From positions 1,178,001 through 1,242,000 of the forward strand of contig CM120642.1 in the NCBI GenBank assembly GCA_051362555.1: a stretch of DNA of 64,000 nucleotides. The letters are read 5' to 3'. Positions within the stretch are counted from its first letter, which is position 1, and each line of letters opens with the position of its first letter. Shown here piece by piece: positions 1 through 64,000 of this stretch. Made by a program: the position numbers and the translations under genes. Under the pieces are notes generated by a model, which searched no databases, was not told where the DNA came from, and saw only the letters and a program-made list of their open reading frames with translations. This stretch comes from Lingula anatina (taxonomy: Eukaryota; Animalia; Brachiopoda).

Positions 1-3000
1 GTGTTTTATTTTGGATTTAGAGAAATTGGATTCTGATCCATCATTGCCTACAAAATGGAAAATAAAATGTGTGGAATTGTATGAGATCATAATATCCGTC
101 AGGTCAATGAAAAATGCATTTAGAGACCAAAAAAAAAAAAAAGATATTGTACATCAGGACAAAATAGTCTTTGGCATTACCAGATGATATATGTAGATAG
201 TTATGTAGACTGCGGTCTGTTTTGAGCAGGGTCTTCTGAGAAATTGAAAATCACGGCTTATGCATGCAGATTCACATACACATGCACATGCATACACATA
301 CTTTCATACTCACACTATCATAAAAGTTTTGAAGTGCTTTAAACTTGTGGGAAAACCTGGATTGTTATGATTGTATAAAATTAATTATGTAGGCAATATG
401 TCACTGATTCCACAAAATACAACTTGACTAAACATTGTATTCAAGATTCAAACTAAAATTAAATATACGGTAGCAGAAGTAAAAATCATTGTTGAGTCAG
501 TTTTTTTCTTCCTCACACATTGATTTCTCCGTACAGCTGGTACAAGGAGAAAGACACATTCTCATGTATTACATAATATATTGATTGGACAAGACTGTAA
601 ACGAAATCCCCTGACATATATCAAATATGATTATTAGGCCAATTGACATCAAAGAAAAATTAAGAGTGTTTTTCTTACCTGAAAGCCACTTTCCTAATTT
701 CATTTTCTTTGGCAATGTAAGATGACGCAGTGGCAAAATTACAGGGGCAAATATAACTGTCTCTATGTCTGGATTTTCCTCTTTTATTTTTCAGGTACAT
801 AATTTTAAAAACATTAAAAATATTTTTCTGTGTAACATCTGTAGTGCTTTTTCTGTATACAGTAGAACTATAAGGTAGCCTGTTTATCAGTTTTGTTGCT
901 ATTACACAAAAGAAATGTTCTAACTTTTTTTGACTTGAATTTATGACTTGAAAAAATACAATATCTGTAAAATTCATAATTTTTCCTCATTGAAAAGATT
1001 GAGTTATATGATTTGTAGAGCATAAAGACATTAACAGACAATGAGGATGATTAGTACTGTTTCTTGGGTGGGGGGGGGGGGTGACACATTCATTTTTTAT
1101 TGTCAAATTAATTTGGCAAGCTCAGGAAATATGTTCAGACCCAATTTGACTTTGTAAGATGACCTAAAAGGGCTCAGACATCAACTAATTACGCCATCTC
1201 ATTTACTTTAGCCCAGTTGTTTTTATCTATCTCCAGATCAAACATGATGACTTGCCAAGTGCCAGCAGAAAGTAAATTCTTTCTGCTTTGATCACTGAAA
1301 TTAAAGTGATTGAAATATCAGGCCAAATGAATAGACTGTTGATCATGTTACATGTATATTGAGGCTGGTAGCCAGGGAGTTAATACTGAGTGGCATTTAT
1401 CCTCATTAGGGGATGGTGGTTATAGGCATCAAGAGACAGTTTGATTTGTTTTTCATGTGTTTCATAAATCCAGACATTTTTCAGTAATTGGACATAGCAT
1501 AAAGAATTTATTACCTAAGTTTTTTTGTTCATTCTTTTCTTGTTTGAGAATGAGTACTTGAATGGTAAAAGATGTTGTATTTTCCTGTGAACAGTGAATT
1601 AGGTTGTGTGATAATGAATGAAATAGAGTCTAGATTATATATTAAAAGGACCATAAAGGTATATTAGCAGAAATTATACCATTATTAAATTCCCTTATAT
1701 TCCTTAATTTGTTTAAGCTCTATAATACTAACAAGTCATTACAGGTGGTCAGATGAAAAAAAAATGATGCCCTTTTATTATTTGAAAGACCATATTCAGA
1801 TAATAATTTTTTTTTTTTTTTTGCTCCTTATGACTTAAGCCAAATAAATTACCATACAATTTATAAATTTGAACATTACTGATGAATTGATGCCCATACA
1901 TAGTGATATATAGGAAATCTGTTTACAAATATGTGGGAAAACACTAAATATATTAGTATACAGTTCTGTGGGGATTAAAGGATTCACGTCAAGGAAATCT
2001 GTATAAGGCCACTTGGAGTAAGGGGGGACAGCAGTAAATTTTTGAAGATCAAAGGTATGTGGTAGTAATAAAGGGAGCCCTGGATCTGTATGATGTATAC
2101 TTCTGCCTTAACTTAATCAGTATCTTGGACTAAGATATAGCTGATTATCATGTAGATGGAAAGGGATTAACCTTGATTGTATTGTGTCTGGGGGGAGAGA
2201 GGGGGGGAGACAGGGTGAATGACACCTTCAAGGTCAATTACAGTGAGTGGCAGTATGTTTGGCGTACTCTTGCCTAAGGTTATTGCCTTACTGGAAAACT
2301 CTGGATTGAAAATGAATTATCTAAAAAACAGATTTGCTCACATATTTGTTTGTATCTATGCATAAGTTAATTCACTTTGTCTACAAACAGAAAAGCTTAG
2401 AAGTAATGCTACAGGGGAATTACAAAGAAAACAGATGACAGACAGACTGACAGACATTTGAAAATGTAACCTCGACGTCAGCGAAAAGATGTGAAATACC
2501 TGAGGGAAATTGCACCGCAAACATAATGAACAAAATTGACAATTGTTGCCAGTTGAACGTAAGAACAGCTAAATCATGATTCTGATGATTTACATCAGCT
2601 GAGTAGGAGCAACAGATTATTATCTATAGACCATTTGTTGAAATTGATAACTCTAGACATATAAATTATACCTTCTTCATGAACAGAAAGGCAACTTATT
2701 TATTTTGAATGAAGAAATACTATCGAAAACACAATAAATTATTGTACAGTGATTTATTGCAATCTGTTATTTGAAATACTCTGCTCATTTCAGCCAACTG
2801 AATTTTTGTCTATGTGAAATATTTGCTGAAACAAACTATATCTTTGGTTGGCAGTGCCGCAAAGTCATATTTGGAGATGGGAAATAGTGATATGCGGGGA
2901 AAACAATACCTCCTGTTGTGACTGTTTGAGGGAGAAAGTAGTTTAAATGACATCGTCTGATAGATGATAGACCTCCTGAGGATTAGCTCTCTAATTGTGA

Positions 3001-3622
3001 TGTAATTGGGCTAGAACGGAGGTGATTTGTCAGCCTTCTTTTAATCAAGTGTCACAGATAATCAATTTCTTGCCTTGGTCAAGAAGAACTTATTGGACTT
3101 CCAACATGCAGAGTGGTGATTGAGAGTTATGATTTTGTTATCATACTTTATTGATATCTGACTTTGATTGGGTTCTGTCTTTTTGGAGCTTGGTGTAATG
3201 TGGAGAAGTGTATTTTTCTTTTTATGTGCTGTAAGGCCTGTTTCCATTAGGAATAGACTGGTCTAACTTAAAAGTAAAAAATTAATTATCAATTATTAAT
3301 GATGCTATCATGGTTGGAAGTTTTCAGGGTTACGCCTGACTTCAGGATGTTCTGTATATTCATTTTGATTTTTTTAAAGCTTTTGGTCTAAATGCATTCA
3401 GATATTGCCAGTTACTTTTTCAGGATTTTCAGTTTTTACAATTTTCACATACGTGTTATATGACATTTCCTTGAAGTAACACATTCTAAAATACTAATTT
3501 AGAAGAAGAATTTTTATGTAAACAAATATGCCACTGAAATGGTGATTAAGTACATTGCAAATGGAAATTAATGAAAAAGAAAGTAATAAACAAAGATAAT
3601 ACTGTATATATTATATTTTCAG

Positions 3623-6600
3623 GATCAGTTATATTATGAGCAGCTGAAGTCTTATGTGGTGCAGCATGATCTCCTGGTAGATAGTCTCATTTATAAGGTG
3701 AGCTGGACTCGGGGATCTTTTTTTTTTTAGATCCATCCAGATCTATAATAATAACTGGAAGGGGGGTCTGGACCCCACACCATGTATTTTTTCACAAAAT
3801 GGCAGTCTCATCACTGCTTAATACGCAGCCTGATTTTTTAAAAAAATGTTTATCATTTTGTCAAAAAGGACCCAAAACAACATATTAGAAGATAACAAAC
3901 AGTCTACCACAATCACACAGAATATATTCCATAGAATACAGCCATGACAGTTCTGCTGAAGAATTAATGACTGTCGTTATTATATTTGACATTTGATCAT
4001 CTGATTATCACAGTCAGCAACCAAGTAATTAAGTTCTCGACATCACAGATTCCGGTGAAGTCATAAAAATCAGGACTGACCTTGATCCTGACCTTGACCC
4101 TGACCTTGACCTTTTCACCGAAATGACCAGACTCTGTCACATCGGTCTTATATCAGTGAAGACCATTATCGTAATAAGTGCTTGACATTCTCACACACAT
4201 TAATCATGGGTATTTTGTTCCATCTGGGAGTAAAGAGGATGACTAAAAATCTCAGATAAAAAAACTCAACAACAGAATGATTAATTGCCTTGACCTGTGA
4301 TTTAATTCCCAGTGCAGACTTTATGGAATAATTTGTAATTACTGTTGTTTAAGCTCATTAACTCAGGGGAGAGAGGGGTGTTTGGGAGACAGCAATCACA
4401 GCGATATTAAGAATAAAGTGCATTAATTATGAGATGCATTCAATTTAATTTTTAAGTGTCATTCATTTTCATGTTCTTTCCTGTATACTAGAAGTACATT
4501 CATATCATAATAATATGATGTTAAATGTAATATTCAATATTGGCAGGGAAATTGGTAGCGGTGAGTAAAGAAAATATTAAAATATATAATAAACTTCTTA
4601 AAGAGTATTTAATTTTTTTTCATTTCACTGTTATTAATCATATACATATATTTAAATGTCTGTCTTCTGATAAACTGTCACAGTAGTTCTTTTCTTTTTT
4701 ATATCCAGGATGTTAAACTGACGGCTACAAATGATGACCAGTATTTTGTGTTTGAAGACTACATTTATCAGGTAAGATTGATTTTTTAAATTACTGTACA
4801 TGTATATTGCTTTACTAAGAGTGCCTTCCCAGTCCCAAATAGATGATCTTTTTGGTTGTGAAACATTTTCAGTGTCCTTTAGAATTTTTAGATAAGTTAA
4901 TTAACCTTGGAGTAGTTCATTATTGTTTTGTTTGCAGAAGCACTTGGGGCAATACAGGGACTTTAAAGAAAGAAAAATAATCTTCATGTTGCAGACAGAG
5001 AGTCTAACAATTTAATGAGTTCTCCAAAAATATTTTACTTTGGTGATTATGGAATTTCTTTACCACTTTATTGTGTCATCATGGTACAAATTATTTATTG
5101 ATTTAATAATTTGTAGCACTGATTAAAGTTGATTACATCCAGTATATTGTGTGTGTGCGTGCGTGAATGTGTGTGTGTGTGTGTGTGTGTGGATGTGTGT
5201 GTGTTGTTAATCATGTGTTTACTTAAATAATATATATTAATTTCTGGCCATTTTGTCATAAACTATCCAACTAAATACAGCATTACACAGGCATTGCTTC
5301 TCATTACCTGAGATAATTTTCTGAACTATCAAAATATCTTAAGTATTTTCCTGTTTTTCTGCTCAGTATTAGTACATGTCCACTCAGGGCATCATCTCAT
5401 CTTTTTTTAGTAAGTCAGATTATTTCTGATTGACTCGATCTGTAGTGTTATCTGGGAAATTGTTCCATTTGAAAATGTGACTTTTTGATTTATTGTTATA
5501 TTGGTATCAAATCAATTATGTCTTGAAAATTGCTTCTGCGAAATCGGGCGGTATTATTGTAGGATGATAAGCACTGGTGATGATACTCAGTATATAACCC
5601 CTGAAGTAATTATTGCTGGTCCAGAAAAATTTCAACCATTAAAATTGTCTCCATATTGAAATTCCCAGTTAATTCATTTATAATATTATTATTATCATCA
5701 TTCATTTGTATATTTGTTTGAAATTCTGATTTGTCAATTACAATACATGTCTAGTTATTTATTTTTCATTATGTCAGTTTTTGTTTGTTTGTTCTTCTGT
5801 TTATGTGTGTAAGTGTGTGTTAGAAAATGCATCTGAAGGCCAAAATGCACCATAACAACATTATATATATAATATATCATTTATCCCCCAGGTTTTATTC
5901 CCCTTTTCCCGAGATACCCAAGTCTTGGACCACTTTAAACACAGCAGTGCCAACCCCCCGAAGTCCTACATCCGCGGCAAGCTAGGTGTGGAGGAGTTTG
6001 CAGTTCACTATCCTCCCAATGGTGTTATTCCATTCCACGGGTTTGCTATGTATGGTGAGTTTCTGGTCCACTGCAGTCTCAGAGATCACTGGGGACTAGC
6101 CTCTATTCTCAGAAGATAGGTGTCAGCAGTGTCAGTGATCACTGTGGACTAGTCTCTATTCTCAGAAGATAGGTGTCAGCAGTGTCAGTGATCACTGTGG
6201 ACTAGCCTCTATTCTCAGAAGATAGGTGTCAGCAGTGTCAGTGATCACTGTGGACTAGCCTCTATTCTCAGAAGATAGGTGTCAGCAGTGTCAGTGATCA
6301 CTGTGGACTAGCCTCTATTCTCAGAAGATAGGTGTCAGCACTGGTGAAACTAATCCCAAACATGTCCACTTTGGCTTGTGCTGAATTTCTTCACTGTAGT
6401 TTGTCCCAAGGGAGCCAGACTGACATTTTGATATATATAGTCTGGCGTTTTCAGACCACCCTGTGTTTCAGAGATCTCTGGAAATTCACCTCAGTCTATA
6501 TCAGCCTGACTCTACTGTTGCCAATAACACCCACTGCACTGTACATCATATCCCTCATGAAAAAGTCCTACTGGATCTCTACTATAGGATTCTATAGGAA

Positions 6601-9179
6601 ATTAGCCCAATTTCCTATAGGATCCTATAGGATCTTATAGGATACTCTAAGAATTTTTCGTTAAGGATGTACAAATGACAATAAAAATTGGACACAAATA
6701 TACCAGAGGTTGTTTGCACTGTTTACTACACCACAATAAAACTTTTGTTTTTTAAAGATAAGCTTTTTTAGTTTACTTTGTATAAATAATTTGTATACCA
6801 TATGCCCAATTAACACATTTTTCAAATTTTATGAAGAATATCCTTACTCATGATCGACAGAGAGTGCAGTGCAGTGCAATAAATGTCACCACTGTGGACA
6901 AAGTTGATCACAAAAATGTAGAATGATTTTGCAGCTTTCCTAACATCTCTCCATATAAAAGAATGTCCAGTTTTGTCTTGTATTCCAGTGGCTCCTCTGT
7001 GCTACATCTATGATGATCCAGTAGTCCTGTACTACGTATTCAGAGAGCTCTACATGAGGTATTTCTTCAGGCTTCACCAGATCTCCTCTCATCCTCAGGT
7101 AGGTTATCTTTAACGGTACACTAAACACATTTGTTCCCAAAGTCATGCTTCTTTCTGCATATCTTGCGTTATTTATAGCACAGTAATTTGTAAACTTCAG
7201 CTTAAGGAACAACAATGATAATTTGGTTGGAATTTACTTTCATAAAAGTAGTGCAACAGATTTTTTTATATTTTGGCTTGAAAAATCTGGTCAAGTATTG
7301 TGAATATATCTTTGTCTTTCCAGAGTATTGTGTCTTTGTGTCTTCTGTTTGAATCTCTACTGCAATCACAAGAACCTCAGTTATTTCTGCATTTAAAGAC
7401 CATACAGGCTCAGCCGTAAGTATATCTGGATTTTTTTTTTAAAGAAAACCATTACAAAAAGATTAATCACTTTTTACCCATGAGTAAAACTTGTATGATT
7501 TTATAAGTTGTAATATTTCTTTTCTAGGCTGAGAATTGCATTTAAGTGGTTAATACGAGCATTCTCAGGTTACCTTGATAGTGAACAGGTCTTGCTGCTA
7601 TGGGACAGAGTACTAGCTTACAACTCGCTGGAGATACTGGCAGGTAAGTCTGGGACAGAATACTAACTTACAACTCACTGGAGATAATGGCAGGTAAGTC
7701 TGGGACAGAATACTAACTTACAACTCACTGGAGATAATGGCAGGTAAGTCTGGGACAGAATACTAACTTACAACTCACTGGAGATAATGGCAGGTAAGTC
7801 TGGGACAGAATACTAACTTACAACTCACTGGAGAAAATGGCAGGTAAATCTGGGACAGAATACTAACTTACAACTCACTCGAGATAATGGCAGGTAAGTC
7901 TGGGACAGAATACTAACTTACAACTCACTGGAGATAATGGCAGGTAAGTCTGGGACAGAATACTAACTTACAACTCACTGGAGATAATGGCAGGTAAGTC
8001 TGGGACAGAATACTAACTTACAACTCACTGGAGATAATGGCAGGTAAATCTGGGACAGAATACTAACTTACAACTCACTGGAGATAATGGCAGGTAAGCC
8101 TGGGACAGAATACTTACTTAAAACTCACTCGAGATACTGGCAAGTAAGTTCTGGGACAGAATACTAGCTTACAACTCACTGGAGATAATGGCAGGTAAGT
8201 CTGGGACAGAATACTAGCTTACAACTCACTGGAGATAATGGCAGGTAAGTCTGGGACAGAATACTAACTTACAACTCACTGGAGATAATGGAAGGTAAGT
8301 CTGGGACAGAATACTAACTTAAAACTCACTGGAGATACTGGCAAGTAAGTTCTGGGACAGAATACTAGCTTACAACTCACTGGTGATAATGGCAGGTAAG
8401 TCTGGGACAGAATACTAGCTTACAACTCACTGGTGATACTGGCAGGTAAGTCTGGGACAGAATACTAACTTACAACTCACTGGAGATAATGGCAGGTAAG
8501 TCTGGGACAGAATACTAGCTTACAACTCACTGGAGATACTGGCAGGTAAGTCTGGGACAGAATACTAGCTTACAACTCACTGGAGATAATGGCAGGTAAG
8601 TCTGGGACAGAATACTAACTTAAAACTCACAGGTAATATTCTATGTAATATTATAATAAATCTAATGTTCGAATTTTTATGGGCAGCTTTTTCTTCTGCA
8701 ACAGATAATGGAATCAAATAAAAAATATATTTTATTTAATGTTTCCTCTTTCAGTGTTAGCTGTGGCAATTTTTTCATTTAGGAAGACCAATCTCCTACA
8801 GGTTGGAACAGCTTCTGCAGCAGAGGTGGGTCTTTAGATAACCGTGGCTATTTTTTAATATTTAACACATCAGTATTTATAAAATAATCTGATATCTGAT
8901 ACATGCAAATGTTTAATTATCATTGAAACTCTTTAAAGCTCAAAAAGCTTGAAAAATTTCATTCATATATGATTTATGTTAATATATATTCTCTTATAAC
9001 TTTGAGATTACTTTTTCTTGTTGTGTTAATTTTATAAGCACTTTTTTATTTATCTCAGTGCGCTGAGTAACTTTAATTTCTTCAATTAAAGAAAATTATT
9101 TGTATTTCAGGGTGTATTAGCAGACATCACAACTCTAAAAGTTGTTCCACTGATACAGCTCAGCCTCTTCTCAACATGA
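3623..9179 (+). CDS. TBC1D19: TBC1 domain family member 19, 3' portion (8 exons; upstream exons not located)
   Basis: Phase-consistent GT-AG exons 3623-3697, 4709-4771, 5892-6054, 6989-7098, 7324-7415, 7528-7643, 8755-8825, 9111-9179. They translate to DQLYYEQLKSYVVQHDLLVDSLIYK/DVKLTATNDDQYFVFEDYIYQ/...YPPNGVIPFHGFAMY/VAPLCYIYDDP.../LRIAFKWLIRAFSGYL...LLLWDRVLAYNSLEILA/.../GVLADITTLKVVPLIQLSLFST*, matching the TBC1D19 C-terminus as I recall it. Confidence 0.92.
4077..4112. repeat. Six tandem TGACCT-like hexamers
   Basis: TGACCT TGATCC TGACCT TGACCC TGACCT TGACCT read directly, in a TBC1D19 intron. Confidence 0.7.
6084..6340. repeat. 53-bp minisatellite, about 4.8 copies, intronic
   Basis: Unit tgtcagcagtgtcagtgatcactgtggactagcctctattctcagaagatagg repeated almost perfectly just after the donor at 6055. 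Confidence 0.95.
7601..8630 (+). repeat. 50-bp minisatellite, about 20 copies, made of a TBC1D19 exon end plus its splice donor
   Basis: Unit tgggacagaatactaacttacaactcactggagataatggcag|gtaagtc. The first copy (7601-7650) is the real exon end (WDRVLAYNSLEILA) and its donor. Confidence 0.97.
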
Positions 9180-10295
9180 AACTGAACCAAAGAAAGTTGA
9201 AAGTGAAAGTTCAGAGTGACATGTAATATAAAAACAGAGGCTGCAGTAGCTTTCTCTGTGCTTTGTGCAGTGCCATTAATGAAAGAAAATGATAAAAATA
9301 GATAACATCTTAAACATCCACTTATGTTTTATTGTAATGTGCAGTGGAAATGACATACTTATTAATTTTTTAAAAAAGACTTGTTCTTTTATTGTATTTA
9401 ATGGCAGTGTCTGGACTGTGCAAACAATAACAGGGACTGGTTCTATAACTGGTGAGGGTTTCCACCAGATATTTGGACCATGCACGCTTTCGAATGAAAT
9501 TTAGACTGAGGAAGGAAAAGCTATTGTGTATGAAACTCATCTTTCAATCATTTTTCATTTTATTGTCAAATTTGTAAGAGTGGTGTAAGTTTCGGCACCA
9601 ATAAACTCAACGAATTCATTTTCACTATGATCATCTTTAAAAGTAAAAAAAAAATAATAAAGAGAACTCTGTACAGCTAATTTAGTACGGATATAATCTT
9701 TTCAATTAATATATACCTGTTAACAAAATGAGAGCTAACTTTGATATTCTCCAAAGAGGACTACAACTAAGAGAAACCTAAATCTCACAAAAAGGTGTTG
9801 CAGATAACATCTAATCAATAATAAGATGATGAATATCATCCTCTGTAAACCAGAACTTACACTGGTCATTTCTTTGCAAGTTTTTGAGTCTTATAAATGG
9901 AACTATCTGCACAGAAAGATTTAACAAATATTGATCAATCTTCCAATTAAAAATAAAGTTCTGCTCCTAATATGAACCCAACATCGACATTTTCTTTATC
10001 TATAAAATGACAGTGCATATCTGTGACATCAAAACAAGCACCAATCACCTCTATAAGGGTTCATTCCCAACGAAGCTATTGTTCTATGTTGACTGATCCA
10101 ACACTGCAGGGACTCACTGAATTCAATCAGATTAACAAGCCTCCTCATTTCCAACTTGCTCATATCATCACCAGCTTTTCTGGACTCTACTTAATACCAG
10201 AAGGTGTGTAAATCTGATTGCACTCAGCAAGAGTCCCTGCAAAGTTAGATCTTAGGCTATCAATGTAACAGTCTCATAGGGAGCGATCCTGGAGA

Positions 10296-10310
10296 GTGCC
10301 CCCTGGTGGC
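10296..10310 (-). promoter_or_regulatory. Candidate CTCF binding site
   Basis: Minus strand reads GCCACCAGGGGGCAC, close to the CTCF core consensus, in AT-rich DNA between two convergent genes. Confidence 0.5.
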
Positions 10311-12050
10311 AGCAAGGAGATACTTGTTGACATTAGGAAATGTCACTTTTGCTACTCTCATATCCACTGTGACAAGGTTTTACGAACAAGATTTCATTTA
10401 ACCCTAATTAAATACAAAAAAAAAAACATTTTACCCTTTAAAATACGAAATTTTAATCAAGCAGCCCAACAAATTGGTGGCCTTTCTCTGCAGGTTTAAA
10501 ATTTGCTTGCAAAAGTTTGCAGAAAAAGATTTTAAATTTGTCACACTGTCATGCTGTCTGTCATGCCTGCATTGCAAAAAAACTACAGTAATGACTTGAT
10601 CTTTTGCAATGGACAAAAATGATCAAACTTTCAGATATATAATTTTATAGTCACAAACATAATATTTCTAGACAGCATTTGTGGTGTTTTTTATTGCACA
10701 GTAGCATGCTTTTTAATTTTGTTGCTACCACTCAATAGGGATGTTTTTATTTTGAGAAATTTCAGCTTAAAAAAAAACAGTATTCTGTAAAGTTCACAAC
10801 ATCCTTCCATTGAAAAAATCATGTAATTACCACAAATCATCATAAATAACTGACACATAAACAGACATACATTACTGAATGGCTTGTATGAGCCTTGCTT
10901 TTAGTTCCTGCAGAACTTGTGCATTTCGTTATACTGTGGGCATTGCCTCAGCTCAAAAAGTAAAAATTAATAAAAATCTATCTAAAGATGATTGCCTGTT
11001 GACAAAATATACATTTAAATACCATATGATGTATCCCACATTATTTGAACTAAAATGCTAAAAATACAGCATTTCAATTCACATTGCAATGACAATAAAC
11101 ACGCAGGCACACACACACACACACACATGCACACTAACGTACACACTATAACATCATGTATCTAATTAGCTGTCAGTCATAAAACATCAGATCACAAAAA
11201 AATGGCATCACATCAAGATTGCAAATATTATCCCACTTTAATAATGGCATCAAATGCCTATAACACATTTTGCTAAAGGTTTGTGTCCTTTGCAGTATTT
11301 CATCATAATAAAGTAAACTAAAAAAGATGTGTGTCCCGTGGACATCCCCAACCCCCTCAAAAAAATAAAAAGACAAAAATATATATCACTTTATATATCC
11401 CACATTATCTGAACTAAATACTGTAGAAAAAGCATTTCAGTTCACATTGCAATGAGCAGTGAATAACAAAAATTATGCACCTGCACACATAACTGAATCC
11501 TACAAAGTTTCAGTCACCTGTAGTATCACATTAGGAGTAAATAATTATTATCCCACTTCACTTGGTGTTTTGTTTTGTTTTGTTTTGTTTTGTTTTGTTT
11601 TAATGACAGTGAAAGGCACATTTTCTCCTTTTTTGGACAAAGGGTGAGCCAAACTGCTTCCTAGATTCAATAGCTTTTGTAATACCTTTTTTTTTAAACA
11701 CATCAATGAAATACGATTTTCTGTCATCATTTTTGGTCATCTGTTGTATAGTGGATAGGATATCTAAAATTTCTTCACAATTTTTTTATGAAAATGAAAA
11801 TGTCAGGATAAATTATTCTAAAGGGAAAAATAGTACTCATTTCAATTTCAACTGAATACTGGTGTCCTAATATTAATAAGTTGAATAAACTTTTTGTTTC
11901 TGTTTCCCATTTTAGTAATCTCCTTGTTCTCTGCAGTCTGGAGTACTCTCTAATTTCAAATTCTTTGCACCAAGTCAACAAAGAACTTGACAAGAAGTTT
12001 GACTGGTCACAAATAGTTCAGCCATCACAGTAATGAACATTTAGTATGAG

Positions 12051-13101
12051 GACATTAAGAACAAGTTGATCCATAGACTAAATATGGCTGACCCCACTTA
12101 AAAGCAGTGCCACTCAATCCCCTGATGGTCTCCCCACCTCCATGTGCACAGATGCTGCAGGTTTACATAATCTGTTTAATGGCACGTCATGTGGAGACCA
12201 TCAGGACATTAAAAGGATAATAACTCTTTGTTTTGGCCAAAATTTTAATTTTCCTGGAGTAAACAACAATTTTCCCATACTTACAAATGGTTAATGAATT
12301 CAATTCTATCAAAGTTAGTCCCAGGTTTTTTTCTAAAAAGTTTGGTTTTTTGTAATAATCTCTTAAGAGATTATAACTGAGCACAGCCATCAATGGAGGT
12401 CACGTGATCTGAAGACAAGCTCAGATATCAAAATAATAGCTATAACTGACGTTTTTGTGGTAAAACAGAATATATTATATTTCTATGAGTTGTTCACAAT
12501 GTTTTTATTGTGATATATAGATCCCATACTAAGATATATTTTCTTTTTTAGTGGCACTGCTCTTAAGTGGGGTCAGCCGTATTTAGTCTGTACCCTCTAC
12601 CAGAGCAACTGATAGATTTTTTGACAGATATTCACAGATAAGTCTCTAGCTAGATAGATGGTCATTTTGGTCTGAAGTCACCCTGTTGAGAAATCCCATG
12701 TGGAAACAATTATCTCTGCACGCGAACCAAAGGCTTTGTACTTGCTCTGCATGAGCTGAGCTTCACAACGATGTTATAACTGCTCGTTACACAACCAGTC
12801 TAAGGCTTTTTTATCTGTCACAGAAGAGCAAGTGATTAAAGTCAGAGCAATTAACTGTCTTGATTGCTGTCACACAGACTTTGACTGGACCTGCTAAGTG
12901 GCAGTGCCTGAGCAATTATGCAAACAATTACCAGCCATGTAATCAGCTTTGAGATTTCTTAACAGGGTGACTTCAGACCAAAATGACCATCTATCTAGCT
13001 AGAGACATATCTGTGAATATCTGTGAAAAATCTATCAGTCGCCCTGGTAGAGGGTATTTAGTCTGCGGGTCAGTTACTCCGTGGATCCTCTGTTCTGAAT
13101 A
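12051..13101. mobile_element. Degenerate palindromic MITE (family also at 14751-15037 and 34018-34217), interrupted by a nested element
   Basis: agactaaatatggctgaccccacttaaaagcagtgccact (about 12076-12115) is the near reverse complement of agtggcactgctcttaagtggggtcagccgtatttagtct (about 12550-12589). The right end resumes after the nested insert and ends in gttctgaat. Confidence 0.65.
12591..13056. mobile_element. Non-autonomous DNA transposon with about 105-bp TIRs and a 9-bp TSD (Mutator-like architecture)
   Basis: TIRs taccctctaccag...gtcaccctgttgagaaatc (12591-about 12695) and gatttcttaacagggtgac...ctggtagagggta (about 12952-13056). Direct repeat tttagtctg at 12582-12590 and 13057-13065. 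Confidence 0.85.
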
Positions 13102-13121
13102 CACTATGTATTGCCAACATA

Positions 13122-16100
13122 TTACTGGGAATTGTCATCATCTAGAGCTCTTTCCAGTTTTTCCCAATCATGGGCACTCACCATACAACATGCATTAACA
13201 TCACTTAGTTTTGGTGGTACATCACTCTTGTTGGCATTTTCTCTACAAATCGGAATTACAAAAGAATTCTTTCCCGAGAAAAGTTTGTGACCAATAGCAT
13301 GATTCACTTCATAATTATACCATCCGTCTTCCGGTTCGCTGCCTGAAATTATAACTAACACTTTAAAGCTATTTTCAATGCTTTCCAATATAGAATCAGT
13401 AATGGTTGTACCTGGAATAAAATCTCTCTCTTTGACACAACCCTTAAAACCTTTCGTGCCCTCTAGAGTAGTTAATAAATGGTAAGACACCCAGTCTGAG
13501 TCTTCTTTTTCTGAGTAAATAACATAAAAATCATACAGCTTTCCTTTCTTGTTTTTAGCATTGCAGGGAGGTGGAGGGATTGATTCTAAAGTGGAATCAC
13601 AACGTTCAAATTTCTTGTTTTTTAAGTCTTTTTGTAACACATTTTCTTCAAAATCTGTCATTGTCGCAGCATCTTTGGTTTTCTTGTCCTCTGTGCTTGG
13701 GGTAGGAGCAGAACTTGACTCCTCACTGGAAGATGGCAGAGCAGGTGTGGGAGGGTGGTCCTGTTCACATGGCACCACTTGTTGGCTTTCACTGCTCCTC
13801 TCTGTTCCTTCTGCATTTTCAGTGTCTTCTGTGGTTTTGGCCACCCTGTCAGTCTACAGTAAAAAAAAGAAAAAAAATAGTTACTTAAACCTAAATCCAG
13901 ATATTTGGGTGTTGTTTTTTAACCTCTAGCACAACCTACCTCCCCAACACACACACACACACGTATGCACAAATATATACACACAAACACAAACACACAC
14001 ACAGAGGAAGAGCTGTGAACTTTTGGCTTTTGTGTTTTCAAGATTGTTTGAAAAGTCTGGCTGTCATCTCTATGAACTGGAAGTACCTGTCGAACTGCTG
14101 TGGTGGATTCTATAAAATATGTATGTATGTGAGGGAAAGGCCACTTTTTAGAGTACTTGAAAAGGCACAGGAAAAACTAATGTCATACTATAGTACCTAG
14201 GAAAGAATTGCCTTCCCTGCACTGTAGTTACTGTTACAGTAACAGATAACATGACAGATTCCTGCTCAGAGGAGTTGGTGAAATAAACCATGATTTTGTC
14301 AGGATATGAAATCATTCTTGTACAGAATCAAACACAACTAACACATGTAAGTTACATTACCATTGCCTTTCTCTCGAATTCTTCATCAACCTCAGCAAGT
14401 TTCCTTACATATCCTAAGAAGAACTCCTTTAGATTACTACCACCACGTAATACCTGAAATTGCAAGATTTGACTAATATTCTACATGTACTTTATTATTC
14501 ATTCCAAGTAATAGCTCATGAACTCCACCCCCCTTTATTTTTACCGTTTTTTTTTTTCCTGGAAACAGTACATAATTGTCAGAAATATAAAATTTATACA
14601 ATTTAGTAACACTGTTTGAATTTAATAAGAAATTACCAAAAAGATGACAGCTACGAAGTATACCTGTTAAACTGTTATTTTATACATGTGTAAATGACTG
14701 GATCTGGTATCTATTACATGTATTGTATAATCTTTTATTCTCACTGAGCACATTCAGAACAGGTGATCCTTGGACTAACTGATCCACGGCCAAATTAAAA
14801 TATGGCTGATCACACTTAAAAGCTAGCTGCTTAATTCCCTGATGGTCTCTCTGCCTCCACACTCACCATTTAATCTCCGCTAGAGGTTTAATTGCTGGGG
14901 CCCCACAGCAACAGTATGTGTGGAGGCAGGGAGACCATCAGGGAATTATGTGGCTTGCTTTTAAGTGGGGCTGGGGTGGGGCTGACCATAATTACTTTGT
15001 GGATCTGTTAGACTGCGGATCAATTTGTTCTCAATGCATTCATTAACAGTAACATCAGCTTCCCAACTCGAGGATCAGAGGCAATATTGCCTCCGGATAT
15101 TGTACCACCAGCTGGAGTAAGTGCATCTGTATGAAAAACCAAAAATAAAGGGATACCACCACCAGTCATGCTCTATAAAATGCAATAAACAATTAAGAGT
15201 TCTCAAAAAAAAAAAGGCGAAAAAACTTAACTGCAAAAATGGTCCAATCAAGCAGATTTTTGAATTGACACATATTTTCCTAACATTAATCACTCCCGTG
15301 ATTTTCTAGACAATAGGCCTATTGTCTTTCCTTGAAATGTGTTATCAGTGTTGTATATACACTGACAAAAGAGAAAACATAGGGGCAACACTGGGCATAT
15401 CTCTGCTAGTTTTGAAGATATGAGGGGCCAGAAAACATGCAAAGTGCAAGTCATCATAAAAAGTAGGTCAAAGGTCAATTTACAGGTCACAGATTGCCAG
15501 TATATGATTTCCTATTCAAGTTCAAAAGTAACTATGGGTGTATCTCTGCCAGTTTTGGAGATGTAAGGGCTGGAAATTTTGCAAAATTCAGTTCATGGTG
15601 AAAATTAGGTCAAAGGTCCATTTCAGGGTCACAGTTATATTGCTAGTACCATATATGACTTCCTATTCAAGTTCAATAGTACATGTAACTATGGGCGTAT
15701 CTTTGCAAGTTTTGGAGTATTTCACATTTTATTTTCACCACTGAATATTGCAATGTTGTACTTTTTGATATAGCACATGTCCTTAACCATATTGAAAACA
15801 AAAAAAAATGGAAACCACTTCGGCTTTTGCACTAGGACAAGTTCTACAAAATGCAAAAAACAAAAGGTCTCTAGCATTTATGGTTCCAGAAATAAAGAGA
15901 GTTTTCAGTTTCGGTATCTAATGGCTGCTTCTCCTGTGAAAATGCACCAACTGACCCCGACTAAAACCATGAGTACCGCCAACGTACACGCTGGCGGTAC
16001 TAATAAATAGGCACAAAATTATACTTTTCTCTACAGCAAACTCTTAGCCTACAAAGTAATTTTTTAAATGATTCAAAATATGAAACATCAAACGTGAAAT

Positions 16101-19100
16101 AATATATATTAAAACATAATCGTTATATCATTATGTATTAGATCAAAAGATGATCAGTGTACATGACTCACTCGAGACAATATATTTCATACTTGCAGAG
16201 GAGGGGGCTTACTTACATCTGCCCCTGCTTCTGTTTGTGACATCTCAACATTGTGCATTTTGGAGGCAGCTTCATCCCCTAATACAGGAGCATCTGCCTG
16301 TACTTCACCAGGACCTGGCCTTGGTTGGTTAGTGCTGTTTTCATAATGTGCTAGTAAGTCACTCAAACCTTTCTTCAAACGGTCTGCTAGCTTCCTCTTG
16401 TTATTCTGCAAAAGATCACTGTACAAATCCACCATGACATCTGGACAGCCTACAAATTTGTCGTCTTTTGGATTCCAAAATCGCTGAATCTCTTTATCTA
16501 GGGTTTTCTGTTGAAATTTGTCACATCCTTCACTAAACCAATACTGAAGTTCTCCTCTTGTTTTCTTGCAAGCTGCTTTGGCTTTTGCATGTTCTGAGAT
16601 GTTTTCTGATTGATTTACAGAATTATTTTCAGGACTCTTTGCCTCCTCAACATCAACATCTCTCAGCCTCTGCTTGTTTTTCTGGCACCATTGTGCAAGG
16701 ATTTCAATCAGCCAGCGGAAGCTAAATATATGAATGCTTTTAGGCTTTTGGGTTTCTATAGCCTTCTTGAAACTTTCAACAGCACTCTTCTCTTGGTCAA
16801 AATCTCTTAAACACCGACCTCTTCTCTGGTGAATACTTGGATCCTTTTCTCCGTCCAAACTTTCCACAGCATGCTTAAAGTTTATAACTGCTTCTAACAT
16901 CTGGTCCTCATCAATGACTTCTCTCCTTTCATTAATACCAAGAAAATGACTTATTTCAGCCAGATTAGCATAGATTTGTGGAGTTGGGTTCCTTTTGACA
17001 GCCTCTTTGTAATACCGTTGAGCAGTCGCCGCCATTGTTTTCTCTGGGAGCTGTCCCTTGCCCGTATTCACTTTGTTATACCACTGGCTTACATACGGGT
17101 ATTTGAACATGTCACCCATAAGATGGTATGCAAACCAATTACTATCTCCATTATCCAATTTTATGGACTTCAAGAGAAGGGTCTTGGCTTTCTCAAAATC
17201 TGCAAAATCTTCATTCCTTTGGCTCAAAAATTTAGCATACCTGTTAAGAATGTCTGTTCTTTTAGGGGTATACTCTTTTGCCAAAATGAAGCAAATTTCA
17301 GGGTTATTGTAGTATTCCTGTAAGTGGTTTTTCTCCATGATATCAGTTATATCATGTTGCAGTTTCCCTTGTAGCTCAAAATCTATGTATGCACAGAACT
17401 TGTTGAAGCCTTCTTGAGATGCATGCTGTGGATGAGTATGATGATGAATTGTTTTTTCTGCTAAATTATGTGTAATGGTATTAGATTCTGTGTGTTTCTT
17501 GTTCTTTGACTTGTTTTCAATGAACACATTGCCCAAAACACAACCCAAGTGAAGCCAGCCTTGTGCTTTGTAATGGTTGTCTTTGCTTTTGGTCACCCTA
17601 TGAAAAAGTTTAATGATTATTTCCAAGGCACTGTTTTTGTCCAAGTTTTTGTGTAATTTTTCCAAAACTGGTTGATTATGGTAAATTTGAGACAAATTGT
17701 GTGCAATAAAAAAACACCATTCAGTTCTTTCCACTTCATCGATTAAATCTCCTGCCTCTTGCCACGCCCGCATGTATGACTCGTGAGCTCGTGCACAATC
17801 TTTGCCGCGTTTTTCCTGCTTTGTTGTTACATGTACATCAAATGCAATCATGTAACCCTGCTCAAATAAACACCTCCCCCGTCGTTTTCTCTCTTCATCA
17901 CTGGGTTCATCTCCACCCATCAACTCGTTTAACTTCTCCAGATAAAGTTCAGCTTTTGCGACACAGGAAAGTTCCCTGTAAACATACTCCAGGTTGGCTA
18001 AGGCATTCAAGTTTGCACTATCTTCTTCAAGAATGCTTTCAAAACTTCTAATACTTTCATTTGTTTTCCCATCTTGGTATTGAAGCACCCCCAGAAGGTT
18101 GAGCATAGCAAATTTATGTGGCCCTGTTTGTAGGGTTAACATATACTTCTGAATGGCTTTTTTGTATCTCATATGCTGTTTATTGGTCAGTGGACTAACC
18201 CTCAGACAAAGTTTTTCAAAACCTAAAACAAACAAACAAAAACATGCTGGTATATATTTGATATATCAAACTCAGCCTGGTTTTCTAACTCTGTCATCCC
18301 TAATATGGGCAAATAAATGTCAGGGTAGACATTGGTGCTGATATCATTAACTGGGGTAGCGCTAGCAATCTATTTCACTTAGCCATATCACCACTTTTTT
18401 GTCAATTTGTTATCAAAATGGTTATAATTTGGCTAAAACATGTCAAATCAAGCCCTTTTGCCCTTTTTCTTTAGCCAATTTCAGTCAGTTTTAGCATTTG
18501 GCTAAATTGGCGAGTGTTAGCGCTACCCCAGATTAAGACAAGGTGTACCAAGTATGTGCAGCTGTGTGGTACGGTAATGGCTAGATCATTTCAAGCAGGT
18601 TTTAAAGTAATAAAATCTTAATATTAGAACAAACCTACTGAATGGTGGTTAAAAGCAGACTACCCAATAGTTCTAATCTATACAGATAAGCAGCAAAATG
18701 CTTCATAGCTTCATGCTTCTAACGGTTCCAAAATTATATATATCTAAAAGAATTGATAATTTTTCTCCGGTTGAAATGTAGCTATTACAGTACAGTCGCA
18801 ATCTGGGAGCCAGCGTTCTGTATCCAATGTTGGCCCACAAAGTGAGTTGGCAAAAAATAATAATAAAAAGTAATTTGATGCCGGTATACAGAATTTCCTT
18901 CCAGAAAAGTAGTCTCAGCAAATCAGTATCAATGTCAACCACCGACACTAATTAGTAATGCTGGGATGGAATGTGTAGAGTAAATCATGGTGCTAAGGAC
19001 ACATAGTCCAATCAAGGAGTTATAACTCCTTGGTCCAATCAACTCACTTTTGACACCTGTCATGGGATACAGAATCATTAAAAAAACTTTTGCTAAATGT

Positions 19101-19644
19101 GTGTGTGTGTGGGGGGGGGGGGGGGGGGGGGGGGGGCTATCTTGCTGGTACCACTGTCCACCTCAATCTAACCCTCTGCATCATCCCAGTGATGTCCAAA
19201 ACTTTCTCACCACTAGCTGCCACATACGTACTGTACTGTAAACTCTCTAGCCTCAGCGGGCAACTACTAGTACTGTACATGTACATGTATACCCACTGAA
19301 GACATGCTCCACTGAGGACAGTAGCGTTTTGGGTTCTGTTGACAAAGTTTAAAATATCTAAACTGATTATGATCAACAATTACATTAAGTTACACAAGTG
19401 TGTTATTATTATACAAATTCATTTCGTGGGTTTTAGATTCATTCATAGGGACAGCATAGGGACAACACAGTAACAGGAAGCGGAAGGCAAAATGCTATTA
19501 AAGAGAAGACTACCACGGGATATGTCTTTACAATGCACCTGCTGCTGTAAACTAGTGGCACGACTTTGATTTTTTAGACTAATTACCTGCCCTGAGAGCT
19601 TTTTCTGGGAGCTTTTTCTGTTCAACAGGCATCGTTGAGGCCAT
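13122..19644 (-). CDS. TTC22-like TPR protein with C-terminal TIR domain, paralogue A (about 960 aa)
   Basis: Exons 19644-19587 (MASTMPVEQKKLPEKALRA-G), 18222-16217 (alternative donor 16193), probable 14453-14361, and 13853-13122; phases 1/0/0 are consistent. TTC22 motifs NLNALANLEYVY, RGRCLFEQGYMIAFDV, ILNRYAKF, NWFAY. TIR motifs YDFYVIYS, DWV, GCVKERDFIPG, VLVIIS, WYNYEV, VIPI. Joining of the TPR and TIR exons is inferred from phase and from the identical layout of paralogue B. Confidence 0.85.
14751..15037. mobile_element. Palindromic MITE in an intron of paralogue A
   Basis: taattccctgatggtctctctgcctccacac pairs with gtgtggaggcagggagaccatcagggaatta. Ends cattcagaac...gttctcaatg match the copies at 12051 and 34018. 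Confidence 0.75.
15340..16006. mobile_element. Degenerate interspersed repeat with internal tandem cores of about 150 bp and a terminal hairpin (possible non-autonomous Helentron-like element)
   Basis: The core aggtcaaaggtc...tatatga(t/c)ttcctattcaagttcaa...gtaactatggg occurs twice. Hairpin agtaccgcca-acgtacacgc-tggcggtact at about 15972-16001. The family assignment is inference. Confidence 0.45.
18351..18531. mobile_element. Small MITE, 14-bp TIR, 5-bp TSD
   Basis: ctggggtagcgcta ... tagcgctaccccag, flanked by attaa on both sides. Confidence 0.8.
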
Positions 19645-19874
19645 ATCTGGAGGGGATTTTTTTTGACTTTAGTCACTGGGCCTTAGTGAATTAGAGATCA
19701 GAAAAATGCCCCGGAATGTGCCACAAGAGGGTAATCATGTCGTAAGCTTGGACTCAAGTGTGCAGAAAAACTTTTGCACTAAAAACTCTACAAATAATGA
19801 AATACTATACAGTTATATAACTGTTCTGATTTTTAAAGATATTTTTAATATGTAAACCTTTCTACGCGAGCTGT

Positions 19875-19898
19875 GGGAACTTCCGGTTGGGATTTCCC
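19875..19898. promoter_or_regulatory. Tandem NF-kB-like sites with an overlapping ETS site in the putative bidirectional promoter
   Basis: GGGAACTTCC (19875-19884) and GGGATTTCCC (19889-19898) both fit GGGRNNYYCC. acttccggt is the reverse complement of the ETS motif ACCGGAAGT. The cluster lies between the ATGs at 19644 (-) and 20794 (+). Confidence 0.6.
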
Positions 19899-20224
19899 CG
19901 ACGGCAAACATACATGTAGAATGAATGCGATGATGATATGGAAAGTTCATTTTAAAATTATGTTTACCGTTTAGGTGGGATGCACACATTTTTGCAGACG
20001 GTAACTCTGTTTCCTTTAACATCAACTTGGTGTTGTTACTTGAATAGTAAATTCATAAAGAAGTCTAAATCGGTGTAAGACATATTTCTCTCCACCGTGC
20101 TTACCACACGTACACTACGGAGGGGAAGTGTTGGGCACTGTTGTACTCAGTAGTATTTCCCCCACTACCGATATAACTCTGTGGCATTCGATGTCTTTTC
20201 TAAATTAATTTACGTGGTGATTAG

Positions 20225-20457
20225 GAGCAATGTCTCTGCTACTCTAATAAATAAGTTTGGCAATTCATTTACTAATTTTAAAATATTTTTACAGGAAACT
20301 TAATGCCTTTCAAAAATCATGAGAGCCGAGGACATCACTGGGGGTGAACACATGCTGTAATCTCATTGGACAAAGAACTTGAAGGTTAAAAAAAAAGGTG
20401 AAACTATAAGGGATTCAATTTCCAAACTAATGTATTTGGATAGCAGAGACATTGCTC
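20225..20457. mobile_element. MITE-like inverted-repeat element between the divergent start codons
   Basis: Perfect 17-bp inverted repeat gagcaatgtctctgcta / tagcagagacattgctc, with imperfect extension on both sides. Confidence 0.65.
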
Positions 20458-20793
20458 AAAGTCACCGCATAACTTATTTTTGATTAGCCCTAAAAATTAG
20501 AGGGTTTCAGGTTGGGGCAGGGGGGGAGGGGGACTGCTGCATGAGTACCGAGTTTTGAGTATGGTAAGATGTCAAACTATGATGATCAATCAACACAGTG
20601 GCTAATTTAAGTCAAAGCATTTTTACATTACAAATAATAATATAATGGTAATAATAACAATAGTTGTAATGGTTCAATTTCCAGTTTTGATCCTTGAGCA
20701 TCCTCAGATGGTCCTATGATGATAAGTTTGATACATAAATGGTAGTCTTTGCTGCATTGTTTCAAGACCCTGTAGCACGCCAGTGTTCTAGTC

Positions 20794-23700
20794 ATGAATG
20801 ACAATACAATCCAGACACAAGAGCTCACCCTCATTCCAGGTAATGTAATATCCTATTTAGTTTTTTCCCATGGTTACTTTGCCTCAGCTTGTGCTTCAAA
20901 CCCTCTAGGCTAAAAATATTCACATCCTGGGGAACTGTGTGTCCATTATGGTAAAATTCCTTAAAAAATTCTTTTGTCTGAGTCCACACACTAGTTTGAT
21001 AGTTTTAGTCTTATTATTCCAGCTATATACAGGGGGTGCATGGACAGCACTACATCTGAAGCTGAGAGTAGCTCTTTGTCTTGTTTGTTAATAGAATAAC
21101 CATGACAACCTGAGATATGATGTGCTTGAAGTACACATTAACAGTGAAAAGGTTTTCTTTAAAACTGCATCACTGAACATTGGCTGAAATCAGTTTAACT
21201 GAATGACACACCTCCTTCTGTTTCCACAGTACTCGTATAATAATCAGCCTTTCTGTATTTTACTTAATAGGAGGAGACATGTTACGTTAAAAACTTGAAA
21301 ATTTTGTCGATCTTGAAAATGTATGAGGGTCAAGAATAAAAGCTGATAAAGATGAAAACCCGAAGGTCAGAGTTTTGAAAATTTTTGTCATACCCAGGAG
21401 TCGGGGGGGGGGGGGGGGGGAGGGTAAAAATTCGTTGGATTTACGGCATTAAAAATATGAATTATTTTTAATTTTCAAGTTTTTACCGTATACAGTTCAG
21501 CTGATTTCAGGCAATGTGAGTCCCTGCAGAGTTGGAGACCGTTCACATGCAAAATTTATTTTCTAAAAATCTATTTTCTATTCGCGGTATCTTGTGATCA
21601 CGGTCTGTGCCCTGAATACCCTGCGGCGTAATTACTGGCAGCGCGGGCCAGTTACTTCCAAAGCTGTAATTAATTCTCGGCTGCCCTTGGAGTGATCACA
21701 AGATACCGCGAATAGAAAATAGATTTTTAGAAAATAGACTTTCTAGATGAATGGTTTCTTGGTTCCATCCACGTAGACTGATGGTGTCTGTGGGAATGGG
21801 GGGGGGGTCTCAGATCAAAAACAAAAGGTTCCATGCCTGTGGGAATCCAGCTCTTTATTTTGACAACACATTTCAGAGATGAATTATAGATTTGATGTGA
21901 TTTTTTTGTTCTAGGATTTGAAAGCCTGGGTCTGCGTGTCAATCCACAAACAAACAAGTTACAAATAAAGTACAAGAAGGCAGTCCAGTTTGACATCTAT
22001 AAACACCAGTCAGGACCTCACAGGAGTGCCCTCCTCAACCTCAGAGCCGTTTTTGAGTATCAAGATGGCGACATCTACAGGAGCATTGAACTGTTTGAAA
22101 AATCCTGCAAACTCGACCCGACCAACCTCAATGCTCTAGCAAGCTTGGAGTATGTTTATCGAGAAGTGGGTGTCTCTAAGAAGGCAGCAGAGTATGGAAA
22201 AAAACTAGAACAGTTGCAGGGAAACCCAACCTGCCGAGCCAGGTGTTTCTTTGAACAGGGTTACATGATAGCATTTGATGTTTTTGTTGAAGCTCAGGGT
22301 GTGACTGGGATCCAGGCCCATGCTTACTACTTGAAGGCATTGGAGATGGTACACAGAAAAGAAGCAGACATAGAACACAGGGAATTATTAGAATGGTGCT
22401 TTTATGTGGCACATAATTTAATCCACATTATTAAGACAGAGGCAGTTATGCACAGTAAGTCTGAGAAAAATAAGTTACACTGCCTTGCCCTAAAACTGTT
22501 CCATGCGGTCACGTTCACAAAGGATGATAATTACAAAGCACAAGCCTGGGCAAGTATTGCACATCTGCTGAGTAGTAGGTGCATTAGAATTGTATCTTCA
22601 AGCCAGGAGGTGCAAAATCATAATTCAAAGGGGAAGAAAAATCCCCAGAAGACTGAGCTTTCTCCAAGAAATGTATCACAGCAGCAATGTAAGTCTGTGA
22701 AGAGCCAGTTTAGCAAAGACCCAAATGCAACTGCAACAAAGTCAAATGTGAAGTCCAAGCCACTGAACAAGCAAAATAGTAAAGATAACATACAGATGAA
22801 ATTCCTGGAGGAATTTTGTGAACAAGTTTACAGTAATGTTCTGGGTTTATCAGCTCAAGAACATCTGCCTGAAGAGAACAGAGCAGGTTCAGGACAGTCC
22901 TCAGAGCAAGCCACAGACACAGACAGGAGTAAAAACAAACGAGATAAACAAGAGGCTCAATCATCAGCTGTTCCAAAGAAGAAAAACCGCAGACAGCATG
23001 GTCATATTAAGGTCCCCCCTGGCTTAAAAGAACTGGGGTTGGTCAAAGCTCCTTACTTTGAGAACAAGGATGAGTTGTGCAAATGTGTTTCTGGATTCTT
23101 TGAGAAAGCTAAAAGTTATGCCCCGTGCTACACAAATATCCTCAACAGATATGCTCATTTTTTATGGCATATTGGCAAAGAAGATGAAGCTATGGAAATA
23201 CACGAGGAGTCGATTGATATTGATAAGTGTGAGAGCAACTGGTTTGCCTTTAAATCCATGGGGGAAAATCTGAGAAAGAAATATAAGGATGAATGGTACG
23301 ATAGAGTGCACCAAAAAAGTGATAAAAACCCAAGGATTGAATTAGCCTTTAAAGCAAAAGAGAAACTTGAAATTGCGGTTCAGCATAATCCTAATCCCCA
23401 GGACTATGCCTACTTGGCTGAAACTTGTCATTTTTTGGGCATAGACACAAATAGACAAGTGACAGATGAGAAAATGCTCCTGAAAGCACTTTACTATTTC
23501 AAGTATGCCACAAATAATTTACAAGGAGGAAGGATCCCAATGTTGCATCATTTGCTAGGGCTGTGCTTGCTTGATCTGGGGGAAAAAAGAAATGCTCTGG
23601 AATCCTTTAAGAATGCTTTGCAATGTCAGGAACCAAACAGCACTTTCACAATATCTTTCCGTTGCATGATGCTAGTACTTTTACAGATTTGCAAGAGTGC

Positions 23701-25893
23701 AAAGACAAAGAGCGATGATAGGACCTACCAAACTGCAGTACGAGAGCTGAGACACTGGATGATTGAAGGATGTCATCCTAACAGATATTTAGAGAAAGAA
23801 TTGCTCAAAGAAATTTCAGAGTTGTGGGGTCCTAGAAAGGAACCATTTGAGCCTGATATATTGACTGAGATATGTGTTAAACTGAAGAATGGAAAACAAG
23901 AGGAACAAAATGTGTCTTCTTTGCTTGAAGGTGGACTTAAGTTGTGCATTGACAAGTATCCCAAGCAACCTGCCCCCACAGCAGGCTCTGAACCAGCAGA
24001 GAGAGATGATCTTCATGTTTCCCAGCTTAGGACTTGTTTGGAGAAAATACAGTTGGTAAGGGGAAAAAATTGCAGTGCATATTAGCTATTAAGTGATCTA
24101 AATTGTTACTTGTATTACCAATAATATTTTGAAACAAATAAGTATCCCTCATGTTCACTGTAGTGAAAAAAAAAGTACTCTGGCTCAGATTTTTTTTTTC
24201 AATTTTTCCGTGATTGTGTTTGGATTTCAAAATGACCTCTGCATTCAATGTGTTTTTTCATTGCAGTTAGTTTCAGTGTTCTTGATGTTTTTTTTTTTTA
24301 CTTTACAGGCCCCAACCCCCAAAGCAGCCGAGCCAGTCAGTATGCCAGGGGCAGCTGTAGATGTCCCAGAAGTAGTGATGGGATCAAGTCAAACATCACA
24401 GGACGTACTGAAGGAAGCTACTTCAACCTCACAGTCCACCTATAGAGGTGTTGATGAAACCACCCTAGCTGAGTCACAGGTAGCTGTGTGTGTGCATGTG
24501 CTTGTGTGTGTACGCATGCATGTATGTGTCACTGTGAGAGCATGCATGCATGTGTGATATGTGTGTGTGTATGGGTGTGTGTGTTTGAGATAACCTTTAA
24601 TATCTTTATAATAGAACATATTCGTCTATGGTAATTATTCATTCTTTTCATTGGGGGAACATTGTAAATTTTACAGATATTGCACTTTTCAAGTTATAAT
24701 TTCTTAGATTAGAACTTTCCTGTTGAGCGGTAGCAACAAAATTAAAAATCAGGCTACTCTTTAAATTTATTCTGTGTAGTAATAGCACCAGAAATGCTAT
24801 GTAGCAATGAATTTTTTGTGATTATAAAAATATTTATCCAAAAGTTTGATAATTTTGCCCATTGAAAAGATCATGTAATTATGATAGCACTTATTGCTCT
24901 GACATTTTTATTTTTCTTTTTGTTATGTTTATCTTTTTAAACTTTAGACTGTAGCATCTCAGTGAAATATATTATTATTATTCGCAGGCTCTACCCCAAG
25001 CTTTAGACCCTAACTCTGTGAAGACTTCCGTGGTCCAAGAAGAAGGCAGATCATTGGAAGAGAAAGGTGCAGGTATGTTGCCATCAGAGATGCCGCCTAA
25101 TCTCTTGCCTCCAGACAGCAATGAAGATGACACATATAGACCAGCTTCAGCTCAATCTGAATACACATCTTCTTCAGTTCAAGTAGAGCCTCTCACTGAC
25201 ATTGTAAGGACTGGCGACCCAGAGGCACAGGATACTTTTCAACAGGAGAGAAGAGAAGCACGCAACGACACGCTCACTGCTGACAAACCTGCAAAATCTG
25301 AAGAAATACATGAAAAAAATGACAAAGAAATTCAGTGTGATATTTCAACAGAGCCCCCAAGTGACATGATGGGCCAAGTGCCCTCATCTCCCCCTCTGGC
25401 TTATTGCTTCGAGTCCAAACGAGCCAAAAACTTGAAAGGCATGGAGTATGATTTTTTTGTGATGTATTGTGACTCTGATGCAGACTTTGTCAGTTTTCAC
25501 TTACTAACAACCTTAGAGAATTCAAAAGAGTTGAAAGGTTGCATAAAAGACAGGGACTTCATGCCTGGTCAGATAGTGTTGAACTGTGTGACAAACGCAA
25601 TAAAAAATAGCTCAAAAGTCATCGCTGTTATTTCACATGCTTCAGTAAAGGATTCTGATTGGCTCTACGAGATATACTTAGCAATAAAGGAATATAACAA
25701 AAGAGGCAGTTTAGCTCTGCAGTCCTCCAAGCTACCCAGTTCTTATGTTATACCCATCTTGTGTGAGAATGAAGCAGGAGAATTACCCATAATGCCAGAA
25801 GTCTTTGAAGTCTTCGCAGCTGCTAAAGTTCCTTTTGACAGAAAAGATTGTAATTGGGACAAATTGGAAAAAGCTATTCGAGATGATGAATAA
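20794..25893 (+). CDS. TTC22-like TPR protein with C-terminal TIR domain, paralogue B (1087 aa)
   Basis: Exons 20794-20839 (MNDNTIQTQELTLIP-G), 21915-24055, 24309-24479 and 24988-25893 total 3264 nt with an open frame and canonical splice sites. Motifs NLNALASLEYVY, RARCFFEQGYMIAFDV, ILNRYAHF, NWFAF. TIR motifs YDFFVMY, GCIKDRDFMPG, VIAVIS, WLYEI, VIPIL. Confidence 0.9.
21557..21736. mobile_element. Young MITE with perfect TIRs of about 45 bp in the first coding intron of paralogue B
   Basis: tattttctaaaaatctattttctattcgcggtatcttgtgatcac and its exact reverse complement at 21692-21736. Confidence 0.85.
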
Positions 25894-26699
25894 GTTTCTT
25901 TTTTATTGTGGGATTTATTAAATTGGATATTTGTTACAAGATATTGTATAGTTAGATTGACTTTAGAAAACAATGAATTTTACCCTTATTTTTGTGAATG
26001 ATTGCTTAAGTAGTCAGATGAAATTCTAAAAATGATGCATTTAACTTTCATTTTCAGTTGTGATAAATAACTTATATATATCAGTAGTATTCCTTGTTAA
26101 ATCATTTTCCCTCTCCCCCGACCAGCCACCTTTATATGATTCATTCCATCTTACAACACCATCTTATCAAGAAATATGTTAATCATCATAGGAAGTCATT
26201 CTCAGGGCTTGTAATTTATTCCAATCATCATCATCATCATCATCAGACCAGTGCCAGGGTATGGAGTTGGCCATGGAACTTTAGCAGACACCAGATATTT
26301 ATTTACTCATGGTGGTTCTCGACTCTTCTACTGTAACAATGTACAATGACTCCATTTGGCTGAAAAAGGTTCCTCTTGTTGGTAATTTGTTCAGTTTTCT
26401 AAGTCTTCAGCACAAATATTTATACAGGAGCTTAATGTATATATTAATGTTCATTCTGCCATATAAAAATGTGTTCATTATTAAATTATTTTCAATTTTT
26501 AGACATCTCATTCAAATACACTGCAAAGAGCTGTGATCATTTGAAAATTACTTACTGGAATATTGAGACATAAATACAGACTACACGTCCAAGAGATGCA
26601 GTTTGATACCGTTAAAGTTACAGACACATCAGGAAAGAAAAGTAGGAAATCTGTCTTAGGTAATTTTTTGAAAGTTTTACTTTTTTTTTTATTTATTTA

Positions 26700-27480
26700 A
26701 TTTTTGCACATATTAGCATTTTCAAGGTATGACTTTGAACTTCCATGGGCTTCAAGACCTTTGCCAGTCACATTTTCTGATTATTCATTACATTTTTATT
26801 TTATTATAAAAAATTGATGGTGATTATGCTGTTAAGCATTATGTAATATTGCACCAAAATGGAAGAAAACCCTGTTTTGGGCACTGCCCCCATAGTGACC
26901 ATTAAAGAAAAAACAATTCTTTACTCTTGTTAAACTTACAGGAAAGAAACACTGTACTAAAATTGAGCCTGAGTTGGATAAGCCGTCTAATTGGCTTCTT
27001 TTTCTGGGAGTTATACATTTTTGTGAAATTTTTTTCTTTCACATATTGGCATGTTTATTGTGGGACTTAGAACTCCCATGGGCATGAAGCCCAGTGGTAA
27101 TCAATTTTCTAAATGTCCATGTTATTAATATCAGATAATTAAAAATGGTGGTAATTATACAGTTAATCATTATGTAATATCGCATTAGAATTGACAAAAA
27201 AAAAATACTTTGTGCACTGCCACCACAAACGTTAAGAGAAGAACACCGTGTTACTTATTATTTTCTTAACTTACAAGAATAATTCTTAGGACTGGCATAC
27301 AGCTCAAATTAGAAAACAAGGTCTGTTGGATTATCTTTTTTTATTGAATTCATGCAATTTTTTGTGAAAGTTTCATTTTTCTCATTCTGTCATTTTCTAA
27401 GTGTGAACTTAAATTGTTATCGGCCTGAAGCCTTACGCTTTTACTTTCAACAACACTAGGTGTGCATAATTTTAATTTTA
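26700..27480. repeat. Degenerate tandem repeat, period about 340 bp, 2-2.5 copies
   Basis: gactttgaacttccatgggcttcaag (about 26731) matches gacttagaactcccatgggcatgaag (about 27064), with a weaker copy near 27405. The atggtg..attat..gttaa.cattatgtaatat.gca block recurs about 330 bp apart. Confidence 0.6.
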
Positions 27481-29162
27481 AATTTTAAAAATTTAGATGC
27501 TGACTTTTCAGTTAAGTATAATATTGTATTATTCCATCAGAATTGACAGTATTCTACAATATTTTGTGCATTATTTTTTTCTGCTTTTTGTCTGTACATT
27601 TGGCAGCTTTGCTGTCTTGTTATCATATTGTATTGAGAAGTTAGATCAGGTCAGTTCAGAAGAACAACCAAGATCTTGGAAATTGTGCTATTTAATGTGG
27701 GATATTTTTGTATGTGAAGGTGCTACAACTTGAAATAAAAAGTTTGTTGATAAATTTTCTCTTAACATGTTTTATGTCATCCTTTAACTTGAGACTAATT
27801 TGCTTAGCGTTAACATCTTTTAGAGCGGATGACAATGTGAAATTTGAAGATATTAAGATAAGCAGGTTGGATAGAAAACGTACGTATACCGAGCTTTGTA
27901 CGTTCATTTTATTGAAGTGTTACTATAACATTTTCTAATTCAACAAAATCTATAACATTTTCTAGCTAATTCAACGAAAGAGTAAAAATTTGTGAGCAAC
28001 AACCATATTTCATCTGGAAAGTTTTGATTCATCTGCTTTCCGAGTGACTAATTTCGTAGCATCCAAATGTTAAGTTGACACAATGAGTCGCGCTGTGTTA
28101 GCGAGGGTGTTTTTACTGTAATATTTTAGGCAGAAGGATGGTGATTGCTCGGTTTTATCTAGTTTTGCTTATTTTACTGATTTTCTGTCTTGACAGGAGG
28201 GTACATGTACCCTTTCAGATATGGCAGGGGTGGGGGGGGCACAATATGGTAGTGACAGGGCGACGGCTGTGTATCCGACTGTTGTGTAGATGTCCGGGAA
28301 GTGAGGTCACCGTCAGGTCGGTGACGTCACCAGTCTGTATATAGCCATTAAAGGAAATAACCTGGTTAAAGCCCTCTCTTTGGATCCTGTTCAATCGTTT
28401 TGATGCGAGTGAACTTTGAGTTATGTTACTTGAAATATTAGACAACATCCGGGAAAGAGCTTAAATAGGCCTATGCCGTAAAATTTTTCTCTCTCTCTCT
28501 CCTAAATGTTTTATTTAATTTTATTTCTTGTCATCTAAAGACGTTATAAAGTAACTATAACACTGCCTTCCTACATTCAATCAAAAATTTATTTTCCTGA
28601 TAAATGCAAAGAGCTGTGAATGGTAAATTGTGTCCTGGCCATTATTTTTCAACTGATATGGTAAACTTTTGAATAGCATATTGTTTGACATTTGAGATTT
28701 ATTTCCAAAGTAAAGTAAAGAAAAGTAAAGAGTATACTACATTCCAACTTAGTAAAGGTGCTTTTCGCAAATTTTGGTAACTGAAGCGTACGTGTTTAAA
28801 ATAGAGGATGATGTTAACTCACGTAGTTACAGGTATGACATGAATGGTTATAATAAAGTACAGGTACGTGTGTTTTGTGATACAATGACTGAGGAAAGAA
28901 GATTGATAAAGTTTAGCATATATAAATAGATAAAATAAAGTATAGCATATATAAATAGATAAAATACTGACTCTTCAAACATGCGCGTTTTTAGTGGCTT
29001 CAAATATTGTTCTTCATGCCATATTATACATGTTTGCATTAACTATCTGAATACATGCTGAACGCGTTGGCGGGAAATTATCTCATGAAATTAAACAGAA
29101 AAAAACGCAGATGACGTAAGTCTTCACAGAAAGTCATCTTAATGTCATCGCATTAATGCCAT

Positions 29163-30677
29163 CTACACAGACGATCCCGTGGGGTCGACGAGGCGACCCA
29201 TGAATAATATGGCGCCAGTGGTCTTCTCTCTTATCAGGAAAATGAAGGGATGATCCGCATTGAAGAGAGGGGGACTCATCATGGAGCGCACCGAGGCCAC
29301 TGCAGCGGTGGCTGCCGCCGCCTCCGTCCCCTTCTCATCTACTGCAATAAAAGCCTCGTGAACAGCCGCTGAAATATAGAGACCATTCGCTTGGATGGCA
29401 ATACCGGATAGATCAGCCCTGGAACGCTCGAAGACGTCCACCATCCCCATCTCGTTCAAGGGTCGCTTCAAGTTGACCTTCATATTCTTGAGAGTAAACT
29501 TGGGCAGATGCACGTCAAGAGTGATGTTTGTTAGTCCCGACAGAGCCTGGTTCACACCACCGGGTAAACTTAGTTTCTTCTCAACTTCCAGATAGTCATC
29601 GAACACCTCGGGCAGAATGATGAACATGCTGGCATCGCCGCTGTACGGTACCTCAAGTATCCTGCTGTTCAGCTCACGGCTAAATTTGTAATTAAAGCTT
29701 CCGCGTTGATACATCATCTTTGTACTTTTTTCGACAAACGGTCTGGACCCTGACACAGGCTGGTACCAGATTTTCAATTCAGTTGCTCTTTCGTCAAATT
29801 GCCGCTTCCAAGTGCCTTTGAAGTAAATAGCGTTGACGAGAACCATCACAGTGTTTTGGTTTATCAACGAGGGCGGAAGCAAGTTCTTGATCTTCGACTG
29901 GGTTTGCTCCTCTACAAATCTGTTGATGATGTTAGCGGCTGCAACGGGGTTCCGGAAATCCACTCCCCGAAGTGAAGCATTAAAGATGGACTCACAGAGC
30001 CGTAGATAAGTTGTACGGAACGAGTAAGACGGGTTTGCAAACAGCCTGTTGGCCGCCCGTAGTATGTATGTCCTTTCCTCACCGAACAAAATTCCGTTCA
30101 AGGCCTGGAGACCCGCGTTCTTTTCTGGCAAAGTCTTCAGCGAAAGCACGGTTTCCATTTCATCTTTTGTATTTCCATTTGCCCCTAAAGAAACCATAGA
30201 CATAACGGTGGCAATACTCAGTGGACTAAAGAACAGGTTCTCTGCAGGTTTTTCTTTGGCCAGGGTGTCGAAGAGCTTGGAGGAAAATCTATTAAAGGCT
30301 TGAGCCGCGTCCCGCGCTTTGGTTAGACTTTGGGAAGTACCCATAGTTGGGAGATTACTTCCTGGTTGTTTCCTCAGTCCACTGAAGTCCAGACTAGGGC
30401 GGTAAGGTGTAGGACTTCCTGTGGTGGGTTGAACCGGCTTGTTGCCTGCTTGGCTGGAACCTTGGCCCGATGAGGACGAAGATGAAGACGAAGATGAAGA
30501 CGAAGATGAAGACGAGAAGGTCTGGTCTACGTTGTCGCAGACGCTGTGGGCCGCCGCGCAGGTCGCCTGCGCCATTTGGCGGCAGACACTGGACACCGAC
30601 CCCTGCCCGCTGGTCACTTTACTGACTAATACAAAACAACAGAGGGCGACGGGGAGCACCGCATGGACTGACCACAT
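29163..30677 (-). CDS. Secreted inhibitory serpin (P1 Arg) with a Cys/poly-Ser N-terminal extension; intronless CDS, 504 aa
   Basis: Signal peptide MWSVHAVLPVALCCFVLVSKVTSG. Serpin motifs NLFFSPLSI, LVNAIYFKGTW, LPKF, hinge EKGTEAAAAT and signature FNADHPFIFLIRE. Counting from P17 Glu gives P1-P1' = Arg-Ser. Confidence 0.96.
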   Translation of the reverse strand: MWSVHAVLPVALCCFVLVSKVTSGQGSVSSVCRQMAQATCAAAHSVCDNVDQTFSSSSSSSSSSSSSSSSGQGSSQAGNKPVQPTTGSPTPYRPSLDFSGLRKQPGSNLPTMGTSQSLTKARDAAQAFNRFSSKLFDTLAKEKPAENLFFSPLSIATVMSMVSLGANGNTKDEMETVLSLKTLPEKNAGLQALNGILFGEERTYILRAANRLFANPSYSFRTTYLRLCESIFNASLRGVDFRNPVAAANIINRFVEEQTQSKIKNLLPPSLINQNTVMVLVNAIYFKGTWKRQFDERATELKIWYQPVSGSRPFVEKSTKMMYQRGSFNYKFSRELNSRILEVPYSGDASMFIILPEVFDDYLEVEKKLSLPGGVNQALSGLTNITLDVHLPKFTLKNMKVNLKRPLNEMGMVDVFERSRADLSGIAIQANGLYISAAVHEAFIAVDEKGTEAAAATAAVASVRSMMSPPLFNADHPFIFLIREKTTGAILFMGRLVDPTGSSV

Positions 30678-30899
30678 CTTTCCTAATTAAGGCACTGAAA
30701 CGAGAAGGTGAAATATTAGAAATATTATGAAGGATGAATTTAATATACTGCATTTATTGTTTCTTATATCGCATTTTGAACTATCATACAGAAGAGCATT
30801 TTGGTTGTTGTTGTCGAATCATGTCATCTTTAAAGACAATGTTTCACGTAATGACCTTCAATACGTAGTCTCTTTGCCCGATCTCTTTAAGCCCCCATC

Positions 30900-31160
30900 C
30901 CCCAATTTCAACCCACCACAGAGCTATCGAGTCAGTGCCTCCCCCCATCCGACCCCACCACAAAACTCCCAAGCCAGTGACCCCCCCTCCGCCTCCACCA
31001 CAGAACTACCAAGCCAGTGTCCCCCCCCCCCATCCACCCCCATCACAAAACTACCAAGCCAGTGCCCCCCCCCACCACAAAACTACCAAGCCAGTCCCCC
31101 CCCCCCCCCACCATACGCCCCCACCACAAAACTGCAAAGCTAGTGGCCTCCCCTCCCAGT
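30900..31160. repeat. C-rich degenerate minisatellite (unit about 30-40 bp)
   Basis: Repeated ccaccacaaaactaccaagccagt followed by poly-C. Confidence 0.8.
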
Positions 31161-31622
31161 CGTTCATTGTTACAGTCATATAAAAGAAGCCTTGCCTATT
31201 AGTCAGCTACGAAGCGGATTTGGATTTTTGATCATGAAAAGAGGTCAGACGAACATACAGCCATTGCAAGTGCTACGTTATAAAAAAAACGACTGCAGAG
31301 GCAGATGGTCTAAAAATTGGTATTTGAATGGTTTCTCTGGACATTTTATCCAATATATAGACCCGAGGTATTCCACCATTTGCAGTGGAATGAATTATAT
31401 TTAAACGCGGCTTAATTACATTTAAAACAAGGATTATACAGCATCTGACTCGTGCACTGAAGGCTACAGTGTATGCCTCTGCATCAAGCAACTGTCAGTG
31501 TGTGAAATAAGACATTAAAAATCTTTGTTAAAAACCTAAACCTGTTGGCACATTCTGTACGACATCAGCCACACACCCCCCCCCCACTCCCCCACCCCCT
31601 CCCTCGATACCCAGTACGCCTA

Positions 31623-31690
31623 CCTTGCTGTGGATAACCACACTACTGACTCGCTCAGCTTGTAGCAGTGTTCGCAGCACTGATATATAT
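31623..31690 (-). promoter_or_regulatory. Possible core promoter and non-coding first exon of the serpin
   Basis: Minus strand shows a TATA-like ATATATAT (about 31683-31690), an Inr-like TCAGT (about 31647-31651) and a donor AAG|GTAGGC at about 31623. An acceptor ttctcgtttcag lies just upstream of the serpin ATG. Confidence 0.4.
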
Positions 31691-34017
31691 TGTGAGTTCA
31701 GGAGAACCAGTGAGATTTATAAGTATAAGCACACGAATTTTGTTGTCAACAGGATGCGTTTGTTCTGAGTGGTTTATAGTAACATTTCCTGTAAACCCGG
31801 ATGTAGCGAAACCGACCACTCATGGTTACTATCCTATACACACAGAAGAAAGTGGCCTTCCAGAAAAATGTGAATATTGAGTCACTTTTGTGACGCACTT
31901 ATTTTGTTTAATGTTTTGATAATTGCTTTGCATCACTTTACTTACTGAGTCTGTTCAATTCTTTCCATATAAGAGGAAAATATAGCATAAAGGAATAAAA
32001 ACGAAAAAAATGGGGAAAGTCAAAATCATTTAATGTGCGTCATAGAAGTTAGTTAAATATTCACTTTAAAATTTTGTCGAATAACTCATAATATCCATAC
32101 TCTACTCTATACCAGCAACTATCTGGGCGATGGCGGTATTTTTTTCCATAAATTCTCAGTTCAGAAATCTGCACATCAATTAATATGTAGAAGGCCCCGC
32201 AGCCCCAGTATTGAGGCCAGGCGGACTTACAGCACATGCTCCTCCGCCCACTGGTTTCTTCTCTTGTTTTGTCGGGTTGATTTTTTTTTTCTTGAGCGAC
32301 TTCTAAAAATTAAAACAGGACGTCACTCATTGTTATGAATTTCTCAACATCACAGTTCAAATGAATCCGTCGTGATGCATTAAATAGAAGCTTATATCCT
32401 TTTGTACGCTTCTTAAATTATTTCCTTTTAGGGAGTGGTTAAAATCAAACACAACCCCACCTCCCTTTATCTAAGCCCATAAACCTAGAAATATTGTCTT
32501 AAACTTTTTTCTAGGTTTTATATGTACTTGATTTTATTTTACTCTGGTGAAAATTGTCTCCGCACGATCATCCTTTTTATGCCCAGACGATTCTTCTGTA
32601 AAGAAGAAAGGTCTCCTCCGCGCTCTAATCCAGAGCTATATTACCATGCTAATTATTCTGTGTTTGTGCGTTTTATCTTTTTATTTAAACGTTTTCATGT
32701 TAAACCATCTTTCACTTTTGTGTAATCCTTTGTTTCATTCATGCTGAAGCTAACATCAGTTAAAACCTTATAAAATCAAATTGATTTTTTTTCTTTTTTT
32801 TTTTTTTTTTGTATTTTTTAAAACCGCCAGCCTGTATAAAACTCCTTTGCCCGATTTCGCCACGCCTAAGCTAACAATAGAGAGTAAAATTATAAATATC
32901 TCAAGTACCCGGAGGTCCGGTCTGGAAAAGCTGATAGTCGTCGCTATTATTGGACCTACGCTTTCAGCGATACAGAACAACTGTATTGTGGCCTTTCAAA
33001 TAAAAATACTTTCGGTATGTACGATTTCCTTTTTTGAATTACGTGTCAGAGTCACGGTCCATGAAAAAATGAAACAAATACCTTCGCAATTTTCTTGGTG
33101 TTTGCTACATTTTCATATTAAGTAAACAGTTTGATGTAAGTGTCTTGGCAATGAATTGTTCCACCCAGCCGAAAATAGATCCAGCTGCGCTTTATATAGA
33201 TATATTTCAGAGAACCGTTTTGTTTCAAGGAGGCGTAATGTGAACAATCTCAGTATAAACTAAGACACAGGAAACGTTTCGTACGTCTTTAAGCTTGGTA
33301 TAAAACTTTGAGAGTGTGAGAACAATGGCTGTGATGTCACATCCGGGTATTAACGAGATCAATAAAGAATTCTTCTTTTTGAGATGGTAGACCTTAGTTT
33401 TAACGATGGGTCCAAGTTTGAATAGGATCGAAAGAACTGCCTTTGGATTAGAAAATGAATTCAGTGAATTAAAATTCGATCAAGGTTGTATGTCATTTCT
33501 TAAGTTGGGTGAACTGAAGAGGAAAAAAGTTTAGTTTTTCAGAATAAGAAACCCCTTTGCATGTGCGAGTTCTTGTTCACGGGCTTTCTTGTGCTTGTCA
33601 ACATAGCGGTGTCTCTATTAATGCTGCCTGATAAACCAGATCTTTGTTTAGATGTCGAAGAACTGAACTAACAGTCCTTAATCACAACTGTGAAGATCCG
33701 TTATCTTCCCGCGTTACAACATACACCGATATATGCCTTAATTCTACTCAATGATGCATGGGAATTGTTAAGCTCCATGCCTGGGTAACATGTCGCTTAT
33801 CCTTACATGAGTCAGTAGAATTTCGATCACCCGGAAAACATTTGAAAAATCTACAAAATCCGAATTTCTTCCGAAGAACTTCGAAGACAACTCCCCCCTC
33901 CCCTCCCCAAAGAATGGCATTCCTGTAATGTTGACTGAAGTCAGCTATCATTTGCTATGAAAGGCTGCTATTCTATACTTCAGGTTCAGGTTCTTACTAT
34001 ACTGTGTGTCTTTGGCT

Positions 34018-34217
34018 GCATTCACAACCAAACTTGATTCGCCGACTAACAGATCCGCGGATCAAATATGGCCGACCCACTTGAAAGTTTGGCGCGTAAT
34101 CCCGAGCGAGGAATCTTTTTAGTGTCTGTTAGGGGATTATGTGACAAGCTTTCAAGTGGGTTAGTCATATTTGATCTGTTCGATGTGTTAGTCCGCGGAC
34201 CAACATGTTCTGAATGC
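34018..34217. mobile_element. Palindromic MITE, third copy of the family
   Basis: gatcaaatatggccgacccacttgaaag pairs with ctttcaagtgggttagtcatatttgatc; ends gcattca...tgaatgc. Confidence 0.75.
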
Positions 34218-35087
34218 GTCCTTTATAACTAACTAAGCCGGCATCCTGGCTTATGATAGTTTTTTAGTTCTTTGAAAACTCCGAAGTGAAGAAATAACAT
34301 AAAAATCACTGGTGCATTCGTGGGAGAGGGGATTCTACCTCTTTGCCCCCCCCCCCTCCCCACCGCATAGCAACCCCACAGTATCTATACAAATAAAGTC
34401 TGCGTGCCCGTAGGCAGGTGGGGTCTGGGGATCAAAAATCTATTGGTCGGAAATGATTAATTTTTAATCATTTTTTATGCAGGATCCAGGCCATTTCTCA
34501 ATTTGGGTCAGGTAAAGGGGTAAAAAGGTTCTGTCTTTCAGAAAGAGAATCCCCTCCCTTTAAAAATGGTAGCTTGATTAGGGGATTAATATCTATCAAG
34601 GGTAAAGTTAACTCGATGCAACTTGTCATATTTGTCCTGCTGTGGCGCGTTTTCTGTTTTGCACTGTGATATTCCATCCGTTGATCTGCATATTTAATTT
34701 TCCGAGAAAATGGTAACTTTGTGAAGTGTCACGCTGCACTGAAGACAAGCAGGTTTGTATCTGTTTGCAGTAGGACCCGCCCTCTACATAGCTCCTTGAT
34801 TGACGTAAACTATGCGACGACCCTGGATTGCAAGATGTCCAATAATTATGACTGCGATTAATGATTAACTATAATAAATCAAATATTAAGAAAAACATCT
34901 CAGTGTCTTCTTAGTAGTATGTATTATTGTAATGTCAGGGACGGTTTACACACCCCTACCTCTTTCCCATTACTATGTGATATTAATTTGGACCTTACCC
35001 CTTCACCGCGATAACCCGGCCCTGATATAACTGGTCGCACACCTAGCTGGTGAGATTAGAGACAACTGACTTCAGGGACATATCATC

Positions 35088-35467
35088 ATGAAGCTGTCCC
35101 TTGTGGCATGTGTTTTACTTTTGTTAGGCTATGGTGAGTATCCAAATTATTTCTTATTCGTGTCTTGTCGTTAATGGACCTTTCTAAAAATCATCCTTTT
35201 AAATTGCAATCTTAATTTTTCTATTTAATTCCAGTTTAATTTACTTTATTTTAACCTTTTAGTGGTCTTGAAATTTAAAGATGTCTTTATATTTGATAAA
35301 AAATGAGCAGTTGCGGTGGTTTGTGGTGCTTTAAGTTATCCCAGAAGAAAAAGGTAATAAACAAGCTTTATGTTTTCCTTGAAAATTTACCCACGCACAT
35401 GGCAAAGTTAATTTTGTTGGATAGTTTTCATGCTCGAAAAGATCAGTTATTTAGTCATTTAACATAA

Positions 35468-35511
<44 letters not shown>

Positions 35512-38500
35512 GTTTATATTTCAACAAAGAAAACGTTTTCCCTCGCTTGGTTCCCCTAAAACAGTCTCGATCTCTCTCGACTTCACCTATCTCTTTCCTG
35601 GGACGTAAGAATGTGAAATTATTGCATATTTGTTAAATTCTGAACACATTTTAACACTGTTAAAATGATAACATGGTTGTTGCTGTAACTTGTGTTGACT
35701 GGTTTTCTCGCGGAGGTTAATATCAGTCAGTATATTCCAGTGTCATCCCAGGCCAGCGTGAGGATCGAGGTTGACACTGGCTCAGTGAGGTACTTCTCCA
35801 GTGCAGTGCCCAAGGAAGGAATAACCATCACGGTGAGTGGGAAACTGCACAGATTTTAACACATCCTCCAAGCTTTTCACCGGCGATATTTTGTATCTTT
35901 CATAGACGATGTCTTCTCTATTAATGTCGGGTAATACCTATATAGGTCGCTTTGTGTAACTGTTACAAACTAGTTTTAATGTGATTCATTGTTTGGTATG
36001 AGGACGGCGGGTTTAGAACATTACGATATCATCTGTTAAAAGAATATCAGTCTTAGTTCAAGGATGGAGGCTTTATAATGGCGATAATGAAAAAACAGTT
36101 TTTGGATACAGGTAATTATACTAAGAATAAAGTACACACAAGGCGTTTTATATAAAAACGAAAGGGCGAAAAACTTCAGTTTGCGAAGTGCTCCTTGTAA
36201 ATACCCCCCCCCCCCCCCCTTTCTTTAACAAGAGCCTATGTTCTGTGGAAAAAAAATGAATACAGTATGTATAATGAATTTATTCGGATTTTGGCAGATT
36301 TTTTAATTGGAACCACTTTAACCCAATCCCTCCCTGAATTTGAGGAATTTTTTCAGTGGCATCCAGTCAACAAGTTTGAGGTAATTCCCACTGGCTTTGA
36401 ATTTCAAGGCATTTTCAGTTTTAGCGCTTCTTTCAATTGTGGCTTCATCGGCTTTTTGCTTTTCCAAAATTTCTTGCTGGACATTACAGCAATGTGCAGA
36501 GAATTAGCCAGAGAAATGTCCATGAATATCTGGTGAATTCACTCTCTGTGAACCTGGTAGCTTCACGGAAAGTTACAGGAGAAGTTAGAGTCTGGAAAAT
36601 GGATGCGAAAAAATATTACTGTAACCAAATTGGAAGGCGGCCAACAGTAACACATGGTAGATTCCAAACTGAGGTGAGCTAGTTCGGAACTGCTTGTCCC
36701 CATTCTCACAAATCACGAGCACGAAGAACGCTCTGTCACAGGGAAGTTCTTCCACATTTAGAGAGATAAATGGTTCATATCACTCCTCGTCCATGACGCG
36801 AAGATTAAACCCGTCTCCAATCTGACGATATAGAAACTTAAATATGGGACAAAACTTGTGCAAACGCTGATAAAACACGTGGGAGAATACGCAGACGAAT
36901 GGCTGCCTTCTTTGCCAAGGACGCAGCTCATGCAGCTGGTCTTTAAAAAAACTGGGTTATTCTTGTCAGCCGCCTACACCTGCGTTCAGAAGTCCTTTGT
37001 CTTTACTTGTCAAACGACAGTCAACATCTGAAGGACAGATAACATATTTTCTTGACTGGGCAACTCCTTTTTACCACACCTACTCTTCTTCCCATCAGAG
37101 AAATCCGATATCTAGTTACCCATTTCATATCTGTTATATACACTTTTGGAAGTTTATCAGTTCAAAAAATAAGTTTGGTGTTAATTTAAGCCACAATCTG
37201 ATCACACATTTCGACAGCTGACAAGTGTTATATGTAAAATCAAACAAGTCAGATTTGATGATCAACTCCTGGGCGATAATGATAAAACTGGTATCTGTTA
37301 TTTAGAATATGACGTCAGTACAGTAAGTCAAGAAACCCATCAATCGTGGGTGACGTAATAGTTTATTTTAGATCTATTTGATCAGACATGCTTCTGAGCA
37401 CGGTGGACATTTTGCGGTGTCAATATTTTCATAATTTTTGTTCTTAAACTCATACAGACTATTAACCAATTCACTTACACTTAAATGTATGAGAACATAT
37501 GGGTAAAAAGAACTAACTTACATTTAACAACATCAAACGTACCAAAATAATTACGATCATGATTTTCAAATTTATTAAAGAATTGCCGTATTCCCTTCAA
37601 CCCCTCAGGTAAGGTCTATTCAGGGCACAGGTGTCCTATATTTCTCCACACAAACCAGGACCCCGGGACCGACCTCCAATGAGGGCAAGGTGGACCTCGC
37701 TAATGGCACGTCCCATCTGGTCTTCATAGACGGGAAGGGAACAGACGAGATCCACGGCGCCCTAGCGGCTGTGGACTCCGGTGTGGATGGCAGCGGTGAT
37801 GGCGCAGACGATAAGGTCATCATTGAATTACAGGCGCAAAATGGCGACCACAGACCAGGTATGACTTTATTAATTGATTAATTGATTGATTTAATTATTC
37901 AATAGAATTAAATTCTATTTTTTTCCTTTTAAGAGCTTGTCCACGAGAGAACCAGCCCAGGGTGGCAAGGTGGGGGTCAGCGGATTTCAACCAAATTTGT
38001 TGTATGGAGGCATATTAGGAAGTTATTCATGAGTTAGGAAGGAATCCCAAAAATATCCTTTCTTCAGAGAATTATAGCCTATTATAAGCCATGGCTTATG
38101 TAGCCTCTTTGAGACTCCATTTTTACCTTGGAAAAATAATGATATATTTTGTGTAAATTAAACAAAAATGGAGAAAACTAAAAAATATTAGACCTTACAA
38201 TCATTGAAAACAATCATTTGGCTTGCCACAGATATATGTAGAATTCAGATAAGACCCTGCTTGGGCGAGCCACACCCATTTATAACACCCCTCCCCCCAA
38301 AGTCCAATTTTGATACTACCATCTTTAATTGCATATATCTCCATCTTCACAGGGTTTACAGCTATAAAACTGCATGAATATTTTAGGCAGATATGGGTCA
38401 TTCCAAATCAAGTTTCAAAAGTTACTGCTGTATTAAAACAGGTACTGAAAAATACCTCCAAAGTTGGCCATTTTTAAGGCAAAAAATCATGGTGGATTCA

Positions 38501-41500
38501 TTCAAGTCTATGTAGACGATAGGTTTGATTAATTTATTAAACCATTTTGCTCTACAATGATGTTACTAAATTAATAGGGCTGGTGAACATGGAAAGTGGG
38601 TGTGTACTAATGAATATCAGGTCAGTAGGTCAAGGTCACTGGGCTTCATATTTGTAAATTGCCATATATGGACTTCTTAATTTATATGGACAAAAAATTA
38701 AGAGGAAATAAATCATAGATTCTGTTACTTTGGATAGGCACTGGCAATTAACTTGAGAGTTTACAAGATAATTTTAATATATATATATATTTTTTAATAT
38801 CATCAATTTGGTGAATACAAATTAAAATCTTAGTTTAGTAGCGATTTCTTTTTGGTGCAATATTTATCATATAGAGATCAGGATATGCCATAGTATTTAT
38901 GATAGCAAAGCCAGAACAAATCTTTTTCAATTATCAAGAGTTTTTTTTTAATCATCCACACCACTTTTTGGTGACTATTTATGAGCATACAGTAACTAAA
39001 AAATTATTCAATTTAGTTTATTGTTGTCTCAGATGAATAATTACAAATAATAAAAAAATCACAAAATTATAATATAGCAATACATGCAAAGCAGTGCAAC
39101 ATTAGTTGTGATCATTACAAACTATATCATAATGTAGCAAAACAAGATAATTTTCTATTCAAAAAGCAAAACTAACACAACCGCAAAATATATCCTGGTG
39201 TTATGAAACATCTTTGCAGTTTTGTATCAAACATTACAGCTCATAACATCAAAGTTTTTAATACACTCAAAAATAACTGCCGATTTTTTCTTCCTGAATA
39301 GTCTGTAACCCTCCTTACTGACATTTCAATCTCATCTTCATGCTCACAAATGCTAGGTTCTGCTGGCCTGTTTCTTGTGCCCTTCTAAACTCCTTCAGTA
39401 AAAACTCCTTTACTTTATTTGAATATAGTTTCAAAGGTTTAGAGGACTTTAAAGCTCATCCATTGTGTAACTCAGTGAGATATTCAAGAGGGTGGAGTTC
39501 TCTCACAGCTGATGTGCTTTAAGTTTTTCTTTAGTCAGATTGTTGGCCCACTAGACTTTAATTTGATCAAAAGCTGTTTTTTTTTGGCACATTTCATAAC
39601 TGTGGTCTAAAAAAGGACCTTACAAATACTCTTCAGTCTTAGTAGCAAAAGATTTCAGAGAAAACTTCTCTGGACAAGAAAAAATTTCCCTGTTTGTGAT
39701 CTTGCTTGGTATAGTCCCAGTTGGCATATTTGCCTCAGAAAAACCCAAATTAACTTTAACATCAGTATCACTCATGTTAAAACTGCTCAAGGAAGGAAGA
39801 CACCTTTTCTCATGTTGTAGGAATCAAGAAAGCTAAATTGTTGTAATTGGACACTCCAGTCCACGCAGGTTTGGAAGATGTCTGTCTAGCTGGATGTAGA
39901 AAATGGCTCCAACTGCAGAAACTAGGGCCTCATGCATCTCCTCAGCATTTGTTATATTGTGGCTTTCATTTACATACATGCCTTTTTACAACAGCCATCA
40001 TTTCCACACTAGTTTCAGTTTCTGCAAGACTTTGGACTCTTTTGCTGACCATAAGATCACTGTGTGTCAAATAACACTTCTCAAATATGCCTGAAATATA
40101 AATATAGCTTACTATAGACACATGAAAACACTTATCTGAAAGTTAATTGATACATTGATGAAAAATAAATTATTATCCCATTTGTCCATGTTTTATAAGT
40201 AAGGCATGGTTTCGAATATTAATTATGATGAGCCTAGCAATTTTGCCAAGACCAGCCCTAGCTTCAATCTAATTCCAATTGTTACCCTTAAATTTATTTT
40301 ACCCAAGTACCATTAAACCTACATAAATACCCACACAAATATAGCTTAAAAGATAAAATTATCACAGGTCCTTAGGCTGCAATTTCATTATTTGAAAGGG
40401 GGCATTTTTCTTTTTAAAAAAATGGAGCGTTTACCATTAAAAAATTACACCTAGATCCTTTTTTCTGAGTGAACTTTTTTTCTGGATTTTAGCCTGTATT
40501 AAAATACAAACAAACCCGTTTCTTACCTGAACCAAGTGGCATCAGTATATTCAAATGGCTTTTTGTCTACACTGACATCTGCAAGTTAATCCCATGACAT
40601 ATTTCGTTATACTACTTATAGGCTCGTTTTCCCGTGTGGATGGTTTCCAGCACAAACCAAGCCCATATCCCAGTGCTGGTCACATGGTGTAACCCATTTA
40701 TTCTCCCAAAGATACTTGAAAAAGTCCAATTGCTGTCATCGGATACAAAAGAATTCACACCTGACAAGAATCAGTGTGCTTTCGTAACTCACGCTGTTTT
40801 GCTTCACGTAAACGCGACGAAGATGACTGTTAATATCTCTGTTGCAATTTTTCAATAGACTACATGTTTTTTTATATCTGTAGACAGAGTATAAACCACA
40901 TGATATACGACTTCGTTGAGGAAGATTTGTAAACAAACAGTCAGGGGTAATCCTAGAGAGGGGTAAGAAACGTCCATTGTTCTCGTCAGTGAGGCTAACC
41001 GAATTCAGGGTATGTACGCACAGACAGAAAACCATGTATTGTGGGAACGTTACTAATGAAGCCACTGGTAGTACCAGTAGATATCAGTCTGTAGTCTAGA
41101 ACAAGCACCTCGTTGACGAGTGAACAGTTGTCAAAAACAAAAGACCCAGGTGTGGTAGTTCGACTACTGTTCGTGCGTGCCGCAAAGACCAAGCCTAATA
41201 GCCCCTCAAGGTCACAAACTAATATCCGGTGCTGAAGGTTAGGCTCGTCATAATCATATAAGTAGCGCGTTTCTACCCCCTGAAACAGTCTGCGATTTCC
41301 GCCATGTTGGATAATGACGCTGTGTTGTTCTGACGTTAGTACATTAGTTTCACATGGTTTTAAAATGTGTTAGATGCTTGTTTTAACCAGAAAAAAATTA
41401 GAATAGGTAAAATGAAAATAAAAAGTGCAACTAACAGTGTTTTAAACCATTCGTTGACTTGAAAGAGATGGCTGAAGTTCAGTGCACCGATATACGTGTT

Positions 41501-44500
41501 CGGATATATTTACGAAAAATGAAGAAATTAGGTCATGTTCTATCTGTTACAACGGACAAGTTGTAGAACAGCAGTAAGTTTAGATTTCATGTATAAATAG
41601 ATTAATGAGTTATCTGTTAGTCCTGAACACGCTTTACCCCAAAGACCTGTGAAGATGAAGATATTGTCAAAAATAGAAGGGGGGTGTTCAAAGCATGTGG
41701 TTTGTAGGCCTGAGAAAAACGCTTGGTTTGTTACCATGGAAACAAAGAGAGTGGAAAAAGTGTACATCATTTTAATCCCCTATCTTTAGGTTATAATATA
41801 TCACCAAACTAAATCATTTGGTGACACCTGTATAAACTTTAAGGCCAATCAATAAAACCCTGTTTTTCAGAAGAATTTTTGGTTGATAAACCCCCCCAAA
41901 TTGTCACTGGCCATATCTCTGTAAGTAGGGATTTTTTTCAGGAAATATTGCAGCCTCAGATATTGTTCATATAAAGGTTCAAACACACCAAATATGATGT
42001 AAATCCGTTCACCCCCACCTTGCCGCATTTTCTACATTTGGTTTGGTTTTCTCGTGGACACACACTTAAGTAATCTTTTATTTTTGAATCTAGAGGAATA
42101 TTGAACATTTATATGAAGATATTTTGACATGTATCTCGTGTACAGATTTGCCCATAACAATTATTCAGTTGATGTGTAGTCACTTCTTATATAGATCTGT
42201 GTGCAAGCGGTCCCTGTCAAAATGGCGCCACGTGTCAAAATGGCGGTAACGCCTATAGCTGCACGTGCCCCGCGGGATTCCAGGGAATAAACTGTGAAAT
42301 TGGTAAGTCACGTAAACAGATGCCACTGGAATATATTTTTCTTGATAAATTTCTATTTCTGAAATAATACTGCATTGTTTTTTTTATTCGGAGAAATCGA
42401 AAATCCTCCCCCATCACTGTCAAGTGTTTAAAAAGCTTATTTTAACCTGTGGAAATTTATGAAAAATATTGACATCGAAGGAATCTTTTCTTTCTTTTGC
42501 ACACATATCTAAATCAAATTATTTACAAAAAATAATTTTGCATTGGCACAAGGTTATGAACTCTTAAAAATGACATCAATTGAAAAGTGACTAGTGACTT
42601 TTGTTTCTAGACATAAATGAATGTGACAGTTATCCTTGCCAAAATGGCGGGACGTGCCGAGACAGTGTCAATGACTACAGTTGTACCTGTCATCCAGGGT
42701 TCAAAGGGAAAAGTTGCGAGATCAGTAAGTGAAGCCATTGATCTCAGGAAACTGAAGCTAGGTTTTTTTTAGACTGAGCTTAATCTTTAAAAATACTCGG
42801 TGATAATAAATGCTTTCTTTTCGGACATTTTTCGTACACAAAAGTGAAAGAAATAACCATTTCTAATGATCATCAAGCGGGAAAAAAAATTCATGGCTTA
42901 TACCTGCAAAATTTGCATCCGACTTGCCGACTAAATTTTCCAATTGTTTTTTTTTTTTTTTTTAGTCGTTTACAGAAAAGCTTAATTGTGACAAAATATA
43001 GTATATTGAAAATTTTGCCTCTCAGAAATGACCATAAAATTAATAATGTACATTTTTCTTTTTAGACATTGATGAATGTGACAGCGCACCATGTCAAAAT
43101 GGAGGAAAGTGTCAAGATGACATCAACGGCTACAGTTGCATGTGTCCAGGCGGGTTCCAGGGGAAAAACTGCGAAATTGGTAGGTACAGAATTGACTTTG
43201 ACAATATTGGAGATCTTTTCTCTTTCAAATTCAATGTTTGCAGGTACAGTGGCAAAGTATCGATGAAGATTCATTAATTTGGACAAGGAAAGTTAACAAA
43301 TTGAAAATATCACATCCCAAGGTGGAGACAAAAATGATCTCATCGATCGTCGACCATGAGATTGCTTTAGCTGAGATCAGAATTTTCGATTTTGCTGTAC
43401 ACCGTGTGTCTTCAGGTCACCAAGCTCTACAGTTTTCTATACCTCAGCGGTGTGCTTGATCTAAATTTTAATAAGGCTCCGGGGTGGGTGGGTGTGTGTG
43501 TGTGTGGGGGGGGGGGGGGGTTAAGGGTGACTCTATTATATTACCATACTGTCAATGTCTCAAACTGGTGAACAACAGAAAACTGTTGAGCTCGATATGA
43601 AAAGAATTTTGTTCACATAGCAAGACTATAGACCTGTCTGCTCCAGCTTAGAGTTGGTAAAGAAAGTTTGTCAAATTATCATTATTTGTTGCATTTTACA
43701 TTGAATACTCTTCGTATTGCCCAGCAAACTGCTGCACCTGTTTTTTTCTTTATTTGTTCATTTTTTGTTCATACATGTACACTGGACTGATGTGACCTAT
43801 CAATAAATATGTGTATTTCAATGATATTTTACGTAATGTTTACATGAGCTGCCATGATAGAATTCTAATATAGACAATAAATGTAGTTTGTCAAAATTCT
43901 CCGTTTGTATTTTTTTCAGCCCCCACTTTCAAGAACCCATGTCAGTCATCTCAGTTCCAGGCCGGGCACCTGTTCTTTAAGCATCCTAGTGACAGGTCCA
44001 AATACGTCCAATGTGACCTATGGGGGAACATGTACATCGGGAGCTGCCCGGGTAACCTTCTGTGGAGTGAAGTCATAGACGCCTGCGTCCATCCTACACA
44101 TCACGCCAACTTACTGGGAGGGCGCGGCAAGAGGCTGGCGGTCTTGTTCAATCCGTGTGCTATCAAGGCCAACATTGATGCCGGTCGCCTGTACCACCCC
44201 TATCCCGGTGACAAAGCCAAGTACATACAGTGTGATAAGGTCGGTAATATGTTCATCAAGGACTGCGCCCCAGGGTCGTGGTGGAACCAACAAAATGAGA
44301 CCTGCGGTGATCACGCCAAGCCAGGACCAAAACCGTTCAATATCAAAACTACCACCCTTCCCCCAACCACCACCACTACGACCACCCCAAAACCACCCAA
44401 AAACCCCTGCACGCAAAAGAATATAGCAAACGGGGCTCTGTACCACCCATACCCCGGAGACAAGACCAAATACATCCAATGCGACCTCTGGGGAAGCATG

Positions 44501-47500
44501 TATGTGAAGCAGTGCGGTGCCGGTACTTGGTGGAATCAGAAAAATGAAACCTGTGTTGACGCCATCGCCGAGGCCCTGATCAAATACGGTGTTTTCAAGC
44601 CTGCTGTTCGTCTGGCATCCACTCCAACCCAGGCACCTTCAACCGTAAAGCCCATAAAGAACCCATGTACCCCAGAGAACCTGAGACAAGGCCTCTTCTA
44701 CTTCGCGTATCCCGGTGACAAGACCAAGTTCATACAGTGTGACACGTGGGGGGTGATGACAGTGAGGACGTGTAGCGTTGGCACCGCATGGAACCAGAAG
44801 AATCAGACCTGTGCCGACGCTTTCGACGGGAAAGTGGTGAAACCTTTTGCTGCAGTGACCCAGCCCCCAACGCCAGCCCCAACAACCACACAGGCACCCA
44901 CTACGAAGCCAGCAACCCAGCCTCCCATCTCTAACCCCTGTACCCCGCAGAACATCGCACTAAACAAACTGTTCTTCCCACATCCCTACGATAACACCAA
45001 GTACCTCCAGTGTGATCTGTGGGGGAACGTGTGGGAACAGAGCTGCCAACCGGGGATGGTCTGGGACCAAAGGTACGAGACCTGCGTTCCATCACCTGGC
45101 GGGCCAGTTGTGTTTAAAGTGACCCCTAGCACCGCGGCACCGACAACAACAACAACAACCACTACAACCACCACAACCACACCAAAGCCCACCACAACCA
45201 CTACTACCACTACTCAAGCCCCAACCAACAAACCAGTCAAGAACCCCTGCACCGTACAGAACATTAATGCTGGTCGTATATACCACCCGTACCCCGGAGA
45301 CAAGACCCGCTACATCCAATGTGACCTGTGGGGAAGCATGTACGTGAAGCAATGCGGTGCTGGCACTTGGTGGAATCAGAAGAACGAAACCTGCGTCGAC
45401 GCCATCGCCGAGGCTGTAATCAACGGTATTGTCAAGCCCGCTGTGCGTGCAGTATCCATTACAAACCCCTGCACTCCAGACAACATTGCCAATAACATTT
45501 TCTACTTCCCATACCCCGGCGATAAAACTAAATACATACAGTGCGATAAATGGGGCAATATGTATGTCCAGAGCTGTCCGGCAGGATTGTGGTGGTTTCA
45601 AAAGAATGAAACCTGCGTCAGAGCTTTGCCTATGCCTGCTGTCATGAGAGTGTCCACCACCACCACCACAACCCCTGCACCACTGGTGAACCCTTGCACG
45701 CCGCAGAACATCGTACTGGGCAAACTGTTCTTCCCACACCCCTATGATAACACCAAGTACCTCCAGTGTGATCTGTGGGGGAACGTGTTTGTACAGAGCT
45801 GCAAATCGGGGATGATCTGGGACCAGAGGGCTGATACATGCATTCCATCATCTGCCGTTCCAGTTGTGTTTAAAGTGACCCCAAGCACCGCGGCACCGAC
45901 TACAACAACAACCACTACAACCACCACAACCACACCAAAGCCCACCACAACCACTACTACCACTACCCAAGCCCCAACCAACACACCAGTCAAGAACCCC
46001 TGCACCGTACAGAACATTAATGCTGGTCGTATATACCACCCATACCCCGGAGACAAGACCCGCTACATCCAATGTGACCTGTGGGGAAGCATGTACGTGA
46101 AGCAATGCGGTGCTGGCACTTGGTGGAACCAGAAGAACGAAACCTGCGTCGACGCCATTGCCGAGGCTGTAATCAACGGTATTGCTAAGCCTGCTGCACG
46201 TGCAGCATCTATTACAAACCCCTGCACTCCAAACAACATCGCCAATAACATTTTCTACTTCCCATATCCCGGCGATAAAACTAGATACATACAGTGCGAT
46301 AAATGGGGCAATATGTATGTCCAGAGCTGTCCGGCAGGATTGTGGTGGTTCCAAAAGAATGAAACCTGCGTCAGAGCTTTGCCTATGCCTGCTGTCATGA
46401 GAGTGTCCACCACCACCACCACAACCCCTGCACCACTGGTGAACCCTTGCACGCCGCAGAACATCGCACTGAACAAACTGTTCTTCCCACACCCCTACGA
46501 TAACACCAAGTACCTCCAGTGTGATCTGTGGGGGAATGTGTGGGAACAGAGCTGCCAACCGGGGATGGTTTGGGACCAGAGGGTTGATACATGCGTTCCA
46601 TCATTTGCCGGGCCAGTTGTGTTTAAAGTAACCCCAAGCACCGCGGCACCGACAACAACAACAACAACAACTACAACCACCACAACCACTCCAAAACCCA
46701 CCACCACCACTTCTACCACTACCCAAGCCCCAACCAACAAACCAGTCAAGAACCCCTGCACCGTAGAGAATATTAATGCAGGTCGTATATATCACCCATA
46801 CCCAGGAGATAAGACCCGATACATCCAGTGTGACCTCTGGGGAAGCATGTACGTTAAGCAATGCGGTGCCGGTACTTGGTGGAACCAGAAGAACGAAACC
46901 TGCGTCGACGCCATCGCCGAGGCTGTAATCAACGGTATTGTCAAGCCCGCTGTGCGTGCAGTATCCATTACAAACCCCTGCACTCCAGACAACATTGCCA
47001 ATAACATTTTATACTTCCCATACCCCGGGGATAAAACTAAATACATACAGTGCGATAAGTGGGGCAATATGTTTATAAAGAGTTGTCCGGCGGGACTGTG
47101 GTGGTCCCAGAAGAATGAAACCTGCGTCACCTCTGTTCCTACGCCTGCTGGCATGAGAGTGTCTACCACGACCCCTGCACCACTGGTGAACCCGTGTACC
47201 CCGCAGAACATCGCACTGAACAAACTGTTCTTCCCACACCCCTACGATAACACCAAGTACCTCCAGTGTGATCTGTGGGGGAATGTGTGGGAACAGAGCT
47301 GCAAATCGGGGATGATCTGGGACCAGAGGGTTGAGACCTGCGTTCCATCCCGTGGTCGCAGGGCGGCAATTTTTAGCCATCCTTGCACTCCTGAAAACAT
47401 CAAGGCAGGCAAGATGTTCTTTGCCTATCCCGCTAACAAGTACAAGTATATCCAGTGTTCCATTTGGGGCGGACAGTTCCTAATGTCTTGCGGTGCAGGC

Positions 47501-48673
47501 ACGTGGTGGAACCAGCTGGGACAGACATGTGTTGATGCCGCCTCTGAGGCCCTCATCATCGCCAGCCATGGAAAACCAGCTTCGTGGGGCAGGACAACAC
47601 CAGCACCGGGCACAACCAACAAACCCATCGTCAACCCATGCACCCCTGCAAATTTGGCGTTGAAGAACATCCTATTTGCACACCCATGGGATGCAACCAA
47701 GTACCTGCAGTGCGACCCACAGGGTATTATGTACATTATGAATTGCCCCAGGGGTACGTTCTGGAATCAGAAATACGTTCAGTGCTCGTCCAGCATTGGA
47801 GACCTGGTGGGGAAATCTACGCCTCCACCAAAGACAAATCCACCCTCCACGGCCCCACCAACCACTACACAACCACCAACCACCCAGCCACCAACCACTA
47901 CTCAACCACCTACAACAACCCAACCACCTACAACCACCCAGCCACCGACCACCACTACTACCACCCAGCCACCAACCACCACTGAAAATGTAACAACTGT
48001 GCCAATTACTACGATGCCTCCATCAACCACCGGACTCCCCATCCCCAATCCTTGCACTCCAGAGAAAATAGCGGCCGGGATACTGGTTTTCCCGTACAAA
48101 CCAGACAAATCCAAGTACCTCCAGTGTGACCTATGGGGCAAGGTGTATTTGGTGGAGTGTCCCAAGGGAACTCAGTGGAACCAAACAGCGGAGCAGTGTT
48201 CCGGCGGCGCCATCACCCGTAAAACCTTCGGTAGTGGTCTGAGGACCACGTTGGACAACCCGTGTACCCCTGAAAACATCAACGCCGGCAAGTACTACTT
48301 CCCCTACCCGGGTGACAAGACTAAGTACATCCAGTGTGACCTCTGGGGAAATATGTACATCCGGAACTGCTCCGAGGGGACCGTGTGGAACCAGAAGAAC
48401 GAAACATGCGTCCAGGTTGACCCAGATCAGCCAGGAGCCAGTGTTAAAACAGACAAGGTGAAGCTCATCCCGCTGGCACTTAATAACCCCTGCACTCCAG
48501 GCAGCGTCAAGTCCGGGCACGTGTTTTACGCCCATCCTGATCCCAAGATGTACATCCAGTGTGATCGTCTGGGAAACCCCTTGCTTCATCAATGCCACAG
48601 TGGCATGAAGTGGGACGACACACAGAAGCGTTGTGTTAGTACCAAAAGTGTGGTCTTCATCAGCGGGGCGTAA
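35088..48673 (+). CDS. Secreted EGF plus multi chitin-binding type-2 (CBM14/peritrophin-A-like) mucin-like protein, about 1825 aa
   Basis: Exons 35088-35133 (signal peptide [15 protein letters not shown]), 35741-35832, 37609-37858, three phase-1 EGF exons 42195-42302, 42611-42724 and 43066-43179 ([14 protein letters not shown]..., [16 protein letters not shown]..., [16 protein letters not shown]...), and 43920-48673. Total 5478 nt, open frame. There are 19 repeats of the form NPC[22 protein letters not shown] with Thr/Pro linkers. Confidence 0.9.
37933..42065 (-). mobile_element. 4.1-kb decayed DNA transposon with imperfect TIRs and TTAA TSD (Sola3-like)
   Basis: TTAA|GAGCTTGTCCACGAGAGAACC...ggcaaggtgggggtcagcggattt at the left end; aaatccgttcacccccaccttgcc...GGTTTTCTCGTGGACACACAC|TTAA at the right end. 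Broken minus-strand frames include [25 protein letters not shown] (about 39900-40000) and a Cys-rich segment ending MPLGS|gtaaga (about 40525-41000). The superfamily is inferred from the GAG terminus, TTAA TSD and a remembered motif. Confidence 0.75.
44933..47345 (+). repeat. Coding higher-order tandem repeat, period about 750 bp (three-domain unit x3 plus one extra domain)
   Basis: NPCTPQNI-type domains start at about 44933, 45689, 46442 and 47189; the first three are each followed by NPCTV(Q/E)NINAG and NPCTP(D/N)NIANN domains, with near-identical DNA. Confidence 0.9.
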
Positions 48674-50857
48674 ATCAGTCCACAATCTTTGACTTCCCAC
48701 GACTTTACCAACACCAAACCTTGATTTCGTATGTTCTTAGTTTAGAATTCACAAAGTCTTTTCATGGCTAAAATAAGACCTGCTGTATGTGAATCATGCA
48801 CAACTTTTATCTGTGTAGTATTCTCGTCTTCATACGCAATTTAATGTACATGTAGTTGATATCTTCGATGAGAAATCTTTATTTTTGTTTACGAGACTGT
48901 CGTTTATATATCAAATAATCATAATCACCTGCTTACACAGTGTATATCACCTGACAGTTAAATGGGTTCAGTGTAATTGATTTGTAGAGACTTTTCACAC
49001 TGCGATTCACTGATTACACGTCAAAGGAGACGATAACACCGTTGTATTTTGTGATTGAAATTTAAGATTCCCAAAATAAATGTAAAATGCACGAAATTAT
49101 AGTTGTGATCTTTTACATCTTTATTGCATCAGCGTGTTTTATTTCCAAGTTCTTATTGTAACAATCGGTGCTTTAAGTGTTCCATAATATATGCCAGTGG
49201 AAATTTTCATCGCAAAAAATCCGTATTTTTAAGATAATTAAATATAATTTGGTAGACTGATAACTAATGAATGATAACATTAAATAATTCTCGAAGGTGG
49301 AAGCTCAAAACCTTTTTCTCAACCAAGATTATGACAACAAAACTGACGGATAATATGAAATATGGATTTTCCTTCACTGTTTTACTAAACTACGACAAGT
49401 TCTTATTGAAGATTAAAAATCTAAAAAAAGGGATGCTTAAAATATGCGATATGGAAAGCAACTTCTTAGACTAATGATACTTGTATTAGATTTTCTCAAC
49501 TTACATTTTCTCAACTTAGAGCACTTGAAAAAGCGGTGAATACTTAAAAGTATGCATAGATATCAATGCAGAGAGAAGGCGTATAGCGCAAGATATTATG
49601 TTAATTTCGTGTACAAATAAGAGAATTGTTAGCAAAAACATTTTCAGTTCTAAGAACTCGGAAAACTAGGAGATGGGGAGAGTTTTGATTTAGATGGGCA
49701 GGTTGGGTGAAAAAGGGCCCCTAAATCTTGAGACTCCTTACGAAAATGGGAGGGTTGATAATTGATATCTGGTAGATGATTTTTAATAGCCCGTTATGGG
49801 AAAGGAATACAAAACTCACAAGTTTGGGAATTATATATTTTAAATTTTAGGGAGTATATATTTTGAAATTCCAGCAGAAAAGAGTTGGTTCTTTTCATTA
49901 ATCTACCTCTCAACGTTCCACGATCTTTTTTCTTTATTTCCAAATCACTACCGAGAAGCTAGTTGTATACGCGGTTTACAGCTGAAGCTTTTTAACCTTC
50001 ATAAAAGTTTACATTGTTTCTTAAAATGTGAGCTTGTTCTTTGCACCTATTGATCGTCCGTCACAATATATTAACATGGGTGGGGTCTACTTACTCCCAG
50101 AAAACATCATCAACTACTATATACGTGTTAAATCTGCCATTCTGTTAACTACCTTGTAACGCATTCCAAAGTCAACGAAATTAATGCAAAACTATCATTA
50201 ATTACCGCTACGTCAATTAGCTTTTGGAGACCACCACCGTGAAGTTCTGAGCCAATCAAACTCGATAACAGTGCGTCACATCTGCGTTCTTCCCACCCCT
50301 CCAGCCGACACCGTGCAATCCACTTGATAATACTGGTTCTGGTGGTTACCTTTTGATCGACCAACGATGACATCTTCTAGATGCGCGTGTCCATTATGAT
50401 GGTGCTCAGATAAGGGCGACATCGCATTGGACGGGGCCCGAGTCGAGGATAGTTAATGGAAAGAAGAGCTGAGACCCCCGGCAGTGTGTTGTAAACTGTT
50501 TGTTGGAGGGTTACAAGAAGCGATCACATCGCCTCTTCTCGCTGCTGGGGTTTTCTTTCACCTGAAGGCAGACGATCACTGGCTACCGTGGCAGACGACA
50601 CAAAACCACGCAGACGACCCTTGCACAGCGCTGGACATTAGTTACACATTTCGCTTGCAGTAATTGCTGTTAACATGAGCTTTGATTTTGACTGGAAAAA
50701 CAGAATATCAGAGATAATCGTGTAATTGAAACGCTGAAATTCAACAATAGCGTCTCTATTTGCATTTGCGTATTTGAGAAAAGTCCAATCTGATCACTTA
50801 GAGAGGTCACTGAGAATACACAAATCACGGGAACGAAACGAGCAACCTCCAGTAAAA

Positions 50858-53800
50858 ATGGGTAAGTTTTCTTATTTCACCTTATTTATAAAATAATATT
50901 TACTTTTTTTCAAACTTTTTTCAAAATCAGCACTTAATTTTACCATTCGTATGCCATTACTAAAAATTATCTAAATAATAAAAACCCATTTGTCTTTACT
51001 AGAATAGTATTTTAAAATATTTTTAAATTCACAAAAAAAAAAAAATGCGAAAGGCGGTGATAATAGTAAGGCGGAACTTAAAGCAGAAAAAAGAGGTGCC
51101 GAAAAAAGACCATATATATCATCGAATATGTGAGGACATCTTAAATTTAGCTTTTCGACAATGATTTTGATCGTCTTCAATTCAGTCCAAATTAAGAAAT
51201 TAATCATTTGGCAAAATAATTAGCTTTTTGGTCTATTAAACAAACACAATATTTTATCACGGGGCATGACAACAGACTGGCCTTGGATCAAAGATGAGTA
51301 AAATTTTGGTCTAAAACTTCAGTCTAATTTTCTGGCAAAATTACTTGTGTAAAACTGGTCGTTGATCTGGTCACTAAAAGGGATAATTTAAAATTGGGAC
51401 TGGACATATAGTCAGTGTGCAGCTGGACGCTTGGCCCTACAACGTCAATTATCTTCAAAATCGTTATTATGCTTCATTTAGTTTTGCCAGGAAAACACTA
51501 GGACCTACGAAGCAACCCTTGTAAAATATTCAAAGTTGGTCATGACAAATTTTTGAGAGTACGATCACAATATTGGAAAAAATTAGGGATAGTAGGCCTA
51601 TAAAGCGAAAAACGTAATGATCATTGTAGTCTGATCTCACGACAGTGAAGTGATCAATCAAAATGCACCGTTGAAATTATTTCACATAGATTTACTAGGC
51701 GAATATTAGGAACTACGAAACATACCGTGTCTCCTTGTATTGAGGATATTTAAATTATGATTACATTTCAATAAAAAAGTGAGAGTATAAAGCGGTAGGC
51801 GTAGTGATCATTGAAGTCTGATCTCACGTAGGTGAAGTGATAAATCCGCGATAAGTCTCGTGTTGTGAGCAGACGACAGCTGGTGTAAGATAGTCTGCTA
51901 TCACCTTTGACAGCGACGTGATCGTTTGGTGTGACGAGAGAAAGATAAATCTTGAAAGTCGGTTAGGACAGAGACATTTTTTATGTGCTCTCTTCAATAC
52001 ATCAATTTATTTATATACATTTAAGAAAACCTTTCTTCCTATCTTTGTCTTACTTAAAACCACCGTTTCGTCCTTGCAGAGGTGTTATGTTGAATGTAAA
52101 TATCTGTAATAAAAGGTGACAGAGAATTATCTGAGTATTAACTGAGGAAAAGACGACAGCTTGAACCCTTTCTGAGACAAGGCGCGTGCAGAGTGACTCC
52201 AACGTTCCGCGATCGGATTGCCGGGCTCAGACTGTTCTTGGAGTCGCTTTTTCAGTTGAACATTGCTCTGAAAAAAAGAGAAAATCGTTTCCAGATCAAA
52301 ATCTTTTGTTGCACTGCCTTCCTGCGATTTATCACAAATAAGAATTCTCAAGAGGTACTGTTTTATTGAAGAAAAAGGGAGGAAGGTAGCCCACATGTGA
52401 CACCTTTATGTTGGAAAGGTCGTAGAAAAGTCTTCTTTTATTCATAATTCACTTTGCTAAAATTCGATTCTTTGTTTATTGGGTTGACTACCACCTTCTC
52501 GTGTGATGGAGTTAAAAAGTTCAGACACCGAGACATTGATATGTCTTTTATAAACATTGAAATTACCTCAGCACGAGCACAATGACTCTCATGCTTGCAA
52601 ACTGTAGTCTATGACTATGAATATGTGCAATGATATTGAAAACAAGAGGTATACACGTACTGTTAAAAACGAAATCTATTTTCGTAGCTCATGCTGACCA
52701 ATGTGACAAAAATCTATATAACATTACACTATGCATTGCTGATAATTTTCATTTAAACTGTCAACTCCATTCCTGACAAAAAGTAACGAAAAACAGTTTT
52801 ATTATATCGGAAGTTGTTGTAGAGTATCAAAAATCAACTGTAGGTCATATGCGGCACGCGAGCGACTGTCACCCCCACAGGAAACAAAAGGTGCCAGCAA
52901 CAACCAAGTGGCTGATACCTGCATGGTTAAGTGACTACAATCTGAACACTTAAGTGTTTGAAATCTACACAGTTAAGTCTGAGCTCAACAGATTACGCAC
53001 TTGACAAGAAAAACACGTGCGTTTTACGGCCAGGTGAAAAAGGGGGCGTATAAAAGAATCAAATCGTTCAGAGACAGGCCAAACAACACGGTTGCATTCT
53101 AAGTCGTGTTAATCGCTCCTGTATCAACAACTGGTCCTCCGAACGTCAAGGTGTGAAACCGGTTTTTAAAAAGTCATGAAGCAAGTGGTTTATCGCTCCC
53201 CCCTGTATTTAGTTCTCGACTAGACCATTGTTTGTCCAAGCCGTGCTAACAAAAGTTTAGCGAACAGCCCGGTTGATGTTTGCACTACCGGACTAGTTTG
53301 TATGTCTGTTCCTTCACCAGCTGTTATGCGGTATTATGTCACTTTACTAGTAGAACAGCGACGGGAAAAGTAAGAAGAAGAGTTGTAGAATTTCAAAATT
53401 CAACTCAAAGTAGGTTCGATCATGCGGTATCAAGATTTCTCAGGTAAGATTACAGGAATCGTAGTTTGTTTCCGTGAGCGTTTCAATTACTTTTGTGTTA
53501 ATTAATTTCCCAAATTGACGTTTAACCTCTTTCATCAATTTGGTGAGTGACGCGTTTGAAATTCCATAGAAACTAAAAGCTTCTTTTTCAACTCTTTCGT
53601 CAAAAAACCAAAAAAAAAGAACGTGTCCGCCGGTTTTAAAATTCCACAAATATTTCACAGATCGACGATGCTTTGAAGTATAATAATACGCACGTTTCAT
53701 GATTTGTTTGGATTTGTTTTCTCTGTCTTGTTATTTCAATATAAAAGATCACAACTCTATGGCCCAGAGATAACTCACGTTCATAAATACACAGTGCAGG

Positions 53801-56800
53801 AAGATACTGAAATTCAAAATAATTGTTGCTCGGTCGGCTGGTCTTAATTGATAGGACGTGAAATAAGAAAACCTATCAGTTAGTATCCGAAGTTATGAAC
53901 CAGCTGAAATCTGTCTTCAGCCTTTTGCCCCATCGTCAATTAATCGGTGCCATGCCTAAATATGACCTTTAATGAATATTTATTATAAATAGCCGCTTGT
54001 TTAAATGCCGCAAAGAAACGATTATAGAAATTCAAAAGATATCAACTGATGCCGTTATTACCGTAATTTTTTTCCTAAACACCTTTGGTTTGAAATACAC
54101 TGGAGATCTTTATTAGTATAATTGTTAAATTTTTAAAGGAATTTGAGACAGTAAAGAAGGTATAGTAATCAGAGATTGAAAACGATTTTAGTATGAACAC
54201 GCCAAAGATTTAATCATTTATTTATTTTCATTCCACAGAGAGCCTCCATCGAAAGCCCGAAGTCTTGTGCTTGGTTTGCGGGGACAAGGCTTCAGGCAAG
54301 CACTACGGGGTACAAAGTTGTGACGGTTGTCGAGGCTTCTTTAAACGCAGTATCAGACGCAACCTGGAGTACGTATGTAAGGAGAACGGGAACTGTGTGG
54401 TAGACGTGGCCAGGAGAAACCAGTGCCAAGCCTGCCGTTTTAGAAAATGTTTGGAAGTTAAAATGAACAAAGATGGTATGTTATGTTATTTTGTGATAAT
54501 TGTCTATAAAAGGTTCTCTAATTAAATCATTTTTTCATACAGGCCATACTGGTTTAAGCTTGTAGTTTAATCTCCACATTTTTTATTTCAAATTTTCATT
54601 AACCAGATAACGCAACATTTAATCTTTATAATTCCATTACATTTTTACCAAAATCATTTTAGCACAAAAGCAACAACAACAACAATAATAATAATAAAAT
54701 AATAATAATAATAATAATAATAATACTATCTATCTATTTTCAACCAAAGTAGGATCATACGTTTATTTAATTATGCACAGTAATACACTCATCTTTTAAC
54801 ATTAAACTGCCCTTCAATATTCTATTGTGGCAAACCATTGGTGTATCATTTCCAGTTTTCCTGCCAAGTAACTCACAATATATAACCGCACCGTGCCCCC
54901 AATTCTCACATCCCCGAAACCAGGTTATTTCAGTATTTCCCCAAACACAACAATATTCATTTTGCGAAATAATTAACCTCTTTCAGTGATACATCACAGG
55001 GTTCTATTAAACGGTTTTCAGAGCTTTTCAGTGGTTTTGAGCGGCTAAGCCTTTCACTAGGTGAGATAGATGTACAATTGTGATAACCCAAATAAGTGGG
55101 TGTGTCCAAAACTCCTCCAGATCAATTGCTGACCTGCGTCCGAGGTATCAGAGCGCGTAATCGACAAGATTCTTATCATAACTGCCCAAATTTTATGTAA
55201 TCAAGTGTAACTCGAGCGGGCAATGGACGCATTGTTGACCTCTCGAAACGCTGCTCCGGGCCATGTTGACTTTAACACCTTCCGACCAAGGTAGCGTCTT
55301 TGTCCGCGTAGCATCACTGGTGTGAGAGGTCAGAAAATTAAGCGGCTATTGTGGTTCTACATCAGAGCTGTTACCTGATGTGTTGTTGTGTGTGAATTCA
55401 GTTTGTACATACCTGTAATTAAGCACGTGTGGTGTGCTTGACACGCTATTCTCGCCTCCTAGTTGTCACCTGGCAGAAATGCGTGGCAATTATTTGAACG
55501 GGGAGGAGTAAATTTTGGCAATCATTTTACAGTTCTTTGCGTTCTTTAAATAAGCTTAATTAAACTTTTAAACTGGAATTTTGACAGGCATAAACTGAAC
55601 GGTGGAACTTCACGTTTTACGTATTTTAATTGAATTGAGATACAAAAGGTGAAACAGATTATATAGACATTTGTAAAATTGATGCATTAATTATCCTTCA
55701 CTCAAGCTTGAAAAAAGGAAGATAAAAACATAAAGGAATGAACTTAAACTAATGATCAAAACTGAAGTGACATCACATCGAATATATACTTTCAATGCTA
55801 TGTCTTACATACCTGAAGACCTTTTTAAATGATGATTAATACATTCATTAGCGACATGTGTTTTTTGAACGACTTTCGTTTAAATCTTTATTGAGCCCAA
55901 GTCATTTGTAAATCGCATTTGCATTTTCAGATATCATTTTAATGTATTTTGGACATTAATTTGATATATGTCCAGGAAAACGTGCCTCTTTAAATGGGGA
56001 ACGGGAACTCATTGCCACATGTTGGAAAGAATCGTATAAAATTACAACGAAACCTAGGATTAATCAGCGTGCTTGGAGCGTAATAACGAATAGAAATGTG
56101 CGAGAACCGAGCAACTGGTCTTGTTTTAGTCGTCTATTTGTTCGCCTATTGCCTTTCACCAAAACTATAGATCGGAAACCACTCTGCCTGCTGATCTATT
56201 GTGAGGAAACGGGAATGTCGCCAACTGTTCTTGTCATTTCTCCTCATTTTGAAGTTAGTTTTGTTTTCTTAGCCTGCCACTTTTTGATCAATAATCTCAG
56301 CAACGGCAGCCCACTGCGCCCCCTTCATCCACAGATCAATGGCGACTGAGCGCGTTTCCTCATTAGACTTTCAAATGTCTCCGTTTTAATCAATCCGTCG
56401 AGTAGAACGCGCGCTACCTTTACCTGGCTGAGCAAACAGCGCGCTGTTGACACAACCGCGTGTGTGCTCAAAAATCAAACTCTCATTAACACTCGCGCTA
56501 TTAATGTCATTAGGAAATGATAACGCTTCGATTTTCCGCCACTTAACTTAAGTCTCTGATCATTATTGTTAAGGCACATGTCGCACACAACTCGATGAAT
56601 TCCCAGAATTTGTTGTTCTCCAGGATATATTTAACTAAATCTCAGGAAGTTAATAATTAATTATGAGCGTCCAGAGGAGATCTGCTCATCAGAGGAGGCT
56701 TGCTTTGATATGTTTTTCTTCTTTTTTATATGAAGGGGGGAGTTTCAGCACCAGTAGTAGCAAATCTTATCAGATACAGACGTTCTTTTTTTAACCATTA

Positions 56801-59800
56801 AAAAGATATAAACAAAACCTCATAATCTAGTGTATTGCCCAATGTTCTCGTTTAAAACAATACATTGTCAATGACCGAGGTTGAGAAAAGGAATAATATC
56901 TATCTTAACTAAGCAGTTTAATTGATCAAATATGTTGTAAAATTTCAATTTAACTATTAATAGAGTAAAAGCAGGGAAAGTTGCTCGTTACTTGGTGCTC
57001 TTAACTAGGCTTAGGGACCTCACCTACCGTCCTAACAAATAGTGCATTCTGAATTGATTATCATTAATTGGAACTTTTTGAGTCAGCTCCGATGACTTCA
57101 CCAGCTGATCTGTTCTCAGGGCCCCAGGAGAGAGCTGGTGAAAATTTGATCTTGTTCTCGTGGTAGCTTCAGGAAAATCATTTACAATGGCACTTCCGTC
57201 TTCGGATGAGTAGCTCTGATATTGATTGGCATCAGAAATGCCTTGTCATTGCAGCCTTTCGACGGATCACTTTGGGTAAAGCTTTTTTTATTTGAAACAG
57301 GAACAAACTTTTTCTCTCTTTTTTAGAGGTGATTATTGTAGTGATTTTTAATTATCACAAGCTTCCAAAAGCTTGACTTGCTTTGGAAGTAGACATTATA
57401 ATTATTCATACGCGAGGCCCATTAAGACTCTATACTCTTGCCCAGGTGGGGTATACACAAAAACGCACTGTGAGAACTAAAGGAAAACACTCGGGCGGGT
57501 TTAGGTTATCAAGAAAAGACCAGGTCTAAATTTTTGATGGCCAAACCCCCTCTGCCCCCCCCCCACCCCTGATCCCACCGCTCACCGACATGCAATCACC
57601 AGTGAAAACAAAAACATTACAGAAAACTGCCTTTTCAGTCAATATGCACTCGATTCGAAGAAATGTGGCCAACGCCCATGGTTTTTTAATCAATCATCCA
57701 AAACGGAGAACGTTTGGGTCAAGCTAATTGAAGTGGACTTACACCCCATTTCCATAGATTAGATCGACCTACTTTGGATCGACCTAACTCCCTGGGGGTT
57801 CGCGCTGAATAGCTGTCAGCCGGGCGGACACAAAAGTTAATTGCCCCTTACGGCTTGTAGTGGGCGGGGATGGACACTTAAGGGGATTATCTGACGGTAG
57901 TCTGATGAGACTCCCCGCGGTGATAGATCGATCTAAAGTTGTGGGAATAGACCCTTAGGTACGTCCGCGTTGCTGCCAGAAAATATCCCTTGCCCTCGCG
58001 TGGAGGGACTTAACCCGTGCAGTAATTAAACATTTATCGGTAGCAACGTTTAATTAGTAGTGTTTTAATCCGCAACCCGGTGTCAAAGAGGGAGATTAGC
58101 CGCCAAATTAGCTCGGCTCGCCGGGTAACGGTGTACTCGATAGACTGAAGAGATGTGCTTGAACGATATAACAGACAATCAGCCGTTTCCTGGAGAATTG
58201 ATTTTTCCGATACGAGATCTTTTAGCTCCGCTCAAAAGAACGCAAGTTTGTCTATTAGCATGTGTAAAGTGTTAATATTTTAATAGCGCATTGATTAATG
58301 TCACTCCAGCGCGAAGTGCATTAATGAACGTGCAAATAGCGTCAGCTGGGGAAAGATTGACTTCTTCTCGCGCGCTACTCCTCGTGCTATCTCGCGTTGC
58401 CATGGAGACGATCGAAGGGCACCGCTGTGTTTTTTACACTTCAGTTAGATGAAAGTGCTTATTATAAAAAGGATACAATTGCTTTGAATATTCCCATACT
58501 CGAGGTAATCTGTGAAATAATTAAGATTAACTATCGCAACTTAAACATCTCGTTCACCGTTATTGATGAATGATTTGAGAAATAATCTACTCGCCTTTAG
58601 TGCAAGACATTTACTAAGCCATAAATCAAATTTGTTTTTTTAACGAAAACTGCTAAAGATTATCTGTGCGCAGAGCTGGAAAATTGACATGCAGGAGTTG
58701 AATTGTAAAAGCATACAATGATCGTAAGACATAAAAATAGCAAAGTTTAAAATATAAATTTGGACGATTCCCCCCTAGTCAACAAGGCATACCCTATCTA
58801 CAGCTGTTTAGAAAATTACGATCATGACATCCGTTTTCAATTTCTCATTCACTTTTGTAATGAAGTGACTCTTCAAAAACTTATAAAGGGGTCTATGTAT
58901 TTTTTATTTTAGCTGTTTTTTTTTTTTTTTTTGTTTTTTTTTTAGTATAACTTCAAATTTACGCTCTTGCTATTCATCTCACGCTAAGGGAATAAAGTAA
59001 ATTAATTTGAATTTATAAAATTTTTATTCCTTCAGCTGTTCAGCACGAGCGAGCCCCCAGATGCTACCAATATAAACGCGACAGTCCAGACATAATGAAG
59101 TCCGCAGACGACAGTCCCTTCCCGCCATCCGCCTTCCTGGACAGAACGCGGTAAGTCAAAACTTTACGTCTGCATTGCGCTATAGCGAAAGCGTTTATTC
59201 TGTGATTGTCACAATTTTTCTCCCATTTCAAAATCCAAACAATAATTTGGATAAACGCTCGACATAAAAAATTACTTCGCGAATCAATTGCGTACAATTT
59301 TTTCAGATGTCAAAATTAAATCAAAATACTTTGCCATTTAAGTACACTATGAAGTCGTTGTTATTTCAAAATCAAAACAATAAATTGTCATTTCATGACA
59401 GGAGTAATGAAATATTTGTCAAATACATCCTCTTTTATGTTTAAAACCTCCATTCTTGATGTTTCAGATTTGAGTATACACAGTTTCATCAGTACAGTCC
59501 CCCCATTGGCCTCACGCCAGACTTCGGTTACCATGGCTCCCAACTTTATCAACCGTCAGCGTTAAACATGATCTCTGACATTAAAAGGACATCATCAGTG
59601 GTCAGTTTGCCCAAGGAGAACGCTCAACTGGACAAGTCCAGTTCGGCATCTTCAGCTTCACAGAGGAACGAACAAGAGTTAAGCGTTGAAAAGAAAGAGA
59701 GGATGACGAAAAATGACGAAGACAGCCGCCCATGTTCAACTGTTTCGTCACGTTCGGGTGATCTGAATGACGACAGAAAAAGTGAGTCTAGTCCTTTAAT

Positions 59801-61567
59801 CTTGTTAGTGAACGTAACTGATAATATAAGTTTCTTTTGGTTCTATGCATCAATTTGTGTTTTTTAAACTGTGTTAAGTTTTAAATCATTCGTGTATATG
59901 CCTAAACAATTGCCAATCTGCCATACTTGTCACTGATCTTAAACTACTTAAAGACGTTATTTAGATTTAAGAAATTAAATCTCGATGTTAAAGAAAACTT
60001 AATCATGTAGAATTTTACAATGTGTGACTTAGCCTACTACATGTAGCGATAACTAAAAAAAATAAAAAGAACGAAAGCAGGAATTGATGGTATCTGTATT
60101 TGGAACGTGTCTGTCATAGGAATCGTAGTTATTTATATTTGATTGGCTTTTTAAACAGGTGCAGAACCAAAACAAGAGAAGAAGTCCAGTTTGTCAGTTT
60201 CTCCTTCCATCTCATCTCCGCCCACACACCTTACAGTGCCATCTTCACACGTCACATCTTCTGCGGACCACGTCACCAGTTTGCGTGCACACGTCACAGC
60301 CACGGCCCCGTCATTTCTCACCCACCCTATTCAGTTTCCGTCCCTGCCAATATTAGAACAGAACATGTATATGACTGCTGCCGCTGAAAATATCTACGAA
60401 GCTGCGGCAAGACTGTTGTTTATGTCGGTGAAATGGGCCAGAAATATTCCGTCCTTTCTCCAGTTGCCGTTCAGAGATCAAGCAATCCTGCTGGAAGAGT
60501 CTTGGAGTGAGCTCTTCATTCTCAGCGCTGCCCAGTGGTCAATGCCCATTGATATAGGTAAGATACATATGACGTTTTAAAATCTTAATTTTTGACATTT
60601 TTATAATGCTGTTAAAACCGAATGAGCTTTTCGTTGGACGAGTTGAGAATGTGGTCTTTATAATATCTCTTCATTTAATAAACACTGCTCGAAATTGATA
60701 TTTTTACTCACATTTTAAGATCAACATGAACTGCATTCTCTTATCTATTTTAATTTTTGAAAAAATACTGCAAAGGAACGAAACAATGGAAACATATTCC
60801 CTTAATAAATAAATGCCACATCTTTATATTCTAGGCACTTTGTTAGGAACAAACAGCCTAGACACACGGCAAGTGGACAAGTCGTCTCTGATATTACAAG
60901 TACGGGCACTGCAAGATATTCTGACACGGTTCAGTCAGCTGCGGGTGGATTCCACAGAGTACGCCTATCTGAAAGCATTGGTTCTGTTCAAATCTGGTAA
61001 GTGAAGAGGTCCTTGTAATATAATAATAATAAAGTTGCTACTTACTTAACTGCCATGGGGCATGTAGTCTATGTAAGCAGAATATCATGTCGTTTAAGAA
61101 CTCCGTAAGAATTGGCAGTAGCGTGAGTGCGGTGTGAATTGTGTTAGTTGCGACATTCACGGATTGCACCACTTTGGTACAATGAGGTCGCGTTAGTTGA
61201 GACTGTGTTAACGCAATGGCGCAAGAATCTGATAGCGTTTTTAAATCATTTATTTTAACTAATGATCTTTATTCTACTTCCTCATATCATTCTTATGAAC
61301 GCTATAATTTTTTGTTTTATTCTAGAGGTGCGCGGACTACGAGACTCTCTCCAAGTGGAGGCACTGCAAGACCAGGCGCAGCTGATGCTTCAAGACTACT
61401 GCCTCACCCAGCAACCAGGGAGCAAGGTGCGCTTCGGGAAAGTGTTGTTACTGATGCCCGCCGTACGCACGGTCAGCCCACGAACCATAGAGGATTTGTT
61501 CTTCCGCCGAACGATCGGGAGTATCCCCATAGAGCGATTGTTGTGTGACATGTTCAAGTCAAGCTAG
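50858..61567 (+). CDS. NR2E6: Nuclear receptor subfamily 2 group E, PNR-like (NR2E6-type, P-box CDGCRG), 490 aa
   Basis: Exons 50858-50861, 54239-54475, 59036-59150, 59468-59781, 60159-60557, 60835-60996 and 61326-61567 total 1473 nt with an open frame. C4 [35 protein letters not shown]-box [24 protein letters not shown]...[16 protein letters not shown]-2 [12 protein letters not shown]2E membership is secure; the exact orthologue label is less so. Confidence 0.85.
54672..54725. repeat. (AAC)n/(AAT)n microsatellite
   Basis: Read directly, in NR2E intron 2. Confidence 0.85.
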
Positions 61568-64000
61568 GTTCCTGGATTAAATGTCACAGCGATGGCGCTG
61601 AGGGAAGCGACAAGATGCAGTACTGTGAGCGCTTTGATGTTGGAATTAGACCCTTGACAAGATGGTGGTTTTGACAGAGCTGCATTCACTGCAACAAGAC
61701 AAAGTTATGTCATTGGTTTATGTTTATTTTTGTCCCAGTTTTGATTCCTAGTCACAGAACATTATGGACATAATAATGAAGTGATTTTGGAAAGTTTGCG
61801 CAAAACCTTTATTTCTTTATGTGATACGTTGTCATCATATGGCCATATTTTTGCACATCTACCGCTGCTGAGTCACCAGAACTTTGTCATGTTGAAAACC
61901 CTAGATCAAATCCAGGACAATTTGTTGAGATTTTCCATTATTAATGTGAACTTTGAATAATGCCGTCCTCATATTTTTCAAGAAGTTTAATACGCATCAT
62001 TATATGACCATACCTTAAATGAATTGTTGTCCCTATAATGCCAATATGGCAGACTTAGCGGCAGGGTCGATTTGATGAAAATGGTATATGACTTAATGTT
62101 CAGCATAATGAATAAGTCGTTGTTAATGGCAACTTAATGTGAATTTTGTCTAAATGTGAAAATGATATGAATTATTTCATAATGTGTTCGAAAAATCCGA
62201 ATGCAATTCCTAAATCTGAAACGTAAAATTGGACATTTTGATCGGTATTGGGGAAACGTTGTGAAATTCAAAATTAGCTTAAAGTGTCGTGTTGGACCCA
62301 TATCACTTTGAAGTTTTTTGAATGTACAAGAATCTGAACGATGATCAGTATTATTGTAATATTTATTTCTGTTGGTGCCGTAGGTTTTGTGATATATATG
62401 TATATATAAAGAACAATGTCAATTTATAATTATTTGCAGTCTTTTCTTTTTTAATTCTCTGAAAAGGCAAGTTTGTTCCCCCTTTTTTGCTTATGACAGG
62501 AGCTAGCAAGACGCCAGCAGAAAGCCACGTTCCATGTTGTTGTGTCGTATAGACTTAAAGCAAACAATTATACCTTTCATATTCTGTCATACTCTGTCAT
62601 ATTTGGATTTAAATTAGAGTACTAGCGGCTACCCAAACTCAGTGAAAAAACGCAGCTAATATTCAGTAAGTAATCAGTGCTTTCAGTATATAACTGAAAA
62701 AAGAAAAAATATAAAAGTACAAATATTAGCTTATTAGATTCAAGCCAACATTACCAAGCGTCCTGCTTAGTCTTGTAGCAACTGTTCTCTGTAAGTCAAT
62801 TGATAGCGTCATCAGTGCTTCTTCTCTATCCTTCTCGTTTTCTTTTTCCTTCTCGTCTCATTTTAAAAAATATTAAAATTAAAAAAAAAAAACGCTCCAA
62901 AAGCCGAAAAGTAGTCACAAAACTCTCCGAAGCAAGAGCAAACCGGAACAATATGACGTTACGTCATTATGACGTCACATGTTACTTCATCCCAAAGTCT
63001 GGAGTTGGTTTGATAGTTGTGGTTTCATTTAGTTTGATAGATTCCTCTAATTCGTAAACGATGTTTCTAAGCTCATCAAGAGAGCTTTCGTCGTTCTCAT
63101 TGAATCCTGGAAACAGAAATACAAAGACAAGGAAAAAATAAACTAAGAATTCAAATTATTAAAGCTAAAGGTCATTTTTAAACAAACTAAACATTAAGGG
63201 AAATAGATGCAATGTTTTTAAATTATGCAAACTAACAGGCACCGCCCAGCACCGTTCTAACTGAAATCTTCTTAATTCCAACCCGCTGAAGATGATATTT
63301 TCTTCGCAAATTCCTGCGAAATCTCTAGATTGATAGGTCAGTGTGACCCAGAAGTATCAGCGTAAAGTTGTCCACCTCCATGAGAAAGTCTTTTTAGGAG
63401 GTTTAAAATTGTTACTAGTCAAGTCTGGGCTGGGTGCATGCCTGATTTTTTTTGGGGGAGGGGGGAATAGTTCATGCATCTAATTGTATTGTTGTTGGAA
63501 ATTTACAATCAAAATGTATTGTTTTAATGGAACAGGTGTATACAGAATAAAGAGTAACAAGTTGACGTGGTACGGTGATGATTCATTTCGTTATTGCATC
63601 AATTCCTATGCGGGTGAAGTGACGATAACAGTTGAAAAATGGGCCAAAAGCGTAGTTTATTTTTCGATGTCAGTCCTTTTTACTTTACTATCCGCTGCAT
63701 ACAAATCTTTTTATAGTGATCAGCATTAGGTAAAATATTCTCAACCATATACCAATTTTCATAGTCATTGCACTGCATCGGTATTTGGGCATTCAATTTT
63801 GCGAAATAGTCCAATAACAGCTTTATCACTGCAACTATCCATAATTCAATAAAACGAACTACTTTGGGTTCATCAGTCATTCACATGATAATAATTAATT
63901 CTGTTTGCATTAGGTACTCTTTATAATATGGGAGACTATATAATAAAACCATGTTGACAGACAGCCATACGTTATCTTTGGCGGACCCAGTTTTTTTTCC

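What the first reader, a model, noticed from the sequence alone, without database searches (positions are those of the whole stretch)
13122..25893. Head-to-head pair of cytosolic TTC22/IFIT-like TPR-TIR fusion genes: candidate paired innate-immune receptor system
Seen: two diverged, apparently intact paralogues are transcribed divergently, with ATGs at 19644 (-) and 20794 (+). They share one exon plan: a short phase-1 first exon, a TPR exon of about 2 kb, a small linker exon and a terminal TIR exon. No signal peptide or TM segment is evident. Known: vertebrate TTC22 is TPR-only and resembles the IFIT RNA-binding TPR proteins; TIR domains signal in TLR/MyD88/SARM1; plant NLR sensor-executor pairs such as RRS1/RPS4 are arranged head-to-head. 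Inference: this is a co-regulated TPR-sensor to TIR-signalling module, possibly a heterodimer or sensor/helper pair detecting cytosolic ligand such as viral RNA. TPR+TIR architectures have been catalogued in invertebrates, so the novelty would be the TTC22 ancestry and the paired arrangement.
Basis: partly seen in the sequence, partly recalled or inferred. Interest (0 to 1): 0.9.

Follow-up and report, generated by a model that had tools for sequence, protein, structure and literature searches.

The report
Back-to-back IFIT-like TIR immune genes
Two intact, back-to-back genes of a lamp shell each join a repeat domain predicted to fold like the vertebrate antiviral IFIT proteins to a Toll-type signalling domain, so they likely act as immune receptors inside the cell; their pairing is probably a lineage-specific duplication, and teamwork between them is untested.

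Summary
The window is from the brachiopod Lingula anatina (gene B is 97.7% identical to a RefSeq protein). Genes A (962 aa, minus) and B (1087 aa, plus) are stop-free four-exon models with ATGs 1.15 kb apart. RefSeq copies use the same junctions, and RNA reads follow three exons of A on the right strand. The repeat region is a true TTC22 relative (gar TTC22, E 2e-33), and its predicted fold matches IFIT5/IFIT1 best, over nearly their whole length (Z 20-26). The TIR is TLR-type with an intact BB loop. The fusion is not special to Lingula: 58 of 83 near-full-length relatives carry a TIR (echinoderms, acorn worm, amphioxus, oyster). The pair is a within-lineage duplication: all Lingula copies form one clade, and both partners keep intact TIRs. 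A-type copies are mosaic and diverge faster than B-type copies, a hint of divided labour. Binding, co-expression and ligand are untested. The scan noted this family before on other DNA. Verdict: real members of an unstudied IFIT/TTC22-TIR receptor family; the sensor/helper reading is possible but unsupported.

The parts
19587..19644 (-). Gene A exon 1 (ATG, 19 codons + 1 nt, phase 1)
   Evidence: 18 of 19 residues match RefSeq XP_013412800
16217..18222 (-). Gene A exon 2: IFIT/TTC22-fold TPR domain with a ~70-aa lineage-specific insert; a second possible donor lies 24 nt further on (16192)
   Evidence: RNA depth 0-5
14361..14453 (-). Gene A exon 3: 31-codon linker exon, phase 0/0
   Evidence: reads on it, about none on the flanking intron bins
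13122..13853 (-). Gene A exon 4: low-complexity linker plus TLR-type TIR domain (about 13134-13545) and stop
19645..20793 (.). 1149-bp region between the two start codons, putative bidirectional promoter
   Evidence: sequence; function inferred, not tested
19875..19898 (.). Two adjacent NF-kappaB-like decamers (19875-19884, 19889-19898), about 55-85 bp upstream of a TATA-like word near 19819 on gene A's side
   Evidence: 3 strand-matches vs 0.13 expected locally, P about 0.01, noticed before testing; not enriched window-wide (6 vs 3.7)
20794..20839 (+). Gene B exon 1 (ATG, 15 codons + 1 nt, phase 1)
   Evidence: identical to the start of RefSeq XP_013387363
21915..24055 (+). Gene B exon 2: IFIT/TTC22-fold TPR domain with a ~160-aa largely disordered insert
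24309..24479 (+). Gene B exon 3: 57-codon linker exon, phase 0/0
24988..25893 (+). Gene B exon 4: low-complexity linker plus TLR-type TIR domain (about 25440-25890) and stop

Best explanation
A and B are two intact paralogous genes, each encoding a likely cytosolic protein with a predicted IFIT/TTC22-fold TPR clamp, a long probably disordered linker and a Toll-type TIR domain; each likely works as a receptor in its own right, whose clamp would bind a foreign ligand (RNA ends are the best guess) and whose TIR would then recruit a MyD88-type adaptor to switch on NF-kappaB. Shown: gene structure, domains, family, transcription of A-type exons. Predicted: the IFIT fold. Inferred: ligand binding, clustering of TIRs through the BB loop, NF-kappaB output, and feed-forward induction through the kappaB-like sites. 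The head-to-head layout most likely comes from an old inverted duplication inside the Lingula lineage; the shared upstream region may co-induce both genes and widen the ligand range, without an obligate A-B complex.
For: Stop-free same-phase models matched by RefSeq copies. VIA-align: the 11 best entries for both TPR models are all IFIT1/IFIT5 (A: Z 21.0-26.4, rmsd 4.6-7.5, 398-435 aligned, next 17.4; B: Z 20.0-21.3, rmsd 4.4-7.8, 402-433 aligned, next 17.7); models pLDDT 89 and 86. Family profile hits IFIT1/5 over ~200 colinear residues at E about 1e-14. TIR's best solved relatives are TLR15/2/1/6 (E 5e-17 to 2e-12). Across 57 family TIRs the BB-loop Asp is kept in 55, Gly in 53, Pro in 34, the catalytic-position Glu in only 20: scaffold, not enzyme. 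58 of 83 family members of 500 aa or more carry a C-terminal TIR. Copy-number expansion and mosaicism among A-type copies (117 runs vs 144 expected, 0 of 10000 shuffles as low) fit an immune receptor family. A and B group in a Lingula-only clade (SH-aLRT 100).
Against: No ligand, signalling or induction data exist here. Identity to IFITs is only 14-17%, no residue-level alignment to IFIT RNA-binding residues was obtained, and net charge of the lobes is modest (A +1/+5, B +6/+1; gar TTC22 -7/-8). By Foldseek E-value generic TPR proteins (OGT, SPY, Ski3) rank level with IFITs, although IFITs have the highest TM-scores (0.40-0.46 by query). The closest vertebrate relative, TTC22, is reported to bind a protein (RPL4) and its knockout mice show no phenotype (PMC13693868, abstract). 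The kappaB signal is post hoc and no ISRE word lies between the genes. A-type RNA depth is low.
Confidence: 0.5

Rival explanations
1. A and B are an obligate sensor/helper pair, like plant head-to-head NLR pairs: the fast-evolving A recognises the ligand and the more constrained B partners it to signal.
For: Head-to-head, 1149 bp apart; the pair persists despite deep divergence (1.3-1.5 changes per site); A- and B-type genes also share one RefSeq scaffold (same 591450-nt contig). At similar linker divergence (16-22%), folded domains differ by 13-21% among A-type copies (Fisher vs linker P 0.12-1) but by 4-10% between B and XP_013387363 (P 1e-8 to 0.003). IFIT1-IFIT3 heterocomplexes exist (PDB 6c6k title).
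Against: Both TIRs are intact and alike at BB loop and Glu. B's disordered insert is also conserved (6%), which points to recent sequence exchange rather than selection, so the asymmetry is confounded. B is closer to copy C on another scaffold than to A. No such two-clade split is seen outside Lingula among the sampled rows.
Confidence: 0.17
2. The proteins are adaptors or dampers, not sensors: the TPR domain binds a host protein (as reported for TTC22) and the TIR plugs into, or competes within, TLR-MyD88 complexes; kappaB sites would then make a negative feedback loop.
For: Closest named relatives are TTC22 and TTC22-like; TTC22 is described as a protein-interaction TPR protein (PMC13693868, abstract); TIR-only competitors of MyD88 are proposed in oyster (PMC4346834, passage read); the BB-loop Pro is lost in 23 of 57 family TIRs.
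Against: Rapid, mosaic change of the TPR region among A-type copies fits a changing foreign ligand better than a fixed host partner; the whole IFIT architecture is kept.
Confidence: 0.22
3. The TIR is an NAD-cleaving enzyme (SARM1 or plant/bacterial type) switched on by TPR-driven clustering.
For: A, B and all RefSeq Lingula copies keep Glu at the position equivalent to the catalytic residue.
Against: TLR TIRs carry the same Glu in the printed alignments and are scaffolds (established knowledge); it is kept in only 20 of 57 family TIRs; SARM1 is absent from the 42 PDB matches and enzyme-type TIRs score last.
Confidence: 0.07
4. The TPR and TIR exons belong to separate genes or the copies are decaying, and the locus is an uninformative duplication.
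For: Spliced joints were not displayed; one RefSeq haplotype holds a B-type gene in two pieces (XP_013412802, 187 aa; XP_013412796, N-truncated).
Against: Open frames and matching phases in both genes; same fusion in 58 of 83 relatives; 151-nt reads cover a 93-nt exon with about no depth beside it.
Confidence: 0.04

Closest known systems
Vertebrate TTC22 and invertebrate 'TTC22-like' proteins (gar XP_006635058; Acanthaster XP_022102224; Branchiostoma XP_019643233; Saccostrea XP_062601482; Ptychodera XP_070579288)
   Same: Homologous TPR region over its whole length (gar TTC22 E 2e-33; the three best structure rows in the ESM Atlas are TTC22 clusters, TM 0.67-0.69 by target). Most invertebrate members have the same C-terminal TIR.
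   Different: Vertebrate TTC22 has no TIR. The Lingula copies have a 70-160 aa insert between the TPR lobes and a 180-240 aa linker, and form their own clade; orthology to TTC22 is unresolved.
Human IFIT1 / IFIT5 (PDB 4hot, 4hor, 5w5h, 5udi, 6c6k)
   Same: Best fold match over nearly the whole IFIT chain (residues about 19-481); short first exon followed by one large TPR exon.
   Different: 14-17% identity; extra TIR domain and two extra exons; no ISRE word upstream; RNA binding untested; IFITs are described as limited to jawed vertebrates (PMC3688568, passages read).
Invertebrate TIR-TPR / ecTIR-DC cytosolic TIR proteins
   Same: TIR plus TPR proteins are listed for oyster (PMC4346834, figure legend only) and Aplysia (PMC9334734, abbreviation list only); ecTIR-DC proteins are hypothesised adaptors or regulators (PMC6321704, passage).
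   Different: Those passages give no TTC22 or IFIT link and no function. Gerdol 2017 and 2018 (PMID 28109746, 29278680) could not be read, so this family may already have an ecTIR-DC number.
Plant paired NLRs (RRS1/RPS4; recalled)
   Same: Head-to-head paralogues with TIR domains and a short shared upstream region.
   Different: No NB-ARC or LRR, no recognisable integrated decoy, partners not from two widely conserved clades, no evidence of a complex.

Membership tests
TTC22 / TTC22-like family | Full-length homology of the TPR region to vertebrate TTC22 | tested here: met
   Profile of A, B and copy C finds gar TTC22 at E 2e-33; Atlas structure rows 1-3 are TTC22
TTC22 / TTC22-like family | One-to-one orthology with vertebrate TTC22 | tested here: inconclusive
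   Gar TTC22 sits in a separate starred clade of 3 TIR-less rows; deep forks are open
IFIT | IFIT-specific TPR architecture over the whole chain | tested here: met
   IFIT1/5 are the 11 best entries for both models, Z 20-26, about 400-435 residues aligned; predicted models
IFIT | TPR-only protein from a two-exon gene (PMC3688568) | tested here: not met
   Four coding exons and a C-terminal TIR
IFIT | ISRE motifs in the promoter (PMC3688568) | tested here: not met
   0 of 17 window matches to GAAANNGAAA lie in 19645-20793; one pattern only
IFIT | Basic channel and residues that bind 5'-triphosphate or capped RNA | tested here: inconclusive
   No residue-level IFIT alignment was obtained; lobes are mildly basic; of four family-conserved basic positions checked, one Arg is kept in A and B, one in A only, two are lost in both
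IFIT | Placement inside the IFIT clade | not tested
   No IFIT sequence was returned by any search, so none is in the trees
TLR/MyD88-type scaffold TIR | BB loop with RDxxPG motif and closest likeness to TLR TIRs | tested here: met
TLR/MyD88-type scaffold TIR | Recruitment of MyD88 and NF-kappaB activation | not testable with these tools
   needs cell assays
Enzymatic TIR (SARM1/plant type) | Catalytic Glu conserved across the family | tested here: inconclusive
   Present in A and B, but in 20 of 57 family TIRs
Paired NLR-like sensor/helper system | Head-to-head arrangement with a short shared upstream region | tested here: met
   ATGs 1150 bp apart
Paired NLR-like sensor/helper system | NB-ARC/NACHT switch and an integrated decoy domain | tested here: not met
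   Pfam finds only TPR-type and TIR families in the four large exons at E up to 0.1, apart from one weak unrelated hit
Paired NLR-like sensor/helper system | Partners form two distinct clades conserved as a pair across species | tested here: inconclusive
   A and B split inside a Lingula-only clade among sampled rows; no other brachiopod genome or synteny could be examined
Paired NLR-like sensor/helper system | Physical complex and mutual dependence | not tested

The most novel reading that the evidence does not exclude
The common ancestor of IFITs and TTC22 was a cytosolic TPR-TIR receptor that coupled RNA-end recognition to Toll-type signalling long before interferon, and in Lingula it has evolved into an animal counterpart of plant paired receptors: a recombining, fast-changing sensor (A) wired head-to-head to a constrained partner (B) under NF-kappaB control.
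Probability: 0.12. Interest if true: 0.88.

Novelty: new variant of a known kind. Interest (0 to 1): 0.55.

Why it matters
IFITs are reported to begin with jawed vertebrates, and TTC22 has no clear job. A widespread invertebrate family that carries the whole predicted IFIT fold in front of a Toll-type TIR domain gives a testable origin for both and a candidate class of cytosolic immune receptor outside TLR, NLR, RLR and cGAS-STING. That family-level point, not the pairing, carries most of the interest. No paper in the library holds both 'TTC22' and 'TIR domain', and 'IFIT-like' with 'invertebrate' returns only the 2013 paper that denies invertebrate IFITs; subscription papers were not searched. 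The Lingula locus adds an intact, expressed, diversifying example with an asymmetry between partners that can be tested directly.

Tried and rejected
No whole genome is held for this window, so synteny and copy number could not be read from DNA. The run search listed no RNA holder; 9 same-species raw RNA runs were offered, of which 4 were laid, on gene A's 3' three exons only. Word-based homologue searches found only Lingula copies or generic TPR proteins; the family appeared only in the exhaustive profile search. Single-sequence PDB searches with B's TPR exon, gar TTC22 or a Ptychodera member did not list IFITs; only family profiles and folds did. Four attempts to see a residue-level IFIT alignment failed because designed TPR proteins or TLR TIRs filled the top rows. 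Complex prediction of A with B was not available; nothing was folded, so there is no verdict on binding. The careful tree did not finish; the quick mixture-model tree is reported. The sigma-70 promoter scan does not apply to an animal and was ignored. kappaB words are not enriched over the whole window. Self-comparison shows only a 41-bp DNA remnant shared by A and B, so a recent duplication was rejected. Two key papers by Gerdol et al. were not held. No supplements were opened; those of PMC4346834 may list the oyster TIR-TPR genes.
Full report
Observation. Six-frame translation shows two long TPR frames and two TIR frames facing away from each other. Canonical splice sites give gene A (minus; 19644-19587, 18222-16217, 14453-14361, 13853-13122; 962 aa) and gene B (plus; 20794-20839, 21915-24055, 24309-24479, 24988-25893; 1087 aa), both without internal stops and with phases 1,0,0. 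Neither has a hydrophobic N-terminus or a membrane-strength segment. A and B are 32-42% identical and share only a 41-bp DNA remnant, so the duplication is old.

Organism and independent gene models. B is 97.7% identical over 842 residues to Lingula anatina XP_013412796. RefSeq holds a full-length B-type protein (XP_013387363, 1089 aa, 975 of 1087 identical) and an A-type protein (XP_013412800, 980 aa, 79%) that map on the same four exons. I did not see the evidence behind those models. The window is not identical to any of them, so it is probably another haplotype or assembly (inference).

RNA. Four of nine offered runs were laid on 12400-18100. Depth on A's exons is low (0-12), on the strand expected for a minus-strand gene in the three stranded runs, and zero in all four runs at 13928-14309. 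Reads of about 150 nt cover the 93-nt linker exon with about no depth on either side, so they must continue elsewhere. The joints between exons were not among the 15 of 201 displayed, which all lie in an intronic repeat. The nine coding differences displayed give the XP_013412800 residue at 7 of 8 codons: these reads come largely from A-type sister copies. In run X1, 10-13 of 10-13 reads carry the other letter; in X2 about half do in the TIR exon, and 4 of 23 and 4 of 15 reads keep letters specific to the window's A in the linker exon. Gene B and the intergenic region were not covered, so co-expression is open.

Family. A profile of A, B and copy C (LOC106153060) against 1.84 billion representatives gave 801 hits at E up to 0.001, 151 at 1e-10, and listed 150. 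Of 151 proteins examined (those 150 plus one), 112 match colinearly as family members (the test profile was built partly from them), 39 were dropped (38 generic TPR proteins and one short fragment), 83 are 500 aa or longer, and 58 of those 83 carry a C-terminal TIR (Pfam agrees for most of 30 scanned). Of 20 looked up by name, 2 are Lingula, 6 are unnamed, and 12 come from Acanthaster, Patiria, Amphiura, Ptychodera, Glandiceps, Branchiostoma, Saccostrea and gar; 9 are called TTC22-like, 1 is gar TTC22, and 9 of the 12 have a TIR. The ESM Atlas gives echinoderm and mollusc clusters as nearest by features (0.96-0.97) and three TTC22 clusters as nearest by structure. TTC22 ancestry is therefore established, and the fusion is a widespread invertebrate architecture.

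Fold. Models of both TPR exons are confident (pLDDT 89.2 and 86.0). For both, the eleven best PDB entries by VIA-align are all IFIT5 or IFIT1 (A: Z 21.0-26.4; B: 20.0-21.3; about 400-435 residues aligned, rmsd 4.4-7.8), ahead of the next TPR proteins (17.4, 17.7); IFIT2 scores lower (15.8, 15.0). Foldseek E-values do not separate IFITs from OGT, SPY or Ski3, but IFITs have the best TM-scores. Family profiles hit IFIT1/5 at E 1e-14 to 1e-10 in long colinear stretches. Identity is 14-17%. Whether the RNA-binding channel is kept could not be tested; net charges are mild. Lingula copies carry an insert of 70-160 residues between the lobes, partly low-confidence in the models.

TIR. The nearest solved structures are TLR15, TLR2, TLR1 and TLR6. 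A and B both keep RDFxPG and the Glu at the catalytic-equivalent position, as TLRs do. In 57 family TIRs the BB-loop Asp and Gly are nearly fixed (55, 53), Pro is in 34, and Glu in 20. This favours a scaffold TIR that recruits an adaptor (inference from TLR/MyD88 biology).

The pair. In trees of the TPR region all six Lingula rows form one clade (SH-aLRT 100), split as A-types versus B-types plus C (69 rows; 28 rows, quick mixture model). No IFIT and no named brachiopod other than Lingula is in the trees, and deep forks are open. Other copies lie on three further scaffolds and may be paralogues or uncollapsed alleles. A-type copies are 73-79% identical and mosaic, most variable in the insert and N-terminal half (33-63% of sites versus 17-19% in the C-terminal part). 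With linker divergence near 20% in both sets, folded domains differ by 13-21% among A-types but 4-10% between B and XP_013387363. That fits a fast sensor and a constrained partner, but B's disordered insert is equally conserved (6%), so sequence exchange can explain it. Two adjacent kappaB-like decamers lie 231-254 bp upstream of A's ATG (local P about 0.01, post hoc; not enriched window-wide); no ISRE word lies between the genes.

Literature. Seen: PMC3688568 (passages): IFITs found only in jawed vertebrates; invertebrate TPR hits judged not to be IFITs. PMC4346834 (passages, figure legend) and PMC9334734 (abbreviation list): TIR-TPR proteins are catalogued without function. PMC6321704 and PMC5549309 (passages): ecTIR-DC families. 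PMC13693868 (abstract): TTC22 binds RPL4; knockout mice have no phenotype. PMC8662601 (passages): nothing on TPR. Searches: 'TTC22'+'TIR domain' 0 papers; 'TTC22'+'IFIT' 18, none on this by listing; 'IFIT-like'+'invertebrate' 1; five-term IFIT/TIR search 1, unrelated by listing. Gerdol 2017 and 2018 were not held. RRS1/RPS4 and SARM1 features are recalled. Two earlier notes of this scan describe the same family on other DNA; the idea that IFITs descend from a TIR-bearing receptor is reused from them and only partly tested here.

Verdict. Real, intact, at least partly expressed members of a widespread but unstudied TTC22/IFIT-fold TPR-TIR family. Most likely each is a cytosolic immune receptor signalling through a scaffold TIR (0.5); adaptor or damper 0.22; obligate sensor/helper pair 0.17; NADase 0.07; separate or dead genes 0.04. 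Not an IFIT by membership, though it likely works on an IFIT-like scaffold; not a paired NLR. New variant of a known kind; interest 0.55.

Noticed in passing
window 29166-30686 (-): Single-frame serpin gene (Pfam Serpin E 1e-110) with a hydrophobic N-terminus and a long Ser-rich extension before the domain.
   Followed up: no
window 43874-48670 (+): 1599-codon frame with 19 chitin-binding peritrophin-A (CBM_14) stretches and Thr-rich spacers, a peritrophin/mucin-like gene with internal repeats.
   Followed up: no
window 54214-61564 (+): Nuclear receptor gene: C4 zinc finger at 54214-54522 and ligand-binding domain from 60155; looks NR2E-like (recalled, not tested).
   Followed up: no
window 15074-16028: Repeat inside gene A's second intron that draws very deep RNA coverage (up to about 4500-fold), mostly reads under 95% alike: a high-copy transcribed element.
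   Followed up: partly
window 12591-13056: MITE-like element just past gene A's stop codon, with 108-bp inverted ends at 93.5% identity.
   Followed up: partly
window 7601-8638 and 6073-6343: Tandem arrays with units of about 50 bp (about 20 copies, about 95% alike) and 53 bp.
   Followed up: no
P0145 (Ptychodera XP_070566814): A TPR-TIR family member whose N-terminus carries the word CHFTW, recalled as typical of IFIT N-termini; a possible bridge between IFITs and this family; long branch in the tree.
   Followed up: partly
P0007 and P0001 (RefSeq LOC106175384, LOC106175381): A B-type gene appears in RefSeq as a 187-aa N-terminal piece and an 842-aa C-terminal piece on one scaffold: a broken allele or an assembly error.
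   Followed up: partly
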